Source of the DNA: an uncultured Pseudobdellovibrionaceae bacterium
Lineage (GTDB): Bacteria > Bdellovibrionota > FAC87 > UBA2466
Reading direction: 5' to 3'
Assembly: GCA_964604555.1 (NCBI GenBank)
Contig: CAZRZK010000011.1
Coordinates: forward strand, 14,732-78,731
Length of the DNA stretch: 64,000 bases
Shown: positions 1 to 64,000 of the stretch, piece after piece
Layout: every line of letters starts with the position of its first letter
How positions within the stretch are numbered: the stretch's first letter is position 1
Position numbers and translations under genes: made by a program
The notes under the pieces: generated by a model
The model's input: the letters and a program-made list of their open reading frames with translations, nothing else
Told to the model about the DNA's origin: nothing
Databases searched by the model: none

Positions 1-1
1 A

Positions 2-259
2 ATTCGGGCTTACCTGCTCCTTTCCCGTGCCTATCGCGCAGTCAACAATCTGGAATCGGCCGAAAGCTCCATTAAGTTGGCCCTTGATCTCGATGGAAAA
101 GATCCGGAGTTGCACAAGGAATTGGGCTATGTGTACTATGCTCAACATCGGGATAAAGAGGGGGCGAAGGAATTTGAGTATTATCTCCAGGAAAATCCTA
201 ATGGCCGGGATATCGCGGAGATTAAGGCAAAGATTCGGCAGATGGTCATTGAGGATTAA
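2..259 (+). CDS. 3' end of a TPR-like repeat protein (truncated by window start)
   Basis: The open frame runs from position 2 and contains the listed 77..259 ORF. The translation (YLLLSRAYRAVNNLESAESSIKLALDLDGKDPELHKELGYVYYAQ) has a TPR-like pattern. The stop lies just before serS. Confidence 0.4.
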   Translation: MRAYLLLSRAYRAVNNLESAESSIKLALDLDGKDPELHKELGYVYYAQHRDKEGAKEFEYYLQENPNGRDIAEIKAKIRQMVIED

Positions 260-262
260 GCG

Positions 263-1519
263 ATGTTGGATTTAAGGTATTTAGTAGCAAACACCGAGGC
301 GGTGAAGGAATCACTCCATAAGAGAAACCGGCCCGATCTCTATAAAATAGTAGATGAGTTGGTAACACTCGATAAGCAGCGCCGGGATGCAATCCAGGCA
401 ACCGAAAAATTGAAGGCGGAGCGAAATCTAGCATCCACTGAAATTGCCAAGGTAAAAAAGGCGGGTGGTGATGCAGCAGCTCTTTTAGAAAGCATGAAAG
501 AGGTCGCTAAAGAGATCAAGCGACTAGATGACCTGCTCATCGAATGCGAAGAGAAGGTCAAACTCGATCTTCTAGAGATTCCTAATGTTCTCCAAGATAC
601 GGTTATTGCAGGGAAAGATTCCTCAGCGAATGTAGAGATAAAGCAATGGGGAACGAAGGCAAAACTCGATTTTATACCAAAATCGCATGATGAAATTGGC
701 GAGGATCTGGGGATTTTGAATTTTAAAAAGGCCGGCGAAGTGACCGGGGCTCGCTTTGTATTTGAAAAGGGGCTTGCCGCTAAATTGGAGCGGGCCTTGA
801 TTCAATTGATGCTCGATACCCATGGAAAGCATCAATACGAAGAGATCAACCCGCCCTTTTTAGTCAATCGAGCGTCTCTCTATGGGACGGGAACCCTTCC
901 TAAATTTGCAGAGGATGTTTTCCATATCGAAAAATTTGATTACTTTCTCATTCCTACGGCAGAAGTACCCGTCACCAACTATTTCATGGGTGAAATTTTA
1001 GATGAAAAAGATCTTCCCAAGGCTTTCTGTGCTTACACGCCTTGCTTTCGATCGGAGGCGGGAAGCTATGGCCGAGATACGAAAGGGATGAAGCGGCAAC
1101 ATCAGTTCAATAAAGTCGAATTGGTGAAATTTACCAAGCCCGAGGATTCGGCTCTAGAACATGAAAAATTGCTCATGGATGCCGAGAGAATCCTGCAGCT
1201 CTTGAATCTTCCATATCGAGTTGTGACCCTTTGTGGCGGTGATACTGGATTTAGTTCAGCAAAGACTTATGACATCGAAGTTTGGTCAGCAGCTCAACAG
1301 GGTTACATGGAGATCTCGAGCTGCAGTAACTTCGGTGATTTTCAGGCGAGAAGAGCTAATATTCGTTACCGATCGAACAAAGATGGGAAAGTTTACTTCG
1401 TTCACACATTGAATGGCTCAGCGCTTGCCGTGGGACGGACTTTGATTGCTATCTTAGAAAATTTCCAAACAAAAGACGGTCAGATCGAAGTTCCAGAAGT
1501 CCTTAAAAAGTATCTTTAA
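263..1519 (+). CDS. serS: seryl-tRNA synthetase
   Basis: 418 aa with an N-terminal coiled-coil arm and a class II aaRS core (motifs around [37 protein letters not shown]). This is the typical SerRS length and architecture. Confidence 0.9.
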
Positions 1520-1545
1520 TACGCCGCTTTCGGGGAAACATTAAA

Positions 1546-1572
1546 GTGAGCCCCTTCGGGGCTGTTTTTTTG
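1546..1572. terminator. Rho-independent terminator between convergent serS and the downstream minus-strand gene
   Basis: GC hairpin gagccccttcggggctg is followed by a run of 7-8 T. It lies between convergent gene ends and could work in both directions. Confidence 0.6.
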
Positions 1573-1592
1573 CATTTCCCGACAGGAACTAA

Positions 1593-2840
1593 TTAATAAA
1601 CATATTGATAAGTATCGCAATAGGCGGTGGAGCCTGCCGCATCTTCCACTCTTACCTGCAGCTGATAAATTCCCGAGTAGGGGAAGTAGAGACTCGCCGT
1701 TAAGTCTCCGGTGTAATATCCGCTAATTCCGGTGTAACTGGAGAAGTAAATATCGGTAATGCGCACGGGAGAGACCCCATAACCAGAAGGAATGGTCGCG
1801 GTTAAATTCACATAAGACCCAGCATAAGAAGAGCTCGGGCTCGTCGAAAGGGTGCAATAAATGTAGGAGGGCTGCAATGTGAAGTAGAAGGATCCGGAGA
1901 AACTTCCATTTCCGTTACAGGGGACTCCACCTGCGTAAGCCACGGCCGTTACTGACTTATAGCCGCTCGTAGAATAGGTAACGGTTAAGGGGTTCGATAA
2001 GATCGAATAGGTTCCGCCGTTTCCTGCTGAAAATGAGCTGAAGGTGACCGCTTGTCCAGTGCTAGAGGTTGCAGTAAAGACGACAGTATTTCCAGAGGTG
2101 ACATAATTTAAAGTGCACGAAGGATAGGTGGTGCTTGAACCTTGAACTGTGACCGAAGTGCTGCAACTTCTTTGCTCTCCTCGACTATCGACCACTGAAG
2201 CTAAGATCGATTGAGTCCCAGCATTAGGGAACCGCACCGTTGCAGTTGCCTGCGTCGAAGAAAGAGTGCTCAGCGGACTTGTGACGATGGCAGAGCCACT
2301 AATGTTAAGTGAAGTGAAAGTAAAAGGGCCGCTTCCCCAGCCGGAGCTGGTGGAGAGGGTTAAAACGGTGTCTTGATTTACCGAAGGAAAACTTTGGCTT
2401 AATGAAATCGTGCAGCTATTGCCAGTAGAAGGAGGTGTAGTTCCTCCCGAAGTAGAAAAGGTGCAACTAGTGCTCGCTTGAGTGGAGTTATCCACAATCG
2501 AAACGGAACCGGAGCTGCTAGAAGAAACAGAAGAGCTATAGGTAGCCGTTACGCTCGTAGAACTTGAAAAGGTGGTGGTGCCACTGATGTTCGTGGCATT
2601 TTGGCTCGATAAAGTGATCGAGGTGATGCGGTATGAACCGGATCCTCCAGAGGCGCTAATCGAAAGCGGAATTTGATTGGAACTTGGGGTTGAGGCAAGG
2701 CTGGCAGTGCAAGATAGCGACGTTCCACCGGCCGGGGGATTTGGCGTCCCGCCCCCATCATCATTGGGCTCAGTGCTACTGGAACAGCCAATGGCTAAGA
2801 AAAGCACCAAGATAGAAAAGAATTGAAACGCAACTTTCAT
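1593..2840 (-). CDS. Ser/Thr-rich repetitive lipoprotein, adhesin-like surface protein
   Basis: Lipoprotein-type signal (MKVAFQFFSILVLFLAIGCSS). About 45% of residues are S/T, in repeated beta-sandwich-like modules with paired Cys. There is no enzymatic motif. Confidence 0.5.
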   Translation of the reverse strand: MKVAFQFFSILVLFLAIGCSSSTEPNDDGGGTPNPPAGGTSLSCTASLASTPSSNQIPLSISASGGSGSYRITSITLSSQNATNISGTTTFSSSTSVTATYSSSVSSSSSGSVSIVDNSTQASTSCTFSTSGGTTPPSTGNSCTISLSQSFPSVNQDTVLTLSTSSGWGSGPFTFTSLNISGSAIVTSPLSTLSSTQATATVRFPNAGTQSILASVVDSRGEQRSCSTSVTVQGSSTTYPSCTLNYVTSGNTVVFTATSSTGQAVTFSSFSAGNGGTYSILSNPLTVTYSTSGYKSVTAVAYAGGVPCNGNGSFSGSFYFTLQPSYIYCTLSTSPSSSYAGSYVNLTATIPSGYGVSPVRITDIYFSSYTGISGYYTGDLTASLYFPYSGIYQLQVRVEDAAGSTAYCDTYQYVY

Positions 2841-2979
2841 ACACGATCCCCTTTACTCAGAGGTCTTTAAAAGCAAGGGGGGTGCCATCGAAATTGAGCC
2901 TGAAATGAAGTTCGATTTTGTAGATCGAATTGACGGATTCCAAAAGAATTCGGTGTATACGGCAGAGAATAGGGCTGTT

Positions 2980-4149
2980 CTATTCCTTAACAGATCCTAG
3001 GGTTCTGCCCTTTAATTCTTTCTGTCCGAGGGCGCAGGCGGTTTTAAGACCAGCAGGTTGAGTCGCGAGCTGACATTTCTCAAGCGTCTCTAAAATAGTC
3101 CCCGTTTCTGGATTCACCTGTTTAGAAATAATCAGGGCTGAGGCGATTCGTACCGGTTCTTCAAGAGCGGCATCCAAAATCCACTTTTGAATCGCTTGAG
3201 TGAGCGCTGGGGTTTTATCTCCACAAACCCCCAAGGCAAGAACCGCTTTTTCCTGAATATCGGTGTCTTCCTTGTCTTCAATGATCGAAAGGAGTCGTTT
3301 GGTAATGGTAGCGCTGGGTCGTTCACTTTGAATCTGGATCAGATCCAAGGTCGTTAACAGGACGTCGGTATCATCACTCTGGATCGTCTTTTCAATCGCA
3401 TTCCAAACACGGGGATCATTTTTAGCCTGGCTTTGCAAGCCGGAAAGGCACAGGAGTGAAAGAGGGGTGTCTTTGCTATCGGAGCATTCAATAAAAAGAG
3501 AAATCAGTTCGGGCTGTCCATTTCCTTTTGCGCTTAAGGCCTCGATGATTCCTTGTTTCAACCGGTCTTTTCCGATGCGTTTATAGGTGGCTAAGAGGGT
3601 CTCTACAAAGTTTTGCGAGCCATCCCCATGTTTTTGAAAATAGGAGGCGAGTGCAGTCGCTTCATCGGCAGAGGAGGTTTCTTTGAGTTTGTTGAGCAGA
3701 GTCTGGTGAATCTCAATTGAACTGCTTCTCCGGGTCTCGAAAGATTTGGCTAGAGGGATCGTCAAGCCGTTGTCACTCCGAAAGGCTTCTAGCATCGCCT
3801 TCTCGATCCAATCGCTTTGGCTCTGGGTGCCGGCCTGTCCCATCGCACGTGCGCAAAGGGTTCGGATCTGGATATTCGAATCTTTAAGGCAGTTCATAAG
3901 GGCTTGGATAACCGCCGGCTGATGAATGGTTTGGGAATATTGGCTCAACTTATAGGCAGCGAGCTTTTTTTCATTTTCGTCGGAACTCTGAGCGAGAGTC
4001 TTGCCCCATAAAACCAGAGGGTGGGTAGGAGGTGGGCCGGTGTAACGTCGTCGTTTTGCTTTTGATTTAGAATGGGCCGATGGCTCCAGCATCAAAAAAG
4101 CCAGAGCCATCAGCAATCCGTAACTGAGATTTGTTTTAATCCAATGCAC
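2980..4149 (-). CDS. secreted HEAT/armadillo-like repeat protein
   Basis: N-terminal signal peptide. Repeated alpha-helical units resemble HEAT repeats (LMNCLKDSNIQIRTLCARAMGQ, EKAVLALGVCGD...). The gene overlaps the upstream subtilase gene by 14 bp, consistent with an operon. Confidence 0.45.
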   Translation of the reverse strand: MHWIKTNLSYGLLMALAFLMLEPSAHSKSKAKRRRYTGPPPTHPLVLWGKTLAQSSDENEKKLAAYKLSQYSQTIHQPAVIQALMNCLKDSNIQIRTLCARAMGQAGTQSQSDWIEKAMLEAFRSDNGLTIPLAKSFETRRSSSIEIHQTLLNKLKETSSADEATALASYFQKHGDGSQNFVETLLATYKRIGKDRLKQGIIEALSAKGNGQPELISLFIECSDSKDTPLSLLCLSGLQSQAKNDPRVWNAIEKTIQSDDTDVLLTTLDLIQIQSERPSATITKRLLSIIEDKEDTDIQEKAVLALGVCGDKTPALTQAIQKWILDAALEEPVRIASALIISKQVNPETGTILETLEKCQLATQPAGLKTACALGQKELKGRTLGSVKE

Positions 4150-5560
4150 GGAGATCTTTTACATTCAAACGCCCCCCGGTGACTACCTTATTTGTGAGTG
4201 CAGAGGTGGTTTTTACATTTTTCAGTACCAGTTCGATGATCTCTTTATAGTTCATGTCACGGTGTTTCGACCAAGCGAGGCCTAACGCACCAGAGACATG
4301 AGGCGCCGCCATCGAGGTGCCATCCCAAGTGGCTTTTAACATATCTCCCATATCAACAATCGTATCTTGGTAACGATTTCCCGGAACGGTGGAGAGCACT
4401 TTCACTCCAGGGGCTCCCAATTTTACCGAGGTCATTCCCCAGTTGGAGAACTCCCCCATGTTTTCCGAGCTGTCGGTGGCAGCAACCGTTAGGATGTTGG
4501 AAAGTTGAATGGCAGCAGGGTAGACCGGTTTGGGATCATTATCGATATCAAACCCAACCGCCTTTCCAGCTGCTTGATTGAGTCGACCATTTCCTGCCGC
4601 TGCAACAAAGATTACGCCCGCTTTTTCGGCCCGTTCTATGGCTTCAATCAGTGGCTTATCATCCTCTTCCCCTTTTTCTCCACCCCAGCTGGCATTGATA
4701 ATATGGGCGCCATTTTCAACGGCATAATCGATCGCCGCAATAGCATCTTCAGTAGTTCCCTGGCCTTTTTCGGTAATAAACCGAAGTGCCATGATTTTAC
4801 ACTTTGGAGCCATGCCGGCGATTCCCTTTCCATTATTCAATCGAGCGCCAATTACCCCGGAGACGTGAGTTCCATGCCCAGGATTTCCACCCGAAAAGAG
4901 GATCTCAAGGAGGCTTAAACTCATGTCGTAGGGCTTGTTGTCATCTCCAGCAAAGTCATAACCTACGATATCATCGACAAACCCATTGCCATCGTTGTCT
5001 TTTCCATCCCCTGCGACCTCCTTAGTGTTGCGCCACATGGCGTTGATGAGATCCTCGTGGGTATAATCGACACCGGAGTCGGTGACGGCAATGATGATGC
5101 CTTCTCCTTGAGAAGTTTTTTGCCAAGCTTGAGGAGCGGCAACAAGATTGACGCCCCATTCCTTAGAAAGCATCGGATCCACTCCTGAGGATTGAATGCC
5201 TGGATTGGGAATTTCTGGATTATCTTTAAATTCCTTAGTTGCTGGCAAAGCATTGGGATTTTGTTTGAGGAAATCGATCAAAGATCTCCGGTGGATTTCC
5301 ACCCCGCTCAACATGGGATGATAGATATGGCTTTTGCTGACATAAGCAATATTGGCGTCGCGTAAGGGGGCCTTCCGAGTTTCAGAAGTCCATTTAAAGA
5401 GGTGGCTCGCTCTGCTGACCTTCTTTAATTCGCCGCCATTTTGTCTTAAGAATCTTTGAATCCCAACTTCTGAATCGTCATTGAGTTTTACCAAAACAGA
5501 ATTAGCCGTGACGTTACCACTCACAAAGGCAAATCCCAAAAGGAATAAAGCGCTTCTCAT
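4136..5560 (-). CDS. secreted subtilisin-like serine protease (peptidase S8)
   Basis: Signal peptide. Catalytic triad motifs occur in D-H-S order: AVTDSGVDYTHEDL, HGTHVSGVIG, GTSMAAPHVSGALGLA. Confidence 0.8.
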   Translation of the reverse strand: MRSALFLLGFAFVSGNVTANSVLVKLNDDSEVGIQRFLRQNGGELKKVSRASHLFKWTSETRKAPLRDANIAYVSKSHIYHPMLSGVEIHRRSLIDFLKQNPNALPATKEFKDNPEIPNPGIQSSGVDPMLSKEWGVNLVAAPQAWQKTSQGEGIIIAVTDSGVDYTHEDLINAMWRNTKEVAGDGKDNDGNGFVDDIVGYDFAGDDNKPYDMSLSLLEILFSGGNPGHGTHVSGVIGARLNNGKGIAGMAPKCKIMALRFITEKGQGTTEDAIAAIDYAVENGAHIINASWGGEKGEEDDKPLIEAIERAEKAGVIFVAAAGNGRLNQAAGKAVGFDIDNDPKPVYPAAIQLSNILTVAATDSSENMGEFSNWGMTSVKLGAPGVKVLSTVPGNRYQDTIVDMGDMLKATWDGTSMAAPHVSGALGLAWSKHRDMNYKEIIELVLKNVKTTSALTNKVVTGGRLNVKDLRALD

Positions 5561-5712
5561 AAAGTTCCCCCTTAACTGTTTTTTTAATGGATGCTATTTT
5601 ATCTGCGTGGGACCAACGTCCGTAGAATCATTGATAAGGCTAGTACAACTCCCAATTTCGTCAAGAAGAAAAGTGCATAGCGGAATGCGGACTGTTATCA
5701 TAATGTTTCGCT

Positions 5713-6546
5713 ATGACTAAATCGGTCCTCATCTTTGCAAAACATCGTAACGCTCCTTCCCAACAAACCAAATCGGAATTGAGCGCATGGTTGAAAAAAA
5801 AGAAGTATGCGATTGTCGATGTCAGTGACACGAAAGAAAAAATTTCGGCAGAAAAAGTAAAATCGGTGGTGCTGGGAGTCGTGATCGGAGGCGATGGAAC
5901 CTTTCTCACTTTAGTCCGACGGCTTGAGAAAAAGGAACACTTCCCCATTTTGGGAATCAACTTAGGAACTTTGGGATTTATCACCGATGTAAATCGAGAG
6001 CAGATGTTGGAAGCGGTGGATCTGGCTTTGAAAGGAAAATACATTGAGCAACGGCGCCCTCTTCTAAAGGTTGATGTCGTGAGAAAAAATAAAGTGGTGG
6101 AGTCGGGACTTGTTTTTAACGACGCAGTCATCACAAAAGATGCGACTACCTTGATGTTAAAATTTGAAGTCTTTTTGGGACAGGAGCTATTAAGCAATCA
6201 AAGAGCGGATGGCTACATTTGTGCTACTCCCACCGGCTCTACCGCCTATGCTCTTTCAGCTGGTGGTCCCATCCTTCACCCAGAAGTGGCGGGTATTGTT
6301 TTAGCACCTATTTGTTCCCACTCTCTATCAGCGCGTCCAACCGTAGTTCCACAGAACTCCGCGATTCGGATAGCAATTAAAGATCTTCATGGGGCGGTTT
6401 ACTTGGTTTATGACGGTCAAATCAGTTTCGAGATAGAGCCCTTTGATCAGATCCAAATCCAAACCTCGACCAATAGCTTGCGTTTAGTGCGCTCGCCCCA
6501 GCATTTGTGGAGTGAAACGGTACGCACCAAGTTAAAGATGGGATGA
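5713..6546 (+). CDS. nadK: NAD+ kinase
   Basis: Carries the GGDGT motif (VVLGVVIGGDGTFL), the NE/D short motif and the conserved C-terminal domain. Length is 277 aa. Confidence 0.85.
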   Translation: MTKSVLIFAKHRNAPSQQTKSELSAWLKKKKYAIVDVSDTKEKISAEKVKSVVLGVVIGGDGTFLTLVRRLEKKEHFPILGINLGTLGFITDVNREQMLEAVDLALKGKYIEQRRPLLKVDVVRKNKVVESGLVFNDAVITKDATTLMLKFEVFLGQELLSNQRADGYICATPTGSTAYALSAGGPILHPEVAGIVLAPICSHSLSARPTVVPQNSAIRIAIKDLHGAVYLVYDGQISFEIEPFDQIQIQTSTNSLRLVRSPQHLWSETVRTKLKMG

Positions 6547-7754
6547 GAGTGACCCCTTTTTTGCAACCTGAAGCCATCGCCGAGTTCTTTAAACAACATT
6601 CGCGGTTTATTGTGGTCGATGACTGTGAAGTTGCCATCCAGCAGGTCCATGAAGAGCGTAAATTCTATTGCAATGGAATCGAACAGGAAAGCCATCAGAG
6701 ACAATCACAGTGGTTGGGAGTGAGGTTATTACATCGTAAGTGTTTGGGGGCCGCCTATGGAGAGATAACCGATCTCGATTCAATCGACCGTTGGATGGAG
6801 TCGGCCTTCTTTGCAGCAAGGACTTCCGTTCCAGATCCTTGGTTTCGGTTTCCGATTTGGAAAAAAAATGAAGCGAATCTACCGTTTTCACCCATTGAAA
6901 TGGCGCCCATTTATTCCCAGCTGAATCCGCCTTCACAAGTAGAATTTGGAGAAGAGCTCTTAACCCGGGAAATAGAGACCACTCTTTTTCGAAAAACTGA
7001 AAATTTTCCTTTGCAGCAGAAGCAATTCCAGCAAAGCCATCGGCTTGAGCTTTTTTTTAAATGTGAAGAACAAGGGACGATTACTGTTCAGGAGTGGTTT
7101 CATGGAAAGCCATCCCTTCAGGAGGCTGCGAAGCTACTCATGCGGATTGGAGAACAGGGCGAAGCGAGGGCTTTTAAAGATGAAAATCCTAAACAACTGC
7201 TGCTGAGTCCGGCGGTAGCGGTAGAGACTCTTAAAAAATGGGTTCCTTATTTTATTCCGGGGAATAAAAGAAGGATTCCAGCAAGCCCAGCTTTTTCACT
7301 CGTTGATAATCCTTCTTTAACGGAAGGGTGGAATCGACGCCTCTTTGATCTCGAGGGGGGCAGTGGAGGAGAAAATATTCTACTGCAAGAGGGTAAATGG
7401 GTGTCCAAACTCCATTCTGCCACCACTGCGGCCCAGGAAAATCGCCTGACTACAGGCAATTGGACACGAAATCCTTATGATGAAGAGCCCAAAATTGGGC
7501 CGAGCCACTTTTTTATTCAACAAGGGTCTCTGTCATTGAATGAGTTGATGGGAAGGATAGAAAAGGGAATCTATCTGGGAAGTAGAAATCAAGGCTGGTG
7601 GATTGAGCAGGGAAAACCGCTTTATCCCCTCAAGCAAATTCCAATTTTGCTCACCGCAGAGGAGCTTATGAATAGTGTTGCTGCGGTGGGCAATGATATT
7701 AGATTTTATGAGGAATTCGGTTCACCATCGATTTTAGTCGAGAATCTACCGTAA
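6543..7754 (+). CDS. TldD/PmbA-family protein (putative metallopeptidase / microcin-processing factor)
   Basis: The C-terminal region matches the TldD/PmbA pattern (GIYLGS...AVGNDIRF...GSPSILVENL). There is a 4-bp overlap with nadK. Confidence 0.5.
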   Translation: MRVTPFLQPEAIAEFFKQHSRFIVVDDCEVAIQQVHEERKFYCNGIEQESHQRQSQWLGVRLLHRKCLGAAYGEITDLDSIDRWMESAFFAARTSVPDPWFRFPIWKKNEANLPFSPIEMAPIYSQLNPPSQVEFGEELLTREIETTLFRKTENFPLQQKQFQQSHRLELFFKCEEQGTITVQEWFHGKPSLQEAAKLLMRIGEQGEARAFKDENPKQLLLSPAVAVETLKKWVPYFIPGNKRRIPASPAFSLVDNPSLTEGWNRRLFDLEGGSGGENILLQEGKWVSKLHSATTAAQENRLTTGNWTRNPYDEEPKIGPSHFFIQQGSLSLNELMGRIEKGIYLGSRNQGWWIEQGKPLYPLKQIPILLTAEELMNSVAAVGNDIRFYEEFGSPSILVENLP

Positions 7755-7776
7755 AGAGGATGAAGAGGTATTTACT

Positions 7777-8517
7777 ATGGCATTCCACATCAAAGGTTAT
7801 GGCGTAACTGATATAGGACTCAAACGGAAGATCAACCAGGACGCCTTTCTATTGGACGACACGCTCCAGCTTTATGTGGTAGCAGATGGAATGGGAGGGC
7901 ACCGAGGGGGAGAGGTAGCCAGCCAAATGGCAGTGGAAACTCTTCAAAAGTTTTGCCAGGAAAGCAGCTCCCTTTCACCGCAAAACCTCCTTCAACAGGG
8001 GATTAATCTCGCTTGTCAGAAGATCCACGCCGAATCCCAAACCAATGAAGAGCTCAATGGCATGGGCACCACCGTCATCGCCATGCTCTTTGCAAAGGAC
8101 ACCGTCTATATCGGACAGGTGGGAGACAGCCGTGCTTACCTTTTACAAAAAGGGGGCGTGTGGCAGCTGACCGAGGATCATTCTCTCCTTAACGAAGAGA
8201 TTCGGGCGGGAAGACTTTCCGCGGATGAAGCGGAAAATTATAAATTTAAAAATGTGATCACCCGGTCGGTCGGATATGAAGGAAGAGTGACGGTGGATGT
8301 TTACCGTCGGCGCCTCAAAGCTGGGGATCGATTCCTGGCCTGTACCGATGGGCTTTCTGGGTTGGTCACCTCCGATGAAATTCAGAAAATGATCGAAAAA
8401 CATGGTTTAGAAGAAGGACAAAAAAAGCTCATCCAACTCGCCAATGATCGCGGTGGAGATGATAATATTACCCTCGTGACGGTAGAAGTAAAACTTGACC
8501 CTGAGAAGGCAGAGTGA
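7777..8517 (+). CDS. PP2C-family Ser/Thr protein phosphatase
   Basis: PP2C motifs are present: VADGMGGHRGGEVAS, GTTV, DSR, CTDGL, GGDDNITLVTVEV. Confidence 0.8.
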   Translation: MAFHIKGYGVTDIGLKRKINQDAFLLDDTLQLYVVADGMGGHRGGEVASQMAVETLQKFCQESSSLSPQNLLQQGINLACQKIHAESQTNEELNGMGTTVIAMLFAKDTVYIGQVGDSRAYLLQKGGVWQLTEDHSLLNEEIRAGRLSADEAENYKFKNVITRSVGYEGRVTVDVYRRRLKAGDRFLACTDGLSGLVTSDEIQKMIEKHGLEEGQKKLIQLANDRGGDDNITLVTVEVKLDPEKAE

Positions 8518-9503
8518 ATAGTACAGGGATGCCCTTTAAACGGAAATCGAGAGTCCCCAGCAACCACAGCATTACGCTGATGGCGATTCCTGAAAAAAGC
8601 CATCGCGTTCATAAAGTAATCATTCCAGTTCTGTGGCTCAAGGTAGGGGCGGTACTCTTTTCTCTTTTTGCTGTCTTTATTGTGATTGTCGGATTGGAAT
8701 ATGTAACCGCACTCGGGGAAATTTCCGAAAATCAGCGTTTAAAAGGGGAAAACTTCAAACTGCGGCAGGAGATGTTGCAGGTGAAGAACAAGGTGCAGAC
8801 GATGGAAGGCACTCTGGATCGGATGCGAAATTACGCCAAGAAGCTCCAGATTTTGATGGGCCAGACCGAAAAACTCCCCGGGGAACTTCCCCAAGGTCCG
8901 ATGGAGGAGAGCACGCCTTCATTAGATGTTCCAGCAGTGAAAGAAAAGAAAGTGGAGCGAAAACCCACCTCCTTATTAGAACCTATTCCGCAATTGAGAT
9001 TGGTTTCCGATCAATTGGGGAGACTACAGGAAAGCAGCCTTCCCCTTGAAGTCGGATTCGCCAAATTGGAGAATAATTTCTTAGCCAGAAGAAGTTGGTT
9101 AAGGGCAATGCCTTCGATTCTTCCTGTTGCCGGCTGGATTACTTCGGGCTTTGGATATCGAAACCACCCCCAGGAAGGTGGATATCGCCTTCACGCGGGA
9201 GTCGATGTCGCGGCCGATCCGGGCACACCGGTTCGAGCTCCTGCCGATGGCACCGTGCTCTTCTCTGGATACAAAGAAGGTTATGGAAAGTTAGTAATTT
9301 TGAATCATGGCTATGGCATCAGCACCGTCTTTGCGCACAACTCGAAACTTTTTGTGACCGCCTCAACCAAAGTAAAACGCGGAGATATTTTATCCGAAGT
9401 TGGCTCGACCGGAATGTCGACCGGCCCGCACCTGCACTACGAAATTCGAAAAAACGGAGTTCCCGTCAATCCACTTTCTTTTTTCGCCCGCGCCCACTTC
9501 TAG
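8514..9503 (+). CDS. membrane-anchored coiled-coil M23/LytM-family peptidase
   Basis: An N-terminal TM segment and a coiled coil precede the M23 motifs HAGVDVAADPGTPVRAPADGTV...GSTGMSTGPHLHYEI. There is a 4-bp overlap with the upstream PP2C gene. The real start may be an internal Met near 8583. Confidence 0.8.
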   Translation: MNSTGMPFKRKSRVPSNHSITLMAIPEKSHRVHKVIIPVLWLKVGAVLFSLFAVFIVIVGLEYVTALGEISENQRLKGENFKLRQEMLQVKNKVQTMEGTLDRMRNYAKKLQILMGQTEKLPGELPQGPMEESTPSLDVPAVKEKKVERKPTSLLEPIPQLRLVSDQLGRLQESSLPLEVGFAKLENNFLARRSWLRAMPSILPVAGWITSGFGYRNHPQEGGYRLHAGVDVAADPGTPVRAPADGTVLFSGYKEGYGKLVILNHGYGISTVFAHNSKLFVTASTKVKRGDILSEVGSTGMSTGPHLHYEIRKNGVPVNPLSFFARAHF

Positions 9504-10123
9504 GTTTTCCGTCGTTGCGAGCCCCAAAGGGGCGAAGCAATCTTTTTATAGTCTTCAATTGTATCGATATCATTGAGTGTTTCGAGCAGTGCATAGGAAA
9601 TCTGGTGTTCTTTCAACTTTTCCACAGTCTGCTTTGCGACCCCAGAAGTACTCCAGGAAATTCCATCGAACAAAAATGGAAAGAATTTCTTCATCGCAAT
9701 AAGGTAATAGCCACCATCGGCAGCAGGTCCGATCACTACGTCACTGGAATCCAATAATGATTTTGTCTGCTCTAAAATTTTTGGAGTCAGTTCTATACAA
9801 TCAGTTCCAATGGCACATACTTTGGAGCCGGGAAATTTTTCAAAGCCAAATTTCAGACGAGATCCCAGGTCTCCATTGCACTGGGGGAGGTCTTTCGCAT
9901 TCGGTACGGTAAAAAGTTCTCTGTATTCTTCTTTTTGAAACTGAGAGTCCCAGTAATAAAGGATCTGAAATCCTTTGTTACTAATTGGCAGAAGCAATTT
10001 TTCGTTAATCCAATCGACCATCTCATGGTAGATCTGTGCTGCCTTTTCAGCTCCCACCGCTTTTGCGAGGCGGGTTTTCACAAAGCCAGGCTTAGGTGCT
10101 TTGAGAAAAACGATAACGGTCAT
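9500..10123 (-). CDS. DUF2064/TIGR04282-family glycosyltransferase-like protein
   Basis: The N-terminus (TVIVFLKAPKPGFVKTRLA) and the DGGYYLIA motif are typical of the DUF2064 nucleotidyltransferase/glycosyltransferase-like family. Confidence 0.5.
   Translation of the reverse strand: MTVIVFLKAPKPGFVKTRLAKAVGAEKAAQIYHEMVDWINEKLLLPISNKGFQILYYWDSQFQKEEYRELFTVPNAKDLPQCNGDLGSRLKFGFEKFPGSKVCAIGTDCIELTPKILEQTKSLLDSSDVVIGPAADGGYYLIAMKKFFPFLFDGISWSTSGVAKQTVEKLKEHQISYALLETLNDIDTIEDYKKIASPLWGSQRRKT
9511..9542 (+). repeat. REP-like hairpin element (TCGTTGCGAG-GCCCCAAAGGGGC-GAAGCAATC)
   Basis: An outer stem ATTGC/GCAAT and an inner GC stem GCCCC/GGGGC are followed by T-rich sequence. It is a member of a four-locus family in this window. 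It lies at the convergent 3' ends of the M23 peptidase and DUF2064 genes and encodes the last ~13 codons of the latter. Confidence 0.6.
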
Positions 10124-10767
10124 TATTTTTTTACTTTATTCCAGTCATTCAGGAAGGTCTGCAATCCAATGTCGGTCAGTGGGTGTTTGGCGAGTTGCTG
10201 CATTACTTTCAGGGGAAGGGTAACCACATGGGCACCCATCTTTGCCGAATCTAAAACATGGATGGGATGGCGAAGGCTAGCGACCAACACTTCCGTCTTA
10301 AATTCATATTGTTTGAAAATATGGACAATGTCCCTGGCTAATTGAATGCCATCTTGGGAGATGTCATCATGTCGTCCCACAAATGGGCTGACGTAAGCAG
10401 CTCCTGCTTTAGCGGCGAGCAGGGCTTGGATGGGTTGGAAGATGAGGGTGGTGTTGACCGGGATCCCTTCATCGCTCAGGCTTTTGATTGCTTTGAGCCC
10501 TTCCACGGTCATGGGAATTTTGACGACCACGTTGGATCCATATTTTCGGAGGTTTTTTCCCTCGGCGACCATCTCTTTGGCCTCGAGGCTGACTACTTCT
10601 AAACTCACCGGCCCCTTTACAAAGCTGCAGATCTCCTCGGCCACTTGCGCGAAAGGCTTACCTGCCTTGGCGATGAGGCTTGGATTGGTGGTAACCCCAT
10701 CTAATAACCCAAGACTATGGGCCTCTTTAATTTCAGAAATATCTGCCGAATCGATGAAAAAGCGCAT
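10123..10767 (-). CDS. tal: transaldolase / fructose-6-phosphate aldolase (short TalC/Fsa type)
   Basis: 214 aa with the [38 protein letters not shown]-terminus and the Schiff-base lysine region VVKIP. Confidence 0.85.
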
Positions 10768-10849
10768 GAATTTGCTCCCGTTTCGGGAAATCTAGATCCC
10801 TAGCCTGAGCTTGACAATACAAAAGCTAAATTCATAAAATTCATCCCTT

Positions 10850-11797
10850 ATGATAGAGGTCAAAGAGCTCACTAAAAAATATGGCGATCGTGTTGCAGTG
10901 AACCGGATTTCCTTCTCAGTTAAGAAGGGGGAGATCTTAGGATTTTTAGGCCAAAACGGCGCGGGTAAAACCACCACCATGAAAATCCTTACCGGCTTTA
11001 TGTCGGCGAGCAGTGGTTCGGCGAGTGTGGCCGGGTTTGATGTTTTTGATCACCCCATGGAGGTGAAAAGAAGGGTGGGATATCTTCCAGAAACCCCCCC
11101 TGTCTATCCAGAGCTCTTAGTGAGCGAATACCTCAATTTTGTAGCCGATTTGAGAGGGGTGCCAAAAGCCCAACGCACCCAAAAAATCGATAACGCGGTA
11201 CAGAAATGCCAGCTTGGGGATGTCCGCAACCGTTTAATCGGGAACCTTTCTAAAGGATACCGGCAGCGGGTAGGGCTGGCCCAAGCCATTTTGCATGAAC
11301 CTGAAGTTTTGATTCTGGACGAACCGACTGTGGGTTTAGATCCCAAGCAGGTGAGTGAAGCCCGAAACCTGATCAAATCTTTTAAGGATGCCCATACGGT
11401 TATTTATAGCACCCACATCCTATCCGAAGTGGCAGCAACCTGTGATCGCATCATTATTATCGATAAGGGAAACATTGTGGCCCAAGAGGCGATCAATAGC
11501 ATGGGAGCCACTGGAACCACGGCGAAAACCGAATTGGTAGTCCAAAAGATGGATGAGTCCCTGGTCGGACAGATTCGGGCGATTTCTGGAGTAAAAAATA
11601 TTCATACCATTGCGAATGGGACGAACCGCCTCGTAGTGGAGTCCGATGCGAGTGAGCAGATCATGACTCAGATTTCAAAAGCGGTGGTGAATGCCAATGC
11701 GGGTCTCATTCGGATGAGTCCGGTGCAATTGGCGCTCGAGGAATATTATCTAGATCTGATTCGCGGTGGTCGGATCGGAAAAGGGAGTAATTTATGA
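10850..11797 (+). CDS. gldA: ABC transporter ATP-binding protein, GldA-like
   Basis: Walker A GQNGAGKTT, signature LSKGYRQRVGLAQA and Walker B ILDEP. It is followed by ABC-2 permease and GldG-like genes. Confidence 0.7.
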   Translation: MIEVKELTKKYGDRVAVNRISFSVKKGEILGFLGQNGAGKTTTMKILTGFMSASSGSASVAGFDVFDHPMEVKRRVGYLPETPPVYPELLVSEYLNFVADLRGVPKAQRTQKIDNAVQKCQLGDVRNRLIGNLSKGYRQRVGLAQAILHEPEVLILDEPTVGLDPKQVSEARNLIKSFKDAHTVIYSTHILSEVAATCDRIIIIDKGNIVAQEAINSMGATGTTAKTELVVQKMDESLVGQIRAISGVKNIHTIANGTNRLVVESDASEQIMTQISKAVVNANAGLIRMSPVQLALEEYYLDLIRGGRIGKGSNL

Positions 11798-12579
11798 GAG
11801 GAATGTGTGCCATCGTAAAGAAAGAGCTGCGCTGCTATTTCTACTCTCCCGCAGCCTATATCATTATCGGAGTCTTTGTCTTTTTCATGGGGATCGTTTT
11901 CACGAAATTCGTGGCGATCTATCAGCAGTACAACATGGCCCAACGATTTGGTGGAGGAGGTGGAATTACCTTAGATAAGGTGGCCACCTATCTCTACCAA
12001 AATATGGCATTTTGGATGTGTCTATTGGCACCCTTTTTAACGATGCGCCTTTTTGCCGAAGAGAAACGGCAGCAGACCTTTGAACTGCTCTTCACCTCTC
12101 CCGTCAGAATCGGGGAGATGGTATTAGGTAAGTTCCTTTCGGCGTTTATTCTGACGTTAGCGATGATGGCTGTTTCCTTCGTTTATGTTCTTTTCATGGT
12201 CCTCTGGGGAACTCCAGATATTGCGATCATCGGCACCACCTATATTGGATTGGTCCTTTCTGTTGGGTGTTATATAGCAATCGGAACGCTCATCTCTTCA
12301 CTCACAGCCAGCCAAGCGATCGCAGCCGTGTTGACCATTATTACTTTAATCTTTTTGTGGCTCCTTCAATCTTTAGCGCAAGGAATGACTGCTAAATTGG
12401 AAACTCCATTGGGTACCATCGAATGGGGCCCAACGTTGAACTATCTTTCGCCTCTGAGCCACTTCACCAGTTTTTCGGAAGGTTTGATCCATGCAAAGGA
12501 TCTGGTCTATTTTGCTTCCTTCCTAGCTCTGATGCTCTTTTTCACGCATCGAGTGATTGAAAGTAATCGCTGGAGATAA
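11794..12579 (+). CDS. gldF: ABC-2 family permease, GldF-like
   Basis: Six-TM hydrophobic protein with a 4-bp overlap with the upstream ATPase gene. It has the ABC-2 permease pattern. Confidence 0.6.
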   Translation: MRGMCAIVKKELRCYFYSPAAYIIIGVFVFFMGIVFTKFVAIYQQYNMAQRFGGGGGITLDKVATYLYQNMAFWMCLLAPFLTMRLFAEEKRQQTFELLFTSPVRIGEMVLGKFLSAFILTLAMMAVSFVYVLFMVLWGTPDIAIIGTTYIGLVLSVGCYIAIGTLISSLTASQAIAAVLTIITLIFLWLLQSLAQGMTAKLETPLGTIEWGPTLNYLSPLSHFTSFSEGLIHAKDLVYFASFLALMLFFTHRVIESNRWR

Positions 12580-12585
12580 AAATTT

Positions 12586-14187
12586 ATGAAAACACGATGG
12601 ATGCTCCTCGCTTCGATAGTTTTATTGGTTGTCTCGGGTATTTCGGCCTATCTCTTCGGGTTTGTCCCCTGGATGTGGCAAGCTTCGCTCGGTTTAGGCG
12701 TGGCTCTTCTATTGGGATATCTTTTTACGCAACGGAGTTTTTATAAAGAATCGTTAGGGAAGAAAACGACCCAATATGGATTGAATTCAATTGTGATGGC
12801 AGTGCTCGCTACGGGCGTCTTTGCAATGATCAACACCATTGTTGCTCAGCACGATCTCAAGAAGGATTTTACAAAAAATAAACTCCATACCCTTTCTGAT
12901 CAGACGGTAAAGGTGCTTCAAGGCTTAAAGAGCGAAGTGGTGTTAAAAGCCTTTGTCGAGGTGAATCAGCTCCAGGCCTTCGATGCAGTGCTTTCGAAAT
13001 ACACCTACCTTTCCAAGCTGGTGAAACGGGAGTTTGTCGACGCCGATAAAGATCCAATGCTCGCCAAGCAATATAAAATAAAACAAGAGGGGGTCATCAT
13101 CGTTGAGAGCCAGAACCGCAGCTCTCGCATTGAAAATGTGTTTGGCCCGGATGATCCCAAGATCGAAGAGAAAATCACCAACGCCATCATCTCGGTTTCT
13201 AAAGGAGAGAAGAAAAAGGTCTATTTCATTACCGGCCATGGTGAAAAGCTAGTTTCTGACAACGGTCGTGAAGGCTTTTCCGATGTGAAAGAAGCCCTGG
13301 GAAGTTCTCTCTATCAAGTCGAAGAACTCCTCATCGTTGATAAGGAGAAAATCCCTGCCGATGCCGAAGTGGTTGTGCTCGCGGGGCCAAAATCGGATTT
13401 AATGGAGCATGAACTCAAGATGCTGGAGAGTTACGTGCTTGCGGGAGGAAAACTTTTTGTGATGGTGGAACCGAATGGGACTCCCAGCTTAAAAGGATTC
13501 CTCGCGAAGTTTGGTGCCGATTGGAAGGTAAAGAAAACTATCTTTGAAACCAATCGCCTTCAACAATTGGCCGGAGGCAATCCACTTACTCCCGTTGTGA
13601 CTACCTACACCCCCGGTCATCAGATCACCCAAGAGGCAAAACAGATGACGATCTTTGCGATTGCTACGCCAATCGAAAAGGCTGCCACCACTCCAAATGG
13701 ATATAAAGTGGAATCCCTCTTTTCGACCAGTCCTCGCAGCTTAGAAGTGGAGATGCAGGGGGATAAGGTAAAGGTAAATGAAAAGACCGATCGCAAAGGG
13801 CCCATCTCTTTAGCTCTCGCAATCTCTGGAAAGGCAATCGTTCCCGGAGCAAAACCGGAAGCCAAAACCCAAGATAAAGAAGACAAGAAACCAGGAGAAG
13901 AGGAAAAGAAAGAACAGGAATTTCGCCTCTTAGTCGTGGGCGACACCGACTTCGGAAGCAACAATCTACGTCGATTCGGCATGAACGCCGATCTGTTTCA
14001 GAATATGGTGAGCTGGCTGTCGAAGGATGAAGACTTGATCTCCATCCGTCCGAAACCAACCAATACCAGCGAGTGGGAGATCACCGAAGAGCGGTTCCGT
14101 ATCATCAACTTGGCGTCCATTTGGATTATGCCTCCGATGATGTTTATTGCGGGATTAGTGGTGTGGCTTACACGTCGTCGGAAATAA
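12586..14187 (+). CDS. gldG: GldG-like ABC transporter auxiliary component
   Basis: 533 aa with N- and C-terminal TM anchors and a large periplasmic domain, matching the GldG family architecture. It follows the gldA/gldF-like genes. Confidence 0.55.
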   Translation: MKTRWMLLASIVLLVVSGISAYLFGFVPWMWQASLGLGVALLLGYLFTQRSFYKESLGKKTTQYGLNSIVMAVLATGVFAMINTIVAQHDLKKDFTKNKLHTLSDQTVKVLQGLKSEVVLKAFVEVNQLQAFDAVLSKYTYLSKLVKREFVDADKDPMLAKQYKIKQEGVIIVESQNRSSRIENVFGPDDPKIEEKITNAIISVSKGEKKKVYFITGHGEKLVSDNGREGFSDVKEALGSSLYQVEELLIVDKEKIPADAEVVVLAGPKSDLMEHELKMLESYVLAGGKLFVMVEPNGTPSLKGFLAKFGADWKVKKTIFETNRLQQLAGGNPLTPVVTTYTPGHQITQEAKQMTIFAIATPIEKAATTPNGYKVESLFSTSPRSLEVEMQGDKVKVNEKTDRKGPISLALAISGKAIVPGAKPEAKTQDKEDKKPGEEEKKEQEFRLLVVGDTDFGSNNLRRFGMNADLFQNMVSWLSKDEDLISIRPKPTNTSEWEITEERFRIINLASIWIMPPMMFIAGLVVWLTRRRK

Positions 14188-14557
14188 CAGAATAGCGATC
14201 CTGTCCATAATCAGGCGAGAGCACAACCCATTCTTTTTCTGTAGTGGCTGGAAGAAACTTACCATTTGCCACAAAATAGACTGGCTTATTCAATGCGGTC
14301 CAAAATGCTCTAAGCGTTGCATAAGCAATCCGAAGACCCGTGTAACTACCCGGTCCAAGGGGAGCTACAAATCCATCGAGCTCTTCGAGTTTCAGCCCAC
14401 TTTGATTTAAGGCATTCTCAATTTCCGATAACAACAACTCCGAATGTTTCATTGCAGCTGGGTAATGGTGAACTTGTGCGGATGATGGGATCTCTAAGGA
14501 AGAAAGGATAGCAATCTTTCCTACCTGCTCAGTAAGATCTAGCCAGAGATAATGCAT
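14168..14557 (-). CDS. tsaB: TsaB/YeaZ-like protein (short; possibly truncated tRNA t6A biosynthesis partner)
   Basis: The LWLDLT...GKIAILS...LDGFVAPLGPGSYTGLRIAYATLRAF pattern matches the TsaB N-domain. The ORF is only 129 aa. Its 3' end overlaps gldG by 20 bp. Confidence 0.45.
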   Translation of the reverse strand: MHYLWLDLTEQVGKIAILSSLEIPSSAQVHHYPAAMKHSELLLSEIENALNQSGLKLEELDGFVAPLGPGSYTGLRIAYATLRAFWTALNKPVYFVANGKFLPATTEKEWVVLSPDYGQDRYSVISDDV

Positions 14558-14666
14558 CGGAGGGGTGTTCTAGCAAGATTCGAGGGGTTCGTCCACTTTC
14601 AAGGTAATCATGCTAATTGGCTGAGTGGAGAGGGAGCTCATCTGCTACCTATGCTAAAATAATTGA

Positions 14667-15200
14667 ATGAAATATTCGAAATGGCGGTATCAAATCTATT
14701 TAATAGGAGTGGTACTGGGTTTTTTGGTTCCATGTTATGGATCGCGTCAAATTATGGTGCCTATCGATCAGAACCTGGGGTTTCATGATCAAGCAGGTGA
14801 AAGAGTTGTCCTAACCTGTACCCTTACCAATCCCTCTTCATTATCACAGTCGATTAAGATCGAGTATTCAGAGGTTGCCGCATCAGAAACATATGCAGGC
14901 TCCTATCAGGGAACGAAAACGACAGCAGTTACTGGCGTCTCTCTGCCTGCAGCAACGGCCACCTCAATCGCACACTACAACTTTGGCTTTAACAAATCAG
15001 CACCAGGAACAACGGGAGGGGATGGATACAGCGCCTCACCCTATTTTTGGATCGCGGGAGCGCCCGCTCAATTATGGATTACGGTTAGTGAAGACGAGGG
15101 GTATGTAACGGGTTCATGTCGAAATTTCTGGCAAGGGTCTGGAACGGGGACTCCTTTCCTTCCCGCTTCCGTTTCCATGAATGGGGGACGTCCCTTCTAA
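14667..15200 (+). CDS. hypothetical secreted protein
   Basis: N-terminal TM/signal segment. The protein is G/S/T-rich with no recognisable domain. Confidence 0.35.
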   Translation: MKYSKWRYQIYLIGVVLGFLVPCYGSRQIMVPIDQNLGFHDQAGERVVLTCTLTNPSSLSQSIKIEYSEVAASETYAGSYQGTKTTAVTGVSLPAATATSIAHYNFGFNKSAPGTTGGDGYSASPYFWIAGAPAQLWITVSEDEGYVTGSCRNFWQGSGTGTPFLPASVSMNGGRPF

Positions 15201-15204
15201 ATGG

Positions 15205-15480
15205 CTCTACCTTGTAAAGGGAAAAACCTCTTATCGTGATCAGCGAAGGGACGGCGCAGTAACCTTAGGACCGACCGGGCGAGGGGGAGCCCGATCTGGG
15301 ATTCGATTCGGGGGGTGTCCGTCAATTAACGAGCGCCATACCCTTCACTAACCAAATTTTCTGTAATGCCAGCTGAAAGCCAGGGCTGCTATCTAGGGGT
15401 GTCTCACAGTCCTAGTTTAGCTCCATGCCCCAAAAGGCTGCAATAAACAGTCTGTATACACCCCTTCAAAATAAGGCTTA
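15205..15480. ncRNA. candidate structured non-coding RNA (unassigned; weak tmRNA-5'-domain-like motif)
   Basis: 276-bp GC-rich segment with no ORF in any frame. It contains GGGGGAGCCCGAUCUGGGAUUCGAUUCGGGGGG, which resembles the tmRNA 5' acceptor/D-analog region (GGGGCUGAUUCUGGAUUCGAC), and many short complementary segments. No CCA-terminal T-arm or tag ORF could be located by eye. Confidence 0.25.
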
Positions 15481-15481
15481 A

Positions 15482-15778
15482 TTGCTTAGGTTCATTGCAT
15501 TTTCCTCAATTTTGAATTTTTATGTCTGTCCAATGTTTGAGCAACATAAAGTCATTCTTAGCTTGAAGAACGAGGAGGTCGAGCTGACTGCATTCCATGG
15601 AGAGGTGTTACGCGAGTTGCTCATAAAGAGCGGTTATTCTCCCCACCGCGATCATTTTCTGCTACTCAACTGCCGTGGGAATGGAATCTGCGGTTCCTGC
15701 AAAGTGATGATTGATGGAAAAGAAGATCGTTCCTGCCAAGTGAAGTGTTACCGTGATTTGAAAATAAGAATCGATTGA
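15482..15778 (+). CDS. small Cys-rich ferredoxin-like protein (2Fe-2S-like CxxGxCGxC)
   Basis: The CRGNGICGSCKV motif plus two further Cys suggest a beta-grasp ferredoxin-like fold. The start is more likely the internal ATG at 15533 (MFEQHK...). Confidence 0.4.
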   Translation: MLRFIAFSSILNFYVCPMFEQHKVILSLKNEEVELTAFHGEVLRELLIKSGYSPHRDHFLLLNCRGNGICGSCKVMIDGKEDRSCQVKCYRDLKIRID

Positions 15779-15825
15779 CATCGTAAGCCCTTCCCTGCTT
15801 TTTATAAGTACTTGGGGAGGGGTAT

Positions 15826-16473
15826 ATGCGTTTCATTCAATTTTTTTCATTTTTTCTTTTAACTTCATTTTCATTTGCGAAAACTTCGAGTTCATCGTTA
15901 TCGCTACAGGATGATCTCTTTAAAGCTCAAAATAAAGGTTTGAGGGCAACTCAGGAACTCCGCAGCACTCAACTGCAATTGGATCGGGCGAAGTTTGTGT
16001 TGGAAATGGAAACCAATCTTTTTAATCATGGAGCAGGCTCATACTTTGGTTACTCCCAAGCCCTGGTGGAGTGGGTTCGGAAACTTTATGAAGTTGAAAG
16101 AGCCAATAATTGGAAAAAGGAAGCTGAGATAGAAGAGAAGGTCTATCGGATGCGGCTCGATTGGGAACAAGGTGTGAAAGAAGAAAATGTCCTGGAGCTG
16201 GGGCAACTTTACGTCAATTTAAGAAAAGAGCAGCTTCTTCTCATGAGGTCCTTGGCAGAGTCCACTAAGGTTCCCGTCGTTGAATTAAAAACCCAATGGG
16301 AGAAGATTGCCGAGCTGACTCATAATGGTTCTGCAAGCAAGAATGAATTGAGCATCGCTAAATTGAATTATGACGAAGCGATTGCCATCCAGAAAACGGC
16401 CGGTGAAGGAGTTATTTTGGCTGAAAAGCAGCTGGCCGAAGCGATTGCCGCGGTTGAAGGCGGAAAAAAGTAA
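15826..16473 (+). CDS. hypothetical secreted coiled-coil protein
   Basis: Signal peptide (MRFIQFFSFFLLTSFSFA), then a heptad-rich charged sequence. Confidence 0.4.
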   Translation: MRFIQFFSFFLLTSFSFAKTSSSSLSLQDDLFKAQNKGLRATQELRSTQLQLDRAKFVLEMETNLFNHGAGSYFGYSQALVEWVRKLYEVERANNWKKEAEIEEKVYRMRLDWEQGVKEENVLELGQLYVNLRKEQLLLMRSLAESTKVPVVELKTQWEKIAELTHNGSASKNELSIAKLNYDEAIAIQKTAGEGVILAEKQLAEAIAAVEGGKK

Positions 16474-16497
16474 CGCCAGTAAGGCATTGGTGTCCCG

Positions 16498-17163
16498 ATG
16501 AAATCCTATTCCATCACACGTCAAGGGAAGCGCTCCGAAAATCAAGATTCCTATTTCTGTGATGATAAGAATGGAATCTACGCCGTTGCCGATGGGGTCG
16601 GCGGTGGCGAGCTCGGAGATGTCGCCTCTCAGCTGGCAATCCAACTTTTTTCGGAAGGGGCGTCTCAGGGGCAACCCTTTGTCGAGGTTTGGGCTAGGAT
16701 TCACGAAGCGGTGACGAAAGCTTCATTCGAAAGGTTTAATGAACCGGTAATGGGCACCACCCTCACCGGGATTTCGATCGAGGGGTCTCAGGTCAAGATT
16801 GGTCATATCGGCGATACGCGTCTCTATGTTTACCAAGAAGGCTTATTGCGTCAGTTGACGCACGATCAAGAATCCTATGATGAACGATCAGGGCATACCG
16901 TACTCATGTCATTTCTCGGAATGGACAGCCGCCACTTTCAGATTGAGATCGTCGAAGACAGCTTCATTTTAGAACCCAAAGATAAGCTTCTTCTGTGCAG
17001 CGACGGTCTTTCCAAGCAGCTCAGCGAGATTACCATGTCTGGAATTATTAAGAGCTATGAAGCGCAACCTCAGCAGTTGGTTGAAATGCTGGCAAATCGA
17101 GCCGAGATCCATGAGCAATCGGATAATGTGACGCTGATTTGGGTGGAGCCTTTTTCAATATAG
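16498..17163 (+). CDS. PP2C-family Ser/Thr phosphatase (second copy)
   Basis: ADGVGGGELGDVAS, GTTL, GDTR, CSDGL and DNVTLIWVE motifs. Confidence 0.75.
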   Translation: MKSYSITRQGKRSENQDSYFCDDKNGIYAVADGVGGGELGDVASQLAIQLFSEGASQGQPFVEVWARIHEAVTKASFERFNEPVMGTTLTGISIEGSQVKIGHIGDTRLYVYQEGLLRQLTHDQESYDERSGHTVLMSFLGMDSRHFQIEIVEDSFILEPKDKLLLCSDGLSKQLSEITMSGIIKSYEAQPQQLVEMLANRAEIHEQSDNVTLIWVEPFSI

Positions 17164-19678
17164 ACCTTACTCCATTTCCAATAATCTGCGCTGCCTGTTT
17201 TGCCTGCTCCGGAGTGTGTGTCGCCATGACTTGCAGGCGGAAGCGGCTTGCTCCTAAAGGGACCACCGGATATTCGATGATCATCGCCGCTAATTGAGCT
17301 TCAGTCATTGCACGGTGGCAGAGTCGCGCCTTCCGTTCTGAACCAATAAACACCGGAACGATAGGCCCCGGAGCTCCGAAGCAGAGTTGCCCCTCCTTCA
17401 TAAGTTCGGACCTTAACACCGTTACTGCAGCGTGAAGTTTTTCCCGTAGAAGCGCCCCTTTCGGAGATCGAATAATCTGGCAGGCCTTGAGGGCGATGGC
17501 CGTCTGAATGGGCGAAAGGGCGTTCGAAAAAAGATGAGCCGAGCTAAACATCTTCAGATAATGGATCAGAGCTTTACTATCGGTAGCGACAAATCCCCCA
17601 TTAGTGGCAAAGCTTTTGGAGAAGCTGCCCATCACAATGTCGATCTTTCCGTACATTCCTTGCACGCCCATTTGGCCTCTTCCTTCAGGACCTGTGGCCC
17701 CTAAGTCATGGGCGACATCGACAAAGAGGAAGGCATTATATTGATGGGCAATCTCCTGAAATTTTTTCAGGTCTGGAGAATCGGCATCCATTGAAAAAAG
17801 TCCTTCAGTAATCAGAAGGATCGCGTTTTTGGTATCCCGTTTGCGAATCGCCCGCAACATGGCTCGAGCAGCATCGGGATCGAGATGAGCGTAGCGGTGG
17901 ACCTTCCGGGTTGCCGCCCTGGCCCCTTGCTGGAGGCAAGCGTGGGTGAGCCGGTCCATCACTATGTGATCCTGGGGTTTTACGATACCAATAATCGATC
18001 CGAAGCCGGCGGCATAGCCTGTCGCAAATAGGAGCACATATTTCTTGCCGGTCAGGATTTTTAATTCTTCCTCCAGTTCATGGGTTAAGAGAGTGTTTCC
18101 GATAATCATCGGGGATCCCGCACTATGGGGACCAAACTTTGAAATTGACTCGATAGCTGCCTGGGCAATTTCGGGATCTTGTCCTAATCCCAGATAATCT
18201 TGGGAAGCGAAATTGATCCCCTCGATCTTTCTTCCCGAATTATCGCTGAGAAGGGTGGTGTTGGCCGCAATTCGATGGAGCGTGCGGGAGTATTGGAACA
18301 TTCCTTTCTGCTCTCGGCGTTGGTAGAAATCATAATAGGGCTGTGTTCGTTCAAAAAGGTCTGGCCCAAAATGTTGGGAGTAGTCGAAACAGTTCTGTTC
18401 AAGGGCAAGATCAGGTGGTTCAGTGCTAAATGGATTTTGATAAACGGAACTAGAGATCCCAATCGGTTCTAAAGGAGTGGTATCGATAAGTCTTTCGAGC
18501 CTCCGCGCTTCAAAAAATTCCCGCACCGGAACCACATCGAAATAGAGCCCGATAAAACGATTCCGCTCTTCAGAAGAGTTAGAAATCGCTCGATAGAGCC
18601 TTTTTTCATCCGGTCGGAGCGGATTCATCTCCGCTTGTTGAGTCGTGAATTCATAAAAACGGAAGAGGTCCACTGAACGACGGTCTTCGAAGTCTCTAAT
18701 GGCCTCTCCCTTCAATTTTTTTCCACCAAAGAAATTTTGCAGCTCTTCAGAAAGGAGGAAGGCATCTCGCAGTGCATGGGTCATTCCATTGGCCGTACAC
18801 TGATCTTTAAAGCAATGAGCATCACCGATGAGCGGTGCCTGTGGCGAGCTTTTTCGAATAAAGGGCTGCTGATCTACCGTCAACCGAAACGGTTCTACTC
18901 TGCAAGCAGAAGAGACCATCTTACGATGGAATTCAGGATCAATGATTTGGAGTGCTTTGAAGAAATGAAATTCCTTTTCCCTTTTAAAGTCCTCATAAAA
19001 AGAGTCGGGACCAAAGACCAGTACCATTGTGTTCCCATCATTGGTCGGAACAGCCGCAAAGCTCAGTCGATTTCTCTTTTTTAAGAGCGCATGCGGGAGT
19101 TCAAGCCCCTTGAAATAAGAATAGCAGGCAAAGGTGCAGTGGTGGCGTTCTTCCATCTTTGAAACTTGGAAGTGTTCCGCAACGGTGGAGTTTTTACCAT
19201 CGGCTCCGACACAAATCTCGGTTCCCTCTAGGAGTTCTTCGGTAAAAGGAGTTCCCAAGCGAAGCTCAGCCCCTGATTTTACCGCCTCTTCCTGGAGCAA
19301 TTTATCTAAAAAGGCACGGCGGATGCAGGTGTATCGGGGATCCAATTTAAAAATTTCATTCGGGTGAACTGTTTCAAAGCGTCGTTGGAGATCATTTTCA
19401 GAGAGCGAGCCACCCAGGGCAATTTCATCCACACTCACCTCAAAATGGTGGAAAGCAGGGGTTTCCTTTAATACCGCTTCCGCAATTCCCAGAGAATGGA
19501 GATAGGTGAGCCCACGCGCATTCATAAAGTGGGTTGAAAGCACATCGTGCGTCTCATTCATTTTATCGACAAGGAGAACTTTTAACCCCGCCCTGGCAAG
19601 TCGGATGGCGGTGGCCGATCCGGCAATTCTGGCCCCAATGATAGTAACATCATACTGTTTCATAAAACCCCTTCCCAT
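17048..19678 (-). CDS. fusion protein: N-terminal FAD-dependent oxidoreductase domain + C-terminal alpha-oxoamine synthase (AONS/SPT/KBL/CqsA family, PLP)
   Basis: The N-terminus has the GxGxxG dinucleotide fold (DVTIIGARIAGSATAIRLARAGLKVLLVDK). The C-terminal ~400 aa has the class II aminotransferase pattern with PLP lysine GSFSKSF, DVAHDLG and DYLGLG. About 120 aa of linker separate the two domains. Confidence 0.7.
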   Translation of the reverse strand: MGRGFMKQYDVTIIGARIAGSATAIRLARAGLKVLLVDKMNETHDVLSTHFMNARGLTYLHSLGIAEAVLKETPAFHHFEVSVDEIALGGSLSENDLQRRFETVHPNEIFKLDPRYTCIRRAFLDKLLQEEAVKSGAELRLGTPFTEELLEGTEICVGADGKNSTVAEHFQVSKMEERHHCTFACYSYFKGLELPHALLKKRNRLSFAAVPTNDGNTMVLVFGPDSFYEDFKREKEFHFFKALQIIDPEFHRKMVSSACRVEPFRLTVDQQPFIRKSSPQAPLIGDAHCFKDQCTANGMTHALRDAFLLSEELQNFFGGKKLKGEAIRDFEDRRSVDLFRFYEFTTQQAEMNPLRPDEKRLYRAISNSSEERNRFIGLYFDVVPVREFFEARRLERLIDTTPLEPIGISSSVYQNPFSTEPPDLALEQNCFDYSQHFGPDLFERTQPYYDFYQRREQKGMFQYSRTLHRIAANTTLLSDNSGRKIEGINFASQDYLGLGQDPEIAQAAIESISKFGPHSAGSPMIIGNTLLTHELEEELKILTGKKYVLLFATGYAAGFGSIIGIVKPQDHIVMDRLTHACLQQGARAATRKVHRYAHLDPDAARAMLRAIRKRDTKNAILLITEGLFSMDADSPDLKKFQEIAHQYNAFLFVDVAHDLGATGPEGRGQMGVQGMYGKIDIVMGSFSKSFATNGGFVATDSKALIHYLKMFSSAHLFSNALSPIQTAIALKACQIIRSPKGALLREKLHAAVTVLRSELMKEGQLCFGAPGPIVPVFIGSERKARLCHRAMTEAQLAAMIIEYPVVPLGASRFRLQVMATHTPEQAKQAAQIIGNGVRSILKKAPPKSASHYPIAHGSRLDLPAFQPTAEVALHSS

Positions 19679-19679
19679 T

Positions 19680-19791
19680 GCTTCGCTGAAAAAGTGTCAT
19701 CTGCTTCGTCATCGATGATTTTCACAAAGGTACGGCCTACCTTTGTGAAAATCATCTTGGTTCCTCGCATTTGGCACTTTTTCAGCGAAGC
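19680..19791. promoter_or_regulatory. nested perfect palindromes in the divergent promoter region between the FAD-AONS gene and lysR
   Basis: An outer 17-bp inverted repeat gcttcgctgaaaaagtg/cactttttcagcgaagc encloses an inner 19-bp inverted repeat gatgattttcacaaaggta/tacctttgtgaaaatcatc with a 5-nt loop. Confidence 0.5.
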
Positions 19792-19864
19792 ACCATCTAA
19801 TTACTCATTCATAGATGATGGAATTGGTTTCTAAAAGTCCTTTATGGTAAATGTTTGGTTAGCA

Positions 19865-20743
19865 ATGGAGACCAATCGTTTAAGACAGTTCAAAGTCCTT
19901 GTCGAAACGAAACACCTCCGTCGTGCGGCCGAACTGCTCTCCATTTCCCATGGAGGTCTTTATAAATCCTTAAAGCAATTGGAAGAGGAATTGGGTTTCC
20001 CTCTTTTCTTTTCTCAGGGGAAGCGAATTGAAATCACTCCGAAAGGGTTGGAGATCTATCGACAGATTCCAGCAATTTTATCGGCGGTGGATGGAATTTT
20101 TAAATCAAAATCGGAGATCAGCACCCACCAAACGCTTACGCTCGGGACTTTTGAAGTTTTTAGCACCCATCTTTTAGGGCCGCTCTTTAAACAGGATACG
20201 TGGCAGGAAATTCATTTGAGATTAGTAGAATTGGTCCCGGGAGAGTTGGAGTTAGCCATTAAATCGGGCGAGGTGGATCTGGGAATAACCTACCTTCCCA
20301 TTCCAACCCGTGGTGTGGAGTTTGATAAGGTGGCACATCTGCGTATGGGAGTTTATGGCCGGAAAGGGGCTTTTCAAAAGCAGTCCTCTGAGAAACTTCC
20401 GTTTGTGATCCCGATTCGTCCTTTAAAAGGAACTCCCACTGGAGTTCGAGGGCTTGATGGCTGGCCAGAACAGGAGGTTCCCCGGCAGGTGGTTTATGAA
20501 GTCACCCTGATGGAGTCGGCATTGGAGTTGGTTCGTCAGGGACGAGCAGTGGTCTATTTACCAGAGCCGGTAGCGCGCGAACATAATCTGAAAATCAGAG
20601 CCCCCTTTGAATTGGTTGAGATCCAAGCCTTTCCAAAGTTGCCAGTGGTAAAACGGGATATCTTTATTGTGAGGCTTGAGGGACGGCAGGAAGGTAAGAT
20701 AGAGAAGCAATTGGCCTCAGCTTTGCGAATACTTGTACGATAA
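19865..20743 (+). CDS. LysR-family transcriptional regulator
   Basis: N-terminal HTH (LRQFKVLVETKHLRRAAELLSISHGGLYKSLKQLEEELG) plus a substrate-binding domain. It is divergent from the FAD-AONS gene. The start is taken as the internal ATG at 19865. Confidence 0.8.
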   Translation: METNRLRQFKVLVETKHLRRAAELLSISHGGLYKSLKQLEEELGFPLFFSQGKRIEITPKGLEIYRQIPAILSAVDGIFKSKSEISTHQTLTLGTFEVFSTHLLGPLFKQDTWQEIHLRLVELVPGELELAIKSGEVDLGITYLPIPTRGVEFDKVAHLRMGVYGRKGAFQKQSSEKLPFVIPIRPLKGTPTGVRGLDGWPEQEVPRQVVYEVTLMESALELVRQGRAVVYLPEPVAREHNLKIRAPFELVEIQAFPKLPVVKRDIFIVRLEGRQEGKIEKQLASALRILVR

Positions 20744-20746
20744 AGA

Positions 20747-21127
20747 ATGCAGCAGTATAGTCCAGCCATGGCCCAGATCTTCGAAATCGATCAGAAAAAA
20801 TACTTCACGTTGGATGAAGCCCGCGAGCTATTACCTGTGATTCGCCGGATTACCAAAGCGAGCCATGATCAAATCATGAAGCTCAACCAAAAGCTTTCCT
20901 ATCTTACTGATAAACTGCGGCAGGATGAGGTTGAGGCGGAGATGCAAGAGGAATTTCAAGAGTGGGTAATGAAAATGAAACGCTTAGGGTGTGAAGCGAA
21001 GGGTTCTTGGTTGGTCGATTTCGATAGTGGAGAGGGTTATTTCTGCTGGCGCTATCCCGAAGAGGAGTTGAATCATTTCCATAACTATCAAGAGGGGTTT
21101 GGAGGAAGGATCACCCTGAGTGTCTGA
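20747..21127 (+). CDS. hypothetical protein (DUF2203-like)
   Basis: 126 aa, operonic with the flanking genes: 4 bp downstream of lysR and overlapping the Rieske gene by 8 bp. Confidence 0.35.
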   Translation: MQQYSPAMAQIFEIDQKKYFTLDEARELLPVIRRITKASHDQIMKLNQKLSYLTDKLRQDEVEAEMQEEFQEWVMKMKRLGCEAKGSWLVDFDSGEGYFCWRYPEEELNHFHNYQEGFGGRITLSV

Positions 21128-21461
21128 GAAGTGCCTAGTCCGCATTCCTAAAAGCAAACTCCAAGAAAAAACCCCGCAAGGGTTCACCATCGAAAAGTCG
21201 GATCGCAAATTCCATGGGGTAGTCATCAAAAAGGGGAACCATTATTTCGCCTATGAAAACAGATGCTGTCATCTGCCAGTGACACTCGATTTGTTGGACA
21301 ATGATTTTTTAAATGAAGAAGGGGATGCGATCCAGTGCCACATGCATGGCGCGGTTTATGAAATGGAAACCGGTCATTGCATTGCAGGGCCCTGCCTGGA
21401 CGCCTTCCTGAATAAGTTGCAAGTGATAGAAGAAGGAGAATATCTGTGCGTGATGGAGTAA
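21120..21461 (+). CDS. Rieske [2Fe-2S] ferredoxin-like protein
   Basis: CxH...CxxH boxes: CCHLPV and CHMHGAVY. Confidence 0.7.
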   Translation: MSEKCLVRIPKSKLQEKTPQGFTIEKSDRKFHGVVIKKGNHYFAYENRCCHLPVTLDLLDNDFLNEEGDAIQCHMHGAVYEMETGHCIAGPCLDAFLNKLQVIEEGEYLCVME

Positions 21462-22549
21462 AGCCGCTTTCAACCTGGGCGATTCATGGGGTGGAACCCA
21501 AAAAGGGGGAAGAGATTGTGATTCCTCCCATTCACCTTTCTACTACTTATCGTTATGTTGGGAATGACAAGGGCGAGCCCGTTCGCTACACCCGATTGAG
21601 CAATACTCCCGAACATTTGCGCATTGGACAAAAGCTGGCCGCCCTAGAAGGAGCCGAAGCGGCATTGGTGACGGCATCAGGAATGGCGGCGATTTCAACG
21701 GCTCTTTTAGCTCTGGTACCGATTGGGAAAAGGGTTCTCTGCCATCGTCAAGTTTATGGTGCCACCTCGATGTTTTTATCGAAGGACTTTCTCCAGATGG
21801 GACGAAAAGTGGCCTGGTATCAAACGGAGCAGGAGCTAGAAGCTTTATTGCTTCAACACCCGAATGAAATAGCCGTGGTCTATGCAGAAACTATTTCAAA
21901 TCCATTGTTGGCCCGATCTCCAATTGAAAGGATCGCCACTCTAGCAAAGAAACACGGAGCGCTTGCTATTATCGATAATACCTTTGCTAGCCCCGTGAAT
22001 GTCAGACCGATTGAGTTGGGGGCGGATGTTGTGGTTCATAGTGCGACTAAATATTTAAATGGGCATACCGATGTGACAGCGGGAGTGGTCGCTTCTTCTT
22101 TTCAACGGATTAAACAGGTCAGCGAACTTCTGAAACATTTGGGAGGATTTCTAGCTCCCTTTGAGATCTATCTTTTAGAGCGGGGTTTAAAAACATTGGT
22201 TCCCAGGGTGCAATGGCAGAACCGAAGTGCCCAGCAGCTATCTGAATTTCTATCGACCCACGCCAAAGTTCAAAAGGTCTACTATCCCGGTTTTGGAGGA
22301 ATGGTTGCCTTTGAATATAAGGGAACGGAATCGGAACTTTTCACAGCCCTTGAGCGCTTTCAACTCATAGCGATCGCCCCCAGTTTGGGAGGGGTAGAAA
22401 GCCTTCTAACCCTACCGGCCCAGACCACCCATAGTTGGGTATCGGCAAAGGATAGGGAGGAGATGGGGATAAAGCCCACTTTGGTGAGGGTTTCGGTCGG
22501 ATTGGAAGAACCTGAAGAGCTGATTGAAGATTTTAAAAGGGCGTTGTAG
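21446..22549 (+). CDS. PLP-dependent Cys/Met-metabolism gamma-family enzyme (cystathionine gamma-synthase / methionine gamma-lyase-like)
   Basis: PLP lysine region SATKYLNGHTDV and the typical trans-sulfuration family layout. It overlaps the Rieske gene by 16 bp. Confidence 0.75.
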   Translation: MRDGVKPLSTWAIHGVEPKKGEEIVIPPIHLSTTYRYVGNDKGEPVRYTRLSNTPEHLRIGQKLAALEGAEAALVTASGMAAISTALLALVPIGKRVLCHRQVYGATSMFLSKDFLQMGRKVAWYQTEQELEALLLQHPNEIAVVYAETISNPLLARSPIERIATLAKKHGALAIIDNTFASPVNVRPIELGADVVVHSATKYLNGHTDVTAGVVASSFQRIKQVSELLKHLGGFLAPFEIYLLERGLKTLVPRVQWQNRSAQQLSEFLSTHAKVQKVYYPGFGGMVAFEYKGTESELFTALERFQLIAIAPSLGGVESLLTLPAQTTHSWVSAKDREEMGIKPTLVRVSVGLEEPEELIEDFKRAL

Positions 22550-22552
22550 AGT

Positions 22553-23104
22553 TTGAGGCTTATGAAACACCCATTCGTTGCTCTTATCCTGATAAAGGTC
22601 GTCAGTTTTTCATTGATGTTTGGGATCCTTTCCTGCACCGGAAAGAAAAACACCACAATTGAGAGCAAAGTGACTGAAGGAGGAAAAATGTTAGTGATTG
22701 AAACCGCCCATGGCACGATTGAGGCCGAGCTTTATGCAGGAGATGCCCCTAAAACAGTGGCCCGGATTTCTGAACTCGCAAAAAAAGGCTTTTATGATGG
22801 ACTCACCTTCCATCGCGTGATTCCTGGATTCGTAGCTCAAGGCGGAGATCCCGATGGTAATGGGACCGGTGGATCGGGACAAAACATTCCCGCAGAATTT
22901 AATTCCCGTGAACATGTCGAAGGAACATTGGCCATGGCCCGGGCGCAGGATCCCAATTCGGCCGATTCACAATTCTACATCGCTTTAGGAAGGCTTCCCC
23001 ACCTCGATAAAAACTACACCGTTTTTGGTCAGGTCACCAAAGGGATGGACGCCGTAAAGAAGATCAAGGTCGGCGATAAGATGACTAAAGTGACAGTAAA
23101 GTAG
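22553..23104 (+). CDS. ppiA: periplasmic cyclophilin-type peptidyl-prolyl cis-trans isomerase
   Basis: Lipoprotein/signal sequence and cyclophilin motifs (FHRVIPGFVAQGGDP, MARAQDPNSADSQFYI). Confidence 0.85.
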   Translation: MRLMKHPFVALILIKVVSFSLMFGILSCTGKKNTTIESKVTEGGKMLVIETAHGTIEAELYAGDAPKTVARISELAKKGFYDGLTFHRVIPGFVAQGGDPDGNGTGGSGQNIPAEFNSREHVEGTLAMARAQDPNSADSQFYIALGRLPHLDKNYTVFGQVTKGMDAVKKIKVGDKMTKVTVK

Positions 23105-23140
23105 CCGTCATTGCGAGGAGCCCGAAGGGCGACGCGGCAA
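23105..23140 (+). repeat. REP-like hairpin element copy (GTCATTGCGAGGAGCCCGAAGGGCGACGCGGCAA)
   Basis: Same family as the 9511 element. It sits immediately after the cyclophilin stop, at convergent gene ends. Confidence 0.55.
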
Positions 23141-23141
23141 A

Positions 23142-23444
23142 CTACTCCGGCAAATGCGCAAGGTGAGAAGGCTTTTCAACGTTGAACTTCTTGGTGAGTT
23201 CAAAAAGCCCTTTTTCATTTTCGGCTACAAGCTCGAGTGAAGTTGAAATCCACTGCCAGGCCGTTCCATTTTTCTGGGTAAAGAAAGCATATTGGGCGTA
23301 ACGCTCCGCGCTAAATGGCACGCGGATGAATCGCCTCGCATTCTCTCCAGCGGAGCCCAACTGCTCTTCCAGATTTGGGATAAGAGATTGAATATCTGTA
23401 AGTTTTTCAGGTGAAGAACGACGGATAATGTAGCGCATTGCCAT
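23142..23444 (-). CDS. hypothetical protein
   Basis: 100-aa ORF with no recognisable motifs. It fills the gap between the REP element and the divergent promoter. Confidence 0.3.
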   Translation of the reverse strand: MAMRYIIRRSSPEKLTDIQSLIPNLEEQLGSAGENARRFIRVPFSAERYAQYAFFTQKNGTAWQWISTSLELVAENEKGLFELTKKFNVEKPSHLAHLPE

Positions 23445-23591
23445 AGTCTTTCATTTATAACCTCTTCTGCTTACCAATTCAAAATGATTCGTCAGGCATA
23501 GAAACAGCCTTTGTACCATGGGATAATAAAGGTCTGCTTAGGAGATCTGCTAACGAAGGACTACGTTTAAAACCAACCTTGAGGAATCAGA

Positions 23592-23873
23592 ATGGCCAAG
23601 AAAATCTATGTCGGAAATTTAAGTTATGACGTATCGGACGATGAGTTACACCAACTTTTCAGCCAATGCGGACAGGTATCAGAAGCAAAAATCATCAAAG
23701 ATAGAGACACCGGAAGATCCAAAGGCTTTGGGTTTGTAGAAATGCCCAATGACGAAGAGGCCACCCATGCCATCGATCGGATGCAAGGGCATGATTTTAA
23801 GGGGCGTCCGCTACAAGTCGATGAGGCGAAGGAAAACACCGGCGCTCGTGGTGGGGTTCGGCGGCGGGGTTAA
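23592..23873 (+). CDS. RRM-type RNA-binding protein
   Basis: RNP2 KIYVGNL and RNP1 KGFGFVEM, followed by a Gly/Arg-rich tail. Confidence 0.8.
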   Translation: MAKKIYVGNLSYDVSDDELHQLFSQCGQVSEAKIIKDRDTGRSKGFGFVEMPNDEEATHAIDRMQGHDFKGRPLQVDEAKENTGARGGVRRRG

Positions 23874-24664
23874 TGCGGCTTGAGGAAAGCCATCACCAAC
23901 TCCGCCACAATTAACAGCACGATCAATAATTCCAGAATAGTCGACCGACTTTTGGAGGCGAGATCGCCAAGGATGGCCATGTTTTCCTGAATCAAGCTCA
24001 GCTTTCTATCGATAACTTTAAATCGCACTTCAATATCGAAATTCTGCTGCAGCTCCTTATAAAATTTTTCCAATTCCTTGCTCTTCCAGGTTTCATCGGG
24101 AGGATCGAGGATTGCAAGATTACTAATGATATTCTGGCGCGCCGTAGCCGTAGTGCCAATGCGTTTTAAAAGATTTCGGTAAGAAAAAGGGACCATTCCT
24201 GAATCGGCAAGGTGTTGCATTTCCTTCATCATGTCGTGGAGCATGCGTTCGCAGCGGATTTCAAAATATTCTAAGGCCGCCGATTGTCCTACCGTCATTG
24301 CGACCAATCGCAAATAATCACGGGAGATTTTTTTGAGTTCGACATGTTCAAATTCAACTTTAAGTTGGTCAGTAATATTAACTTGATACGATTCGGTTGT
24401 GGGAAAGGCGAGCCCTTCTCCCAGCGCTACCTTTAGAATGGCCGTCTCTTTTTCAATTTCTTCATTGGACATGTTAAAAAAAACGAGGCAACCAAACCGG
24501 TAAAGGAAGAGAAAACTATTTTCCCCATATTGCAGCTGCAATTCTTGTGGTGTGGACTCGATCACCGTGCCGGTCAAGAGAGAGCGTGACGCCTTGATGT
24601 TGATCAAGGGATACAGATTAATGGCCTGCATCATGAACGGTTGTGTCGGCGTTAGCTGGGTCAT
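23870..24664 (-). CDS. hypothetical protein with C-terminal TM segment (RMD1/DUF155-like)
   Basis: 264 aa with a C-terminal hydrophobic helix (ELLIVLLIVAELVMAF). The 3' end overlaps the RRM gene by 4 bp. Confidence 0.3.
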   Translation of the reverse strand: MTQLTPTQPFMMQAINLYPLINIKASRSLLTGTVIESTPQELQLQYGENSFLFLYRFGCLVFFNMSNEEIEKETAILKVALGEGLAFPTTESYQVNITDQLKVEFEHVELKKISRDYLRLVAMTVGQSAALEYFEIRCERMLHDMMKEMQHLADSGMVPFSYRNLLKRIGTTATARQNIISNLAILDPPDETWKSKELEKFYKELQQNFDIEVRFKVIDRKLSLIQENMAILGDLASKSRSTILELLIVLLIVAELVMAFLKPH

Positions 24665-24709
24665 ACGAGCATCATATCAGTAAAGAGATACCTGGGGTAA
24701 AATAGAAGA

Positions 24710-25288
24710 ATGATAAAGCATGGGTTGTTACTTTTATGCGTGATCAGTGCGTCAGCATGGGGCGGGATTGAGGTCTTTTCAAAAGGCTCTCTTTCTAAAA
24801 ACTACTTCGACCAAAATACCTGGACGGTCAATCTTTCCATTACTGCTGGCATCGGGTTTAAACTTATCCCGGGATTGAGGATCGAGGGGCGCTATACCAA
24901 TGTGAGTGGTTTGCAAAATCGAATGGTGCTCCAGAACGGAGGAGGCACGCTCACCGACATCAAAACCGAAACCCACATCTATAGCATGGGTTTGGATATC
25001 GATTTTTTAGGTGAGGCAAGTGCCATTCAACCTTTCTGTTTCTTGGGAGCCGGGTACATTGGCATCTCTCGAAGCTATTACTATCAGCTTCAGGGAGCGA
25101 GCAGCGCCAATTTTTACCAAGAAGCACCCCGTTCCGAAATTTCCGGTAACGTGGGATTGGGAGTTCGGCTACGGATCGCAAAATCATTGGCTTTGGAAAT
25201 CGAAGCCTATGGGTACATCATTGATATCGATAAACCGGACAGGTTAATCAACTACTTCGGAACGGCAGGGGTGCGTGTTTTTATGTAG
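24710..25288 (+). CDS. small outer-membrane beta-barrel protein
   Basis: Signal peptide, alternating hydrophobic beta-strand pattern and a C-terminal aromatic residue (RVFM). Confidence 0.4.
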   Translation: MIKHGLLLLCVISASAWGGIEVFSKGSLSKNYFDQNTWTVNLSITAGIGFKLIPGLRIEGRYTNVSGLQNRMVLQNGGGTLTDIKTETHIYSMGLDIDFLGEASAIQPFCFLGAGYIGISRSYYYQLQGASSANFYQEAPRSEISGNVGLGVRLRIAKSLALEIEAYGYIIDIDKPDRLINYFGTAGVRVFM

Positions 25289-26552
25289 TCTTCCGGCGTG
25301 ACTTAAGAAATTCCTCTAGTTTTTTTTCACTGCCGATATCACTCGGAATGTAGAATCTTTCCCCCGCTATTTTTTCTGGTAAATAATTTTGCTCGACCCA
25401 TCCTCCGGGAAAATCATGCGGGTATCGATAGCCTTTTCCATATCCCCATTCCTTCATCATTTGTGTAGGAGCATTGCGGATGTTCATGGGAATATCGAGC
25501 GGTCCCGTCTCTCGCACCTTCTCAATGGCTTTGTCGATCGCCAGATAACTCCGATTACTCTTTTCGCTACAGGCTAAATAGACCACAGCTTGAGAAAGGA
25601 TAATCCGGGCTTCCGGCATGCCAATCGTTTCGGTGGCGGTGTGTGCCGCTGTGGCGACGACCAAGCCCATCGGGTTGGCATTTCCAATATCTTCGGAAGC
25701 TAGGATGATCAGCCGTCTAGAAATGAAGGCGGGATCTTCTCCCCCTTCTAGCATCCTCGCTAAATAATAAAGGGCGGCATCGGGATCACTTCCACGGACA
25801 CTTTTAATAAAGGCTGAGATAGTGTCGTAATGGGCTTCCGCTTTTTTGTCATAATAAAGGGATTGGGAATGACGGAGCTCTTCGAATTCGTTCAATCCGA
25901 TCGGGGTTTCATCGGAAACGGCGATCAATATATTTTCTAAAAGATTGAGGGCTCGCCTCGCATCTCCTCCCGAAACATCGGCTATTTTTTCTAAGACTTC
26001 ATTTTCGATCACTCGATTTTTGGGAAGAGCCCGTTGCAAAATAGTGAGAAGCGCCGGGGTATCGTGGGTCTTGAAAGGGAACACCAAACACCGTGACGCA
26101 ATCGCATTGTTAATAGCGAAAGAGGGGTTTTCGGTGGTCGCACCAATGAGACGAATCCATCCCCGTTCGAGATAAGGAAGCAACACATCCTGTTGGGCTT
26201 TGTTGAGTCGGTGGATTTCATCGAGAAAAAGAATCGTAGCCTTCTTACCCGTTTGAACCGATGCCTTGGATCGCTCTAAAACTTCCCTAATCTCTTTCAC
26301 TCCACTCATTACGGCCGAGAGGGCTTCAAAAGGGCGGTAAGATAATGAAGCAATCACCGTCGCTAGGGTTGTTTTTCCGGTGCCAGGAGGGCCCCAAAAG
26401 ATCAAACCGGTCCATTGATCCCGTTCGATCATTTGGCGAAAGGTCTTGGTTAGGAGATGGCTTTGACCCGAAAAACTATCTAACCCCGTTGGGCGCATCC
26501 GCTCTGCCAAAGGGCTTTCACTTGAATTTGCAAAGAGGGTTAAATCTTCCAT
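25281..26552 (-). CDS. rarA: replication-associated recombination protein A (AAA+ ATPase)
   Basis: Walker A GPPGTGKTTLA, Walker B LFLDEIHR and the MgsA C-terminal domain. Confidence 0.85.
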   Translation of the reverse strand: MEDLTLFANSSESPLAERMRPTGLDSFSGQSHLLTKTFRQMIERDQWTGLIFWGPPGTGKTTLATVIASLSYRPFEALSAVMSGVKEIREVLERSKASVQTGKKATILFLDEIHRLNKAQQDVLLPYLERGWIRLIGATTENPSFAINNAIASRCLVFPFKTHDTPALLTILQRALPKNRVIENEVLEKIADVSGGDARRALNLLENILIAVSDETPIGLNEFEELRHSQSLYYDKKAEAHYDTISAFIKSVRGSDPDAALYYLARMLEGGEDPAFISRRLIILASEDIGNANPMGLVVATAAHTATETIGMPEARIILSQAVVYLACSEKSNRSYLAIDKAIEKVRETGPLDIPMNIRNAPTQMMKEWGYGKGYRYPHDFPGGWVEQNYLPEKIAGERFYIPSDIGSEKKLEEFLKSRRKTT

Positions 26553-26593
26553 TAGTAGTTTCTATAGCATAGATCCTGGGTATAATCCCAAAC

Positions 26594-27718
26594 ATGCATG
26601 CTTACCGTGGCCTGACACCGGGCCGATTTCTTTTGATTTACACTGCAAAAGATGTGGTGATGGGTTTTTTATTGGGGACCGGCATCTTCCTTTTTATTCT
26701 TTTAATGTTTCAGGCCATCCGTTTAAGTGAGTTTGTCGTGGTCCATCAAGTCGCTATTAAAGATGTGATGCGCCTTTCGGTCTATTTGCTCCTTTCATTT
26801 GTTCCCATTGCCGTTCCGATCTCTCTTCTTTTTTCGGTGCTCATGGGGATCTCACGTGCCAATACCGAAGGGGAACTCCTCGCATTTCAGGTGAATGGCA
26901 TCAGTCTCCAGCAGCTTTTTATTCCAGTGGGGCTTTTTTCGACCGTCGTAACCGCTCTTTGTCTCTATGCCGCCCTTTATAGTGTTCCCCGAGGGAATCG
27001 GCTTTTCGAATTGCTGATTACAAAATTGGGAAGCGAGCGGGTGATGGCAAACCTAAAGCCGGGTGTTTTCATGGAGGGGTTTTATGGATTGGTCCTCTTC
27101 GCCGAGCAGATTGTCCCGCTTAAAAATGAGATGAAGCAGGTTTTTATCTATGATCGTCGGGATGAGATGCGACCGCTTGCGATCACGGCCGAAGCGGGCG
27201 TTTTAAAAGCTCAACCGGACAAAGGGCTCCTCACTCTGCGCCTGACGAATGGAGCCATTCACGTCGAGAATTTTGATCCCAAAGGAGTGCAGCAGAAATT
27301 AAATTTTGAAGTTTATGACATTAATCTTGAGGTTGCGCGCCCGGGAGAGGGGTGGCGTTCTTATAGTCCGCCTTCCTATAACTTGACCCAATTGAATGAA
27401 CGGATCCGCGAAACCGAGTCGGACCAACCTCACCAACGCCAATTGAAAGTGGAGTTGCACCGGCGATTTTCGATGGCCTTTAGTTGCATCGTTTTTGGTG
27501 TCTTGGGATTTTTAATCGGATCCTTTAGCCAACGAGGAATTCGCAGCACCGCCATTCTTTTCTGCATTGCCGTGGGAGTGGTCTATTGGCTCGCCTTTTT
27601 GGCAGCCAATGCGATGGCCAGCTCTGGAGTTTTATTGCCATGGGTTGCAGTCTGGGCCCCTAACCTCTTCTTTCTGGCCATTTCGCTCTTTCTTTACTCA
27701 CGCCTGAAACGGAATTGA
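26594..27718 (+). CDS. LptF/LptG-family (YjgP/YjgQ) LPS export permease
   Basis: 374 aa in a 3TM-periplasmic domain-3TM layout typical of LptF/G. Confidence 0.6.
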   Translation: MHAYRGLTPGRFLLIYTAKDVVMGFLLGTGIFLFILLMFQAIRLSEFVVVHQVAIKDVMRLSVYLLLSFVPIAVPISLLFSVLMGISRANTEGELLAFQVNGISLQQLFIPVGLFSTVVTALCLYAALYSVPRGNRLFELLITKLGSERVMANLKPGVFMEGFYGLVLFAEQIVPLKNEMKQVFIYDRRDEMRPLAITAEAGVLKAQPDKGLLTLRLTNGAIHVENFDPKGVQQKLNFEVYDINLEVARPGEGWRSYSPPSYNLTQLNERIRETESDQPHQRQLKVELHRRFSMAFSCIVFGVLGFLIGSFSQRGIRSTAILFCIAVGVVYWLAFLAANAMASSGVLLPWVAVWAPNLFFLAISLFLYSRLKRN

Positions 27719-27823
27719 CAAGTGGCTAAAGAATACACACCCAACCGATTCTAACTAGCTGAAAATACAAACAGAATACTGGCCTTTGGCTTGCAGTTGT
27801 ATACTGGTATGGCCATCCCAACT

Positions 27824-27947
27824 GTCATTACGAAAGTCTTGTCATTGCGAGGAGCGAAGCGACCGCCACGCAGCGCTCGCGGCAGGCTCCGCAATCCCGT
27901 CGGCGCGACACCGTCATTGCGAGCCCTGAAAGGGCGAAGCAATCTCC
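27824..27947 (+). repeat. cluster of tandem, degenerate REP-like units upstream of the HExxH protein gene
   Basis: Successive units are gtcattacgaaagtc, GTCATTGCGAGGAGCGAAGCGACCGCCACGCAGCGCTCGCGGCAGGCTCCGCAATC and GTCATTGCGAGCCCTGAAAGGGCGAAGCAATCTCC. The apparent N-terminal extension of the 27791 ORF is read through these repeats. Confidence 0.6.
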
Positions 27948-27955
27948 TTGTGCTC

Positions 27956-29854
27956 ATGCTTATTCTGTCCCTCACTACCCCCAACCTCTACGCCGTCGGC
28001 ACTAACGGTCCAAAACCGATGGAAGATCTCACAGCCAATCGTTTATTGAATGGGGCAATAAAAAAGCGAAAGGCAACTAAGAAGAAATCGGGAAATGGAA
28101 ATGAAGGGGGCTCAGGAGCATTGTCATTAGGCGGCGGAGCCAAAAATTCTGGCTCTGGTGACGGGAATGGAGATCCTGACTCCGATTACAGTACAGCAGT
28201 GGGCGGATTAGAGTTTGGGAAAAAAGGCGGCTCTGGAAAATCCGCAGGAAAGAGTTCCAAAAAAACCGGCGCGAGAATTGGTTATAAAGGGGATACCGAT
28301 CCCGAAACTTTAAGCGGCCCTAGCGATGACCATGATCACGATCATGGCGGTGGAGGGGGAGGATCAGGTCCCCCGGCACCTCCTTCGCCGCCTCAAATCT
28401 TACCTTACTTTCTGCCTCTGTGTTTCTTTTTCGATACAGAATACACAGAGGAAGTTGCCCGTAAAATTGTTAAGGATGTCGTCGACATCTACGCTGCCTG
28501 TGATGTAGCTGTTGATGCGCATACATTTACCTTACGTCCTGGGACCTACCCCCAGCATGATCCTGATAAGTTAAATGAGAACTCCCGGTTTCACTGTAAC
28601 TTCAAAGTGCATTATGTAGATAATAGTCTATATGGAGCGGGACAAAGTTTTCCAAACTCGTTACGTGCCTCAGATAAGATGTGTCCAGAAGGATGGGAGG
28701 AAAAAGTAAGACGAGTTAATGAAGGAGAAGCTGAAAAAGATGTGATGACAACAGCAGGCTGCGCTGGAATGCCAGGAGATGCTTCTATTGTCGATTTCAT
28801 GGGAAGCGGGGGTGTTTCTGCTCATGAATTCGGCCATAATATTGGCCGGCCCGGTCGCGGAGGCGATTACCTCGAAAACGAGGGAGAGGGGAATAAAGTA
28901 CGTACGAAAGCAGGGTTGGGGCTTCAACTCAAAAATAGCCCAGTCAATGATAAGGAAAAAGCTGTTCATCATGATGAAGGAACACATCATGCTGGAGGGT
29001 TTACTGGTCCGGGTTGCGCTTCGATTCAAGGCGGTGCAAACGATAACTCCGTACGAAAAATTCCTTATATCAAAAATGCATTGGAATCTTATTATACGAA
29101 GGCTACGACCACTGAGGAAATGATCGATTATAATGGGCGAAATCAGCCGGCGCTTCCGACAGGAAATACTCCAGACCCGGTGGTGACCGAACGACGTCCG
29201 CCCGCTCCACCCGCCTTTGTTAGTAACAATATGTTCGGCGAAGGCTCATCGGGCACTCCTCAATCTGGTGCTGGGCCTGGCGGCCACCCTGGCGTCCCAG
29301 CTAGCAATGGAAAAAGCGGCGGCGGTTTTTCAGGCGGTGTGAGTTCCCCCGTTCCTCCCATTCCAATCGCCAGCAATGGCATCGGAGGAGGGAGTAATTT
29401 AAGTGGGGATCTTCCTGCTCCTCCACCAGAAGGGCCTCAGTCTGAGGTCGCAGGAGAGGCGGGTTCACAACCCAATTCGGCCAATCCACCTCAAGCAAAA
29501 GGAAACCGTTTCATCTACATGAATGATGGATCCACGGTCAGTGGCACCGCTGCCGATGCCTTATTGGGCAAAGCAGGGGTCGGTGGAGGCGGGCTTCCGC
29601 TAGCGGCAGAAGGTGCAAATGGAGAAGGTGGAAAATCGGGGGGCTCCAGTGCGATTGGAGGTTTAGAGAGTAGCGCTGCGGGAGGGACTCGCATCGTTGC
29701 AAACGCCAATGAAGGGGATCCGAGTAATCCCGATTTTGATAAACGAAAAAAGGGTGGAAAAAAGAAGAAACGCCGCCGTCCCATCATGCGGACCACCGAC
29801 CCCTCTACCCTCTATCAAAGTGCGGGCGAAGCTCCAGCCTCCACAAACGAGTAA
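27956..29854 (+). CDS. secreted Gly-rich protein with HExxH motif (putative zinc metallopeptidase)
   Basis: Short signal peptide (MLILSLTTPNLYA), long Gly-rich low-complexity stretches, HEFGHNIG, and a DHDHDHGGGGGG/PPAPPSPP linker. The start was moved to 27956 to exclude repeat-derived codons. Confidence 0.45.
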   Translation: MLILSLTTPNLYAVGTNGPKPMEDLTANRLLNGAIKKRKATKKKSGNGNEGGSGALSLGGGAKNSGSGDGNGDPDSDYSTAVGGLEFGKKGGSGKSAGKSSKKTGARIGYKGDTDPETLSGPSDDHDHDHGGGGGGSGPPAPPSPPQILPYFLPLCFFFDTEYTEEVARKIVKDVVDIYAACDVAVDAHTFTLRPGTYPQHDPDKLNENSRFHCNFKVHYVDNSLYGAGQSFPNSLRASDKMCPEGWEEKVRRVNEGEAEKDVMTTAGCAGMPGDASIVDFMGSGGVSAHEFGHNIGRPGRGGDYLENEGEGNKVRTKAGLGLQLKNSPVNDKEKAVHHDEGTHHAGGFTGPGCASIQGGANDNSVRKIPYIKNALESYYTKATTTEEMIDYNGRNQPALPTGNTPDPVVTERRPPAPPAFVSNNMFGEGSSGTPQSGAGPGGHPGVPASNGKSGGGFSGGVSSPVPPIPIASNGIGGGSNLSGDLPAPPPEGPQSEVAGEAGSQPNSANPPQAKGNRFIYMNDGSTVSGTAADALLGKAGVGGGGLPLAAEGANGEGGKSGGSSAIGGLESSAAGGTRIVANANEGDPSNPDFDKRKKGGKKKKRRRPIMRTTDPSTLYQSAGEAPASTNE

Positions 29855-29924
29855 ATCGGTTGATTTAATGCTATGCATTATATAGGTTCAATTCCCTGAG
29901 CTTTAGAAAGCCGTTTGGAGGGAG

Positions 29925-32900
29925 TTGAAGATGTGGAACTGGATTGGACAGTGTTGCTATTGCAGCTTGAGCAGCATAGTGCTTATTTTAGTCTTAGGGT
30001 GTTCCAAACCGCAGGAATCCCCAAAGCCTCTCCCAGTCTCTAATCCACCCTTAGTACAACCCACCAAACCCTCCCCAACTATTCAGGCCCTTCCTCCCGC
30101 GATCAAAAAAGAGATTCAGGAAGAGATTTTGCAAGATGGAATTGCCCGCTATGCCGAGCTCACTGTCATCTTGGCGGTAAAAGATGCACAAAAAACGGGA
30201 CGGACTATAGAAGCGGCGGGTGGGAAGGTAACCTACGATCCCAATTTTGGAGATGGAAGCGAGATTCCTTTTTTAATTGCCGAGCTTCCGCCAAAAAAAC
30301 TTTTCGAAAATGAATTTATCCAATCGCTGGAGTTGCGAGGAATCAGTGTCGATCACCCCCGCATTCGCAGCTACAAACCTCTCCAAGCTCCGGGGAATTT
30401 TTCACCCATCTATGTGCCTACGAATGAAGTGGGAGTTGTAGAGTTTCGGAAACGTCCTGGAAATGTGCTGGGGGAGAACACTCTGGCAGCGGTCATAGAT
30501 ACTGGCATCGATGCCGCCCATTTCGCCTTTCAAGATCGCGTCGTTTATTGGGCCGATCTCACTCGCGAAGGCACGGTCGATGTGGAGGTGGGTAAAGTCA
30601 CCGGTACGCAAGTGACAGTCAAAGATGGGGTTTTGTGGACAATTCCCAGTGGTATTGATTCTAAGAAGCCAATCTATGTTGGGGTGTTTTCTGAAGAGGA
30701 GATGGGAGTTCAGGCAGCAGAAGCGGATAAGCTAGCAGGGCAAGGTGGCTTTGATCTGAATGGGAATGGGCTTTACGATGATGAATACCTCTTTGTCGCC
30801 GGGGAAAAGACTGGTGCTTCGAAGGAATGGGTTCTCTATCTGGATCGCAATGGAGATGGAGCACTTTCCGATGCCGAGGCCAAAATCGGAGTGGGAGATT
30901 TTAACTCTTCTGCTAAAAAACAGTTGCTGAGCTTCTCCCCGTCAAAAAAATATCCACTCCTTTTTGATGCAGATCCAGCGGGGACCTTGCTCACCGTCAC
31001 CGTCGGCGTAGATCAACAGGCTCATGGCACCCATGTTGCGGGAATTATAGCGGCAGACGATAAACAGGGTAAGGTGATTGGAGTGGCTCCACGTGCGAAG
31101 CTTATGGCGCTGAAAGTTTGCAGTGGAATTACCTGCACCGATTCTGCGTTGCTCAGAGGCTTGATCGAGGCCTTCTATAATCCACAAGGGCTCGTTCCCG
31201 ATGTGGTTAATCTTTCACTCGGAAGTTTAGAGCATCAGGTGGAAGATCCACTCAATATTTTAATGCGGGATCTTTCCGCTAAGTTTGGTGCCGCCTTTTT
31301 CACCGGTGCCTCCAATGATGGACCTGGATACCGCACCTTGAATTCCCTTGGCAGCCATGGCCCAGCCACGATGGTGGGGGCTTATGCCTCAAGGGAGATG
31401 CTCCAAAAACTTTATAATCTCGATGCTGATGTAAAAATGCCCTTTGACTCCATGCTTTTTTTTAGTTCGATGGGGCCTTCTTTTACCGGGCAGCTTAGAC
31501 CTAACTTAGTGGCTCCGGGAGCGGCCCTTTCTCTTTCTCCGATGCACAATTCTGAAATGATGAATGGGACCAGCATGGCTTCTCCACTTGCGGCGGGAAC
31601 GGCTTTGGCGCTCATTGGCTATAGTCGAACGTTAGATAACAAAGGAAGGATTAAGGACCCTGTCTTTGCAAAAGCAGAGCAAAAAAGAAAAGAGAAAATT
31701 GAGCTTTCCAAGAAAAAGGAGAAGGGGGCATTTTCTAATCTTGCAGCAGCATTGGCCATTCGGCAAAGTTTCGAAAGAACTGCCAAGCCAATGCCCCAAT
31801 ACACCATCACTCAGCGAGGATTCGGGTTGATGCAACTGAATCCTGCCGTGGATGAATATCGCCGAATTGTTGATTTGCTCAATCAAAAAAAATTAACACT
31901 GGTTGATTTTGCGATCGAGACCAACGGGGAAACTGGGCTTTATGATCGAAATTTAGAGATTGAACCGGTCAAGCAGATCACCCTTTCGGTGGTAAAAGAT
32001 GCGGAGCATTTAAGTGGTAACTATGACATCCAAAACAGTCCGTTGGAGTTGAGGTTGATGAAAGTGGAGATCCAGGCTCCTGATGGCTCAATCGAGGTGA
32101 AGGAGCCTGGGAAAACCCCCACAACCGAATTTCCCATTACATTGGCGAACCGTGGGGTGGAAAACGCGGTAGCCTTCAAGTACCTACTTACTTTGAACAA
32201 CTACCTTCGCGCCTCCTTTCTATCGGTACGTCATCTCGAAAAGATGGAGCGGGGGAAGACCTATATCGCTGAATATGCCCTCTTCGATCGAGATCAGAAG
32301 CTCTTTACACTCGTCGACCAAGTCCATAGACCCATCGAGCTTTCTTCGCTGCCTACGACAGTGGATTTCCCGTCGCTAGCGAATGAAAAACGCAAAAAAT
32401 CGACCGCGTTTGTAGTGGCTGAAAAGGAGATTGAAGCGAACGGGTTTCACAGATATCCCATTGCCATCACCAAAGCCGACTATGCTTTAAATATAGAAAT
32501 GGCTTTTAGCATTACGGATGCTCTTAAGAAGAGTGGGGGATTCCTCTATTACATTCTTTATGATCCCTCAGGGAAGATTATTGAAAGAAAATCAATTTCC
32601 CGATCCAATAAGCTGGTCAGTGAGATCAGGAAATCGAAACTGTCGACGAGACGAATTAAACCTGGAATCTATGAGCTGGTGATTGCAAACAGCTCAGGGC
32701 GCTGGATGGGAAAGACCCAATATGATCTGTTGGTCTGGTCAAGTCGGGTAAAGCCTTCCGAATCGGCAATAGCCCTGAAAACAGGTCAATCCAGCAAACT
32801 TCTCTCCATCTCCAATCCCGAAGAAAGCAAAAAATGGAAGGTGGAATCAGAGGAATGGCGCAGGCTGCAGCTGATGAAAAAAATCAAACTGCTCCCCAAT

Positions 32901-33431
32901 CACTGGAGCTTACGACGTCTTCAGATCCCATCTATCAATAATATCCCTGGCCCTGAAAAGATTACTGTCGAGATATCGAAAGCAAATGATCAGGAAAGTC
33001 TTTCCTTTGGTGGACGAATCGTGAACCAGCTTTTCACCCTAAAAGGAAAAAGCTTAAAGGCTGTTTACCATGCCAGCGAAAGTCTTTCTAAAGCGGGTCA
33101 CAATGTGGTCTTTGAAGAGGTGGAGCGTCCGAAGGAAGACGAGTTCGATCCCGTTTATGTGGCCGTAGAAACTTATGAACTTGGAGATCGTCGGAGTGAC
33201 AATGCTTCTATTACGTTAGATCTGGAAGCTTGGTATAAAGACCTCCCTGTTAAATTAGAGGGGGAGTTTTCATATAAGCTCCGACAAGAGAGCACCGCCG
33301 GGGTTTTATTGCTGGAACTCTTTTCTCCTAAAGCGATCTTGGGAGGCGGCACGATCCGAAAATATTTTAAGGTTAAGCAGGAAGAATCGGAAGTAGAGCT
33401 AGAGATCCCGGTTACGATTGAGTCAGAATAG
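29925..33431 (+). CDS. large secreted/lipoprotein subtilisin-like serine protease (S8) with ~650-aa C-terminal extension
   Basis: Lipobox (LVLGC). Triad motifs AAVIDTGIDAAHF, HGTHVAGIIAA and GTSMASPLAAGTA. The long C-terminal domains are unassigned. Confidence 0.8.
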   Translation: MKMWNWIGQCCYCSLSSIVLILVLGCSKPQESPKPLPVSNPPLVQPTKPSPTIQALPPAIKKEIQEEILQDGIARYAELTVILAVKDAQKTGRTIEAAGGKVTYDPNFGDGSEIPFLIAELPPKKLFENEFIQSLELRGISVDHPRIRSYKPLQAPGNFSPIYVPTNEVGVVEFRKRPGNVLGENTLAAVIDTGIDAAHFAFQDRVVYWADLTREGTVDVEVGKVTGTQVTVKDGVLWTIPSGIDSKKPIYVGVFSEEEMGVQAAEADKLAGQGGFDLNGNGLYDDEYLFVAGEKTGASKEWVLYLDRNGDGALSDAEAKIGVGDFNSSAKKQLLSFSPSKKYPLLFDADPAGTLLTVTVGVDQQAHGTHVAGIIAADDKQGKVIGVAPRAKLMALKVCSGITCTDSALLRGLIEAFYNPQGLVPDVVNLSLGSLEHQVEDPLNILMRDLSAKFGAAFFTGASNDGPGYRTLNSLGSHGPATMVGAYASREMLQKLYNLDADVKMPFDSMLFFSSMGPSFTGQLRPNLVAPGAALSLSPMHNSEMMNGTSMASPLAAGTALALIGYSRTLDNKGRIKDPVFAKAEQKRKEKIELSKKKEKGAFSNLAAALAIRQSFERTAKPMPQYTITQRGFGLMQLNPAVDEYRRIVDLLNQKKLTLVDFAIETNGETGLYDRNLEIEPVKQITLSVVKDAEHLSGNYDIQNSPLELRLMKVEIQAPDGSIEVKEPGKTPTTEFPITLANRGVENAVAFKYLLTLNNYLRASFLSVRHLEKMERGKTYIAEYALFDRDQKLFTLVDQVHRPIELSSLPTTVDFPSLANEKRKKSTAFVVAEKEIEANGFHRYPIAITKADYALNIEMAFSITDALKKSGGFLYYILYDPSGKIIERKSISRSNKLVSEIRKSKLSTRRIKPGIYELVIANSSGRWMGKTQYDLLVWSSRVKPSESAIALKTGQSSKLLSISNPEESKKWKVESEEWRRLQLMKKIKLLPNHWSLRRLQIPSINNIPGPEKITVEISKANDQESLSFGGRIVNQLFTLKGKSLKAVYHASESLSKAGHNVVFEEVERPKEDEFDPVYVAVETYELGDRRSDNASITLDLEAWYKDLPVKLEGEFSYKLRQESTAGVLLLELFSPKAILGGGTIRKYFKVKQEESEVELEIPVTIESE

Positions 33432-34500
33432 ATCGGACGAGCTTTGCAAATTGATGGACCTCCTCTTCGGTCGTGTCGAACGAGGTCATCCATCTCACCT
33501 CGGAGAGCTTCTCATCCCAGATATAGAAGAACCAGTCTTTTTGAATGAGAGGAATTATCTTTGTCGGAAGAATAGCAAAGACGGCATTCGCTTCCACCTT
33601 GCGGGTGATTTGCACTCCAGGAATAGTCGCCACTTCCTTCGCGAGGAGTTGCGCCATGCGATTAGCATGAGCCCCGTTTTTCAACCACAGACTATCTTCT
33701 AGGAGTGCTTCAAATTGAGCTGAAAAAAAACGCATCTTTGAGGCCAGCTGCATCCCCTGTTTGCGAATGTAGGGAAAATATTTGCCGAGTTCAGGATTTA
33801 AGAAAATCACCGCTTCACCGGCCAAAAGCCCATTTTTGGTTCCGCCAAAACTGAGAACATCCACCCCGGCATCCAACGAAATCTCTTTTAGGCCACAGTT
33901 GAGGGCTGCCGCTGCATTCGCAATTCGTGCGCCATCCATATGAAGGTAGAGACCATTTTGGTGGGCAAAGTCGGCAATTTTTCGAATTTCATCAAGCGAA
34001 TAGAGCGTTCCATATTCGGTCGTTTGGGTGATCGAGATTACTTTGGGGACAACTCGATGGGGATAGGTTCCATGTGCGGAAGCAATCGCTCCCTTGACCA
34101 CCTCTAAACTCTCCGCCGTCAATTTTCCATTGGTATGGGGAAGCAAGATCAGTTTAGAGCCCAAAGCCGCTTCAGGCGCGCCACATTCATCGGAGTTAAG
34201 ATGAGCCGTAGGGGCACATAACACCGCTTCAAAGGGTTGAAGCATACTCTTTAACCCCAATACATTCGCAGCCGTTCCATTAAAGACAAAGAAAACCTCA
34301 ACCTTTGGGTAGAGAATCGCCCTAAATTTTGCCATTGCCGATTCGGTAATGGGATCTTCCCCATAGGAATGAGTCGTGCCTAAATTGATTTTCGAAATTG
34401 CTTCTAGGATTTTGGGGTGAACACGGGCGTGATTGTCACTCCCGAAACTTTTTTTCTTAAACCACTCTGCCGATGTAGTCATATTCCATGGAACGTTCAA
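33412..34500 (-). CDS. threonine aldolase-family PLP enzyme (beta-eliminating lyase fold)
   Basis: N-terminal SFGSDN motif and PLP lysine region GGTKNG. The 3' end overlaps the subtilase gene by 20 bp. Confidence 0.55.
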   Translation of the reverse strand: MNVPWNMTTSAEWFKKKSFGSDNHARVHPKILEAISKINLGTTHSYGEDPITESAMAKFRAILYPKVEVFFVFNGTAANVLGLKSMLQPFEAVLCAPTAHLNSDECGAPEAALGSKLILLPHTNGKLTAESLEVVKGAIASAHGTYPHRVVPKVISITQTTEYGTLYSLDEIRKIADFAHQNGLYLHMDGARIANAAAALNCGLKEISLDAGVDVLSFGGTKNGLLAGEAVIFLNPELGKYFPYIRKQGMQLASKMRFFSAQFEALLEDSLWLKNGAHANRMAQLLAKEVATIPGVQITRKVEANAVFAILPTKIIPLIQKDWFFYIWDEKLSEVRWMTSFDTTEEEVHQFAKLVRSILTQS

Positions 34501-35797
34501 TCAAAACCGATTGAAGGGTCCCTTTCTCCAATTTCCCTGAACGGATCAGGATTTTACCGTCGATATCTGGGGCCTGCCCTTGGTGGCGGCCGCTCCATAG
34601 AAATTCCGACTCTTCGGAGATTTCTTCAATCAAAACGGGAATCGTCTTTCCAATCAGCTTCTGGGTACGATGATGGGAAATCTGTTGCTGGATTTCCATA
34701 ATCTCATCCCGGCGCGCTTCCTTCACATCTTGCGGGAGTTGACCCGGCAGGAGGTAAGAGGCGGTGTTCTCTTCATGGGAATAGGCAAAGACTCCAAGAT
34801 GATCAAATTCAAATTCTTTCACGAAGCCAGCAAGTTGTTTGAACTCCTCCTCGGTTTCTCCGGGATAACCAGCGATCAAGGTGCTTCGGATAAACACGTC
34901 AGGAATCCGTTCACGCAGTTTGGTGAGCCGTTCTTTGATGTGTTGTCCGGTCACTTTACGATTCATCAGGTGCAGCATGCGATCGTTGATGTGTTGCACC
35001 GGCATGTCGATGTATTTGCAGATCTTGGGTTCGGTTGCGATCAACTCCAAAAGCTCATCGGAGAGTTCATCGGGATAGAGATAAAGCATCCGGATCCATT
35101 CGAGCCCTTCTACTTTGACCAATTCCCTTAATAGTCCAACGAGGTTGGTCCCATCTCTGAGATCCCGCCCATAGTCGGTGAGATCCTGGCCAATCAAATT
35201 GAGTTCCTTCGCTCCTTCATTCACCCAACGTTGCGCTTCCTTTACCAAGGAAGGAATGGTTCGGCTTCTTAAAGATCCTCGGATTTTAGGGATAATGCAG
35301 AAAGCGCAGTTTTTAATGCACCCTTCCGAAATCTTTAAATAGGCCCGATAGAAAGGCTGCGAATTGATCCGGGGGGTGTTTTCATTATGGATATATTTCG
35401 GATGATTGAATCCTTGAACGATTTCTTTTTTCCCTTCGATAAACTGGAGGATCTCCCCGTATTGACCCGTTCCGACAAAGGCATCGACCTCGGGAAAGGA
35501 TACTTTCAGATCGGCAAGGTAGCGTTGCGGCAGACATCCGGAAACAATCAAACGCTCACAGCTACCCGCCTCTTTGAATTGTGCCATTTCAATGATGGCA
35601 TCGATCGATTCTTTTTTAGAGGCTTCGATGAAACTGCAGGTATTGAGAATGATAACTTTAGCGTCATCCGGTTTCGTGACGATCTGAAAACCATCTTCCT
35701 TTGAAATGCCGAGCATGACCTCGGCGTCTACTAGGTTCTTTACGCATCCTAGACTTTGAAAAAAAATCTTTTTTTCGGAAACCGGTTGAACGTTCAC
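34457..35797 (-). CDS. rimO: ribosomal protein S12 methylthiotransferase
   Basis: MTTase N-domain (FFQSLGCVKNLVDAEVM), radical-SAM CxxxCxxC (CIKNCAFCIIP) and a C-terminal TRAM domain. Confidence 0.7.
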   Translation of the reverse strand: MNVQPVSEKKIFFQSLGCVKNLVDAEVMLGISKEDGFQIVTKPDDAKVIILNTCSFIEASKKESIDAIIEMAQFKEAGSCERLIVSGCLPQRYLADLKVSFPEVDAFVGTGQYGEILQFIEGKKEIVQGFNHPKYIHNENTPRINSQPFYRAYLKISEGCIKNCAFCIIPKIRGSLRSRTIPSLVKEAQRWVNEGAKELNLIGQDLTDYGRDLRDGTNLVGLLRELVKVEGLEWIRMLYLYPDELSDELLELIATEPKICKYIDMPVQHINDRMLHLMNRKVTGQHIKERLTKLRERIPDVFIRSTLIAGYPGETEEEFKQLAGFVKEFEFDHLGVFAYSHEENTASYLLPGQLPQDVKEARRDEIMEIQQQISHHRTQKLIGKTIPVLIEEISEESEFLWSGRHQGQAPDIDGKILIRSGKLEKGTLQSVLIERSMEYDYIGRVV

Positions 35798-35798
35798 A

Positions 35799-36287
35799 TT
35801 AATCCCTAAAGTTCAAGAACTGGAAATCAAGACCCAAATCCTGATTCCGAATCAGCGCGATGGCATCCTGGAGATCATCTCTTTTTTTGCCGGTCACCCG
35901 CACCTGTTCATCTTGGAATTGCGATTGCACTTTTAAGTTAGAATCTTTGATGAGTTTATTAAGCGCCTTGGCCTTTTCCCCAGGAATCCCTTGCTGGAGT
36001 TTAATCACTTGTCTCGCGGTGCCTTCAAAGGCAGGTTCGATTTTTCCCATCTCCATGTTCTTGAGGGAGATCCCGCGCTTTACTAACTTCGATTGGAGGA
36101 TATCGAGCACCGCTTTCAGTTTGTATTCGTCATCTCCGATGAGGGTGATCTCTTCCTTCTTGTTCCATTCGATTTTGCTTTTGGAGCCCTTAAAATCATA
36201 GCGTTGCAACATCTCTTTTTGGGCTTGATTGATGGCATTATCGACCTCTTGAAGATCGACCTTCACGACAATGTCAAAAGACGGCAT
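35799..36287 (-). CDS. yajQ: YajQ-family nucleotide-binding protein
   Basis: [22 protein letters not shown]-terminus and the length are typical of YajQ. Confidence 0.8.
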
Positions 36288-36298
36288 TTTATCTTCTC

Positions 36299-36913
36299 CT
36301 ATTGTTCAGAAACGATATCCGTCGCCTCTTTTTTATATTCAAAAAGGCTGTCTTTAACGGCTCGATTGGTCTGGATATCGCTAAAATCCAATCGCACTCG
36401 CGATTCGCTGTTTTCCGAGATTAAAGCGACGAGAAGATAGCTCGATTTCAAAACTTCTGCAACCAGGGGCTCGTCTCCGGGTGTATTAGGGGTGAGCCGG
36501 ATGAGATAGCGGTCCTTTTTCTCCTCTAAGAGCTTGATTTGATAGGCTTCTTTCATCTTCGCCTTCCCCGAAAGGAAGCGCAGAGGGCCTTTAGAAATTT
36601 CCTTTGAAATATCCTTATAGATATCGACCGTCCGGTTTTTGCGGCTGGGGTTGTTCTGGATAATGGTTAGCTTGTTATCGTTAAGAAGTTGTTGGATTCC
36701 CTCGGTTTTCGAATCCCACAGGAGATGCCCGGGTTTTTTAAGGGTGACTCTACCCTGATTCTCTTCATGGGTTCCCATCCGCTTCGAGTGGATGGCTTGT
36801 TTGAAGGAAGCTTCGAAAGTTTTGGTGGAGTCCCATTGGGTTTGGAGTTTTTGGATAATGCTTTCGGGGGTGAGGGCGTTGGCAAAAGATAATAAAAGAA
36901 AAAAGAAGAGCAT
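36299..36913 (-). CDS. lolA: outer-membrane lipoprotein carrier protein LolA-like
   Basis: Signal peptide. The length and pattern fit the LolA/LppX fold (ASFKQ...ETVHYAKIK-like). Confidence 0.55.
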
Positions 36914-37005
36914 GCTTCTGTTTAAAGCATATTCTACTTATAAAATCATTGCTTTAAACTCACGAAATATTCAGTGTCGGAAACCTGGGATGTAATCAGG
37001 TCGAT

Positions 37006-39102
37006 TTAGATCTGTCCGACCAAAACCTGCCGGCGTTTCGATTGTCCGGTGGCTTGGGCGACCACTCCCTCTTTTTCGAGTTCTTCCATGAGGGAGGCGG
37101 CACGGTTGTAACCAATTTTGAGGTGGCGTTGGAGGAGAGAGATGCTGGCTTCGCCTCTTTCCGAAACGATGCGAACCGCCTGATCATAGAGCCCTTTATC
37201 GGAAGGGTTGCTGCCATCTGATGAAGTTGCCCCATTTTCTTCGAGCGTTTCTTCGTAATGGAGGAGTCGTTCGTCGTAAACCGGTTGGCCTTGGGCTTTG
37301 AGCGAAGTGACCACTTTTTCAATGTCTGCATCGCTGATAAAGGCCCCTTGCATGCGTTTGAGAGACATAAATCCAGCAGAGTGGAAAAGCATGTCGCCAT
37401 TTCCTAGAAGCCGTTCGGCGCCGGTGCGATCCAAGATGGTTTTGGAGTCGACACTGGATGCGACTCTAAAGGAAATGCGACTGGGGAAGTTGGCTTTGAT
37501 GAGTCCGGTCACCACATCAGTAGATGGACGTTGCGTGGCGAGTACGAGATGGATCCCGCTGGCGCGAGCTTTTTGCGCGAGTCGGGTGATCGACATCTCC
37601 ACATCTTTTTGGGCCACCGCCATGAGGTCGGCATATTCGTCGATAACAACAACGATGTATGGAATCCGCTCAGCGGTAGCGTAATCCCCTTCTCCTTTAT
37701 CCACCTTTTCATTATAGGCATCGAGGTGGCGCACTCCCGATTGGTGCATGAGAGTGTAACGTCGTTCCATCTCTTCAACGGTCCAACGCAATGCCATCGC
37801 CGCTTTTCGAGAATCGACGACAACCGGAAGAAGGAGGTGTGGAATGGCTTCGTAACTGCTCAACTCCACCATCTTGGGGTCGACCAAAATGAGTCGCAAT
37901 TGATCGGGTGAGAATCGGTAGAGTAAACTGCAGATCATCGTGTTGATAAAAACAGACTTTCCGGTGCCGGTGCTTCCCGCTACCAAGAGGTGCGGCATTG
38001 CTCCCAATCCCGAGATCACCGGCTCGCCCGATGCTAATCTGCCGAGCACAATCGGCAATCGAGTGTCGGCCGAGTGAAAGGGGGTCTCTTTAACAATGTC
38101 TTTAAAGAAAACCGTTTCCCGATGTGGGGTTGGAATTTCAATTCCAACGACAGGCTTGCCTGGAATCGGGGCTACTATTCTCACGGAGAGAACGCTCAAT
38201 GCAAGTGTGAGATCATCGGAGAGATTGGCGATCTCCTTAATTTTTACGCCACTCGCCGGCTTGAATTCATAGACGGTGATGACAGGGCCTGAAGAGACAT
38301 TGACGATCTCCCCTTCCACTCCAAAGTCTTTTAACTTTTGAACGAGGATCTGCCCTTTTTCCTGTAGCCATGCTTTATCGTTATGTTTCGTTTTAGAATC
38401 GGCCTTCCCGCTCACGAGATCCAGCGAAGGCAGGTTGAATTTTCCCGATCTTTTAAATTTTTGTTTAGGGGTATTTCCCGTTTTCGAATGGGAAAGGCGA
38501 TCGAGGTCAGTGTCGTGATGTTGGGTGACGGAAGCGGGTTCCTCTGCTTCGGTTGTCGTCGAAGAAACAGCTGTTGGAGCCGGAATCGTCTTTTTCATTT
38601 TCAAAACCACGTAGAGTGCAACCGAAAAAATAAGGCTCGCCCATGCTCCCAGCTTTCCGAACCAAATGGAGAGGTATTTGGACATGAAAAAACCTAAAAG
38701 CCCGCCTCCATTGTGCAGTTGCCAGAATGGAGTGTTCTCTGGAAAACAGAGTTGGCTGAGAAGGCTCGCAAATAGGGAGAGCAAAACCAGCTTCGGTAGG
38801 GAAGTGAAAGGAAAGAGAAGGTAGACGGCTAGTAGGAGGCTAGTGATCCCAAACAGTTGAAAGAGAATATCGGATGTTCCGCTACCAATACTTCCCATCC
38901 AGTTTTGAGTTTGATGGAGGGTTCCCCATGAACTCATAGATGTGTCCCAAGGAGAGTAGCTAAGAAGCGAACAGAGGAGGAAAAGGCTGACTGCGATGCG
39001 GGTCAGCTTGATTAGTTCCTTCTTTTTGGGGTGGTTGAACAATGAAACAGCAAAAAAATGAGATGGGTACGGCTTGAATGAAAGTGCCTTTGAAAGTTTC
39101 AT
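37006..39102 (-). CDS. ftsK: DNA translocase FtsK
   Basis: N-terminal TM domain, Walker A GSTGTGKS, the FtsK motor domain and a C-terminal gamma winged-helix domain. Confidence 0.85.
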   Translation of the reverse strand: MKLSKALSFKPYPSHFFAVSLFNHPKKKELIKLTRIAVSLFLLCSLLSYSPWDTSMSSWGTLHQTQNWMGSIGSGTSDILFQLFGITSLLLAVYLLFPFTSLPKLVLLSLFASLLSQLCFPENTPFWQLHNGGGLLGFFMSKYLSIWFGKLGAWASLIFSVALYVVLKMKKTIPAPTAVSSTTTEAEEPASVTQHHDTDLDRLSHSKTGNTPKQKFKRSGKFNLPSLDLVSGKADSKTKHNDKAWLQEKGQILVQKLKDFGVEGEIVNVSSGPVITVYEFKPASGVKIKEIANLSDDLTLALSVLSVRIVAPIPGKPVVGIEIPTPHRETVFFKDIVKETPFHSADTRLPIVLGRLASGEPVISGLGAMPHLLVAGSTGTGKSVFINTMICSLLYRFSPDQLRLILVDPKMVELSSYEAIPHLLLPVVVDSRKAAMALRWTVEEMERRYTLMHQSGVRHLDAYNEKVDKGEGDYATAERIPYIVVVIDEYADLMAVAQKDVEMSITRLAQKARASGIHLVLATQRPSTDVVTGLIKANFPSRISFRVASSVDSKTILDRTGAERLLGNGDMLFHSAGFMSLKRMQGAFISDADIEKVVTSLKAQGQPVYDERLLHYEETLEENGATSSDGSNPSDKGLYDQAVRIVSERGEASISLLQRHLKIGYNRAASLMEELEKEGVVAQATGQSKRRQVLVGQI

Positions 39103-39182
39103 TAGGTTTTAGGATGTAAGGGAAATAGTTTGGAAAGCTACTATTAGTATAACTTACTGACAATGCTTGTCAATTACAGTTC

Positions 39183-39210
39183 TTGACACGCGATCCGCGG
39201 TTGTTATCAT
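39183..39210 (+). promoter_or_regulatory. sigma70-like promoter for cspA (TTGACA-16 bp-TATCAT) with ~85-nt 5' UTR
   Basis: TTGACA at 39183-39188, a 16-bp spacer containing the palindrome cgcgatccgcg, and TATCAT at 39205-39210. A long leader is typical of cold-shock genes. Confidence 0.4.
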
Positions 39211-39296
39211 TTGATTAGTTTGGTAAGTTTTTTTTGCCACACACAATCATAATTCGGACGTTTAAGCGGTATCAGATTCATTTTATTGGGGGGTTA

Positions 39297-39509
39297 ATGG
39301 CCACGGGTTTTGTAAAATGGTTTAATGACAATAAAGGGTATGGTTTCATTGAGCAGGAAGGTGGCGCCGATGTTTTCGTTCACTTTTCCGCAATCGAAGG
39401 TGAAGGATTTAAGTCTTTGACCGAGGGGCAAGAGGTGGAGTTCGAGATGTCGCAAGGTCCCAAAGGTCCTCAAGCGCTCAGCGTGAAGAAATTGAAGGGG
39501 AATTCGTAA
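39297..39509 (+). CDS. cspA: cold-shock protein
   Basis: [18 protein letters not shown]...VFVHFSAI matches the RNP1/RNP2 cold-shock domain. The start was moved to the ATG at 39297. Confidence 0.85.
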
Positions 39510-39549
39510 GAGTAAGGCCATTTCCCTGCCTCTTACCTCTCTTTTTTTG
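39506..39549 (+). terminator. intrinsic terminator after cspA
   Basis: Bulged hairpin gtaagagtaaggc...gcctcttac followed by ctctcttttttt. Confidence 0.5.
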
Positions 39550-39799
39550 TGTTGACACAACGGAAGTTTCCGTTCATCAAGTAGTATACTTTCTTGAGAA
39601 GACCTATCTTTGCATTTTTAGGACACTCCTCATAAGGGCAGTAGCCCCTCAACTAAGTAGGCCAGAGTTTGGATTGAGGATTTAATAAATCCCAAAAATT
39701 TTGGTAGGTCTTATAAAAGGTAACAGATATACAGATGACTCAAACTTGTGGCTCAAAATAGAAGAGTTAAAAACCCCTCTTAATTAACGCAGTATTCCA

Positions 39800-41116
39800 A
39801 TGAAAAAAGATCAATCACCCTCAAAAGATAAAGAAAAAGTAGTAGAAGAAGAGATCAAAGAAAACGTCATGCATCTGAAGGAGCTGAAGGAAAAGCCCAT
39901 TTCAGATCTCACCGAGTTGGCGCGTTCTTTAGGGGTCGAATCCCCTGGTGGCTTACGCAGACAGGAACTCATCTTCGCCATTTTGCAGGCCCAAACCGAA
40001 CAGAATGGAAGTATTTACGGCGAAGGGGTATTGGAAACCCTCCCGGATGGATTCGGGTTCTTAAGGGCGCCTGACTATAACTATCTGCCAGGTCCAGATG
40101 ATATTTATGTATCTCCGTCTCAAATTCGACGGTTCATGCTTCGAACGGGAGACACTGTTGAAGGGCAAATCCGTCCCCCGAAAGATTCGGAACGTTATTT
40201 CGCTCTGCTAAAAGTTGAAAAGATCAACTTTGAAGATCCCGATGTAGCACGGGAAAAGATCCTATTCGATAACCTGACTCCGCTCTATCCCACCGAGCGG
40301 TTAAACTTAGAATTTGAGCAGAAAAAATATTCTACTCGTGTGATCGATCTCTTAACGCCGATTGGAAAAGGGCAACGCGGACTCATCGTCGCCCCTCCCC
40401 GTGCCGGTAAGACGATGCTCATGCAAGAGATTGCGAATGCCATCACGACGAAACACCCGGAAGTGGTGTTGATTGTGCTCCTCATCGACGAACGGCCTGA
40501 AGAGGTCACCGATATGGAACGCAACGTGGATGGTGAGGTGATCAGTTCGACCTTTGACGAACCAGCCACCCGGCACGTTCAGGTCGCAGAGATGGTGATC
40601 GAAAAGGCAAAGCGTCTGGTCGAGCACAAAAAAGATGTGGTGATCCTGCTGGATAGCATCACTCGCTTGGCCCGTGCTTATAACACCGTCGTTCCCCCGA
40701 GCGGAAAGATCCTCTCAGGCGGTGTTGACTCCAACGCCCTTCATAAACCGAAACGCTTTTTTGGAGCTGCCCGTAATATTGAAAATGGCGGCAGCTTAAC
40801 CATCCTAGCGACAGCCCTCATCGATACGGGAAGTCGGATGGATGAAGTGATCTTTGAAGAGTTCAAAGGAACTGGTAACCTAGAGATCACGCTCGATCGA
40901 AAATTGATGGAAAAGCGGATTTTCCCCTGCATCGACATCAACAAATCGGGAACCCGAAAGGAAGAGCTCTTGTTAGACCGAGAGATCCTGAATCGGGTTT
41001 GGATCCTGCGGAAGGTGCTCCAGCCGATGAACGTCGTCGACAGCATGGAATTCCTGCTCGACAAGATCATGTCCACGAAGACCAATAAGGACTTCTTGGA
41101 TTCGATGAGCAGCTAA
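39800..41116 (+). CDS. rho: transcription termination factor Rho
   Basis: N-terminal RNA-binding domain, Walker [12 protein letters not shown] and the RecA-like ATPase domain. It is preceded by a ~290-nt untranslated leader. Confidence 0.9.
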
Positions 41117-41140
41117 AAAGAGAGTTTTTTCTCATAACGA

Positions 41141-41632
41141 TTGATGAAGCCAAAAAACCTCATCTTGCTTTCAGTCAGCGGCTTCATTGTCAGCATCGAT
41201 CAAGCGGTAAAAAGTTACGTCCTGAATGCCCTGGCCCTTGGGGATTCTAAAAATCTCCTGGGAAGTTTTCTCAAGCTTGTTCACCATAAAAGCAATGGCC
41301 CCATTTTCCGTTTCATCCAAAGTATTCCGGCTGACTTTCAAGATATTTTTTTGGTTGCCGTTCCCGTGGTGGCGTTGGTTCTTTTAATCCTTATCTTCTT
41401 GAAGATCGATGATGGGGGGTTTGTCTCTTCTGCCTCACTAATGCTGATTTTGTCTGGAGCCCTCGCGAACCTGCTGGATCGACTCCAGCATGATTTTGTG
41501 ATCGATTGCATTGTGGTTGCCGATTACTGGTCCTTCAATCTAGCCGATGTCAGTATTTTAGCGGGTACACTGCTCATGATCACAAACACCTTGCTCCAAC
41601 ACCAAAAGAAACTCAGAATAGAGAAAAAATGA
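41141..41632 (+). CDS. lipoprotein signal peptidase II paralog (divergent LspA-like)
   Basis: 4-TM protein with LspA-like motifs (SNGPIFRF, WSFNLADVSI, ANLLDRLQHDFVIDC) that retain both catalytic Asp positions. Confidence 0.5.
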   Translation: MMKPKNLILLSVSGFIVSIDQAVKSYVLNALALGDSKNLLGSFLKLVHHKSNGPIFRFIQSIPADFQDIFLVAVPVVALVLLILIFLKIDDGGFVSSASLMLILSGALANLLDRLQHDFVIDCIVVADYWSFNLADVSILAGTLLMITNTLLQHQKKLRIEKK

Positions 41633-42141
41633 TGAGTGTTAACCGTTGGAAAATCTATTTTTTAGCTGGAATTGGGCTCTCTGTCTTGGTGCTGGATCAG
41701 ATTACCAAATACTGGATCTACTCCCGTTTTCATTGGGGTGAAAGCGTGGTGGTGATCCCTAATTTCTTTGCCATTACCTATGTCCGTAACATGGGGGCCG
41801 CCTTTGGATTTCTTCACCGAGCCCCTGAGTGGTTCCGTACCCCATTCTTTCTGGTGGTGCCGCTTATTATTTTGGCGGTTTTGAGCGGAATGTTTATTAA
41901 GTTGAAACCAGAACAGAAATGGATGGGGGCAGCAATCTCCTTGATCATTTCCGGAGCCATTGGAAATATCATCGATCGGGCCCGTTTTGGTTATGTAGTG
42001 GATTTCTTAGATTTCCATTATAAAGAGGTTTATCATTGGCCCGCCTTCAATGTGGCCGATTCCAGTATTGTAGTAGGAGTTTGCCTGATTTTCTTAATCT
42101 CCTGGTTTGAAAAGAAACCATCCCCCTCTCCTATTGGCTAA
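41629..42141 (+). CDS. lspA: lipoprotein signal peptidase II
   Basis: Canonical motifs VRNMGAAFGFL, GNIIDRARFGYVVDF and WPAFNVADS. Its ATG overlaps the stop of the upstream paralog (ATGATGA). Confidence 0.8.
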   Translation: MMSVNRWKIYFLAGIGLSVLVLDQITKYWIYSRFHWGESVVVIPNFFAITYVRNMGAAFGFLHRAPEWFRTPFFLVVPLIILAVLSGMFIKLKPEQKWMGAAISLIISGAIGNIIDRARFGYVVDFLDFHYKEVYHWPAFNVADSSIVVGVCLIFLISWFEKKPSPSPIG

Positions 42142-42173
42142 AACCGCCTACCCATGCTATATCTTCCCTCCTC

Positions 42174-43472
42174 ATGAAACACGAACATGCCCATGAAATC
42201 AGGGTTAAAGAGGTTAAAAAGCTGTCCCCAATCCTTCGCCGGGTAGAGGTGGAGATCCCCGCTGAGGAGATTGAACACCATGAAAAGGATACCGAACGAC
42301 GGTATCAGCGGCAGGCCAAGGTGCCAGGTTTCCGTCCAGGAAAGGCGCCTCAAACGATTGTTCGGCAGCAGTACTTGGCCGATATCCAAAAAGAGGTTTT
42401 TGAGCATTTAGTGCGCTCGGCTCTTTGGGAAGCGCTTAAAAAAACCGAATTGAACCCGCTCAATCACCCTACGTTAGATATTAAACAAGGGGCTTATCCC
42501 ACTGGGAAAGAGATCCATTTCTCGATTGAATTTGAAATCCGGCCTGAGATCGAATTGAAGAGCTACAAAGGCATCAGCCTTATTAAAAAAGAGGTTACGA
42601 TCGAAGATGCAGAGGTGGATAAAGTTCTCGAATCGCTTCGTGAGCGTTCTGCCACGATGGAACCGGTAGAGATCGCTACACCTGAAAAAGGGCATTTTGC
42701 GAATGTGGAAATGGCCTTTGAAGTTTTGGAAGATGGCGGCTTGAAGCAGCCCATGCGCGCGACGATGATCGAAATTGAAGGGGAAGGGGTGCTGCCTGAG
42801 CTAAACACCCAGCTCAAGCAGATGAAGATCGATGAGCAAAAAACGTTTGAAACCGATTTTCCCGCCGACTATCCCTCTGAAGGATTGAAAGGAAAGAAGG
42901 TTCGGTTCGAGCTTAAGTTGTTGGGAATCAAGAAGCAGGTTCTTCCTGAGCTCGATGATGCCTTTGCCTCGTCGATGCGAGAAGGTTTTACTCTAGAGCA
43001 GTTGAAAACTGAGATTAAAGAAAATCTCACGCAGTCTAAGAAAAATGAAAAGCAAGAAGAGGATCGCCAAAAGATTGTAGACCATTTGATCAAGAACAAT
43101 CCTTTTGAAGTGCCTCAGTCGTTGGTAGAGAATCAGGTCAGCCGGTTTCTTTCCCGAGCGAATCAAAATCCGAAAGCGAAACCGATTACAATCGAACAGC
43201 TCTCTCCCGAACAGAAAAAGGATCTCACCAAGCGAGCCGAAGAAACGGTCCGTGGATCGATGTTGTTGAGTGAAGTGGCTCAGCAAGAAAAGATTGCGGT
43301 TGATGAAGCCCGTTTAGAGGCACGGATCGCCGAGATTGCCAAAGGGATGCAAAAGCCCGACAATGAAGTGCGATTGTTGCTTGAAGGCAAGGGAATGATG
43401 GATCAGTTAAAGGATGAGATCCTCACCGAGCAGACCTTCGACTACCTTTTGCAGTCCGCTGACTGGCAATAA
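42174..43472 (+). CDS. tig: trigger factor
   Basis: N-terminal ribosome-binding motif (GFRPGKAP), an FKBP-type PPIase domain and the C-terminal arm. Confidence 0.85.
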   Translation: MKHEHAHEIRVKEVKKLSPILRRVEVEIPAEEIEHHEKDTERRYQRQAKVPGFRPGKAPQTIVRQQYLADIQKEVFEHLVRSALWEALKKTELNPLNHPTLDIKQGAYPTGKEIHFSIEFEIRPEIELKSYKGISLIKKEVTIEDAEVDKVLESLRERSATMEPVEIATPEKGHFANVEMAFEVLEDGGLKQPMRATMIEIEGEGVLPELNTQLKQMKIDEQKTFETDFPADYPSEGLKGKKVRFELKLLGIKKQVLPELDDAFASSMREGFTLEQLKTEIKENLTQSKKNEKQEEDRQKIVDHLIKNNPFEVPQSLVENQVSRFLSRANQNPKAKPITIEQLSPEQKKDLTKRAEETVRGSMLLSEVAQQEKIAVDEARLEARIAEIAKGMQKPDNEVRLLLEGKGMMDQLKDEILTEQTFDYLLQSADWQ

Positions 43473-43579
43473 AAAGACATCGGGTGCTTTTTACTGTGAC
43501 TTAACGGGTCTTGTCACATCTATTGATATTAGGGTACAAGTATTAGAACATCTTGGTTTTTTTTCACAGAAGGAACCAC

Positions 43580-44245
43580 ATGATCAGACACCAAAATCCA
43601 CCAGGCAATTCCATCGCTAGCTCTAATCTCGATGTCAGTAATTACCTGGTTCCTATCGTAGTCGAGCAGACTCCTCGCGGAGAGCGGTCTTATGATATCT
43701 ATTCCCGCCTGCTCAAGGAACGAATTCTGTTTATCGGTTCCCAGATCGATGACCCTATAGCCAATTTAGTCATTGCCCAGCTCCTTTTCTTAGAATCGGA
43801 AGATCCTGAAGCCGACATCCATCTCTATATCAACTCGCCCGGGGGCAGTGTGTCAGCGGGAATGGGGATTTACGATATGATGCAGTATGTAAAACCCGAT
43901 ATATCTACCTATTGCACGGGCTTAGCAGCCAGCATGGGGGCGGTGTTATTGGCGGCAGGGGCCAAGGGAAAACGCTATGCGTTACCCAATTCTCAGATTA
44001 TGATCCATCAGCCTTTAGGGGGAGCTCAAGGTCAGGCAACTGATATTGCGATCCAGGCAAAACAGATTTTGCACTTAAAGGAAAAGTTAAACCTTATTTT
44101 GGTCCATCACACTGGACAGCCGATGGAGCAAATTGAGAAGGATACCGATCGCGATCGCTATATGTCCGCGGAAGATGCCAAGGAATATGGGATTGTTGAT
44201 AATGTCATTAAGCACCGAACCGTAGGAGCCAAAGGATCGAAATAA
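43580..44245 (+). CDS. clpP: ATP-dependent Clp protease proteolytic subunit
   Basis: Catalytic Ser motif GLAASMGA, plus His and Asp. The start was moved to the ATG at 43580 with an upstream RBS. Confidence 0.9.
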
Positions 44246-44258
44246 TAAGGAGGCATCG

Positions 44259-45548
44259 ATGAGCCGTAGAGAAAGCGATGGTTTTGGGAATCTAGTCTGT
44301 AGTTTTTGTGGGAAAAGCCAACGTGAAGTGAAAAAGCTCATCGCTGGGCCGACGGTCCACATTTGCGATGAGTGTATCGAGCTTTGCAATGACATCATTG
44401 CAGAAGAGGCTCAGAAGGAAGACGTTCGTGGCCCGGCCTCTAAGATTCCTAAACCTACCGAGATCAAAAGTGTTCTGGATGATTATGTGATTGGCCAAGA
44501 TCGGGCCAAGAAAACCCTTTCGGTGGCGGTCCACAATCATTACAAACGCATTTTCAGCGGTAAAACCACCGCAAGCCACGGGTCTGAAGTCGAAGTTCAG
44601 AAAAGCAACATTCTTTTGATTGGCCCCACCGGAAGTGGAAAAACATTGTTGGCGCAAACCTTAGCGCGTCTCTTAAAAGTTCCCTTTACGATTGTCGATG
44701 CAACGACCTTAACAGAAGCCGGTTATGTGGGGGAAGATGTTGAGAACATTATTCTCTATTTGCTTCAAGCAGCCGATTACGACATCGAAAAGACCCAGCG
44801 CGGGATCGTCTATATCGATGAAATCGATAAGATTGCGCGCAAAGGAGATAATCCCTCCATCACCCGTGACGTATCGGGTGAAGGGGTCCAACAGGCTCTC
44901 TTGAAAATTTTCGAAGGGACCCGTGCGAATGTTCCGCCCAAAGGCGGGAGGAAACACCCTCAGCAGGAATTTCTGCAGGTCGACACTTCCAACATCCTCT
45001 TTATTTGCGGGGGCGCCTTTGTGGGATTGGATCGGGTGATAGAACAGCGGACCCATAAGCGCGGAATGGGGATCGGCGCAGAGGTGAAATCGACCAAGGA
45101 GAAGGCAAAAGATCCCGCACTCCATCAAGTGCAGCAGGAAGATCTTTTAAGATTTGGAATGATCCCAGAGTTTATTGGTCGTTTGCCGGTGGTGGCGACT
45201 CTCGATGAGTTGAATGAAGCCGCTTTGGTCAGGATTCTTACCGAACCGAAGAATGCCATCATCAAGCAATACCAAAAACTTTTTGAATATGAGAATGTGA
45301 AGCTTAAATTCGACGATCATTCCCTTCACACCATCGCCAAAGAAGCACTTAAAACCAAAACAGGCGCTCGGGGCTTACGTTCCATTTTGGAACATGCCAT
45401 GTTGGATATTATGTATGACCTACCTTCAATTCCCAATTTGAAGGAGTGCATCATTACCGAAGAGGTCATTACGCAAAACGCCAGACCCCAATTAGTGACT
45501 GGTCCTGCGGAAGAATCGGATCTGGCGAAAAAAGCAGAATCGGCATAA
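44259..45548 (+). CDS. clpX: ATP-dependent Clp protease ATP-binding subunit ClpX
   Basis: Zinc-binding CSFCGK...CDEC, Walker A GPTGSGKT and an AAA+ lid domain. Confidence 0.9.
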
Positions 45549-45616
45549 TGCATATTAAGGTATAATAGATATTAAGAAGTGGTAGTTTTCTCTTTTCCCC
45601 ATGGAGGTAACTTCCA

Positions 45617-48040
45617 ATGCAAAAAAAGGCAGAACCGATCACTACCTATTCGCTTTTACCTCTCAGGGACATTATCGTCTTCCCTCACATGGTGGTTCCG
45701 CTTTTTGTGGGGCGCGAAAAGTCTATCCGAGCGCTCGAGGAGGCGATGACTGGCAAGAAGCAGATCGTCTTATCGGCCCAAAAAAAGGCGCAAAACAATA
45801 ACCCCGATGACAAAGATATTTTCACGATTGGAACCATCGCCAACATCATCCAGCTTTTGAGACTCCCCGATGGAACCCTCAAAGTTTTGGTCGAAGGAGC
45901 TCAGCGAGCCCGCATTTTAAAATACATCGAGCGGGATCAAACCTTCCGGGTGGAAGCAGAGCCACTTCCTGAAAAACTGGCTTCCGTGGTGGAAGCAGAG
46001 GCCTTCTTAAGAAGCGTTAAAAACGCCTTTGAAGCCTATGTAAAATTAAACAAACGGATACCCGCTGAACTTTTGATGTCGGTACTAGCCATCGAAGAGC
46101 CTGGAAAATTGGCCGATACCATTATCCCTCATCTCAATATTAAGGTTGAAGAGAAGCAGAATCTCTTAGAAATGCTCGATGCAGGCGAGCGGTTAGAAAG
46201 ACTATATGGTTTGATCGAAGGGGAGATCGAGATCCTCCAGGTCGAGAAGAAAATCCGCCATCGAGTAAAGAAGCAGATGGAACGCTCGCAGAAGGAGTAT
46301 TACCTCAACGAGCAGATGCAGGCGATCCAGAAGGAGTTGGGCGAACGGGATGAATTTAAGAATGAAATTGCTGAAATCGAAAAGGCGATCAAGCGATGCC
46401 ATATGCCGGAAGAGGCCAATGCCAAGGCAAGGACCGAACTAAAAAAACTAAAGATGATGTCCCCGATGTCGGCTGAGGCAACGGTTGTCAGAAATTATTT
46501 GGATTGGATGATCTCTCTTCCGTGGAGCCAAAAGACCGATGACAAGATAGATCTTAAAAACACGCTCAATGTTTTAGATACTGATCATTTTGGTTTAACC
46601 ACCGTCAAGGAGCGTATCTTAGAGCACTTGGCGGTGCAGGGATTAGTAGAAAAAATACAAGGTCCCATCCTTTGTTTGGTAGGCCCACCAGGTGTTGGAA
46701 AAACCTCCTTGGCTCGATCCATTGCGAAATCGATGGGAAGAAAGTTTGTAAAGATCTCTTTGGGTGGAGTCAGGGATGAAGCTGAAATTCGGGGTCATCG
46801 CCGCACCTATATCGGCGCACTTCCCGGGAAGCTGATCCAGTCGATGAAGAAGGCGGAGACGGTCAATCCAGTCATTTTGCTGGATGAGATCGACAAGATG
46901 AGCACCGATTTCCGCGGAGATCCTTCCAGTGCCCTCTTAGAGGTTTTGGATCCCGAGCAGAATAAGTATTTTTCCGATCATTATCTCGAAGTAGAATATG
47001 ATCTTTCCAATGTGATGTTTGTGACAACCGCTAATTCACAGCACACTATTCCATGGGCCCTTTTGGATCGTCTCGAGGTGATCTCCCTCTCCGGTTATAC
47101 CGAAGAGGAAAAGCTGGAGATCTCAAAACAACACTTGATCCCAAAACTACTGAGTCGCCATGGACTGAAAGAAAATCAGGTTACTTTCAAGCCGCCCGCA
47201 GTGATGGATCTCATTCGCCATTACACTAAAGAAGCCGGGGTAAGAAATTTAGAGCGCGAAATCGCCGCCGTTTGCCGAAAACTCGCGCGGCAAACGCTTG
47301 AGAACCCGGGAAAGAAGAAAAATTTCGTGGTCGTTCCAAAAATGGTTGAGGAACTTTTAGGGCCACAAAAGTATCGCTACCAAAAAGCGGAACGCAGTCC
47401 CGAGATTGGCCTTTGTAATGGGCTGGCCTATACCGAAACAGGTGGGGATCTTTTACAGATCGAAGTGGTTCAGATGCCCGGTAAAGGAAAGTTCCAGGTC
47501 ACCGGAAAACTGGGCGAGGTGATGCAGGAGTCGGCCCAAGCAGCGATGAGCTATGTTCGCTCTCGCGCCAAGTTATTAGGGCTCGATCCTGAATTCTATC
47601 AAAAACTCGATATCCACGTGCACGTTCCAGAAGGGGCTATTCCCAAAGATGGCCCTTCGGCAGGTATTACCATGGCCACCGCCCTAGTGAGTGCGCTCAC
47701 TTCAAAGCCAATCAAGAGTACTGTTGCCATGACGGGTGAAATTACATTACGAGGAACGGTCCTGCCTATTGGGGGGCTCAAAGAAAAAATGTTGGCCGCC
47801 TATCGGGGGGGGATCAAAACGGTCATTATTCCCATCGATAATGAAAAGGACCTCAAAGATATTCCCAAAAATATCTTGAAGGAATTTGAAGTCATCAAGG
47901 TGAGCCACGCCGATCAGGTTTTAAGAGCAGCAATCGATGCTCCCGAGGTTTTTGTGACAAAGGGGGTGCCGCCAGAACCGGTAATAGCTCCCGTAGATGT
48001 CGTAAAGAAAGAAGAACCGATTCTTCCTGCGACTCATTAA
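45617..48040 (+). CDS. lon: Lon protease
   Basis: LON N-terminal domain, Walker [10 protein letters not shown], and the catalytic Ser-Lys protease domain ([15 protein letters not shown]). Confidence 0.9.
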
Positions 48041-48097
48041 CCCTCGCTGAACAAGATTTTTGTTGATCCCTTTGCCAGACCTGGTACAGGGATCAGT

Positions 48098-50011
48098 ATG
48101 GACAAATTATTTTTCCTATGGATTTTCCTCTTCCAGTCCTATTTGCAGGCCGTTCCCAGTGTCCGGGTGATCCCGGATCAGCTTTATTTTAAGACTCTCC
48201 AGAGCGAGTTAGCTAAGGCTAAATCCAGCATTCATATTTTGCAGTTTTCTTTCGCGATATCCGATGATGAGGGGAATTTTTTTAAAGATTCGGATCCCTA
48301 TAAAATCGCTGAACAACTCGTTCAACTCAAAAAGAAAAATCCAAAACTTCAAGTCCAGCTCTATATCGAAGGGGAAAGGGACACCGCCATTAGAAATAAG
48401 ATCACGGCAGCCTTTCTTGCAGAAAATGGCATCGATGTAAAAGAAGGGAAGACCCACGCCAAAGGGTTTGCGATTGATGACCAGACTTTATTGTTAGGTT
48501 CTACCAATCTCACTACCCAATCCCTACGTTATAACAATGAAACCAATCTCCTCCTTCATGAACATCCCCAAATTGTAAAAGGCTTCAATCAATACTTTGA
48601 TCTCCTTTGGAAAAATAAAGAAAGAAAGCCTGGAGCATATCCCGAACAACCGGTTGAAGGGATTCAGCTTTTGGCCGATGGGGTCTACAAGCAAAAATTA
48701 TTGGCGTTGATTGGAAAAGCGGAAAAGACGATCGATTTTTCTATCTATTATTTCCACGAAGCCGATATTGAGAAAGCCCTCATTGAAGCCCATAAAAGAG
48801 GGGTTAAGATCCGGGGTTATCTGAATCAACATAAATCTTTCGGTTTAGAATTGGTGGAGCGGAACAAGAAAACGATGAAGCGACTGCATGAAGCGGGAGT
48901 GAAAGAGGTTTATTTGGATCTCGATACCTTTTTCTCCCATTCGAAATATCTAATCGTCGACGGGAATACCATTCTGTTGGGAACTGGCAATTGGAATCGT
49001 TCCGATGTGGAAGAACATCCTCAGCTTTATCTACAGGTAGAAAATCCGGCCCTTTCCGACTCCCTCTCCCGCCATTTGAGCCATCAAATTGCTTATGAAT
49101 CGGCACGCCCCATTCCTGAAAAACCCTATTTCCGATTTTGGATTGGATATAAGCGTGCTGATCTAGAATTGGAAAAATTTGATGAAGTGATCCGGGATGT
49201 CTTTGTAAGATCTACGATTAAAACAGGGGAATGTGGTGGATTGCAGGGCTACTTTCCCGTGTTACTAGCAAAACCTCAAAAGAAGAGCACGATCCCAGAT
49301 GAGATCGCCCTCATCCCCTATCAAGATGAGCCCACCTATCGCGCGATTCGAGAAGGCTCAGTGGGATCAGTGTACGGTCCGCTTCATTTCGATTATTTCG
49401 ATCGTGCGACTTCCAAAAGCGCAGTTCCCGTGGCTTATGCGGGCAAGGTAGAAGTGGGGAATGCTTATGATTTGAGCGCTGAAAAGGTTTTCTGGCAAAA
49501 GGGGGAAACGCTCTTTTCTTTTTCTCCTGGCACAGGGAACGAAGTTATTTCCGGGTCAGTACAAAAGTACCTCGATCAACTCAATGAAAACCGTTCAAAG
49601 CTTGGAATCGATGGTTATGTGGTTTTGGTCGGGAAAGATTTTTTAGTTGAGTACTTCCATCGTCAAACAGCATGGACCGCAGGTGAATGGAAGAAAGTGG
49701 CTGAAATAAAGAATAAGGCTATGGATAAATCTTATGCTTCACCCAGCCATGTGGAGGTTGCTGATTCAACTGGCTATGAAGGAAACGGGATTACCCGTCC
49801 TGAAAAATTTCCTTGGAGCTCGTTTGAAGGAAAGAAGGGAGCGGGAGTGATTAATTCTCAATTTAATCCCGCGGTCCAATCGAAACTATTTTTGGGGAAT
49901 TCGCTAGCCTCATTTGAGAGGACGTCTGAGGAGCAGGCTAAATTGCTAAAAGAAATTAAAGAGGCTTTTATACAGAATAAACCGATTCCGGGGAGCTGTC
50001 GGTCACAATAA
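48098..50011 (+). CDS. secreted phospholipase D-superfamily protein (two HKD motifs) with ~300-aa C-terminal extension
   Basis: Signal peptide. HKD1 is HAKGFAIDDQTLLLGSTN and HKD2 is HSKYLIVDGNTILLGTGN. Confidence 0.65.
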   Translation: MDKLFFLWIFLFQSYLQAVPSVRVIPDQLYFKTLQSELAKAKSSIHILQFSFAISDDEGNFFKDSDPYKIAEQLVQLKKKNPKLQVQLYIEGERDTAIRNKITAAFLAENGIDVKEGKTHAKGFAIDDQTLLLGSTNLTTQSLRYNNETNLLLHEHPQIVKGFNQYFDLLWKNKERKPGAYPEQPVEGIQLLADGVYKQKLLALIGKAEKTIDFSIYYFHEADIEKALIEAHKRGVKIRGYLNQHKSFGLELVERNKKTMKRLHEAGVKEVYLDLDTFFSHSKYLIVDGNTILLGTGNWNRSDVEEHPQLYLQVENPALSDSLSRHLSHQIAYESARPIPEKPYFRFWIGYKRADLELEKFDEVIRDVFVRSTIKTGECGGLQGYFPVLLAKPQKKSTIPDEIALIPYQDEPTYRAIREGSVGSVYGPLHFDYFDRATSKSAVPVAYAGKVEVGNAYDLSAEKVFWQKGETLFSFSPGTGNEVISGSVQKYLDQLNENRSKLGIDGYVVLVGKDFLVEYFHRQTAWTAGEWKKVAEIKNKAMDKSYASPSHVEVADSTGYEGNGITRPEKFPWSSFEGKKGAGVINSQFNPAVQSKLFLGNSLASFERTSEEQAKLLKEIKEAFIQNKPIPGSCRSQ

Positions 50012-50017
50012 GACAAC

Positions 50018-50347
50018 TTACATCATATCGTCGTCGTCATACTTCTTCTGGCCGTGGAGGGCTTCGATCCCTTTTTTGGCCCCTTCGGTTACCCGTTTGA
50101 GTTCCGATTCGTAGGCTTGGAGTACCTTTTTCTCGAGACCATTCCGCATTTCACTGTTTAAAGGATGAGCGATGTCCCGGAAGGTACCATCTTTACGCTT
50201 TTTGCTAGGCATTGCGACAAATAGACCGGTGTTGCCATTGATGATTTTAAGGTCCCGAATGACAAAGCAGTTATCGAAGGTAATGGTGACATAAGCCTTC
50301 AATTTTTCTTCGTTTACGGGAAACACTTTTACTTCGGTGATTTCCAT
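50018..50347 (-). CDS. spoVG: SpoVG-family regulator
   Basis: MEITEVKVFPVNEEKLKAYVTITFDNCFVIRDLKIINGNTGLFVAMPS is highly conserved SpoVG sequence. Confidence 0.85.
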   Translation of the reverse strand: MEITEVKVFPVNEEKLKAYVTITFDNCFVIRDLKIINGNTGLFVAMPSKKRKDGTFRDIAHPLNSEMRNGLEKKVLQAYESELKRVTEGAKKGIEALHGQKKYDDDDMM

Positions 50348-50373
50348 TGCTGCTCTCCTTGTCAGAGCACTCT

Positions 50374-51225
50374 TCAGGCAGAAATATGCGTCGCTGCTAG
50401 AACGCTCTTACAGCCTCTGGATCGGAAGGATTCAGAGAATACTTGAGAGATTTCTTCACATTTTGCGGCATCCCTGAACGCGGCAAAACAGACCGAGCCA
50501 CTGCCTGTTATAGAGCAGTAATCTGGCGAGGTTGAACGCAGCATGTCTAAGATCGATTTGAGCTCGGGGTAAAGTTGAATGGCGGCCGGTTCTAAAGAGT
50601 TTTGGAGGCCTGTGAGAGAGGAAGCATCCAGTTTTGGTGCAAAAGGCATCTGGAGTTCCCGAAACACTTTAAATACCTCTGCGGTCCACAAAGGTTTGGG
50701 GGGGATTACTAAATAAAAAAATAAGGGGGTTGGATTTACTAAAGGCATTCGATGTTCACCTATTCCCGAAACAAAACTAGGAACCGGGTTTAAAAAGAAC
50801 GGCACATCGGCCCCCAATTTAGAGGCTTCAACGCTGTCATATTGAGGTCGGAAGTGAGAAAGCAGAGTTCCCGCATTTGAAGAGCCTCCTCCTAAGCCGG
50901 CCCCAACCGGGATTCTTTTCTGGATCTCAATCGCGAACCCGTTCATATTTAGCAATTCGAGTGTTTTATAAGCGATATTTTCCGATTGCTGCGGCAGCGA
51001 ACTTCCATTTTCGGAGGAGTCTGCCCAACGGCAGGTGACCCAGTTGGATTGGGTTTCATTTTTTTTGACGAGAATCTGATCGTAAAGAGTAATAGGCCAG
51101 AAGAGACTCTCCAATTCGTGAAAACCATTTTCACGACGACCCACCACATGGAGTCCCAGATTCAATTTAGCGGGCGATTTAAGGGTGTTATTCCCTCGAC
51201 AGTTGTCTGACAAACAATCGGACAT
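50374..51225 (-). CDS. ispE: 4-diphosphocytidyl-2-C-methyl-D-erythritol kinase
   Basis: GHMP kinase motif PVGAGLGGGSSNA and the AKLNLGLHV N-terminus. Confidence 0.8.
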   Translation of the reverse strand: MSDCLSDNCRGNNTLKSPAKLNLGLHVVGRRENGFHELESLFWPITLYDQILVKKNETQSNWVTCRWADSSENGSSLPQQSENIAYKTLELLNMNGFAIEIQKRIPVGAGLGGGSSNAGTLLSHFRPQYDSVEASKLGADVPFFLNPVPSFVSGIGEHRMPLVNPTPLFFYLVIPPKPLWTAEVFKVFRELQMPFAPKLDASSLTGLQNSLEPAAIQLYPELKSILDMLRSTSPDYCSITGSGSVCFAAFRDAAKCEEISQVFSESFRSRGCKSVLAATHISA

Positions 51226-51491
51226 TAATTTCTCAACGATTTCAAATTATTACTTTGCTATATCACATCCGTTTACAGGGTGGCTACCTACTGTGTAGAC
51301 GATTTCGGCTAAAAAGGGTGCCTGTCACGTCAAAAAAAATCAATAAAATCAACGGGATAAAAATAGTCATTTCCTGAAAGTCGGCATGAATTGTGAAGAT
51401 AATGGAGGAGCACCTTTCATTTAAGAGAGTATTCCAATGGAATCTCACGGGAAAGAGTGCCGCTTAGAAATGGGATTTTGGGTAAAACGGG

Positions 51492-51776
51492 ATGAGAAAT
51501 CGGTTGCAATATTTATATAGCATGGGGGTTTTAGTAGGGGTCATCGTGACCTCCTATCTCACCATGAATCAAGACAACAGCATGCGCTTGCAAGTGCCCG
51601 CTCAAACCAGCGTTTATCGCGTGGAAGCCGGTCTGGCCGATGCTCCCGTCAATCAATTGCTCCAATTTGGTACACAGTTGGATCCCAAAAAGCAGATGAC
51701 TCCAGTGGCCCCCCAGAACCGCGAAATGGGATCCGTTCCCGCGAAAGACAGAAATACTTTCCCAACTCTCCGTTAA
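51492..51776 (+). CDS. hypothetical small membrane-anchored protein
   Basis: 94 aa with an N-terminal TM segment and no recognisable motifs. Confidence 0.25.
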   Translation: MRNRLQYLYSMGVLVGVIVTSYLTMNQDNSMRLQVPAQTSVYRVEAGLADAPVNQLLQFGTQLDPKKQMTPVAPQNREMGSVPAKDRNTFPTLR

Positions 51777-51793
51777 GATGTAATCCTTTCAGT

Positions 51794-52534
51794 GTGAATC
51801 GCTTAATTGTATCGGATGTGCACTTGCGTGCTGTAGGGGACAAACGCACCCTCCGTTTTATGCAGTTTCTGAAAGAGGAATCAGCTCGCTTTGAAGCGAT
51901 TTACATTTTAGGAGACCTTTTTGATGCTTGGCCGGGCACCAATGCCCTATTGATAGAGAAATATTCTCCCATTCTGGAAATGCTTGCCGATCTTGTCAGG
52001 GACGGGAAGCGAGTCTATTACATTGAAGGGAACCACGATTTTCACTTAGGAAAATATTTTTCAGAAAAGATGGGAGTCCAAGTCTATCCCAACCATTTAG
52101 AGGAAGATTGGGAAGGACGAAAAGTTTACTTAGCCCATGGTGATTTAGGAAATCCGAATGACAAAGGTTATCGCATTTTGCGTTATGTCCTGCGCCATCC
52201 CATCCTCCACTTTCTTTTAAGAACCATCCCACCTTCTTGGATCGATCAAATTGCCACTCGTTTTTCTGCTTTCAGTCGGGATTATAAAAAATCCAACCAT
52301 GAAAAAAAGACGGTCGAAAATGAAGTAAAGATGGTTTATCGAAAGACGGCGACCGAATTTTTCAAAAAAGGCTATGACGTCGTTATGTTTGGGCACACCC
52401 ATTATCCGGATCAACTCGAATTAGAGCACGAAGGCCGCACCTGCCAATATTTTAATACCGGGGATTGGCTTCACAATTTTACTTACCTTGAGTTTGAGGG
52501 AAGCAAGTTTTATACTAAAGTTCATTCTATATAA
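51794..52534 (+). CDS. lpxH: UDP-2,3-diacylglucosamine hydrolase-like metallophosphoesterase
   Basis: Motifs DVHL, YILGDLFDAW, GNHDF, HGD and GHTH match LpxH family spacing. Confidence 0.75.
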   Translation: MNRLIVSDVHLRAVGDKRTLRFMQFLKEESARFEAIYILGDLFDAWPGTNALLIEKYSPILEMLADLVRDGKRVYYIEGNHDFHLGKYFSEKMGVQVYPNHLEEDWEGRKVYLAHGDLGNPNDKGYRILRYVLRHPILHFLLRTIPPSWIDQIATRFSAFSRDYKKSNHEKKTVENEVKMVYRKTATEFFKKGYDVVMFGHTHYPDQLELEHEGRTCQYFNTGDWLHNFTYLEFEGSKFYTKVHSI

Positions 52535-52540
52535 GGGCGA

Positions 52541-53632
52541 ATGAACTCTCCAATCCATTATCAATTCAGTGAAGTTCCGCAGCCGGTGTGGGCTTCTCAA
52601 CTGGCAGAGATCAAAAAGTCGGGTCAGGATCGAATCCAGAGTTTCCTGTTGTGGGGAAATCATTCTCGAGAACCAGGCCAATTCGATTTTTCCAAATCTC
52701 CTAAAGCCCGGATCGAGGCCTTTTTTAAAGAATGCCAAGATCAGGGGCTTGAACTGGATTTGTGGGTTGGTTTTCCAGCAGGGGATCAACCGATTCTGCC
52801 CCGTTGGTTTGAAAATGCGACGCAGGGTCTTTTCCATGAAAAGATTTTAGACTCAACTCATACACCCTTTGTTTTAAGGTCTTACCCTTCCCCTTTTTCT
52901 TTCGCGGTCTATGAAGGATTTACCCGCTTTGTGCAGGAGATTTCTGATATTGTCCGGCTTCACCTTTCCCCGGGAGGTGCGGTTCGTTCCTTGAAGTTTT
53001 TTCCGGGACTCATGCGGGTGGATCAAAACTGCTTGAATGCCCTTGAGCTTTTTAAAGAGCCCCTGAAGCAGCGGTACAGTCATGTTGATGAGGTGAATCT
53101 ACTTTATCAAACCTCTTTTCGTGAAGTGATCGATGCCTTCAAGCCGACCGGATTTTCGACCCTGCTCAACAAACGCCCTCTTCTCGCCACGTTTGATTAT
53201 CAATTCTTAAGAGATCGGCAGATCTCTCTTTTTGAAATGGGATTAAAACCATTTTTATTAGAAGTAAAAGATTTTGCAGGATGGCTGCCTGAAAATGAAG
53301 CACCCAAACGATTGACCTATTACGATTCGATAGCTGTGGAAACCGACGGGAACCAGTTTCTCCCTTGCCTCCCTTTCGGCCATCAAAACAAGGAGCTGGC
53401 GGAGCACTTCAATTCCTTTTCTCAGGTGAGTATCAACTCCGAAATTCGACATTTGCGGGAAGTCGATAAAATGACGACTGAGCGAGGAATGTCCAAGGTC
53501 TATTGTGCCAAGATCATGTCTTTAGAAAACTACGCTCGTCTTAAAAAATTGAAACAACTCCATTGGGAGCTGGAATTTATTCCGGCACCGCCTAAATACG
53601 ATGAGTGGCTCCGTCCACTGAATAAAATTTGA
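52541..53632 (+). CDS. hypothetical cytoplasmic protein, glycoside-hydrolase (GH42/GH35-like TIM barrel) resemblance
   Basis: The N-terminal region IKKSGQDRIQSFLLWGNHSREPGQFDFSK...GLELDLWVGF resembles the N-terminus of GH42-type beta-galactosidases. There is no signal peptide. Confidence 0.3.
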   Translation: MNSPIHYQFSEVPQPVWASQLAEIKKSGQDRIQSFLLWGNHSREPGQFDFSKSPKARIEAFFKECQDQGLELDLWVGFPAGDQPILPRWFENATQGLFHEKILDSTHTPFVLRSYPSPFSFAVYEGFTRFVQEISDIVRLHLSPGGAVRSLKFFPGLMRVDQNCLNALELFKEPLKQRYSHVDEVNLLYQTSFREVIDAFKPTGFSTLLNKRPLLATFDYQFLRDRQISLFEMGLKPFLLEVKDFAGWLPENEAPKRLTYYDSIAVETDGNQFLPCLPFGHQNKELAEHFNSFSQVSINSEIRHLREVDKMTTERGMSKVYCAKIMSLENYARLKKLKQLHWELEFIPAPPKYDEWLRPLNKI

Positions 53633-53647
53633 GTCCTTTTCCCCTTT

Positions 53648-54409
53648 GTGTTACCCCTCCTTTTTATGTGTCGATTTGCGTTGTTGTTGCTGTTGTGGGC
53701 AGGGGAATCTGGCTGGGCAATGCAGAGATTTCCTTGTGGGGTACTAGTCCAAACAAGCCTCCGTTCAGGGACTGGCGTTTCCGGAAGCCAAGTCATTTTT
53801 CCTAAAGATGGAACCGCTCAAAACCAGTTAAAAGCCTGGGCACGCTGGTATGAGTTTTTTTCCTTTGATGCGGAAATTCAGTGGCAAGCAGATGGGGAAA
53901 TAAAAAACATCAAGGGGCGTCCTGCCATTGTATCCCAACTCCAAATTAGAACCACAACCCAGCCGAGTGGGGTTCATGTACAGCAATCATTTGTGGCAGA
54001 GGTTCTCCAAGTCACGCAAGGCTCCGAAAAGACCTACATCTCCCTTTCCCATGTCCAGAAAATTGGTTTTGCGTATCCCATCCATCCCGTTTCGGTAATC
54101 TATGATTCTCGTCATCCGAACACTACCGGGTTAACCTATTACCGGTTGATGGAAGAGTGGTTCATTCCAAAGCACTGCTTGCTTTCCGATACAAAAAACC
54201 TGCCGGAATCAAAGCAGTTAGAGGCCCAACGGTTTGTTTATAGTTATAACGGCGTATTGTTTAAGGGAGTTATCTATATTGATAAAACCTCAGAGACGGA
54301 TCCCAACCGTCGTCAGATTAAGGCCATTGTTTTTGATACCGAAGCGGACCGTCAGCGCTTTGAAGACTTCATAGGAACCGGCCTCTATCAGCGCCACTTT
54401 AGGGATTAA
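53648..54409 (+). CDS. hypothetical secreted protein
   Basis: Signal peptide (MLPLLFMCRFALLLLLWAGESGWA), no recognisable domain. Confidence 0.3.
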   Translation: MLPLLFMCRFALLLLLWAGESGWAMQRFPCGVLVQTSLRSGTGVSGSQVIFPKDGTAQNQLKAWARWYEFFSFDAEIQWQADGEIKNIKGRPAIVSQLQIRTTTQPSGVHVQQSFVAEVLQVTQGSEKTYISLSHVQKIGFAYPIHPVSVIYDSRHPNTTGLTYYRLMEEWFIPKHCLLSDTKNLPESKQLEAQRFVYSYNGVLFKGVIYIDKTSETDPNRRQIKAIVFDTEADRQRFEDFIGTGLYQRHFRD

Positions 54410-54523
54410 AACCTTTCCAATATTCCTCTTCTGGGGTATGCATGGGGGTTCCTTGCTCCAGGATTATAGGGGCCTTTTAGGAGCCCGGTGCGGGTTTTCC
54501 TAGCTGACCGAAAGGAGAAAAAA

Positions 54524-54988
54524 TTGCAAAAAGCATCTCAAAACACGTACGAAACCTATTATATTTTAAAGCCCGGAATGACCGAGGCCGATCTCACCGC
54601 CATTCACGATAAGGTGGATACCGTTATCTCTAAATTCCAGGGGAAACTGGTGAATCGGGACAATTGGGGCGTAAGAGAGCTTGCCTATCCGATTGAAAAA
54701 CAGACCAATGGAAATGTGAGTATCGCCGTTTACACCGGAAATGCAGGAGTGGTCGAAGAAATTGAACGCCATTTTCGCATTTTGGACGATGTTATGCGCT
54801 TTCTAACGGTGCGGGTGCCTGCCGACTATGACTACGAAAAGGTCAAAAAACAGATAACCCAATCGGAAGAAGAAGTGAAACATGCCAGAGAGCAGCGAAA
54901 AAAAGGTGAGGGTGGTTTCGGCGGTGGCTTTGGTGGGGGCGGACGCGGAGACGGCGGTGGCCGTCCGCAAAGAGAGTATCGCGAATAG
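54524..54988 (+). CDS. rpsF: 30S ribosomal protein S6 with Gly-rich C-terminal tail
   Basis: YETYYILKPGM...NRDNWGVRELAYPIEK matches the S6 fold. A likely TTG start at 54524 follows the RBS aaaggag. The C-terminal tail is GGFGGGFGGGGRGDGGGR. Confidence 0.75.
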   Translation: MQKASQNTYETYYILKPGMTEADLTAIHDKVDTVISKFQGKLVNRDNWGVRELAYPIEKQTNGNVSIAVYTGNAGVVEEIERHFRILDDVMRFLTVRVPADYDYEKVKKQITQSEEEVKHAREQRKKGEGGFGGGFGGGGRGDGGGRPQREYRE

Positions 54989-55277
54989 TGTCGAGCTTCG
55001 GGGTCGTATCTCTAAGGTAGAGCGGTTACGCTACCTACCTTCCGGGGAAGCGGTCTTGGAGCTGTTACTTGAAGTAAAACAGGAACAGGCAACTCGAGTG
55101 GGTGCGGTTCCCGTCCTCTGCTTAGGGCCGGTAGCTGAAGGGCTCAGCGGAACTCTCCGGATAGGAAAAGAGATCTCTGTCCGAGGGGAATTATGGAGCC
55201 GGGAATTTCGAACCCCTAGAGGGAAACGAAATTTTGAAATGAAGGTTTTAGTAAGGAGAATCGATGAAACGAAATGA
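54957..55277 (+). CDS. priB: primosomal replication protein N / SSB-fold protein
   Basis: OB-fold pattern (VELRGRISKVERLRYLPSGEAVLELLLEV...). It is positioned between rpsF and rpsR as in proteobacterial operons. A likely GTG start at 54957 overlaps the rpsF end. Confidence 0.5.
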   Translation: MAVRKESIANSVELRGRISKVERLRYLPSGEAVLELLLEVKQEQATRVGAVPVLCLGPVAEGLSGTLRIGKEISVRGELWSREFRTPRGKRNFEMKVLVRRIDETK

Positions 55278-55548
55278 CAAAAATAACGAAGATAAGGGTA
55301 ATAAAGGCGAAGATCGCGGTGGAAATCGGGGCTTTCAAAAACGGCGCGGGTGTCGTTTCTGTATCGAGCCTGGCTTAGTAATAGACTATAAGGATAAATA
55401 TCTGCTTCAGAATTTTGTTTCGGAGCGGTTTAAGATCACCCCTCGTCGGGTTTCTGGATTGTGTGCGTCCCATCAGCGTGGACTGACCAATGCCATTAAG
55501 AAATCTCGTCATGTGGCTGTTTTGTCATACAGCACTGCCCAAGTTTAA
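55264..55548 (+). CDS. rpsR: 30S ribosomal protein S18
   Basis: Conserved core CRFCIEPGLVIDYKDKYLLQNFVSERFKITPRRVSGLCASHQRGLTNAIKKSRHVAVL. Confidence 0.85.
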   Translation: MKRNDKNNEDKGNKGEDRGGNRGFQKRRGCRFCIEPGLVIDYKDKYLLQNFVSERFKITPRRVSGLCASHQRGLTNAIKKSRHVAVLSYSTAQV

Positions 55549-55558
55549 TTAGGTACCG

Positions 55559-56467
55559 ATGCGAGTGATTAACGACAAAGAGGAGAAGAGCCAGGTCGCT
55601 CCTTTAGACCTGTCGAAACTGATTCTAAACAGCTTGCTGTGTGGAATTGCCTTCTCCGGTTTTGTCTTTGCTCCACTCCCTATTATTTTAACGACACGAG
55701 ATTCGGAAGGGGTTTGGGCGAAAGTAATCCCGGTATTGGGAGCGGTCCTTGCCATTTTGCTCTTTGAAGCGCCTGCTCCTGTCGTGGTCTTATCCTTTAT
55801 TTATGGAATGTTTGTGGCTGATGCCGTCGAGCGTTCCATTGGATTGTGGTCTCTCCTTGGACAGGTGACTATTCTGGTTCTTTCGATTTTGGGGGCAGTT
55901 CTAGGCCTCACCGCTTTTTTTGAAAAGGTCCATCCCATGCAGGTATGGCACAACCAGATCGATTCTCTGGTTGGATATCTTAAGAGTGGAAGCGGCGAAG
56001 GAGTGCTCTTAGTTGATTGGCAAAAATTTGCCGAACTCATTAAAGTAGAAGGAATGGGATTGATCCTTGCAGGAATCCTCCTTGCAACCTGGATTTCTAT
56101 TGGATTTGCGGCACACCTTAAGTGGGTAGACGGGAAAAACCTGTTTTCGGCAGAGAATCTGCGCCGTGTACGATTGCCTAAGTTTATCGCTCCTACCTTT
56201 ATTTTGTGCATTGGGTTTTCCCTTCTTGAAATCCCCTTTGGAGGGGTGGCGGTGATTCGGCCCTTGCAGCGAATTGTAGGGGTATTGCTGTTTATTCAAG
56301 GCGGGATCCACCTCTCGGAGATTTTGGAATACCGTAAAGTGAAGTCCTGGATCCGCACCTTGGTGTTCATGGTTTCGGTGACTTTGGGTTTTTATGTTTT
56401 GATTGGGATGGGGATGATGACCCCGTTTTTGGAAAAAAGGAGAAGAGATGAAAGTTATTCTACGTGA
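55559..56467 (+). CDS. polytopic membrane protein (DUF2232/YybS-like) inserted between rpsR and rplI
   Basis: About 8 TM helices. It occupies the position that YybS holds in Firmicute rpsR...rplI operons. Confidence 0.4.
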   Translation: MRVINDKEEKSQVAPLDLSKLILNSLLCGIAFSGFVFAPLPIILTTRDSEGVWAKVIPVLGAVLAILLFEAPAPVVVLSFIYGMFVADAVERSIGLWSLLGQVTILVLSILGAVLGLTAFFEKVHPMQVWHNQIDSLVGYLKSGSGEGVLLVDWQKFAELIKVEGMGLILAGILLATWISIGFAAHLKWVDGKNLFSAENLRRVRLPKFIAPTFILCIGFSLLEIPFGGVAVIRPLQRIVGVLLFIQGGIHLSEILEYRKVKSWIRTLVFMVSVTLGFYVLIGMGMMTPFLEKRRRDESYST

Positions 56468-56891
56468 AGATGTGGAACATTTGGGATTAGCCGGCACCGT
56501 GGTGAATGTGAAGGATGGATTTGCGAGAAACTATCTTTTGCCACGTAGCTTTGCCGTTCCGGCAACAGGGAACAACATCAAGGCTTTCGAACATGAGCAG
56601 CGTCTCGCTGAATCGAAGCGGGAAAAGCGGATTAAAGAGGCTGAAGGGCTGAAAGTGAAGCTTGAAAAGGTTTCTATCTCCATCTCTAAAAAGGTGGGCG
56701 AGCAGGACAAGCTTTTTGGTTCTGTGACAACTCAAGAGATTGAAAAGGCTTTTGCCGCAGAAGGGTTCAATGTTGATAAGAAGGATATCCTTCTCCCTGA
56801 GCCGATTAAAACTCTGGGCGTCTTTACCGTGCCCATTCGCGTTTTAGAAGATGTGGTCGCGAACACCAAAGTTTGGGTCGTTAAAGAATAA
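56448..56891 (+). CDS. rplI: 50S ribosomal protein L9
   Basis: MKVILREDVEHLGLAGTVVNVKDGFARNYLLP N-domain and a C-terminal domain. Confidence 0.85.
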   Translation: MKVILREDVEHLGLAGTVVNVKDGFARNYLLPRSFAVPATGNNIKAFEHEQRLAESKREKRIKEAEGLKVKLEKVSISISKKVGEQDKLFGSVTTQEIEKAFAAEGFNVDKKDILLPEPIKTLGVFTVPIRVLEDVVANTKVWVVKE

Positions 56892-56892
56892 G

Positions 56893-56958
56893 GTAGCTTC
56901 GCCCGGCTCCGCCGGGCGCAATGAAAGGTTGCTTCGGCCTTCGGCCTCGCAATGACGG
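56893..56958 (-). repeat. two tandem REP-like hairpin units (reverse orientation) after rplI
   Basis: Reverse complement reads GCCGTCATTGCGAGGCCGAAGGCCGAAGCAACC + TTTCATTGCGCCCGGCGGAGCCGGGCGAAGCTAC. They sit between convergent gene ends. Confidence 0.55.
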
Positions 56959-57846
56959 CTATTGATCTGCCCTTTGCGTGACAGGGAATAAATAAAGGCC
57001 AGCAAAGAAAACGTCATCGCTGTTGCTGTCTAGGCCATATTTGCGGTTGAGCTTTTTCCGAAACTCTCGGATTTCCTCTTTAATCTCCTTTAACCGAGAC
57101 TGCGGAATCGCTAAAACCAAACCGGACATCTCACGCCGCTCGTTGGCCACCCCAAAAATGGAATGGATCGCCTTTCGGAGGTAGGTCCGGTGCAAACTCC
57201 GAATTACATGGGGAGGGATCTCCTCTGAACTGGTGAGAAGAGGTTCCTTTTGTTCCAGAACTCCTGATTCATTTCGTTTCAAGAAGTGAAGACGAAGCAA
57301 TAACTCCAAACTTTCCTTAGCTTGAGCTTCAGTAATCTTATTTCCAAGCCGTTTCGCAATCCATTGGGGATCTTCCCTAAAATCACCACAGTTGACGAGC
57401 TCTTTGACCACGGCATGATGCCAATCGAGCATGAACTTAATCCGATCGGCTTTAACAGGGGTCGGAGTCCTTTGTTTTTCCTGGTATTTCAATAAGGAAC
57501 GCAGGTGCAATTCCTTGCTGTCGGGATCGGACACCTCTTGGTACATTACCAGTTCTCGAAAATACTTCTCTTCATCTCGGCTTAAACCCAAACCTCGGGC
57601 AAACTGATAAAGGGTTCGGTCGGTAATGCGGCGTTTTCCATCGACCACTAATTTTAAATAATTAGGAGAACCGAGCTTTGCTTTCCGGGCAAAAAGCCGG
57701 TAGCTGTAGGAGGCATTACGGCGTTTGTGAAAGAGGTAGTAATCGTGCAGGTATTCGCGGTAATCGAAATAGTCAAAAAGATTGGGAATGGGGACACCCT
57801 TTCCCTGGGACTCCTTCACTGGATGAGCTTTTGTCATATCCCCCAT
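56959..57846 (-). CDS. hypothetical protein with N-terminal HTH-like region (TIGR02147-like)
   Basis: 295 aa. The N-terminal region YSYRLFARKAKLGSPNYLKLVVDGKRRITDRTLYQFARGLGLS looks like an HTH. Family assignment is from memory only. Confidence 0.3.
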   Translation of the reverse strand: MGDMTKAHPVKESQGKGVPIPNLFDYFDYREYLHDYYLFHKRRNASYSYRLFARKAKLGSPNYLKLVVDGKRRITDRTLYQFARGLGLSRDEEKYFRELVMYQEVSDPDSKELHLRSLLKYQEKQRTPTPVKADRIKFMLDWHHAVVKELVNCGDFREDPQWIAKRLGNKITEAQAKESLELLLRLHFLKRNESGVLEQKEPLLTSSEEIPPHVIRSLHRTYLRKAIHSIFGVANERREMSGLVLAIPQSRLKEIKEEIREFRKKLNRKYGLDSNSDDVFFAGLYLFPVTQRADQ

Positions 57847-57959
57847 GGACTATTCACTCCTACACTAACGCATAACCGCAATTTTTCAAAAGTTCAATGG
57901 CAATTCGTTAACTAGCGATAAGGCGAAGAAGTGGCATACTGCCTGCATTCATCCAGGGC

Positions 57960-60911
57960 ATGCTGGTGAAAATAAGAGCTGGGGACTTAGCTCATCAGGC
58001 TAAGTGTGCATTTATATGCATTTTTCTATTTTCGCACAGCTTTGCCTTGTCGGTTATTGCCGAATTCAACCTGTTCAACAATCCGCCACTCGTTGATTTC
58101 TTAACTACTTATTACGAACAGAACCCCCATTTACTTGCCGATCCTACTACCAGTCCCGAACTGGCAAGACGCTTCTTAAGACTGTCAGAATACGCCGATG
58201 GATTGCAGGATCCATTTCTGGCAAAGTCCAAAGCTCGTCTTAAACTCCCTTCGCAGGCAGAGGTGAAAGCCACCTCCCAATTCCAACTTAATGGGTTGCA
58301 ATATGAGCTGAAAGAGACCCACCCGGCTGAAATGATTTTGGACTCTCGAAATCCCGTAGATCCGTTGCCGGCGGCGGCACTCCCCCATTTAGATTATTTT
58401 GCCGTTCCGGGAGTAAAGCTCTACCGATTGCAATCCGAAGATGATCTTTCCCGTGTTCGCTATTTCACGGTGGCCCAGGCCCAATTCGACGGGAAGAGTT
58501 ATCCTATGCTGATTCTGGGTGAGCAGGGGTGGAGTCGGGCCGAAGTTTACGCGCTGATGCGATCGGTAGCTGAACTTTCCGGCTCGAAGAAGGTGATCCT
58601 TTCAAACCGCTCTCCCGTTTCCATCCTTCCGACAGAACGGCTCCCTGAAGAACAAAAGAGCGTCAAGGATGCTCCTATTCCGCCAGAGAAAACAACAGCG
58701 GTGCGATCTACCCTGATGCCACAAGGCTGGCTCACCGTGGACATCCACCAAGGGAAAAAAAACAGAGTCCGCCCTTTCAATGATACTGAAGTATCCAGTG
58801 GACTATTGCTCTCGGTCGACTCTTTGCCGGCCGATCCTGATTATGAATTAAAAACCAAAAAGGAAGAGCCAAGAAAACTCTCTCCATTGGAAAGGCTTTT
58901 TACCAACTCTCGATCCCATGAAGTCACCCCGTTTATTGCCACGAAGATTATTTCAAATTTAGAGGCCATCGGCAGTCATGGTCTTTTGGAGCAGGCGCGG
59001 AAACAATTTGGTGATCGATTTTACGAACAGTCTCAACACACGCTCAACCTCTTCCGCACTCTCGATTCAACCCTCGAAGGCGCACGAGCCGAGGCCGGAA
59101 CCAGTCTAACCAATGGAAGCTCTTTCTACTCTCTGTTCGGCGATTCTTATTTACGCCTTCCTTCCTTTGCACGCCCGGAGTACGCGATGGCGGTGCTGGA
59201 GCGGTTACAGCCCACGATTCCAGAAGCTGCCTATAAAGACTTAGCCAAACATGTTTTATGGAGAACTCCGGAGTGGTCGGAAAGTCTTTACGATCTCTAC
59301 GAGAAGTTGGCCAATCCTGCCCTTGCGGTTTACCTCGCAAAGCAATCCCCCTCTCCAAGGAAAGATCGCCTTCTGAAGACCGATTTCCATCATCTTGTGC
59401 AACAATCAAAAGCAGAGCCCAGTGCACTCCGAAGTCACACTCTTCTCTCAGTCTATGAAGCTCTTTCACCAGCGGAGCAGAAGAAGCTCCTCGAGCAGGA
59501 ATGGAGCCCCGATTGGTTGCGGTTCAAAGAGGTGGTTGCTGAGAATCCGTTTGTCACCGATTTACTATTGAAAACGAAGCAATGGTCTCCCATTCACTAC
59601 CAGATCGCCATGTCGGTGCCATTGGAAGAGCTCAAGCCCGTTCTTGTTCCCCTCTTGGGAAAACAGCCGCCCACTCCTAACAAATATCGACTTCTGTCAT
59701 CGCTTTACGGGAAAGTGGAGGCAAAGGATATTCCCTCACTGCTACAGGAAGTGGTGAAAGATGAGCGGGCGCCCGCAGAGTTGGTCCGAAAATTAATTTC
59801 CGATTTCCAGCGTTCGCTTCCCCCTTCTCCCGTGACAGCACTTTATATCAATAGCCTGCTTCCAAAAGCATTTGCCCATCTTAAACTTCCAGTGGAATCT
59901 TTCTTGAAAGATATCGATCCCACCTCTTTGAAAACGACCCGCCACCTCAACGCTAGGAATTTTTTAAATGAGGTTAGAGGAGGCGCGTCCGCGACCCGTG
60001 ATCAAGTGATCCAAGCCGTGGTGAGTCTCCTGAAGGACCTTGAGCACGGGGCGAACCACTTCAATTCTCTCTACTTAAATGCCTATATTCCGGACACTTT
60101 CGCTGAACTCAAGGCCCCGGTTGCTTTGGACAAAGAGTATTTCCAGGGTCTGATGAGGGATGTGAACAAATATGCAAACGTGGGTACTCTTGATTCGCGC
60201 GATCCCTTTTTCAATCATCTAATAGAGGCGACCCTACGTTTCCGGTATATACTAAGGGGTGAAAAACACTGGATGGAGTTGGGAGATCAGCTCCAGAAAC
60301 TCTATGAGCTGAACCCAGCAACAACTTTGAATTTTATCGATGTCCTCTATGAACAACACCAGGCGTTTTATAAGGATAAGTCAAATCCCGATCACCGCTA
60401 CGGAAAAGAGTTAAAAAACATCCGTGATGCGTTGCTATCGGGAAATAGGGCCGCTGAACTGAAACCTAAATTAGCCCAATTTGGAAAGCGTTCTTGCCGG
60501 CAAATTGTGAATAACATCCGCTATTACTTGCTGCCGGGGACGGGATGGGGATTAATCGCTGGGTCCGCGGGCTGGACGGTATATGAGCTTAGTCAGGTCG
60601 AGCGACGGGAGTTGCAAAGGCTCGAGCAACTTGCGAAACCCATGAAAGAACAAGTCGATTTATGGAATATCGAACTGATGCATTTTCCTAAGGATTTGCC
60701 AACAAAGCTCGCTGAAGATACTCGAAGCTTCTCCGAAAAGATTGAAGCCCATCGTGCTTATATTTCGGAGTTACAGACTAACTCCTCTAAGAGGACTCAG
60801 ATCGGGGTAGAGAATGGGCGACATTGGTCTGAGTCGTTGCAGCTGGATTATAAAAAATTAAAAGCACGCTGGGAGGGGTACGAGGGAAAAGCGTTCCGAA
60901 AATCCCCCTAA
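57960..60911 (+). CDS. large hypothetical protein (983 aa, Leu-rich, alpha-helical)
   Basis: Long uninterrupted ORF with coding-like composition and no recognisable catalytic motif. The N-terminal hydrophobic segment may be a signal or TM, and the real start may be downstream. Confidence 0.4.
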   Translation: MLVKIRAGDLAHQAKCAFICIFLFSHSFALSVIAEFNLFNNPPLVDFLTTYYEQNPHLLADPTTSPELARRFLRLSEYADGLQDPFLAKSKARLKLPSQAEVKATSQFQLNGLQYELKETHPAEMILDSRNPVDPLPAAALPHLDYFAVPGVKLYRLQSEDDLSRVRYFTVAQAQFDGKSYPMLILGEQGWSRAEVYALMRSVAELSGSKKVILSNRSPVSILPTERLPEEQKSVKDAPIPPEKTTAVRSTLMPQGWLTVDIHQGKKNRVRPFNDTEVSSGLLLSVDSLPADPDYELKTKKEEPRKLSPLERLFTNSRSHEVTPFIATKIISNLEAIGSHGLLEQARKQFGDRFYEQSQHTLNLFRTLDSTLEGARAEAGTSLTNGSSFYSLFGDSYLRLPSFARPEYAMAVLERLQPTIPEAAYKDLAKHVLWRTPEWSESLYDLYEKLANPALAVYLAKQSPSPRKDRLLKTDFHHLVQQSKAEPSALRSHTLLSVYEALSPAEQKKLLEQEWSPDWLRFKEVVAENPFVTDLLLKTKQWSPIHYQIAMSVPLEELKPVLVPLLGKQPPTPNKYRLLSSLYGKVEAKDIPSLLQEVVKDERAPAELVRKLISDFQRSLPPSPVTALYINSLLPKAFAHLKLPVESFLKDIDPTSLKTTRHLNARNFLNEVRGGASATRDQVIQAVVSLLKDLEHGANHFNSLYLNAYIPDTFAELKAPVALDKEYFQGLMRDVNKYANVGTLDSRDPFFNHLIEATLRFRYILRGEKHWMELGDQLQKLYELNPATTLNFIDVLYEQHQAFYKDKSNPDHRYGKELKNIRDALLSGNRAAELKPKLAQFGKRSCRQIVNNIRYYLLPGTGWGLIAGSAGWTVYELSQVERRELQRLEQLAKPMKEQVDLWNIELMHFPKDLPTKLAEDTRSFSEKIEAHRAYISELQTNSSKRTQIGVENGRHWSESLQLDYKKLKARWEGYEGKAFRKSP

Positions 60912-60924
60912 CGAAGATGAAGCT

Positions 60925-62064
60925 TTAAAGTAGATTCCCTCTATTTAATAAAGAGAATGTTGCTGCACCTAAAACGGCGGCCACAGGCAAAGTCGTCACC
61001 CACGCCAGCAAAATGCTTAAGATCATTTTCCAATGAGCCTTCTTCGTCACCGTCCCAATTCCAAATAATGAACCACAAGAAACATGGGTAGTAGAGACCG
61101 GTAATCCCCAGTTGGAAGCCAGCGTGACAAGCACACCCGTCACGAGATTCGCTGTGAATCCTTGGCCGGCATTCATTTCGGTGACTTTCAAGGACATCGT
61201 ATCGGCTATTTTCTTAGAGTTGATCCATCCGCCGATTCCCATCAGTAACGCTACCGAGCCAATGGCGATTTGCGGAGGGAGGAGAGCCCCGGCAAAAAGA
61301 ACCGCCGCAATTTTAGGGGTGTCATTCAGGGCACGAGCAAAACAGACAATCCCGGCACTTAGATAATGGAATTGATCCAGCAGAAAAGGGATGTTGATGC
61401 CCATCACATTGCCTTTATATCGATCCATGCAAGAAGCTTCAGTGCCAATCGTAATGGTTGGGACAGTTGTTTGACCTGCATAGAAGGCAATCGCCTGATC
61501 CTTTCCCATGCCTGCTGGGACAGGTCCAATCACCTGAGTTCCCACACAGAGACAAGATTCCTTCTTCACGCCGGATCGAATCCTTAACAATCGAAAGAGT
61601 GGATAGATAGCAATTGAACTGGCTACTGCAACAATAGGACTTAATAATAGGGGCATAAAAAAGGCTCCCCCTAATTTATTCAGATTCACACCCGTTGGTG
61701 AGGCCAGAAACCCCGCTCCCACCAAAGCTCCGGTTAATGCATGAGTGGTCGAGATCGGAAATCCTAATCGGGTTGCAAGCATCACTGTCGCGGCGGCAGC
61801 GGCGACCACTGCCAATGAAAAACTTTTCATTGTGACCACTGCATCCGGAACCAATCCTTTTCCACTAAAGGTCGCCAGCAAACTCTTTGCGAGGAAAAGC
61901 GAAACGATCGATCCCATCGCCGTTGTTATCGTCGCCCAAATCAAAGCCTTGCGATAGGTAGTGGTCTTGCTTCCAAAAAGAGTGGCGACCCCTTTGAAGT
62001 TGTCGTTTGAGCCGTTGGCGTAAGCCAAAAAAAGAACCAAGATCAGAGAGAGTGCCAGAGTCAT
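60925..62064 (-). CDS. pitA: inorganic phosphate transporter, PiT family
   Basis: Both PiT signature GANDVAN-like motifs are present (ANGSNDNFKGVATLFGS at the N-terminus) in a polytopic membrane protein. Confidence 0.8.
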   Translation of the reverse strand: MTLALSLILVLFLAYANGSNDNFKGVATLFGSKTTTYRKALIWATITTAMGSIVSLFLAKSLLATFSGKGLVPDAVVTMKSFSLAVVAAAAATVMLATRLGFPISTTHALTGALVGAGFLASPTGVNLNKLGGAFFMPLLLSPIVAVASSIAIYPLFRLLRIRSGVKKESCLCVGTQVIGPVPAGMGKDQAIAFYAGQTTVPTITIGTEASCMDRYKGNVMGINIPFLLDQFHYLSAGIVCFARALNDTPKIAAVLFAGALLPPQIAIGSVALLMGIGGWINSKKIADTMSLKVTEMNAGQGFTANLVTGVLVTLASNWGLPVSTTHVSCGSLFGIGTVTKKAHWKMILSILLAWVTTLPVAAVLGAATFSLLNRGNLL

Positions 62065-63596
62065 TTCAATATCCTTGCTTGTGTGTCTGGTTTTACGAGC
62101 TTAATTCTCCGGATCTGTTTTTCCACCAATTCATCCACTCTTTTACCGGAGTCTTCAATTCCGGTCGCTTCGGTGAAGGCATCTAACCCATCTCCTCCAC
62201 CAAAGACGAAATTATTGGCTGCTACTTGATAGTTCTTGTCATTCTCTAAGGCATTTCCATTCAGTAAACTTACCTGTCCTAATTTTCCCTGACGGATTTC
62301 ATATTTACCGCCAGAAATATGCAGAAGTCCTCCCCCCATCTTTTGCGACGAGGAAATTCCCTGTTCGAGTGCTTTTCGGATCTGAGCACCTGACATTGTT
62401 CCGGTGACGAGAGTGTTTTTAAAGGGAAGGATACGTAATACATCTCCCAGGCGAATCGGTCCTTCAAAGAGAGAGCCCCGAATTCCTCCACCATTGAAGA
62501 ATGCGAGATCAGCCTTGGCCTCTTTTCTCATCACATCGCAGATCAAATTTCCTAAAGCCGTTCCATGGGCACGGACCTGCTCCCGTTCCCCATCCAATGT
62601 TACTTTTGTTCTCCCTAAAACCTTTTTAAGACGTGCCTCTACCTGCTTTGTGTAAGTCTTGAAAAAAGCGACCAATTCTTTCGTTTCTCCCTTCGCAGGA
62701 TCGACTGGGATCACCTGAGCTTTCGTATCTTCTAATTTTCTCGATTCTAAATTAAAGGAACCATCCATTCTCCCTAGGTATTGCCCCCATTCGCCAGCTT
62801 GCAGAATGATCGAATCCCCCTCTTTGATTCCATCCGGCAAAAGTGAGTGGGAATGTCCGCCAACTACTACGTCGATCCCATCCATCTTTTTTACAAGTGA
62901 AACATCATCGGTCTGGATAATTTCTTTAGGGTTTAAAACGGCGATCGGCACTCCTAAATGAGTCACCGCAATAATCACTTCTGCTTTTTGTTTCTTCAGG
63001 GCTTCAACCTCTTTTTGTGCTTCTTCAATGGCTGAAGTGACTTCGATCTGTTTTGCCGTCGAAGAAAGAATTAATTTTTTTACACTTTCGGTGGTCAATC
63101 CAAGAATTCCGATCTTTACACCGGCTCTTTCGATGAGCACACTCCGTTTAATTCCTTCCCGCCCCGAAAACTTTACGTTGGCTGAAAGGATTGGAAATTT
63201 GACCCAGGCGACCTGCTTAAAAAGTTTTTCGATCCCTCCATCCAATTCATGATTCCCTAGGGCCATCGCATCGTACCCCATCTTTTCCATCCCCTTCAGA
63301 TCGGGTTCGGCATTAAAGAGATCCGATTCTGGGGAGCCGGTGTTGATGTCTCCACCCGAAAGAAGCAGGAAGATTCCATTTTGGTCAGCCACCTCTTTAC
63401 GGATTTTCTTAATGATTTCCCACTGCGCCGCGAACCCGCCTACCTGCTGCTTTGAGGGGTTTACAAAAGGAAGAAAATGGCCGTGAGTATCATTGGTATG
63501 AAGAATCACAAAAGGGATCCGGGCGCCTGGGGAAGGGAGCTTGGAAGCGCAGCCCACCAATAAGAGAGCAATAATCAATAAAGATTTAAGAGGCAT
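62061..63596 (-). CDS. lipoprotein 5'-nucleotidase / UDP-sugar hydrolase-family bifunctional metallophosphatase
   Basis: Lipobox LLVGCAS, calcineurin-like motifs (HTNDTHGH, GGD, GNHELD) and a C-terminal 5'-nucleotidase domain. It overlaps pitA by 4 bp. Confidence 0.7.
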   Translation of the reverse strand: MPLKSLLIIALLLVGCASKLPSPGARIPFVILHTNDTHGHFLPFVNPSKQQVGGFAAQWEIIKKIRKEVADQNGIFLLLSGGDINTGSPESDLFNAEPDLKGMEKMGYDAMALGNHELDGGIEKLFKQVAWVKFPILSANVKFSGREGIKRSVLIERAGVKIGILGLTTESVKKLILSSTAKQIEVTSAIEEAQKEVEALKKQKAEVIIAVTHLGVPIAVLNPKEIIQTDDVSLVKKMDGIDVVVGGHSHSLLPDGIKEGDSIILQAGEWGQYLGRMDGSFNLESRKLEDTKAQVIPVDPAKGETKELVAFFKTYTKQVEARLKKVLGRTKVTLDGEREQVRAHGTALGNLICDVMRKEAKADLAFFNGGGIRGSLFEGPIRLGDVLRILPFKNTLVTGTMSGAQIRKALEQGISSSQKMGGGLLHISGGKYEIRQGKLGQVSLLNGNALENDKNYQVAANNFVFGGGDGLDAFTEATGIEDSGKRVDELVEKQIRRIKLVKPDTQARILK

Positions 63597-63984
63597 GGGT
63601 CAATCCTTGGGTAATGGGGACAAGATTGGCCTGGATCAGAGCCCAGTGTTTAAGAGGAGAATCATTGGGTGCCAATTCCGGCCCTAAATAAAAAATATGG
63701 GGGGCTACTTCGAGGCTTTGTACTGGAATGGGTTCGGCATTGAGGTAGGGCTTATCCACGGTTATTTTCTTCTGCTGCAAAGTGGAAATCTCAACCTGCA
63801 ATTGTTTAGCGAGCTCCTTTTTTCCATTGCGGATAATTTTAGAAAGAAGCTCTGAGTCAGAGGAGATCTCGGGATCGATCTCAAACCTCAGCATCCCATT
63901 CGTAAATTTTGCGGAGAACTCCAGATCTTTAAATCGGATTGGAAATTCAAGTGTGACCGGAGCCAAATTCCATTTAAATAACAC
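63586..63984 (-). CDS. hypothetical protein
   Basis: 132-aa ORF overlapping the downstream gene by 11 bp, with no recognisable motif. Confidence 0.3.
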   Translation of the reverse strand: MLFKWNLAPVTLEFPIRFKDLEFSAKFTNGMLRFEIDPEISSDSELLSKIIRNGKKELAKQLQVEISTLQQKKITVDKPYLNAEPIPVQSLEVAPHIFYLGPELAPNDSPLKHWALIQANLVPITQGLTHAS

Positions 63985-64000
63985 ACGGCAAGAAATACTT

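Follow-up and report, generated by a model that had tools for sequence, protein, structure and literature searches.

What kind of sequence closes the DUF2064 gene of this Pseudobdellovibrionaceae contig, where a hairpin-forming segment lies between two convergent genes and is read as protein by one of them? In the window, by which we mean the whole stretch of 64,000 nt that was analysed, the locus comprises three features:

8514-9503, + strand: M23 peptidase gene; 5 nt separate its stop codon from the CCGTC tag of copy A, which lies downstream
9500-10123, - strand: DUF2064 / TIGR04282-like glycosyltransferase ORF, whose last 13 codons (IASPLWGSQRRKT) span copy A
9509-9542, + strand: copy A (CCGTCGTTGCGAGCCCCAAAGGGGCGAAGCAATC), with a CC-GTC tag, a GTTGC/GCAAT outer stem, a GA/GAA internal loop and the inner hairpin GCCCC-AAA-GGGGC; it is flanked by the convergent M23 peptidase and DUF2064 genes, the second of which reads across it

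The CTAG at 9500-9503 is common to the stop codons of both genes. Read in the DUF2064 frame, copy A is free of stop codons, and the ORF therefore continues to this shared CTAG and gains an 11-residue tail. The element thus does supply C-terminal codons of the protein, as a first-pass annotation had claimed: eleven of the final 13 derive from the element and two from its flank, and the codons at 9509-9541 (- strand) encode IASPLWGSQRR, preceded by K, i.e., (K)IASPLWGSQRR. The spelling then given for copy A, TCATTGCGAG, needs correction to TCGTTGCGAG, with G rather than A as the fifth base after the tag. When copy A is removed in silico, the DUF2064 frame runs far into the antisense of the M23 gene. 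The exact DUF2064 protein was found in the source contig only; the next homologues are 41-46% identical, the nearest of them are non-syntenic and sit in radical-SAM/arsenosugar clusters, and all homologues have variable tails, extending 4-25 residues beyond the DIDT.ED motif. Judged from these sequences, it is plausible that insertion of copy A remodelled the C-terminus of DUF2064. A repeat read as a gene end is an event of a known kind and does not represent a new system.

Copy A is probably one unit of a REP-type palindromic repeat that is short, neither coding nor autonomous, and grouped by its anatomy with the CGTC-tagged REPs. Counted over the whole window, this hairpin repeat occurs in six full copies and one partial one, at four loci. 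All four had been reported earlier, and their coordinates are refined here. Besides copy A, they are:

23105-23142, + strand: copy B, CCGTC-ATTGC-GAG-GA-GCCC-GAA-GGGC-GAC-GCG-GCAAAC, with a degenerate right arm (GCAAAC); it forms the entire spacer between a cyclophilin gene (+, stop 23102-23104) and a 100-aa ORF (-, stop 23142-23144)
27823-27833, + strand: C0, a partial copy consisting of the left arm only (TGTCATTACGA)
27840-27897, + strand: copy C1, with a TGTC tag and a long inner segment, in which a GCGAAGC mini-hairpin core is followed by a 27-nt extra segment; its right arm is GCTCC-GCAAT-CC
27911-27944, + strand: copy C2, CCGTC-ATTGC-GA-GCCCT-GAA-AGGGC-GAA-GCAAT-C, between the co-directional genes for LptF/G and a 632-aa protein without Pfam match (ATG 27956)
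56927-56958, - strand: copy D1, CCGTC-ATTGC-GA-GGCC-GAA-GGCC-GAA-GCAAC-C, adjoining the DUF4423 stop codon (56959-56961)
56892-56926, - strand: copy D2, TTTC-ATTGC-G-CCCGGC-GGA-GCCGGG-C-GAA-GCTAC, with both arms degenerate, head-to-tail with D1 and adjoining the L9 stop codon (56889-56891)

The copies share the frame (C/T)C-GTC-ATTGC-GAG-(variable GC hairpin)-(C)GAA-GCAAT-C, the searchable form of which is YGTCATTGCGAG-N3-45-GAAGCAAT with one mismatch allowed per arm. The exact 9-mer CATTGCGAG occurs four times, where simple arithmetic for 128 kb of two-strand sequence predicts about 0.5 occurrences. That the four loci are alike by chance, or through local GC-rich low complexity, might be argued from the shortness of the motifs and the degenerate arms of B and D2. 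However, the pattern ATTGCG-N4-34-GAAGC has eight matches in the window, four of them the elements, against 1.3 expected, and none of 100 shuffles attains eight. An unbiased repeat search of the window also returned A and C2 as a 35-nt direct repeat of 89% identity, and the same flanks recur in hundreds of external copies. Chance can therefore be given next to no weight. Three of the four loci fill convergent-gene spacers exactly and adjoin stop codons, in keeping with the gene 3' ends noted before, and the remaining locus (C) lies between co-directional genes. The pairs within the window (C1-C2 and D1-D2) are all head-to-tail, the other copies are singletons, and inverted dimers are absent there.

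The anatomy of the unit is that of a hairpin within a hairpin. For A, C2, D1 and D2, RNA and DNA folding alike predict an outer stem of 4-5 bp and an inner GC stem, separated by a GA/GAA internal loop, so that the double-stem structure proposed earlier was reproduced for these four copies and less cleanly for B and C1. Taken singly, the copies reach modest folding z-scores (-0.5 to -3). The inner stems vary and yet pair, as had been claimed (GCCCC/GGGGC, GCCC/GGGC, GCCCT/AGGGC, GGCC/GGCC and CCCGGC/GCCGGG), and this covariation holds in other genomes: of 173 distinct external copies whose inner segment measures 10 nt or more, 47% contain a perfect inner stem of 4 bp or longer, against 19% when shuffled. 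The inner stem measures 2-8 bp and is closed mainly by loops of 3 nt (130 of the 228 scored), with GNA making up 57% of the triloops; GCGNAGC is both the commonest core among external copies and the shortest form of the core, in which it is a classic, highly stable mini-hairpin of DNA. For d(GCGNAGC) a melting temperature of 76.5 °C is given, and the DNA form is more stable than the RNA form (PMC13037366). The GCGNAGC and CCGAAGG cores with a sheared G.A pair, known from the mini-hairpins of single-stranded DNA origins, are the inner hairpin motif of most copies. In the outer arms, ATTGC is kept in 316 of the 325 copies with complementary arms, and the double changes that retain pairing are rare (ACTGC/GCAGT, ATCGC/GCGAT, ATTAC/GTAAT). 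Sheared G.A pairs can form across the internal loop, whose strands are all purine (GA facing GAA). The idea that this loop is a kink-turn or loop-E was dropped: a kink-turn needs strand lengths of 5 and 2, which the strands of 2 and 3 nt do not fit.

The repeat is by no means private to this genome. Further copies, on which the idea of a dispersed family had been made to depend, occur in hundreds of contigs, and the excess over shuffles together with the same frame in other genomes bears out the REP-like family of the first-pass annotation. Among the matches listed, over 120 IMG/VR contigs have the 20-base frame, as do over 120 GTDB stretches from about ten phyla, with record titles that include Alpha- and Gammaproteobacteria, Bacteroidota, Ignavibacteria, Patescibacteria, Melainabacteria, Planctomycetota, Sporomusa, Haliangium, Armatimonadota and Zixibacteria. 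Plasmids of Novosphingobium, Methylobacterium, Methylosinus, Legionella and cyanobacteria carry it as well. Across 434 external copies the flank consensus is YC-GTC...GCAATC-CAG with a CCA-type tail, and GTC is preceded by C in 71% of them and by T in 26%. The family consensus after GCAAT is C-C/T-A-G (for example GCAATCCAG in Novosphingobium), and the window copies have C-T/C after the outer stem, without the full CCA. Adjacent pairs in other genomes are inverted in 32-36 of 45 cases, with spacers of 20-28 nt. Family-wide, convergent-gene spacers hold 27% of copies against a background of 18%, and divergent spacers are depleted (10% against 14%).

These features invite comparison with the CGTC-tagged REP superfamily (Di Nocera, De Gregorio and Rocco, 2013, BMC Genomics 14:522; PMC3733652). 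As described there, CGTC REPs have a CGTC tag, a stem opening with A-T and T-A, a CCA tail and a tendency to dimers; they lie downstream of coding regions, mainly between co-directional or convergent genes, and intragenic copies occur, with no transposase. The published families have a continuous 8-9 bp stem with a 4-5 nt loop, are reported from five phyla and are mostly inverted dimers, head-to-tail pairs being negligible. In the window, the unpaired terminal tag is CCGTC in A, B, C2 and D1, TGTC in C1 and a degenerate TTTC in D2; CGTC REPs admit TGTC and CCTC as variants of the tag. The stem starts as ATTGC...GCAAT in C1 and C2 and as GTTGC, with a G.T wobble, in A, and one outer arm has decayed in B, D1 and D2. 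The CCA-like tail is seen at the family level in the consensus flanks, and the location is downstream of genes, with three convergent spacers and one co-directional. Inverted dimers with spacers of 20-100 nt, seen in other genomes and not in the window, occasional in-frame intragenic copies, the lack of an adjacent transposase and overlapping hosts (Bradyrhizobium, sphingomonads, Micavibrio, Bacteroidota and relatives of Chlorobi) are further likenesses to CGTC REPs. What differs from the known CGTC REPs is the interrupted double stem: in place of one continuous stem, 5 bp of outer stem give way at a GA/GAA loop to an inner stem that varies freely in sequence and length and mostly carries a 3-nt GNA loop, and the hosts span about ten phyla and phage contigs among the matches listed rather than the five phyla of the published account.

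The assignment to the CGTC-tagged REPs is accordingly one by anatomy, with the consensus families compared through the REP-encoded peptides listed in the paper. None of the listed peptides of CGTC-1 to CGTC-4 corresponds to ATTGCGAG...GAAGCAAT, and ATTGC/GCAAT ends are common only to CGTC-3 among them. This family, from Rhodopseudomonas/Bradyrhizobium, is the closest by sequence, its listed peptide VIAGLDPAIH being back-translated by us as GTCATTGCCGGGCTTGACCCGGCAATCC. A literature search with DNA strings and peptide footprints of the element returned nothing relevant, and the REP/RAYT papers do not give its sequence.

The hairpins might instead be host transcription terminators or mRNA 3'-end stabilisers, with a shared frame that reflects selection at the RNA level and not mobility, and the first-pass annotation had indeed taken them for probable terminators. 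Like intrinsic (Rho-independent) terminators, GC-rich hairpins stand just past stop codons at three of the four loci, all four loci are downstream of at least one gene, and the predicted RNA folds are stable. On the M23 strand of copy A, CTTTTTAT comes next after the outer stem, and E. coli REPs stabilise upstream mRNA, as summarised by Di Nocera et al. (2013; PMC3733652). As a family trait, however, termination does not hold up. Consensus terminator scans call none of the elements, the T-run after copy A is the only one in the window, and only 7% of the 434 copies have five or more T within the 8-9 nt that follow, whichever strand is read. The bias of orientation to transcription is weak at best (37 co-oriented and 24 anti-oriented), many copies are inverted dimers or lie inside ORFs, and the flanks are conserved. 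An identical 20-base frame in about ten phyla and in phage contigs, among the matches listed, is not what independent selection for hairpins would be expected to produce, and the element is present or absent at one orthologous junction. We therefore regard the terminator or stabiliser reading as unlikely.

The junction in question, between rho and lspA, speaks for the REP-type repeat. Lon homologues place the source genome near metagenome-assembled genomes of Bdellovibrionota/Oligoflexia. A relative (L245) whose Lon is 79% identical has an element dimer there, and the spacer lacks the element in the window (24 nt) and in another relative (L246; 42 nt). A second comparison concerns a phage portal gene (L040), to which a dimer adds 19 residues in frame; five homologues, one of them 85% identical, lack this insertion. 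The two comparisons establish gain or loss at an orthologous site and copies that are coding in frame, and at the level of sequence they support mobility of the element. The portal dimer also sets a precedent, inside the family, for the remodelling suggested for DUF2064. At the loci around Lon in relatives, synteny is kept upstream (ftsK to lon) and lost downstream, which is why the L9/DUF4423 junction was not recovered in them. Rickettsia RPE-4 and RPE-6, and Neisseria dRS3, are likewise small palindromes whose in-frame insertion lengthens the encoded proteins by peptide segments, behaviour matched by copy A in DUF2064 and by the portal insertion; they share the CGTC-ATT...AAT-CC frame. Their stem sequences are different, e.g., ATTCCCGC in CGTC-1, and RPEs occur in Rickettsia only, dRS3 in Neisseria only, in contrast to the many phyla found here. 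Di Nocera et al. (2013; PMC3733652) class RPE-4 and RPE-6 as CGTC-4 and dRS3 as CGTC-1. The present repeat is also a natural example of how short repeats give proteins additional peptide segments. For annotation, the final 11 residues of DUF2064 derive from the repeat, as does a 55-residue N-terminal extension of the ORF at 27791, which is not to be taken for a protein feature.

How might such a repeat move? The model nearest at hand is that of GTAG REPs and REPINs with their RAYT (E. coli, Pseudomonas, Stenotrophomonas), which are also short palindromes with an unpaired conserved tag at one end, extragenic and of high copy number; the inverted dimers resemble REPINs, and mobilisation in trans as single-stranded hairpins has been proposed for them. 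The tag here is CGTC and not GTAG, the stem is broken by purine mismatches, and neither beside the copies nor in the literature was a RAYT or other Y1 transposase found. The subterminal hairpins of IS200/IS605 are imperfect hairpins read on single-stranded DNA, as proposed for the present unit; here there is no transposase gene, no element ends enclose cargo, and nothing points to an origin or priming function. A domain scan of about 50 window ORFs gave no transposase, HUH (Y1_Tnp included) or integrase domain, the window has no RAYT (Y1 HUH transposase) flanked by repeats, and a Pfam scan of 138 element-flanking ORFs from 120 GTDB loci showed no enrichment of transposases. The ORFs that inverted copies enclose at the IMG/VR loci encode phage structural proteins or have no known function, and all-against-all clustering of 5704 ORFs yielded shared phage modules and common paralogues, with no partner gene among them. 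Nor was a dedicated enzyme found for CGTC REPs, according to Di Nocera et al. (2013; PMC3733652), so that the mobilising step is put forward purely by analogy with REP/RAYT and IS200/IS605.

The unit consists of a (C/T)CGTC tag that stays unpaired, an outer stem of 5 bp conserved in sequence (ATTGC/GCAAT), a GA/GAA purine loop and an inner hairpin whose sequence is free and which usually has a GNA triloop. It would spread as a folded single-stranded DNA hairpin whose tag and conserved stem are read by an enzyme acting in trans, most likely a tyrosine transposase of the HUH type with its gene at some other place in the genome. Insertions would land, or survive only, where harm is small, mainly past stop codons and between convergent genes, with copy A as a case of the convergent spacer. 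Transcribed into the 3' ends of neighbouring mRNAs, the hairpin may slow 3' exonucleases or aid termination, and any such effect on RNA would be a by-product.

Conservation of the outer stem and tag in sequence, rather than by free covariation, suggests recognition by a protein. This would also suit an element that is chiefly a DNA target or binding site, be it as a landing pad for a site-specific recombinase, an IS110-type IS or a phage, or as a nucleoid or gyrase site, with spread being secondary. The dRS3 repeats of Neisseria are the landing site of Nf phages, and the present element is found in phage contigs. The Neisseria CGTC-1 elements are these same dRS3 repeats (Di Nocera et al., 2013; PMC3733652). 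On the other hand, no integrase, recombinase or IS adjoins any window copy and none is enriched in the 120 GTDB loci, and a target site leaves the origin of hundreds of copies unexplained, which makes this reading quite improbable. If the copies belonged to a family of structured non-coding RNAs, as small RNAs or as cis-regulatory motifs, this would account for a conserved sequence with a hairpin and for copies upstream of genes, as at locus C. We consider such a family very improbable, since Rfam has no match in the window at gathering scores and permissive scans give only chance matches (E about 1-9), the units are just 30-35 nt long, and the copies occur in both orientations, as inverted dimers and within coding regions.

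Returning to the REP-type repeat, we would entertain as an outside chance, rather doubtful at present, that it represents a hitherto undescribed pan-bacterial branch of the CGTC repeats, with an invariant 20-base frame (ATTGCGAG...GAAGCAAT) around a hypervariable inner hairpin. Such a branch would move between phyla, possibly via phages or gene-transfer-agent-like particles, and be mobilised on single-stranded DNA by an enzyme of its own or of the host. To our knowledge, CGTC-type repeats are the one large class of REPs that has not been linked to a mobilising enzyme. If the proposal were true, an exact and countable frame could link them to the missing transposase through phylogenetic profiling; being exact, spread over many phyla and phage contigs and subject to gain and loss, the 20-base frame is a handy marker for a co-occurrence search. 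Contigs also break at these repeats: an independent Logan contig ends 2 nt before copy D2, which is the behaviour expected at a repeat.

Four loci of the window carry copies of a dispersed REP-like hairpin repeat, as the first-pass annotation had proposed, and all four can be read on the common frame (C/T)C-GTC-ATTGC-GAG-[inner hairpin]-(C)GAA-GCAAT-C, in which a short tag precedes an ATTGC/GCAAT outer stem that encloses a variable inner hairpin.

Copies of the element in the window and their settings
Copy A, 9509-9542, plus strand: reads GTCGTTGCGAG, with G replacing the usual A; at the convergent genes for M23 peptidase (stop 9501-9503) and DUF2064 (stop 9500-9502)
Copy B, 23105-23142, plus strand: arm(s) decayed; makes up the whole 37-nt spacer between cyclophilin and a minus-strand 100-aa ORF
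C0, 27823-27833: partial, left arm alone; all three C copies are in the spacer that separates the co-directional genes for LptF/G and for a 632-aa protein without Pfam match
Copy C1, 27840-27897, plus strand: setting as C0
Copy C2, 27911-27944, plus strand: setting as C0
Copy D1, 56927-56958, minus strand: arm(s) decayed; D1 and D2 make up the whole 67-nt spacer between L9 and the DUF4423 gene
Copy D2, 56892-56926, minus strand: arm(s) decayed; setting as D1

The window contains four exact occurrences of the 9-mer CATTGCGAG, and ATTGCG-N4-34-GAAGC has eight matches vs 1.3 expected, a number reached by none of 100 shuffles. An unbiased repeat search returned A and C2 as a 35-nt direct repeat of 89% identity. 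Chance is ruled out as the source of the pattern. The predicted fold, as RNA or DNA, bears out the proposed hairpin for A, C2, D1 and D2, which form a two-storey structure (outer stem of 4-5 bp, GA/GAA internal loop, GC inner stem and 3-nt loop), while those of B and C1 are less clean. Predicted energies range from -6 to -17 kcal/mol with modest z-scores, and the G of copy A gives its outer stem a G.T wobble.

By Pfam scans, the ~50 ORFs of the window describe an ordinary chromosomal region (SerRS, NAD kinase, M23 peptidase, transaldolase, ABC transporters, cyclophilin, LptF/G, FtsK, Rho, two LspA, trigger factor, ClpP, ClpX, Lon and S6-SSB-S18-L9), and none carries a transposase, HUH or integrase domain. 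Lon has its best named homologues (73-79% identity) in metagenome-assembled genomes of Deltaproteobacteria, Bdellovibrionales and Oligoflexia, from which a Bdellovibrionota-like source is probable. Next to copy A, the palindrome CTAG (9500-9503) supplies both stop codons, so that the M23 peptidase and DUF2064 genes overlap by 4 nt. For the gene at 27956-29854, the longest ORF begins at TTG 27791 and crosses C1 and C2 (..SLRGAKRPPRSARGRLRNPVGATPSLRALKGRSNL..); this extension (27791-27955) is probably spurious, the likely start being ATG at 27956 or GTG at 27950. An independent assembly of the same organism (Logan contig L243, run SRR16481182) ends at window 56890, within the stop codon of L9 and 2 nt short of D2, and assemblies appear to break at the repeat there.

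Beyond this genome, GTCATTGCGAG-N3-33-GAAGCAA matched at least 120 IMG/VR contigs, and the frame with a CGTC tag matched at least 120 GTDB genome stretches. Record titles among the GTDB matches listed include Alphaproteobacteria (Bradyrhizobium, sphingomonads, Rhodospirillales, Rickettsiales, Micavibrio), Gammaproteobacteria (Solimonas, Legionellales, Lysobacterales), Bacteroidota (Pedobacter, Mucilaginibacter, Tannerella, Rikenella), Ignavibacteriaceae, Patescibacteria, Melainabacteria, Planctomycetota, Sporomusa, Haliangium, Armatimonadota and Zixibacteria. With BLAST, plasmids and chromids bearing the shortest form came from Novosphingobium (one replicon with at least 40 such places), Methylobacterium, Methylosinus, Legionella and three cyanobacteria. 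The element is present across phyla and on phage contigs. Many of the IMG/VR loci (L001, L004, L005, L006, L008, L019, L040 and others) have in common one conserved head-morphogenesis module, consisting of portal and neighbouring genes; such 'viral' contigs may, instead of diverse phages, represent related prophages or clusters of the gene-transfer-agent type in hosts rich in the element.

Family statistics were taken from 434 copies in loci among the matches listed (IMG/VR, GTDB and plasmids). Across these copies the tag and outer stem are conserved and the inner hairpin is free. The base preceding GTC is C in 71% and T in 26%, GCAAT is followed by C-C/T-A-G, and GTC is thus mostly preceded by a pyrimidine. 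In a search for copies with complementary outer arms, ATTGC is retained in 316 of the 325 found; rare variants (ACTGC/GCAGT, ATCGC/GCGAT, ATTAC/GTAAT) have changed on both sides with pairing kept. The commonest inner segment yields the core GCGNAGC. Where the inner segment is longer, it forms a hairpin whose sequence is unrelated from copy to copy; the stem is perfect over 4 bp or more in 47% vs 19% when shuffled, which agrees with the earlier observation that inner stems vary yet pair; GNA makes up 57% of the triloops. Closely adjacent pairs are mostly '+ then -' (32/45), with spacers mostly of 20-28 nt. Convergent spacers are enriched (27% of copies vs 18%) and divergent ones depleted (10% vs 14%), and singletons between co-directional genes number 37 co-oriented vs 24 anti-oriented to transcription.

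The REP-like label was apt, as this anatomy fits that of CGTC-tagged REPs in the available text of Di Nocera et al. (2013; PMC3733652): an unpaired CGTC or TGTC tag, A-T and T-A at the stem opening, CCA-like tails, inverted dimers (in other genomes), placement 3' of genes and between convergent genes, and in-frame intragenic copies, all without an associated transposase. Among the peptides listed there, CGTC-3 alone has the ATTGC/GCAAT ends in common with the element (VIAGLDPAIH, which we back-translated as GTCATTGCCGGGCTTGACCCGGCAATCC). However, the published stem is a continuous 8-9 bp with a 4-5 nt loop, from which the element departs, and its sequence matches none of the REP-encoded peptides given for CGTC-1 to CGTC-4; Di Nocera et al. 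allow that their search may have missed elements with bulges (PMC3733652). A text search of the literature for its DNA and peptide strings returned no description. On these grounds, and as judged from sequence and the listed peptides, the element is classed here as a variant of the known CGTC-tagged kind and not as a member of one of the four named families; as far as could be found, this structural variant is very widespread and not formally described.

Copies are gained or lost at intergenic sites and tolerated in frame within genes. The order ftsK-csp-rho-lspA-lspA-tig-clpP-clpX-lon is kept in relatives, and in one of them (L245) the 104-nt spacer from the rho stop to the lspA start contains an inverted dimer (L245:4924-5009), where the spacer lacks the element in the window (24 nt, 41117-41140) and in a second relative (42 nt, L246:4954-4995). 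By sequence comparison, this orthologous junction clearly gained or lost the element. The third relative, L244, has a degenerate dimer at another place. The called ORFs of the tandem signal peptidase II genes (LspA, Peptidase_A8; 41141-41632 and 41506-42141) overlap, and the duplication is old, since all three relatives have the same pair. An SPP1-type portal gene (3846-5330, minus strand) of the phage-like contig L040 contains a head-to-head dimer (4711-4779), and its ORF stays open; the dimer adds 19 residues in frame (RNDSPFVSLRGAEHRSNLV) that five homologues lack, among them one at 85% identity.

It was further claimed that copy A encodes the end of the DUF2064 protein, and the ORF does read through it: codons 9509-9541 give IASPLWGSQRR, followed by KT and the stop codon from the flank. 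An alignment with 30 homologues shows the end of the family's proteins to consist of a conserved DIDT.ED motif and then an unconserved tail of 4-25 residues, for which the length of YKKIASPLWGSQRRKT is normal. The homologues nearest in sequence share 41-46% identity and are located in unrelated gene clusters, and none offers an orthologous empty site for comparison, so that remodelling of this C-terminus by insertion, for which the family has precedent, is a reasonable reading short of proof. The main practical value of the element lies in annotating repeat-derived peptide tails and in its use as a countable marker toward the missing enzyme of the CGTC repeats. Within 9500-10767, the gene itself (DUF2064/TIGR04282-like) adjoins transaldolase; its closest homologues (L247, L248) are instead found in radical-SAM/methyltransferase clusters of the arsenosugar type.

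HUH tyrosine transposases recognise a conserved unpaired tag beside a hairpin, as RAYT does on REPs and TnpA on IS200/IS605 ends. GCGNAGC and CCGAAGG cores and C-GA-G or C-GAA-G loops are unusually stable in single-stranded DNA, beyond RNA (PMC13037366). Together, this layout and these cores and loops favour a route in which an enzyme acting in trans would move the element as a hairpin of single-stranded DNA, its copies surviving at sites of least harm. We regard such mobilisation as tentative and rather doubtful, because a mobilising enzyme was looked for without success in the window, beside the copies at 120 genomic loci and in the literature. A transcribed hairpin could also act on mRNA 3' ends, which is possible and most plausible for copy A with its T-run. 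The terminator or stabiliser role first ascribed to three of the four copies does not hold as a family property, as a T-run on either side accompanies 7% of the 434 copies only.

Elsewhere in the window, a 26-nt inverted repeat (19679-19704 and 19767-19792; 88% complementary, with 62 nt between the arms) sits where an 876-aa gene and the gene for a LysR-type regulator diverge, and may be an operator. The 876-aa protein (17048-19678, minus strand) joins an N-terminal FAD-binding monooxygenase-like domain to a C-terminal class I/II aminotransferase domain, an unusual pairing. Two large ORFs are without Pfam match, 27956-29854 (632 aa, rich in glycine, serine and proline) and 57960-60911 (983 aa).

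Follow-up and report, generated by a model that had tools for sequence, protein, structure and literature searches.

A conserved structured RNA on the minus strand upstream of tsaB represents a new RNA family in Bdellovibrionota

The 64,000-nt stretch of DNA analysed here (the window) contains a gap between the stop codon of an ORF at 14667–15200 and a small ferredoxin-like ORF that is likely to start at the ATG at 15530. A structured non-coding RNA with a tmRNA-like 5' domain had been proposed for this gap. Does the gap contain an RNA at all and, if so, on which strand, of which kind and in association with which gene? The motif quoted in the original prediction, GGGGGAGCCCGATCTGGGATTCGATTCGGGGGG, was confirmed on the plus strand at 15283–15315. 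The statement that the interval has no ORF in any frame was correct for ORFs of at least 60 aa, but two shorter ones overlap it:

15181–15351, plus strand: ATG ORF of 56 aa, no Pfam match
15197–15325, minus strand: TTG ORF of 42 aa, no Pfam match

A coding explanation was rejected, as neither of these ORFs matched Pfam and no conserved reading frame was seen by eye in the RNA described below (the copy in one relative, L001, holds an ATG frame of only three codons). The interval had also been called markedly GC-richer than its surroundings. This applies to its first half (0.57 in 15175–15399) but not to 15400–15549 (0.37–0.45); the GC content of the whole window is 0.47, and further stretches elsewhere in it reach 0.55–0.60. 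Its supposed abundance of complementary runs depended on the strand. In comparisons with shuffled sequences, the fold of the plus strand gave z +0.68 for 281 nt and z −0.10 for the 125-nt core, whereas the minus strand gave z −3.79 (0/200 shuffles) and its core, folding at −54.9 kcal/mol, z −4.40 (0/200).

The motif had been read as the 5' domain of a tmRNA (ssrA), possibly a permuted, divergent or degenerate one. A tmRNA is a molecule of about 300–400 nt, in which a tag reading frame ending in a stop codon is flanked by pseudoknots, and which has a T-arm and a 3' CCA end. The plus strand does show a loose likeness to the tmRNA 5' end (GGGG..CUGA..UGGAUUC..GGG, judged against the E. coli sequence), but this is limited to a stretch of 20–30 nt. 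ARAGORN found no tRNA and no tmRNA gene in the entire window, and the Rfam tmRNA models (standard, alpha, cyano and beta) gave no match even at E ≤ 10. No Rfam 15 family reached its gathering threshold in the window or in 15 related loci, and at E ≤ 10 neither positions 15000–15700 nor the copy of one relative matched a tmRNA, 6S, RNase P or riboswitch model. At this relaxed threshold the window segment gave two chance matches only (a viroid motif and an lncRNA fragment), and this segment and the relative's copy together gave only chance-level hairpin matches, microRNA and snoRNA models included. Moreover, function resides on the other strand, and what is conserved there is a hairpin of approximately 100 nt that lacks a tRNA-like domain, T-arm, CCA end and tag reading frame. 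Thus, since ARAGORN and Rfam 15 were negative and the motif lies on the strand that is not transcribed, the tmRNA reading is refuted as far as sequence analysis reaches, and we give it next to no chance of being correct.

Relatives of the locus were gathered through the gldG-like protein encoded at 12586–14187, which has hundreds of homologues; the nearest is 66% identical when the identical sequence of the source genome is set aside. An alignment-based genome scan with this protein yielded 80 loci, and those with more than 44% identity were labelled Bdellovibrionaceae or Pseudobdellovibrionaceae, or bore older or generic names ('Deltaproteobacteria', 'Proteobacteria' or 'bacterium'). Three window proteins had no exact-sequence record, the Fer2-like protein had no word-sharing homologue, and scanning genomes for the 876-aa fusion protein alone gave no match. 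In two relatives (L001 and L002), the gene order was ABC–ABC2–GldG on the plus strand, TsaB on the minus strand, a gap, and then Fer2 and PP2C on the plus strand. At low stringency, the window gap and the TsaB–Fer2 gap of the relatives were seen to share a block of about 95 nt, and an HMM made from three seed sequences found this block once in each of 33 loci, always in the same orientation. The structured RNA to which the block belongs has the following parts in the window:

15237–15354, minus strand: structured small RNA of about 120 nt, core hairpin P1–P4 (R1 covariance-model match 15236–15344; fold −54.9 kcal/mol)
15333–15354, minus strand: 5' arm of P1, with U15340 bulged
15237–15257, minus strand: 3' arm of P1 (family consensus CUGCCGCCCC)
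15317–15320, minus strand: 5' arm of P3, GGAC, pairing with GUCC at 15268–15271
15297–15316, minus strand: one-sided bulge on the 5' side, ACCCCCCGAAUCGAAUCCCA in the window
15273–15296, minus strand: P4 hairpin with an 8-bp stem (15296–15289 with 15280–15273)
15288–15281, minus strand: P4 loop, UCCCCCUC in the window copy
15283–15315, plus strand: the 'tmRNA-like' motif, i.e. the reverse complement of the bulge, the 5' arm of P4 and part of the P4 loop

The 5' arm of P1 reads GGGGCGGCAG in the family. The window instead has GGG-U-AUGGCGC, with the 3' arm changed to match, and its P1 is extended out to 15354, beyond the covariance-model match. P2 varies among copies. The bulge measures 20–24 nt in the family and has the consensus A(A)ACCCCCGAAACCGGAAUCC, in which the C-run and GAA are invariant; the window bulge carries ACCCCCCGAAUCGAAUCC, which lacks two nucleotides of the consensus CGAAACCGGAAUCC. 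P4 has a stem of 7–10 bp and a 9-nt loop, nnACCCCUC, in which ACCCCUC is invariant. The only invariant columns of the alignment are the C-runs, the GAA and one G of P1. Except for the 5' arm of P1, no conserved G-rich partner for the C-runs was seen inside the RNA. In the relatives a U-tract follows right after P1, with 4–8 U within 10 nt in most of them. The window P1 is followed first by CGAUAAGAGG, with UUUUUCCCUUU coming approximately 13 nt further on; since the directly adjoining U-tract is missing, the 3' end of the window copy is undefined.

Fourteen relatives, but not the window, served to build the covariance model, R1. It recovered every copy at 34–115 bits and matched the window copy over its full length (model positions 1–113) with 35.9 bits and an E-value of ~1e-5 to 2e-5. 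P1, P3 and P4 of the window copy were in register with the model, its minimum free energy fold showed the same helices, and it has both the C-run and GAA in the 5' bulge and the CCCCUC in the apical loop. An HMM based on sequence alone, from which the window row had been left out, matched 15328–15247 (E 2.8e-6). A DNA-pattern scan of metagenomes that was blind to gene context added 17 loci, all 17 of which were confirmed by R1, and one further copy was found on a contig of 2.98 Mb (L083). The RNA was present once in every examined Bdellovibrionota locus that holds tsaB. Loci L035–L082 have neither the RNA nor tsaB and, because tsaB is missing there, the absence of the RNA from these loci is uninformative on its spread outside Bdellovibrionota. 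A repeat or mobile element was rejected, as neither blastn nor the family HMM found a second copy in the window, and a plasmid or phage origin was rejected on the basis of the absence of plasmid matches by blastn and of copies in viral contigs by pattern scan.

The helices were then judged by covariation. Among 47 sequences, in an alignment that was fitted to R1 and thus somewhat in the model's favour, 95.5% of the cells were paired and compensatory changes occurred in 18 of the 22 pairs; sliding the partners by 1–3 columns as a control left 35–51% paired, with 1–8 compensatory pairs. An alignment of 34 sequences, fitted in the same way, gave the same picture, and in an independent MAFFT/RNAalifold run P1 and P4 were already covarying. 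Compensatory changes were present in eight of the nine P1 pairs, helix 3 was 92.6–93.5% paired, and helix 4 was 99.6–99.7% paired, with all seven of its pairs covarying. The region between P1 and P3 is poorly alignable; pairing there was still better than in shuffles (mean z −0.96, 44 sequences). The alignment contained 70 G·U/U·G cells versus 7 A·C/C·A cells, and 95.1% of the cells were paired when read as the minus strand versus 86.4% when read as the plus strand. The minus strand is settled by this large excess of G·U over A·C, as well as by the downstream U-tract and the promoter, which both lie on it. With conservation and covariation found in 50 related loci, the proposal that the gap holds a structured non-coding RNA received strong support, and we consider it almost certain that a real, conserved, structured RNA is encoded on the minus strand. 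The family is new and well supported: it is absent from Rfam 15 and conserved in predatory Bdellovibrionota directly upstream of tsaB. No description of such an RNA was found in published full text.

Could the conservation reflect DNA-level signals only, i.e. a terminator, a UP-like T-tract, the tsaB promoter or a protein-binding palindrome, with no function at the RNA level? The T-tract and the 3' arm of P1 do overlap the putative tsaB promoter in loci with a short spacer. However, in a DNA palindrome A·C and G·T should be tolerated equally often, contrary to the above counts, and the helices covary so that pairing is kept. Promoter and terminator signals would, in addition, leave the invariant unpaired bulge of 20 nt and the invariant loop unexplained. 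This explanation is therefore highly improbable.

On the strand of the RNA, most loci show TGTATAC-N4-TGTATATTG(C/A), followed after 17–18 nt by (GCG)TTATACT or TATAAT. The conserved promoter can be summarised as a −35 element TTGC and a −10 element TATACT, preceded by the direct repeat TGTATAC-N4-TGTATA. In the window the corresponding features are:

15414–15419, minus strand: −10 hexamer TAAACT ((GCG)TTATACT or TATAAT in the relatives)
15438–15443, minus strand: −35 hexamer TTGCAG, 18 nt upstream of the −10 hexamer
15440–15460, minus strand: direct repeat TGTATAC-AGAC-TGTTTATTGC, abutting and overlapping the −35 hexamer
15355–15407, minus strand: predicted 5' leader, from the predicted start site to P1; not conserved

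The window copy thus has TTGCAG-N18-TAAACT behind the direct-repeat box. The box consensus is TGTATACnnnnTGTATATTGC, and the window sequence, TGTATACAGACTGTTTATTGC, differs from it by one mismatch; this is the only match to the box in the 64 kb (at one mismatch, 0.05 matches were expected by chance). In 17 loci, the exact box occurred exactly once per locus, always upstream of the RNA and on the same strand. Because there is one box per locus and a single one in the window, the box is specific to the RNA gene. It is probably a transcription-factor site, and the spacing of its two TGTATA repeats by one helical turn would fit a site of the response-regulator type. The start site was placed according to the position of the −10 element, and the length of the leader varies, since in the relatives 5–184 nt separate the −10 element from P1. 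The interval is then fully accounted for by minus-strand elements, namely the RNA (15237–15354), the leader (~15355–15407) and the promoter (15414–15460). The second half of the interval consists of promoter and leader and contains no structured RNA.

The original prediction placed the RNA between a secreted hypothetical gene and the small ferredoxin-like ORF. The comparison with the relatives pointed, instead of to this plus-strand ORF, to a gene on the minus strand:

14168–14557, minus strand: tsaB (YeaZ-like, Pfam TsaD family), 129 aa; PF00814 at 53 bits, tblastn match to the TsaB of relatives

In 33 of 33 genome loci, as well as in L083 and all 16 assessable metagenome loci, tsaB directly follows the RNA on the same strand, and the adjacency is kept where the gldG-like or Fer2-like neighbours differ or are absent. 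The distance from the end of P1 to the start codon of tsaB is 24–87 nt in the relatives. The only exception is the window, where tsaB lies approximately 680 nt downstream of the RNA with a gene between them. The intervening ORF, at 14667–15200, runs in the opposite direction; it is a probable gene, with homologues that are weak but real. Although detached from tsaB, the window copy has kept the box, the promoter and both C-rich motifs, and its P1 and P4 are fully paired, with lineage-specific compensatory changes. When the sequence downstream of the window RNA was compared with the RNA–tsaB spacers of the relatives, the scores (20–23 in 48 comparisons, versus a shuffle maximum of 22) were not significant. 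Upstream of the window tsaB, positions 14594–14577 resembled the RNA of one relative (Smith–Waterman score 31 versus a shuffle maximum of 23) and were not recovered by the family HMM; that this stretch is a decayed second copy is unproven.

We also inspected 44 distinct regions upstream of the tsaB start codon. No Shine–Dalgarno sequence was seen in them by eye. A −10-like motif, GnTAA, was concentrated 5–14 nt before the start codon, with 21/44 and 16/44 regions in the two bins concerned versus 1–7/44 elsewhere; the two bins together hold 37/44, compared with an expectation of about 10/44 per 10 nt. Elements resembling a −35 box, TTGA(C/T)C or TTGCCG, were located approximately 15–17 nt upstream of the GnTAA motif. 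A canonical sigma-70 −10 element was tried and rejected, since a strict TAnnnT scan gave no enrichment (5/44) and only the looser GnTAA was enriched. It appears that tsaB has a promoter of its own placed hard against the start codon; we treat this promoter as putative, because GnTAA is not the canonical TAnnnT and the strict scan was flat. The same promoter-against-ATG layout occurs elsewhere in the window (TATAAT-N7-ATG at 26594 and CATAAT-N8-ATG at 5713).

These findings bear on whether the RNA is a cis-acting transcription attenuator of tsaB, i.e. a riboswitch or a leader responding to a protein or an RNA, sharing its promoter with the gene. P1 and the U-tract would then form a conditional terminator, controlled by a signal coming, for example, from the t6A pathway: either P1 forms, or the GGGGG of its 5' arm is captured by a conserved C-run and transcription reads through into tsaB. 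The constant position of the RNA, 24–87 nt upstream of tsaB and on its strand in all assessable relatives whatever the other neighbours, agrees with such a role, as do the U-tract directly behind P1 and the absence of any other obvious long region upstream of tsaB. The GGGGG of P1 could also, as read from the sequence, pair alternatively with the CCCCC of the bulge or the CCCC of the loop; covariation cannot support this pairing because the bases involved are invariant. On the other hand, the −10-like motif stands at a fixed short distance from tsaB, with the −35-like element downstream of the terminator or overlapping it, and the start codon in a read-through transcript would have no Shine–Dalgarno sequence. 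A second, canonical terminator hairpin lies between the RNA and tsaB in L083, and the window RNA and its promoter are intact even though some 680 nt and a gene of opposite orientation separate them from tsaB. Furthermore, no known riboswitch class matches. On balance we judge an attenuator to be unlikely, while taking it seriously as the chief competing explanation. In a narrower form of this explanation, the RNA would found a riboswitch or attenuator class that serves tsaB alone and senses a t6A-pathway signal through the choice between the P1 terminator and GGGGG–C-run pairing. This form has only a slim chance of being right; candidate signals would include threonylcarbamoyl-AMP, another pathway metabolite, the TsaBDE complex or unmodified tRNA. 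Literature searches turned up no case in which t6A synthesis is controlled by an RNA.

We favour a stand-alone small RNA over a tsaB leader. The T-tract stays directly after P1 at every tsaB spacing from 24 to 87 nt and, since the T-tract thus tracks P1, L083 has its extra terminator, tsaB has its −10-like motif and the window copy is detached from the gene, the RNA and tsaB are better regarded as separate units. The fallback offered in the original prediction, a riboswitch or cis-regulatory leader, was thus close in spirit, but a leader fits the data less well than a stand-alone small RNA. Adjacency to, and co-orientation with, a single gene family is the classic signature of a cis-acting leader and speaks against a stand-alone RNA. 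A terminator built from a long-range closing helix rather than from a compact hairpin is unusual and likewise speaks against it, as does the missing U-tract of the window copy.

How might a stand-alone RNA of this kind work? A sigma-70-type promoter (−35 at 15443–15438, −10 at 15419–15414) would drive a minus-strand transcript, the conserved part of which (~15354–15237) is predicted to fold into one long irregular hairpin, P1–P2–P3–P4. This fold would hold two blocks single-stranded, the 20-nt bulge (ACCCCCGAA...GAAUCC) and the apical loop (CCCCUC), which are the most conserved positions of the family. In the relatives, the U-tract right behind P1 would give the transcript a defined 3' end, so that a discrete RNA would be made separately from tsaB. 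Both exposed C-rich motifs would act in trans, most likely, by analogy with known small RNAs, by pairing with G-rich, Shine–Dalgarno-like sites in target mRNAs. Action through the exposed motifs is favoured because the two C-runs and GAA are the sole invariant columns. A search by eye of a few start regions of flanking genes did not reveal a conserved G-rich target. We hold the reading as a trans-acting, base-pairing small RNA tentatively, and put its chance at somewhat less than even.

The same conserved bulge and loop could instead be a protein-recognition surface, in which case the RNA would be a stand-alone protein-binding or sequestering RNA (a small ribonucleoprotein or a sponge) and its linkage to tsaB simply inherited gene order. 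A near-invariant single-stranded block of about 20 nt and an invariant loop, carried on a rigid covarying scaffold, are what one would expect of such an RNA, and it occurs as one copy per locus, and one in the 64-kb window, behind a strong, near-consensus promoter. The variable 5' leader could be processed off, as happens in stable RNAs. However, the conserved neighbourhood yields no candidate partner protein, the repeated motifs typical of sponge RNAs are absent, and there is no likeness to SRP, 6S or RNase P RNA. We regard protein binding as rather improbable and retain the base-pairing small RNA as the preferred reading.

To our knowledge, very few regulatory RNAs have been described in Bdellovibrio-type predators. 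In a 2013 transcriptome study (PMC3627812), eight attack-phase sRNAs, one of them with a c-di-GMP riboswitch, are called the first report of ncRNAs in Bdellovibrio. According to the same study, APsRNA3 and APsRNA4 of B. bacteriovorus adjoin the flagellin gene Bd0604, which is a different locus (PMC3627812), and on these grounds identity of the RNA with APsRNA3 or APsRNA4 was ruled out. An RNA acting in trans would probably be a core regulator of the lineage, and the direct-repeat box would then suggest a transcription factor dedicated to it. A tsaB leader would, as far as is known, be the first example of the universal t6A tRNA-modification pathway being controlled at the RNA level. Either way, the RNA is ready for RNA family databases and offers a concrete target in culturable Bdellovibrio.

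Among known systems, the 6S RNA gene (ssrS) of gamma-proteobacteria, which is fixed upstream of ygfA, is an example of a gene for a stable trans-acting RNA whose protein-coding neighbour, though unrelated, is constant throughout a large clade. Like 6S RNA, the RNA described here forms a long, irregular hairpin behind a 5' leader that varies, and it is located directly upstream of one gene and co-oriented with it. 6S RNA is approximately 180 nt long, and its central bubble is two-sided and mimics an open promoter, whereas the present RNA is about 100 nt long, has a one-sided bulge and does not match the Rfam 6S models. With terminator-type riboswitches and attenuators it shares the position immediately upstream of a co-oriented gene in all assessable relatives, a helix and U-tract before that gene, and a conserved internal loop that could be a binding pocket. 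It differs from them in that tsaB apparently has its own promoter against the start codon, that the copy in the window is detached from tsaB and yet intact, and that no known class is matched; a separate expression platform, as found in riboswitches, is likewise absent, since the terminator-like stem is the same helix that closes the whole fold.

The third comparison is with RsaE/RoxS of Firmicutes, small RNAs with C-rich seeds that pair with G-rich, Shine–Dalgarno-like mRNA sites. There is no homology in sequence or structure at the Rfam gathering threshold or at E ≤ 10, the phylum is a different one, and a single long hairpin here carries the C-runs, one in its large one-sided bulge and the other in its 9-nt loop. 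In its overall design, however, the RNA is similar to RsaE/RoxS: it is approximately 100 nt long, with a predicted promoter of its own, an upstream regulator-type site and a predicted 3' end made of a helix and a U-tract, and it combines two short, strictly conserved unpaired C-runs with a covarying scaffold and conservation throughout the lineage.

A direct repeat abuts the -35 element of the minus-strand promoter from which the RNA is predicted to be transcribed, and the same repeat occurs in the two relatives with conserved gene order (L001 and L002) and in 15 other loci.
Window 15440-15460, minus strand: direct repeat TGTATAC-N4-TGTATATTG(C/A), abutting the -35
L001 8572-8591 and L002 8435-8454: same direct repeat
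There is one copy per locus, and a single copy in the 64-kb window. In several loci the first half of the repeat lies within a palindrome, CTGTATACAG, and in the loci that contain a divergent Fer2-like (ferredoxin-like) gene the repeat also lies 50-100 nt upstream of that gene. The repeat looks like a putative site for a dedicated transcription factor.

Some members of the RNA family carry an extra hairpin on the 5' side, between helices P1 and P2.
L004 6340-6472; L026 8033-8161; L028 7729-7859; L096 387-525: RNAs with the extra P1-P2 hairpin
The hairpin of L004 serves as an example (GAAGGUUCUUCGGAACCUUC); in L026 and L028 the alignment to the covariance model of the family (R1) begins only at P2. 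Insertions of variable length are typical of functional structured RNAs.

The t6A tRNA-modification protein TsaB is shorter in the window (129 aa) than in the relatives (177-225 aa), and it lacks the part that corresponds to residues ~99-176 of L001 TsaB. An ORF that is absent from the syntenic gap of the relatives sits between the tsaB gene and the RNA.
14168-14557, minus strand: TsaB, 129 aa
14577-14605, minus strand: ACCTTGAAAGTGGACGAACCCCTCGAA, immediately upstream of the tsaB ATG
14667-15200, plus strand: signal-peptide-like ORF, 177 aa
Homologues of the intervening ORF are weak (8 matches; best non-self E 3e-8), and its entry in the protein collection is a 148-aa product whose first residue is residue 30 of the ORF. 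The sequence ACCTTGAAAGTGGACGAACCCCTCGAA, which is followed close to the tsaB ATG by ACACCCCTC, is similar to the P2-P3-bulge portion of the L019 RNA (local alignment score 31; maximum of 23 for shuffles), and could by this similarity be what is left of a second RNA copy that has decayed at the ancestral position. The likeness may also be due to chance, since the family HMM of the RNA did not recover the 14577-14605 site.

Other genes of the window include a ferredoxin-like gene, a fusion ORF and a housekeeping cluster.
15530-15778, plus strand: 2Fe-2S ferredoxin-like protein, 83 aa, CxxxxCxxC...C
15826-16473, plus strand: ORF of 215 aa between Fer2 and PP2C_2
17048-19678, minus strand: fusion ORF of 876 aa, N-terminal FAD-binding (FAD_binding_3/DAO) and C-terminal class I/II aminotransferase
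42174-48040, plus strand: tig-clpP-clpX-lon, Pfam-confirmed
In many relatives the ferredoxin-like protein (35-55% identity) is kept beside a PP2C_2 phosphatase; a large protein search gave no word-sharing homologue of it. The 215-aa ORF, whose ribosome-binding site (GGGGAGGGG) is unusually rich in G, is missing from the relatives and has no Pfam match. The fusion ORF and a LysR gene (19844-20743) are divergently oriented; L002 has two separate genes on the other strand instead, one for a DAO protein of 379 aa and one for an aminotransferase of 384 aa, and a single-protein scan of representative genomes revealed no close relative of the fusion. The tig-clpP-clpX-lon genes are a standard housekeeping cluster with no relation to the RNA.

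Only about one-third of the long ORFs in the window have a strong Shine-Dalgarno sequence, and several genes show a consensus-like -10 element 7-8 nt before the start codon without one.
26594: GGTATAAT-CCCAAAC-ATG, -10 against the start codon, no Shine-Dalgarno
5713: ATCATAAT-GTTTCGCT-ATG, -10 against the start codon, no Shine-Dalgarno
Leaderless mRNAs may be common in this organism. We surveyed the spacer of 24-87 nt that separates the RNA from tsaB in the related loci L001-L034 and L083-L100, where inspection by eye revealed no Shine-Dalgarno sequence before the tsaB start codons. A GnTAA motif was found instead 5-14 nt before them, with TTGA(C/T)C ~15-17 nt further upstream, and in the short-spacer loci TTGCCG, which resembles a -35, lies within the P1 3' arm. 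Together, these features suggest that the tsaB mRNA is leaderless or nearly so and that its predicted promoter overlaps the terminator of the RNA. The GnTAA motif often reads CCGATAA, which resembles CCGATA, the FliA/sigma-28 -10 element reported for B. bacteriovorus (PMC3627812).

What the first reader, a model, noticed from the sequence alone, without database searches (positions are those of the whole stretch)
17048..22549. LysR-controlled divergent locus with an FAD-oxidoreductase::alpha-oxoamine-synthase fusion, Rieske ferredoxin and PLP gamma-enzyme: candidate small-molecule/signal biosynthesis system
Seen in sequence: an 876-aa single polypeptide joins an N-terminal FAD/NAD(P)-binding oxidoreductase domain to a complete C-terminal alpha-oxoamine synthase domain. 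The synthase domain has the PLP lysine GSFSKSF and belongs to the AONS/KBL/SPT/CqsA family.

The fusion gene is divergently transcribed from a LysR regulator. That regulator heads a tightly overlapping operon: lysR, a DUF protein, a Rieske 2Fe-2S protein, then a PLP Cys/Met gamma-synthase/lyase-like enzyme.

Established knowledge: AOS enzymes condense an amino acid with an acyl-CoA. CqsA and LqsA make alpha-hydroxyketone autoinducers. SPT makes 3-ketodihydrosphingosine, and predatory Bdellovibrio-like bacteria make unusual sphingolipids. LysR regulators usually control the divergent neighbour.

Inference: the fused flavoenzyme could oxidise or reduce the amino-ketone product in cis. I do not know of an FAD-AOS fusion being characterised, so this may be a new signalling or lipid-headgroup pathway.
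Basis: partly seen in the sequence, partly recalled or inferred. Interest (0 to 1): 0.8.

Follow-up and report, generated by a model that had tools for sequence, protein, structure and literature searches.

The report
Inserted regulator plus flavin–PLP fusion enzyme
A rare, uncharacterised two-in-one enzyme (a flavin oxygenase-type half joined to an amino-ketone-forming PLP half) and its own LysR regulator form a two-gene cassette that has been dropped into an unrelated conserved operon, so the neighbouring Rieske and Cys/Met genes are bystanders, not part of a pathway.

Summary
The sequence observation holds. An 871/876-aa ORF joins a FAD_binding_3 flavoprotein to a complete alpha-oxoamine synthase (AOS, PLP lysine K688). 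It faces a LysR gene that is followed tightly by DUF2203, Rieske and Cys/Met-PLP genes.

The fusion is not an assembly artefact. About 27 full-length homologues (40-61% identity) exist in Bdellovibrionota, Flavobacteriaceae, Myxococcota and Streptomyces. Split forms occur as translationally coupled adjacent genes, and AlphaFold models the whole chain confidently (pLDDT 92.5, pTM 0.92).

The proposed five-gene "system" is not supported. Related contigs keep the same 14-kb gene order, with PP2C-DUF2203-Rieske-CGS-PPIase contiguous, but lack the fusion and LysR. No other fusion locus carries those three genes.

The real unit is a two-gene cassette. An orthologous divergent LysR accompanies the fusion in six independent loci.

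The AOS domain belongs to a well-separated, uncharacterised AOS clade that is not BioF, Kbl, SPT or CqsA. Stand-alone members of this clade often sit beside sensor kinases.

The flavin half has the group-A monooxygenase/halogenase fold but lacks the halogenase motifs. Substrates and product are unknown.

The 114-bp palindrome is window-specific and looks like an inserted hairpin, not the conserved operator.

Verdict: new variant of a known kind, moderate interest.

The parts
17048..19663 (-). Fusion gene (flavoprotein::alpha-oxoamine synthase). The ORF runs from 19678; the likely start is ATG 19663 (M6).
   Evidence: ORF. Pfam FAD_binding_3 plus Aminotran_1_2. 27 full-length homologues. SD AAGGGG upstream of M6.
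18479..19663 (-). N-terminal flavoprotein module (aa ~6-400). Motifs: GARIAG, D45-x-LSTHF, GADG, GDAHCFKDQCTANGMTHALRDA. Includes a C-terminal helical subdomain.
18359..18478 (-). Conserved linker (aa ~401-440) with the near-invariant Y-x-N-P-F motif (N415).
   Evidence: Alignment A1. The same motif forms the C-terminal tail of the closest stand-alone flavoproteins, including those encoded next to a separate AOS gene.
17144..18358 (-). C-terminal alpha-oxoamine synthase domain (aa ~441-845). Key residues: H579, D654/H657, PLP Lys K688 (codon 17615-17617), R812/R814.
17048..17143 (-). Unconserved C-terminal tail, most of it (17048-17163 ORF overlap) lying antisense to the 3' end of the PP2C gene. 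Probably created at the insertion junction.
   Evidence: ORF coordinates. Tail not aligned in A1. pLDDT <50 for aa 847-876.
19679..19792 (.). 114-bp nested palindrome immediately upstream of the fusion gene's ribosome-binding site. Window-specific and flanked by ATGG on both sides. Probably an inserted hairpin element lying in the promoter region or 5' leader of the fusion gene.
   Evidence: dG -64, z -9. Unique in the window. Absent from orthologous intergenic regions, which are 62-140 bp. No Rfam family. No exact match to its 19-bp inner-arm core in the metagenome contigs.
19793..19864 (.). lysR-proximal part of the divergent intergenic region. Carries ACCAAA-N22-AGAAACCA, shared with the two closest orthologous loci. 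Candidate LysR operator and promoter region.
   Evidence: Alignment A4 of intergenic regions. Inference only.
19865..20743 (+). LysR-type transcriptional regulator, the conserved divergent partner of the fusion gene. The ORF is listed from 19844; the likely start is 19865.
   Evidence: Pfam HTH_1 plus LysR_substrate. Orthologues at 57/54/46/34/32% identity sit in the same divergent position in L087, L101, L012, L085 and L099.
16498..17163 (+). PP2C phosphatase gene. NOT part of the cassette. It is the left flank of the insertion and the first gene of the interrupted host operon.
   Evidence: Pfam PP2C_2. In relatives it is directly followed by DUF2203/Rieske.
20747..23104 (+). DUF2203, Rieske, Cys/Met-PLP (trans-sulfuration family) and cyclophilin genes. 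NOT part of the cassette. They are the right flank of the insertion and the remainder of the host operon, now abutting lysR.
   Evidence: Pfam. Same order and orientation without fusion or LysR in L096, L097, L098 and the 17.5-kb contig of P0148.

Best explanation
The feature is a self-contained two-gene cassette of about 3.6 kb (window ~17164-20746). It holds a LysR-type regulator and, divergently transcribed, a bifunctional enzyme.

The cassette lies inside an otherwise conserved housekeeping-type operon (PP2C-DUF2203-Rieske-trans-sulfuration enzyme-cyclophilin). It was most likely inserted there; a deletion in the relatives is less parsimonious.

The C-terminal half of the enzyme is a catalytically complete PLP-dependent alpha-oxoamine synthase. 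It belongs to a distinct, uncharacterised clade. By family chemistry it condenses an amino acid with an acyl-thioester, with decarboxylation, to give an alpha-aminoketone.

The N-terminal half is an FAD-binding protein of the group-A monooxygenase / StyA / halogenase fold that lacks the halogenase motifs. It most likely performs an O2-dependent oxygenation or oxidation. The target would be either the reactive aminoketone, handed over within the complex, or the substrate just before condensation.

The two activities are an obligate pair. They are fused in some lineages and encoded by overlapping adjacent genes in others.

The LysR protein probably senses the product or a precursor and controls the divergent promoter. 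The product is probably a small diffusible or specialised metabolite; its identity is unknown.

What is shown: architecture, conservation, intact catalytic residues, the partnership of the two halves, LysR co-inheritance, and independence from the flanking genes.

What is inferred: reaction order, substrates, regulation and biological role.
For: Domains and catalytic residues:
- Domain calls and aligned or invariant catalytic residues.

The fusion is real:
- Homologues at 40-61% identity are conserved along the whole length, including the linker.
- Only about 4-5 representative clusters exist among 1.84 billion representatives, so the family is rare.
- The full-length model has pLDDT 92.5 and pTM 0.92.

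Split (Rosetta-stone) forms:
- Saccharothrix L089: flavoprotein 8001-9335 and AOS 9332-10933, overlapping by 4 bp, at 38% and 50% identity to the two halves.
- Hyalangium L015: 9998-11353 and 11350-13032. Archangium L014 is similar.
- The linker's NPF motif is retained as the tail of the split flavoproteins.

The cassette is a separate unit:
- Orthologous divergent LysR in six independent loci.
- The flanks of those loci are otherwise unrelated and often carry toxin-antitoxin or integrase genes.
- Synteny from ABC-aux through RarA (window 12586-26552) is preserved in L096-L098 without the two genes.

AOS clade:
- It separates from BioF, Kbl and SPT in 200/200 bootstraps.
- The same clade occurs fused to FAAL-ACP and FAAL-ACAD-ACP modules, which is consistent with acyl-thioester donors.

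Flavoprotein fold:
Against: - No biochemical data exist, and the substrates cannot be read from the sequence.
- The window copy has a unique ~20-residue deletion in the FAD domain. The model stays confident, but activity could be impaired.
- The GxGxxG motif is the variant G-x-R-x-x-G.
- The cassette is compositionally indistinguishable from its surroundings. A recent foreign origin is therefore not shown, and loss from the relatives cannot be formally excluded.
- Streptomyces and Kitasatospora members have no adjacent regulator.
- Monophyly of fusion plus split AOS sequences has only ~50% bootstrap support.
- Contexts of related flavoproteins point to aromatic-amine chemistry (PabAB/PabC-like genes, PLP decarboxylase). 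AOS relatives point to fatty-acyl chemistry. The clues on substrate class therefore conflict.
Confidence: 0.6

Rival explanations
1. First reader's model. A single LysR-controlled biosynthetic system in which the fusion enzyme, DUF2203, the Rieske ferredoxin and the Cys/Met gamma-enzyme act in one pathway.
For: - Tight spacing and overlap of lysR-DUF2203-Rieske-CGS.
- After the insertion these genes may well be co-transcribed from the lysR promoter in this strain.
Against: - PP2C-DUF2203-Rieske-CGS-PPIase is a conserved contiguous block in relatives that lack the fusion and LysR.
- tblastn finds no DUF2203, Rieske or CGS homologue near any other fusion locus. The only CGS hit in the loci searched lies beside a stand-alone AOS in L017.
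- In orthologous loci lysR stands alone.
Confidence: 0.04
2. The cassette is a one-synthase, one-receptor signalling module. The enzyme makes an oxidised aminoketone or hydroxyketone-type autoinducer, analogous to CqsA/LqsA products. The LysR protein is its cytoplasmic receptor, analogous to PqsR.
For: - The nearest AOS relatives (46-51% identity) lie within 3 kb of a multi-TM sensor histidine kinase in 26 of 58 genome loci. In 43 of 77 metagenome loci such a kinase lies within the 6-kb flanks fetched. REC-GGDEF-EAL and REC genes are often present too.
- The regulator is co-inherited with the enzyme.
- Other fusion loci have Crp-like, ECF-sigma or LuxR-type regulators nearby.
- By established knowledge, CAI-1 synthesis needs redox steps after CqsA.
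Against: - It is not a CqsA equivalog: 135 bits against a cut-off of 428.
- No kinase is adjacent to any fusion.
- Split forms sit in NRPS or type III PKS clusters typical of secondary metabolism.
- Actinomycete members lack a regulator.
- LysR next to a divergent enzyme gene is equally typical of catabolic operons.
Confidence: 0.22
3. The enzyme is catabolic, a Tdh/Kbl-like pair in one chain. The flavoprotein oxidises or hydroxylates an amino compound to a 2-amino-3-oxo acid-type intermediate. The AOS domain then cleaves it with CoA (reverse Claisen). The LysR protein is a substrate-responsive activator.
For: - By established knowledge, Kbl physiologically works in the cleavage direction and pairs with an oxidoreductase that makes an unstable intermediate, which is a rationale for fusion.
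- LTTR-plus-divergent-gene is the classic catabolic layout.
- The segment E-Y-P-V-V-P (aa 802-807) resembles, from my recollection of their sequences, the Kbl/ALAS (F/Y)-P-x-V-P region rather than the R-P-P of BioF/SPT. This is an untested lead.
Against: - Group-A-fold flavoproteins are rarely alcohol or amine dehydrogenases.
- The AOS clade's other architectures (FAAL-ACP-AOS) are biosynthetic.
- Split forms lie in biosynthetic clusters.
Confidence: 0.1
4. The gene is an assembly or sequencing chimera of two adjacent genes, or a decaying pseudogene.
For: - This copy has a ~20-aa deletion in the FAD domain and an odd C-terminal tail.
Against: - The reading frame is uninterrupted.
- The same architecture occurs in ~27 sequences from independent assemblies and isolate genomes.
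- All catalytic and cofactor motifs are intact.
- The two-domain model is confident.
Confidence: 0.03

Closest known systems
CqsA / LqsA alpha-hydroxyketone autoinducer synthases with their cognate sensors (Vibrio, Legionella)
   Different: - It scores 135 bits against the 428-bit cut-off for the CqsA/LqsA model and 68 bits against the CqsA PDB sequence, compared with 192 for SPT.
- The partner is a LysR regulator, not a CqsS-type kinase.
- It carries a fused flavoprotein that CqsA and LqsA lack.
Serine palmitoyltransferase, Kbl, BioF, ALAS (canonical stand-alone AOS enzymes)
   Different: - Only 29-33% identity in the domain alignment.
- Separated with 200/200 bootstrap support.
- Below every equivalog cut-off.
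- The clade-specific motif HSAGSP replaces the usual G-S-R segment.
- No bio, tdh or sphingolipid genes nearby.
Natural multi-domain AOS enzymes, e.g. the BioW-BioF fusion (PMC9544090). SxtA and PigH-type ACP-AOS proteins are cited from my own knowledge.
   Same: They are precedents for an AOS fused to the enzyme that acts just before it, with proposed channelling between domains.
   Different: Known partners are acyl-activating or carrier domains. Here the partner is a group-A-fold flavoprotein, and no characterised example was found.
PqsH/PqsL flavin monooxygenases with the LysR-type receptor PqsR (Pseudomonas quinolone signalling); pyrrolyl-carrier-protein halogenases PltA/Mpy16/Bmp2
   Same: The N-terminal half shares their fold, including the C-terminal helical cap. 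The Pqs system also pairs a group-A-fold flavoenzyme with a LysR receptor (own knowledge).
   Different: - Only 15-20% identity.
- No WxWxIP motif and no conserved catalytic Lys, so it is not a halogenase.
- No quinolone genes nearby.
- The resemblance to Pqs is an analogy, not homology of the system.

Membership tests
Alpha-oxoamine synthase (PLP fold-type I, CoA-dependent acyltransferase) superfamily | PLP-binding Lys in an S-F-S-K type motif, plus His stacking on PLP, an Asp-x-x-His pair and the C-terminal Arg | tested here: met
   K688 in GSFSKSF, with H579, D654/H657 and R812/R814 invariant in 25 sequences and aligned to the SPT residues.
Alpha-oxoamine synthase superfamily | AOS three-dimensional fold | tested here: met
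Alpha-oxoamine synthase superfamily | Decarboxylative Claisen condensation activity | not testable with these tools
   Needs an enzyme assay.
BioF (8-amino-7-oxononanoate synthase) | Score above the NCBIfam TIGR00858 equivalog cut-off; biotin gene neighbourhood | tested here: not met
   275.8 bits against a cut-off of 426.45. No bio genes within 14000-26000.
Serine palmitoyltransferase | Score above the SPT equivalog cut-offs | tested here: not met
   232.6/640, 215.3/500 and 152.6/670.
Kbl (glycine C-acetyltransferase) | Score above the equivalog cut-off; tdh neighbour | tested here: not met
   237.1/460 and 202.4/493. No tdh nearby.
CqsA/LqsA autoinducer synthase | Score above the NF005526 cut-off; adjacent CqsS/LqsS-type sensor kinase | tested here: not met
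   135.4/428. The neighbour is a LysR regulator. No kinase is seen next to any fusion locus.
Group A-type FAD-dependent monooxygenase (FAD_binding_3 / PHBH fold) | Dinucleotide-binding GxGxxG, DG (GADG) and GD motifs; PHBH-like fold | tested here: met
Group A-type FAD-dependent monooxygenase | NAD(P)H-dependent flavin reduction and substrate oxygenation | not testable with these tools
   Cannot distinguish one-component from two-component (StyA/halogenase/PqsL-like) behaviour from sequence.
Flavin-dependent halogenase | WxWxIP motif and the catalytic Lys | tested here: not met
   The position aligned to Bmp2 W-S-W-I-I-P reads L-S-F-A-A-V-P. No conserved Lys in the corresponding strand in 25-66 sequences.
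LysR-type transcriptional regulator with divergent target | N-terminal HTH_1, C-terminal LysR_substrate domain, divergent arrangement conserved with the target gene | tested here: met
   Pfam. Orthologues are divergent to the fusion in L012, L085, L087/88, L099 and L101. DNA binding was not tested.
Proposed five-gene 'LysR-DUF2203-Rieske-CGS + fusion' system | Co-occurrence of the components across genomes | tested here: not met
   No co-occurrence beside any other fusion. The three genes occur with PP2C and PPIase, without fusion or LysR, in relatives.
Known anti-phage defence systems (PADLOC) | Match to a PADLOC model | tested here: not met
   No hits for the fusion or LysR.

The most novel reading that the evidence does not exclude
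A portable 'one enzyme plus one receptor' chemical-signalling cassette. The flavin-AOS didomain would make, from primary metabolites in two channelled steps, a new class of oxidised aminoketone or hydroxyketone signal. The co-inherited LysR protein would sense that signal. The cassette would spread among predatory Bdellovibrio-like bacteria and other phyla. It would be related to a much larger, unstudied family of kinase-linked AOS signal synthases in Alphaproteobacteria and Acidobacteriota.
Probability: 0.2. Interest if true: 0.8.

Novelty: new variant of a known kind. Interest (0 to 1): 0.55.

Why it matters
AOS enzymes make the committed intermediates of biotin, haem, sphingolipids and the CAI-1/LAI-1 quorum signals. 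A conserved AOS that is physically married to a flavin oxygenase-type partner implies chemistry on the unstable aminoketone, or on its precursor, that has not been described. Such an enzyme would also be a compact two-step biocatalyst.

The work shows that this AOS belongs to a large clade without any characterised member. The stand-alone members of that clade are often wired to sensor kinases and c-di-GMP enzymes, which points to an unexplored family of bacterial signals.

For genome annotation the case is a caution. An apparently tight operon here is the scar of a two-gene insertion, so adjacency alone would have assigned three bystander genes to a pathway.

Tried and rejected
Hypotheses rejected:
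- Assembly chimera. Rejected on conserved homologues, split forms and a confident model.
- Halogenase. The N-terminal half's best PDB hits are Bmp2, PltA and Mpy16, but WxWxIP and the catalytic Lys are missing.
- BioF, Kbl, SPT, CqsA or ALAS identity. All are below their cut-offs and separated in the tree.
- Flavoprotein genes next to the stand-alone AOS homologues. None found.
- Anti-phage defence. No PADLOC hit.
- Palindrome as a known RNA. Only chance-level Rfam hits.
- Palindrome as a repeated element. It is unique in the window, and there is no exact match to its 19-bp inner-arm core in the metagenome contigs.
- Palindrome as the conserved LysR operator. It is absent from orthologous intergenic regions.
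- Foreign composition of the cassette. Not detected.

Searches that led nowhere:
- Promoter and terminator scans were uninformative, at or below shuffle expectation.
- Literature searches for a flavin-AOS fusion, CqsA-like systems in Alphaproteobacteria, and PapD/PapF pyrazine chemistry returned nothing usable.
- The exact-sequence look-up of the window's own protein was not on record, and cluster members carried no names. The organism is therefore inferred only from relatives, as Bdellovibrionota-like.
- The afdb50 fold library was unavailable.

Full report
**1. Observation.**
- An 876-aa ORF lies on the minus strand at 17048-19678.
- On the plus strand lie lysR (19844-20743), a 126-aa ORF (20747-21127), a 113-aa ORF (21120-21461) and a 367-aa ORF (21446-22549), spaced or overlapping as described.
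- Pfam assigns FAD_binding_3 (aa 9-320) and Aminotran_1_2 (aa 487-833) to the long ORF. It assigns HTH_1 plus LysR_substrate, DUF2203, Rieske and Cys_Met_Meta_PP to the others.
- NCBIfam hits only AOS models in the C-terminal half. All are far below their equivalog cut-offs: bioF 276/426, Kbl 237/460, SPT 233/640, ALAS 190/339, CqsA-type 135/428.
- The PLP lysine is K688 in GSFSKSF.
- The palindrome is real: nested arms of 26 and 19 nt at 19679-19792. As RNA it folds at -64 kcal/mol, z = -9.

Refinements:
- The fusion probably starts at M6 (ATG 19663), which has a good Shine-Dalgarno sequence. The database copy is 871 aa.
- LysR probably starts at METNRL (19865), as its orthologues do.

**2. 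The fusion is genuine, conserved and rare.**
- A search of 5.8 billion proteins returned 27 full-length homologues at 40-61% identity.
- A genome scan placed them in Bdellovibrio, Bacteriovoracaceae and Bdellovibrionota MAGs, Flavobacteriaceae MAGs, Archangium and Hyalangium, and Streptomyces and Kitasatospora isolates.
- Conservation runs through both halves and the linker.
- In a library of 1.84 billion 50%-identity representatives, only about four or five representatives are full-length fusions.
- AlphaFold2 on a 66-sequence alignment gives pLDDT 92.5 and pTM 0.92 for the whole chain, so the relative placement of the two domains is confident.
- The window copy uniquely lacks about 20 residues (a beta-hairpin) before GADG. 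All cofactor and catalytic motifs are intact.

**3. The two halves are an obligate pair.**
- Stand-alone flavoproteins of 400-460 aa match 97-99% of the N-terminal 393 residues at 30-39% identity.
- The closest, from Saccharothrix yanglingensis, is followed with a 4-bp overlap by a separate AOS gene that is 50% identical to the C-terminal half.
- Hyalangium and Archangium have the same split arrangement.
- The fusion linker contains a near-invariant Y-x-N-P-F. The same motif forms the extreme C-terminus of the closest stand-alone flavoproteins but not of more distant ones. I infer that it is a docking element.
- None of 58 genome loci with stand-alone AOS homologues has such a flavoprotein nearby.

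**4. What the neighbours are.**
- tblastn of the window's neighbours against all fetched fusion loci found only a LysR orthologue in L012. It found no DUF2203 or Rieske homologue at all; the single CGS hit lay beside a stand-alone AOS locus (L017), not beside a fusion.
- Further loci showed a 288-aa LysR, divergent and directly upstream, in L085, L087/88, L099 and L101.
- These LysR proteins are 32-57% identical to the window's. That makes six independent loci in this subclade. The subclade itself has 98% bootstrap support.
- Elsewhere the flanks are unrelated: toxin-antitoxin pairs, an integrase, prophage genes; Crp-like regulators and an MBL hydrolase in Flavobacteriaceae; a type III PKS and a GMC oxidoreductase in myxobacteria; an NRPS with a LuxR regulator in Saccharothrix; nothing obvious in Kitasatospora.

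**5. The decisive synteny result.**
- The Cys/Met enzyme has ordinary trans-sulfuration-family homologues at 45-50% identity.
- The contigs carrying the best two show the order ABC2 - ABC-aux - TsaB - (Fer2-like) - PP2C - DUF2203 - Rieske - CGS - cyclophilin - small ORF - RRM - DUF155 - ORF - RarA - LptF/G.
- tblastn confirms that window genes from 12586 to 26552 are collinear with these contigs at 37-76% identity, in the same orientations. The exception is that the fusion and LysR have no counterpart there.
- PP2C is directly followed by DUF2203, or by Rieske in one lineage. The fusion and lysR therefore form a 3.6-kb two-gene block sitting between PP2C and DUF2203.
- The fusion ORF's unconserved, disordered last ~30-38 codons read antisense through the 3' end of PP2C. 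This fits a junction artefact.
- Composition is not atypical. The event is therefore old or came from a similar donor, and loss in the relatives cannot be strictly excluded. Either way the module is independent of its flanks.
- A consequence, by inference, is that DUF2203-Rieske-CGS-PPIase may now be transcribed from the lysR promoter in this strain.

**6. The palindrome.**
- Orthologous LysR-fusion intergenic regions are 62-140 bp and contain no long palindrome.
- Removing the 114-bp element from the window leaves about 87 bp, the usual size.
- The element is flanked by ATGG on both sides and ends 1 nt before the ATGGGAAGGGG ribosome-binding region.
- It is unique in the window, matches no Rfam family, and its 19-bp inner-arm core has no exact copy in the metagenome contigs.
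- I read it as an inserted hairpin element in the promoter region or 5' leader of the fusion gene.
- The lysR-proximal part carries ACCAAA-N22-AGAAACCA, shared by the three closest loci. This is a better candidate operator, though untested.

**7. Which AOS?**
- In neighbour-joining trees the fusion, split and stand-alone relatives form one clade. It separates from E. coli BioF and Kbl and from Sphingobacterium SPT in 200/200 bootstraps. Identity is 40-52% inside the clade and 29-33% to the outgroups.
- Internal branching, including monophyly of fusion plus split forms, is weak (97/200).
- No member reaches any NCBIfam equivalog cut-off.
- Of 58 genome loci with stand-alone members, 26 have within 3 kb a sensor histidine kinase with a multi-TM N-terminus. 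REC-GGDEF-EAL and REC genes are common.
- 43 of 77 metagenome loci also have such a kinase, within the 6-kb flanks that were fetched.
- The same clade also occurs as FAAL-ACP-AOS, FAAL-acyl-CoA-dehydrogenase-ACP-AOS, ACP-AOS-FeeM and cNMP-binding-AOS proteins.
- These architectures suggest fatty-acyl thioester donors and regulatory or signalling roles. This is inference, not demonstration.

**8. Which flavoprotein?**
- The halogenase signature WxWxIP reads LSFAAVP here, and no conserved lysine occupies the catalytic position. It is not a halogenase.
- GADG and GD motifs are invariant. The subfamily has its own motifs: G-A-R-x-A-G, F-P-x-D-x-L-S-T-H and G-D-A-x-x-F-K-D-Q-C-T-A-x-G-M-T-H-A-L-R-D-A.
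- Related stand-alone members sit beside a PLP decarboxylase plus chorismate-utilising genes, and inside a type II PKS cluster with PabAB- and PabC-like genes. This hints at amine or aryl-amine substrates.
- That hint conflicts with the fatty-acyl hint from the AOS side. I leave the substrate class open.

**9. Mechanism proposed.**
- The AOS domain forms an alpha-aminoketone from an amino acid and an acyl-thioester (family chemistry).
- The flavin domain oxygenates or oxidises this labile product, or the substrate just before condensation, within a tight complex. This follows from the fusion/split pattern, the confident interface and the docking motif.
- LysR controls the divergent promoter in response to product or precursor, which is typical LTTR behaviour and is supported only by conserved pairing.

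Rivals:
- A signalling cassette, about 0.2.
- A catabolic Tdh/Kbl-like didomain, about 0.1.
- An artefact, about 0.03.

**10. Comparison and novelty.**
- The nearest known systems are the canonical AOS enzymes, CqsA/LqsA with their sensors, natural AOS fusions such as BioWF (PMC9544090), and, by analogy only, the PqsH/PqsL-PqsR arrangement.
- Membership of BioF, Kbl, SPT, CqsA and the halogenases was tested and not met.
- Full-text searches found no description of a flavin-AOS didomain.
- I rate it a new variant of a known kind: a known enzyme class in a new, conserved didomain or complex architecture with a dedicated regulator.
- Interest is moderate. The core enzyme and the large kinase-linked sister clade are genuinely unexplored.

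Noticed in passing
window 19679-19792: A 114-bp nested palindrome (dG -64 kcal/mol as RNA), flanked by ATGG/ATGG and sitting 1 nt upstream of the fusion gene's ribosome-binding region. It is absent from all orthologous intergenic regions. It looks like an inserted hairpin or MITE-like element that could block or attenuate expression of the fusion gene.
   Followed up: partly
L016-L083 and L102-L178 (e.g. L046 3751-11311, L059 2473-11419, L020 2019-11323): Stand-alone AOS genes of the same clade (46-51% identity), in Alphaproteobacteria and other phyla, are flanked by one to three multi-TM sensor histidine kinases, a REC-GGDEF-EAL protein and single REC proteins. In Acidobacteriota the neighbour is a Ser/Thr kinase with a beta-propeller. 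This looks like an undescribed CqsA/CqsS-like signalling locus family.
   Followed up: partly
proteins P0274, P0282, P0283, P0285, P0288, P0284, P0276 (representative library): The same AOS clade occurs as the C-terminal domain of FAAL-ACP-AOS, FAAL-acyl-CoA dehydrogenase-ACP-AOS, ACP-AOS-FeeM and cNMP-binding-AOS proteins of 600-1700 aa.
   Followed up: partly
window 16498-23104; L096, L097, L098: PP2C phosphatase - DUF2203 - small Rieske protein - trans-sulfuration-family PLP enzyme - cyclophilin is a conserved gene string in relatives of this organism. DUF2203 is missing in one lineage. Its function as a unit is unknown.
   Followed up: partly
window 17048-17163: The convergent PP2C and fusion ORFs overlap by 116 nt. 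The fusion's last ~30-38 residues are unconserved and predicted disordered, probably read-through created at the insertion junction.
   Followed up: partly
window ~19190-19230 (fusion aa ~150-155): This copy of the fusion lacks about 20 residues (a beta-hairpin of the FAD domain, just before GADG) that are present in all 24 aligned homologues. The model remains confident, but cofactor binding or activity might be affected.
   Followed up: partly
L089 1-17335 (Saccharothrix yanglingensis); L015 8837-16759 (Hyalangium MAG): Split flavoprotein+AOS pairs lie in biosynthetic contexts. In Saccharothrix the context is a large NRPS, SnoaL, Aminotran_4, a polyketide cyclase-like protein, a LuxR-type regulator and two hydrolases. 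In myxobacteria it is a type III PKS upstream and a GMC oxidoreductase downstream.
   Followed up: no
L005 8009-13479 (Flavobacteriaceae MAG): The fusion gene is bracketed by two paralogous Crp-like cNMP-binding regulators. It is preceded by a secreted metallo-beta-lactamase-fold hydrolase whose HLHFDH motif resembles that of AHL lactonases (the resemblance is from memory, not tested).
   Followed up: no
window 15482-15778: A 98-aa ORF with a weak 2Fe-2S ferredoxin-like match is conserved at the same position in the syntenic contig L097 (37% identity).
   Followed up: no

Follow-up and report, generated by a model that had tools for sequence, protein, structure and literature searches.

The palindrome located between the divergently transcribed genes of a LysR-family regulator and an FAD-AOS fusion enzyme (an FAD-dependent oxidoreductase joined to a class I/II aminotransferase of the alpha-oxoamine-synthase type) is, on balance, best explained as a 114-bp, non-coding, MITE-like insertion into a compact control region, probably transcribed as a hairpin in the leader of the FAD-AOS mRNA. 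The element most likely belongs to an ordinary class of features and is not a novel regulatory device, and a conserved LysR operator is not supported. The original prediction had placed the palindrome in the divergent lysR/FAD-AOS region, which the gene calls bear out (FAD-AOS on the minus strand, LysR on the plus strand), and had offered several possible identities for it. The TG...CA ends of the element, the CCAT repeat at its borders and four orthologous regions of 65–88 bp without a palindrome favor one of these identities, a miniature inserted element; the proposed multi-site operator gained no support.

Both the reading of the sequence and a repeat finder recovered the outer inverted repeat described originally (GCTTCGCTGAAAAAGTG at 19680–19696 and CACTTTTTCAGCGAAGC at 19775–19791; 17/17 perfect), and one extra pair (T19679/A19792) extended the perfect match to 18/18. 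Beyond these 18 pairs the outer arms continue to pair imperfectly to 26 nt (88%). The inner inverted repeat, reported as 19/19 perfect around a CGGCC loop, was likewise retrieved by both approaches. The description of the whole as a 112-bp nested perfect palindrome needs amending, however: the nested perfect repeats are there, but the element measures 114 bp and is not perfect throughout, because the 17- and 18-nt segments between the outer and inner arms are mostly non-complementary. The structure is, therefore, two concentric perfect inverted repeats and not a single perfect palindrome of 112 bp. The stems are A+T-rich and the outer arms themselves are non-palindromic. Each strand folds into one long hairpin, with values of −66.4 kcal/mol (z = −12.1) for the plus-strand RNA, −64.1 kcal/mol (z = −10.4) for the minus-strand RNA and −42 (z = −12.0) for the DNA, and in all three cases none of 200 shuffled sequences folded as well. 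In the 64-kb window (the whole stretch of DNA analyzed), no other inverted repeat has perfect arms of 14 nt or longer that do not overlap and lie within 200 bp. An inverted repeat at 51055/51325 was treated as a chance occurrence, as it is driven by homopolymer runs and has one arm in coding sequence.

Arm complementarity ends exactly at 19679 and 19792, and a CCAT tetranucleotide adjoins both ends at these very positions. Identity of the 4-bp flanks at the spacing of the element occurs at 0.43% of the window positions. As a target-site duplication, the CCAT repeat is suggestive, though too short to be proof. The coordinates of these and neighboring features are listed in Table 1.

Table 1. 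Features of the hairpin element and its surroundings (window coordinates), and lengths of the orthologous intergenic regions.
Feature	Position	Strand	Description
FAD-AOS fusion gene, 871 aa	17048–19663	−	FAD_binding_3 and Aminotran_1_2 domains; ATG at 19663, MKQYDVTIIG...
Shine-Dalgarno-like GGGAAGGGG of FAD-AOS	19668–19676	−	2 nt downstream of the hairpin base; from sequence reading
Left CCAT, 4-bp direct repeat	19675–19678		Abuts the element; candidate target-site duplication
Whole hairpin element	19679–19792		TG...CA termini; GC 43.9%
Left outer arm (terminal inverted repeat)	19679–19696		TGCTTCGCTGAAAAAGTG; 18/18 perfect against the right arm
Left internal segment, 17 nt	19697–19713		Internal loop in the fold
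Inner hairpin	19714–19756		19-bp arms 19714–19732 and 19738–19756; loop CGGCC 19733–19737
Right internal segment, 18 nt	19757–19774		Mostly non-complementary to the left segment
Sigma-54-like motif TGGCACTTTTTCAGC	19772–19786	+	Candidate; spans the inner edge of the right arm and points to lysR; weak −12 (CAGC vs TTGC)
Right outer arm (terminal inverted repeat)	19775–19792		CACTTTTTCAGCGAAGCA
Right CCAT, 4-bp direct repeat	19793–19796		Abuts the element; candidate target-site duplication
Rest of intergenic region beside lysR, 68 bp	19797–19864		TGGTTTCT and TTTGGTT in common with L251; presumed ancestral promoter/operator
LysR-family regulator, 292 aa	19865–20743	+	Start METNRLRQF, same as the L251 ortholog
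Window locus, intergenic			201 bp as found; 83 bp minus the element and one CCAT (201 − 118)
L251 locus, intergenic			76 bp; also present as L250 in a second assembly
L253 locus, intergenic			86 bp
L256 locus, intergenic			65 bp
L257 locus, intergenic			88 bp

Of the intergenic region (19664–19864), the element takes up 114 bp; 15 bp separate it from the FAD-AOS gene and 72 bp from lysR. With 871 aa, compared to 872–900 aa in homologs, the FAD-AOS ORF is of full length and undisrupted, indicating that the insertion is at least tolerated. Two versions of the LysR protein are on record, one of 299 aa (P0149, NCBI-sourced) and one of 292 aa (P0001, Logan-sourced), which we read as starts at 19844 and 19865, respectively; the second start is supported by the L251 ortholog, which also begins METNRLRQF. 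The gene content of the window is that of a core chromosome and includes SerRS, NAD kinase, LptF/G, LolA, FtsK and Rho as well as the trigger factor-ClpP-ClpX-Lon genes and those for ribosomal proteins S6, S18 and L9. Subtilases, an M23 peptidase and a DUF4423 protein are also encoded. Elsewhere in the window, a 93-aa protein (23592–23873, plus strand) carries a eukaryote-type RNA-recognition motif (RRM_1, E = 9.5e-27), and two genes for PP2C-type serine/threonine phosphatases lie within 9 kb of each other (7777–8517 and 16498–17163, both plus strand). If both ORF calls are right, the second of them shares about 115 bp (17048–17163) with the 3′ end of the FAD-AOS gene, which is on the opposite strand. 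A 129-aa ORF (14168–14557, minus strand) matches only positions 25–89 of the 264-position TsaD profile; the gene may be short and TsaB-like, it may be truncated, or its start may have been called wrongly.

Sampling of this lineage is poor. Outside the same organism, the closest LysR protein among 5.8 billion sequences shares only 58% identity, and the closest FAD-AOS protein about 60%. A few more distant homologs, at least two, carry the names Bdellovibrio or Bdellovibrionaceae. Annotated homologs of FAD-AOS occur in Streptomyces and Kitasatospora, with identities of about 42%.

The pairing of the FAD-AOS fusion with a divergent LysR gene is conserved in four other uncultured lineages (L251, L253, L256 and L257), whose intergenic regions provided a reference for the control region of the window (Table 1). 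We excluded from this ortholog set the P0002 locus (58% identity in LysR), which is non-syntenic. A long inverted repeat or palindrome was sought in the intergenic regions of the four loci and found in none of them (0/4). The original prediction had named absence from orthologous loci of close relatives as the outcome that would weaken a conserved regulatory role, and such a role is indeed disfavored by these four, albeit distant, orthologs. Their LysR and FAD-AOS proteins share 46–57% and 48–60% amino-acid identity, respectively, with those of the window, a distance at which the short spacers are not equivalent to a true empty site and permit no junction-level comparison. A true empty site would read ...CCCTTCCCATCTAATTACTC... 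with a single CCAT. Removal of the element in silico leaves a lysR-proximal part that has TGGTTTCT and TTTGGTT in common with L251. Because these shared motifs persist in the lysR-proximal part after the removal, the control sequence resembling that of L251 lies outside the palindrome.

These observations suggest a sequence of events. An element with 18-bp terminal inverted repeats, TG...CA ends and a CCAT duplication would have entered a divergent region of originally about 83 bp. It would have landed 15 nt ahead of the FAD-AOS ATG, parting the ribosome-binding site from the remainder of the region. It may have been moved in trans by a DDE-type transposase. The element is probably young, judging from its perfect arms and its intact direct repeat. 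Given that only 15 bp separate the element from the ATG and that nothing promoter-like is seen in the left arm, the FAD-AOS promoter would have to be on the right-hand side of the element. The whole hairpin would then form part of the 5′ leader of the FAD-AOS mRNA, at roughly −64 kcal/mol and ending 2 nt before GGGAAGGGG. In this position, the hairpin could alter the stability or half-life of the mRNA, its processing by RNase III or the initiation of translation, and may equally be neutral. We propose these effects by analogy with the Correia elements (RNase III cleavage) and ERIC (mRNA decay). The 68 bp beside lysR, which presumably contain the promoter of lysR and the site bound by LysR, would have been left intact by the insertion.

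The hairpin is not a transcription terminator, as the original prediction had also held. A scan of positions 19550–19950 predicted no sigma-70 promoter and no terminator-like site on either strand, and no U-tract is present in the sequence that follows the stem (minus strand, AUGGGAAGG; plus strand, CCAUCUAA), which rules out an intrinsic terminator and leaves an attenuator unsupported. Hence, the suggestion of a 5′-UTR attenuator hairpin is only half retained: from the position of the insertion, the hairpin probably does reside in the leader, but the lack of a U-tract after the stem speaks against attenuation.

The properties of the element compare well with those of prokaryotic MITEs, which by definition measure less than 500 bp, carry terminal inverted repeats of about 4–30 bp, are flanked by direct repeats when young and give transcripts that form stable stem-loops (PMC10969869). 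At 114 bp, the element is below this size limit and has no coding capacity; its terminal inverted repeats (TGCTTCGCTGAAAAAGTG/CACTTTTTCAGCGAAGCA) are 18/18 perfect; it is flanked by a direct repeat, CCAT, of only 4 bp; and it forms a stable stem-loop on both strands. Strict membership in the class, which requires a repeat family and a cognate transposase, is unproven for this lone copy and we refer to it as MITE-like only. Against the MITE-like reading, the 4-bp direct repeat could arise from microhomology, the element is a lone copy in all searches, no transposase is present in the window ORFs that were scanned, and the region has no predicted sigma-70-like promoter that would account for transcription of the element.

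The searches for additional copies covered the 64-kb window, itself the only part of the source genome included, and exact 17- and 19-mer scans of sequence collections. Allowing up to 3 mismatches, both arms matched only the element itself in the window. The 17-mer of the outer arm, used as an exact seed, gave 109 single matches in 185,579 species genomes, none of them longer than 22 nt and none with a partner arm. This number is of the same order as the roughly 70 chance matches that we estimated from the size of the collection. One of the matches was in a Pseudobdellovibrionaceae MAG (L083), but it was a solo arm with no partner, located in an apparent coding sequence, and was dismissed. The 19-mer of the inner arm, also as an exact seed, produced 14 solo matches and no hairpins in JGI metagenomes, and viral contigs, plasmids and phages yielded chance matches only. 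The further copies that the original prediction had proposed to look for were, therefore, absent from the window and from the exact-seed scans of the collections, and a repeat family is not demonstrable.

Searches at the protein level led back to the same locus. A word-indexed search of protein libraries with the translated element, aimed at spurious ORFs called on other copies, gave no match. An exhaustive protein search with the translated element retrieved only P0150, whose tail (...SAKQWEGVL) is the flank of this very locus. P0150 is a 31-aa ORF in a public protein library (MIFTKVGRTFVKIIDDEADDTFSAKQWEGVL; window 19660–19755, minus strand) called across the hairpin, and almost certainly results from a false gene call in palindromic, non-coding DNA. 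Except for P0150, the translated frames of the element have no relatives, consistent with its non-coding nature. A domain scan of the 59 longest non-overlapping window ORFs (90 aa or more) and of one additional ORF detected no transposase, integrase or invertase. The terminal repeat may resemble ISL3-type or IS3-type ends, a likeness that we do not claim as an assignment.

Among the known families of bacterial hairpin elements, the Correia elements (MITEs of Neisseria) are similar in several respects: they are about 100–155 bp long, have long terminal inverted repeats, form a hairpin, insert just upstream of genes and are co-transcribed with them. RNase III cuts the stem formed by the Correia terminal inverted repeats, and these elements can also carry promoters (PMC10969869). 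Unlike the element described here, Correia elements are present in hundreds of copies, duplicate TA and contain an IHF site, whereas ours has one known copy, a 4-bp CCAT, no IHF consensus, no sigma-70-like promoter and no sequence similarity to them. All three matches to the IHF consensus in the window lie away from the element and its vicinity. MITEAba12 of Acinetobacter, with a length of about 113 bp, is another small MITE in a similar size class. Its target duplication is 9 bp, longer than CCAT. MITEAba12 also differs in having a known parent IS family and documented mobilization, and it shares no sequence similarity with the element. The copy number of MITEAba12 ranges from 1 to 22 per genome, so a family of this kind can have as few as one copy in a genome (PMC10969869). 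ERIC, RUP and other bacterial hairpin MITEs are, likewise, intergenic imperfect palindromes (100–130 bp) transcribed with their neighbors, and ERIC-type elements are described as altering mRNA decay (PMC10969869; PMC2229807). They are, however, multi-copy families conserved within a genus, in contrast to the lone copy here.

Other classes could be set aside. REP sequences are extragenic palindromes described as 20–40 bp long, G+C-rich, high-copy and marked by a GTAG or CGTC head (PMC3733652), and a REPIN pairs two inverted units in a hairpin of about 100 nt. The A+T-rich stems and the single copy in 64 kb rule out this assignment, and the sole CGTC (at 19706) is within chance. An integron attC site is also ruled out, as the ends read TGCTTCG ... 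CGAAGCA instead of RYYYAAC ... GTTRRRY and no integrase was detected in the window. The cyanobacterial HIP1 sequence (GCGATCGC) is not enriched (3 sites against 0.9 expected). Rfam 15 returned only generic hairpin models (miRNA and snoRNA) at sub-threshold scores, such as MIR2606 with 22.9 bits against a threshold of 139.7.

An alternative to insertion is that the palindrome arose in place as a large operator or cruciform for LysR or another factor, controlling one or both promoters at the DNA level. We consider this unlikely. Operators of LysR-type regulators (LTTRs) do have dyad symmetry in the region between lysR and a divergent target, and the element is indeed placed between the LysR gene and its likely target. 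Selection could also account for the perfect arms, and TCATC/GATGA pentamers recur in and beside the element (19697, 19709, 19714, 19752 and 19814). Yet an LTTR box spans about 15 bp, far less than the 114 bp of the element or its 18- and 19-bp arms, a mismatch in size that the original prediction had already recognized. The T-N11-A signature is ruled out as well: the positions 6 nt off the dyad center (19729 and 19741) are G and C, giving G-N11-C. No palindrome is conserved in L251, L253, L256 or L257, each with an intergenic region of only 65–88 bp, and the sequence that does resemble L251 beside lysR falls outside the element. An operator would also leave unexplained the CCAT direct repeat and the TG...CA ends. 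A non-mobile inverted duplication without transposase or function, created in situ by template switching or fold-back repair at CCAT microhomology, strikes us as rather improbable too. It would fit with an element that is a singleton in every search, with the absence of a transposase nearby and with a 4-bp repeat short enough for microhomology. However, fold-back copies neighboring sequence, and the arms match nothing else in the window at 3 mismatches. Furthermore, a single fold-back event produces a continuous palindrome, in contrast to the two blocks parted by unequal segments of 17 and 18 nt, and random decay of such a palindrome would scatter mismatches rather than spare blocks of 18/18 and 19/19.

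Two further explanations are much harder to defend. In one of them, for which we see very little likelihood, the element is a promoter module: either a sigma-54-type promoter (TGGCAC-N5-CAGC) drives lysR and the inner palindrome is the site of an enhancer-binding protein, or the 78-bp core inverts between the 18-bp arms and so redirects that promoter. The motif TGGCACTTTTTCAGC has the correct GG-N10-GC spacing, and the pattern TGGCAC-N7-GC occurs six times in the window (2873, 4308, 19772, 22711, 31025 and 59607) compared to 1.0 expected from dinucleotide shuffles, none of 100 of which reached six. The consensus promoter at 2873–2887 indicates that the organism probably uses sigma-54. As read from the sequence, inversion would shift the −24 element to the other side, since TGG is in the core and CAC in the arm; on the left arm, TGACAC is found at the mirror-image position. 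Against the promoter, the −12 element lacks both T residues (CAGC rather than TTGC), the motif was found post hoc and four of the six window matches are intragenic, suggesting an effect of codon composition. Against inversion, the ORF domain scan revealed no recombinase gene in the window, 78 bp is a very small core for site-specific inversion and the sole independent assembly has the same orientation. Neither version explains the perfect left arm and the CCAT repeat. Even more speculative, and hardly to be expected, is a domesticated bidirectional device, in which flipping of the core would lend the TGG of the −24 box to either arm and switch sigma-54 transcription between lysR and FAD-AOS, the arms serving as recombination or cruciform sites and the inner palindrome as an enhancer-binding-protein site. 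The last explanation, an assembly artefact in the form of a chimeric inverted join in a metagenome-assembled contig, seems to us highly improbable. The source is an NCBI contig from an uncultured lineage, and a Logan contig (L001) breaks inside the inner palindrome. Yet both flanks run into intact, correctly oriented genes, and artefactual palindromes are usually found at contig ends. Moreover, L001, from an independent assembly (SRR16481183), covers the right 71 nt, from 11 nt of the left inner arm through the loop to the end of the element (L001 positions 1–71 match window positions 19722–19792 at 100% identity), and P0150 runs from the left flank through the left arm and across the inner hairpin. 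L001 starts within the inner palindrome, 11 nt before the loop, perhaps because coverage was low or because the assembly broke at the hairpin.

The sigma-54 search also drew attention to a site unrelated to the element. The sequence TGGCACCCCCCTTGC at 2873–2887 (minus strand) is a perfect sigma-54 −24/−12 consensus located 33 nt upstream of the ATG of a 415-aa ORF (1593–2840, minus strand) with no Pfam match. An inverted repeat (TTCGAT-N7-ATCGAA, 2911–2929) lies about 25–45 nt further upstream and could be the site of an enhancer-binding protein.

The finding of a MITE-like insertion opens no long-standing question, and its value would rise only with a new MITE family, recognized from copies or a cognate transposase, or with proof of regulation by the hairpin. 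The locus also calls for care in annotation: however striking, a palindrome within a LysR control region is not necessarily the operator, because the sequence that resembles the orthologous control region falls here outside the palindrome. If our reading is right, the element adds one more small hairpin transposon to those found in bacterial 5′ leaders, in this case in a poorly sampled lineage, and its insertion may change the expression of an uncharacterized fusion of an FAD-oxidoreductase and an alpha-oxoamine synthase.
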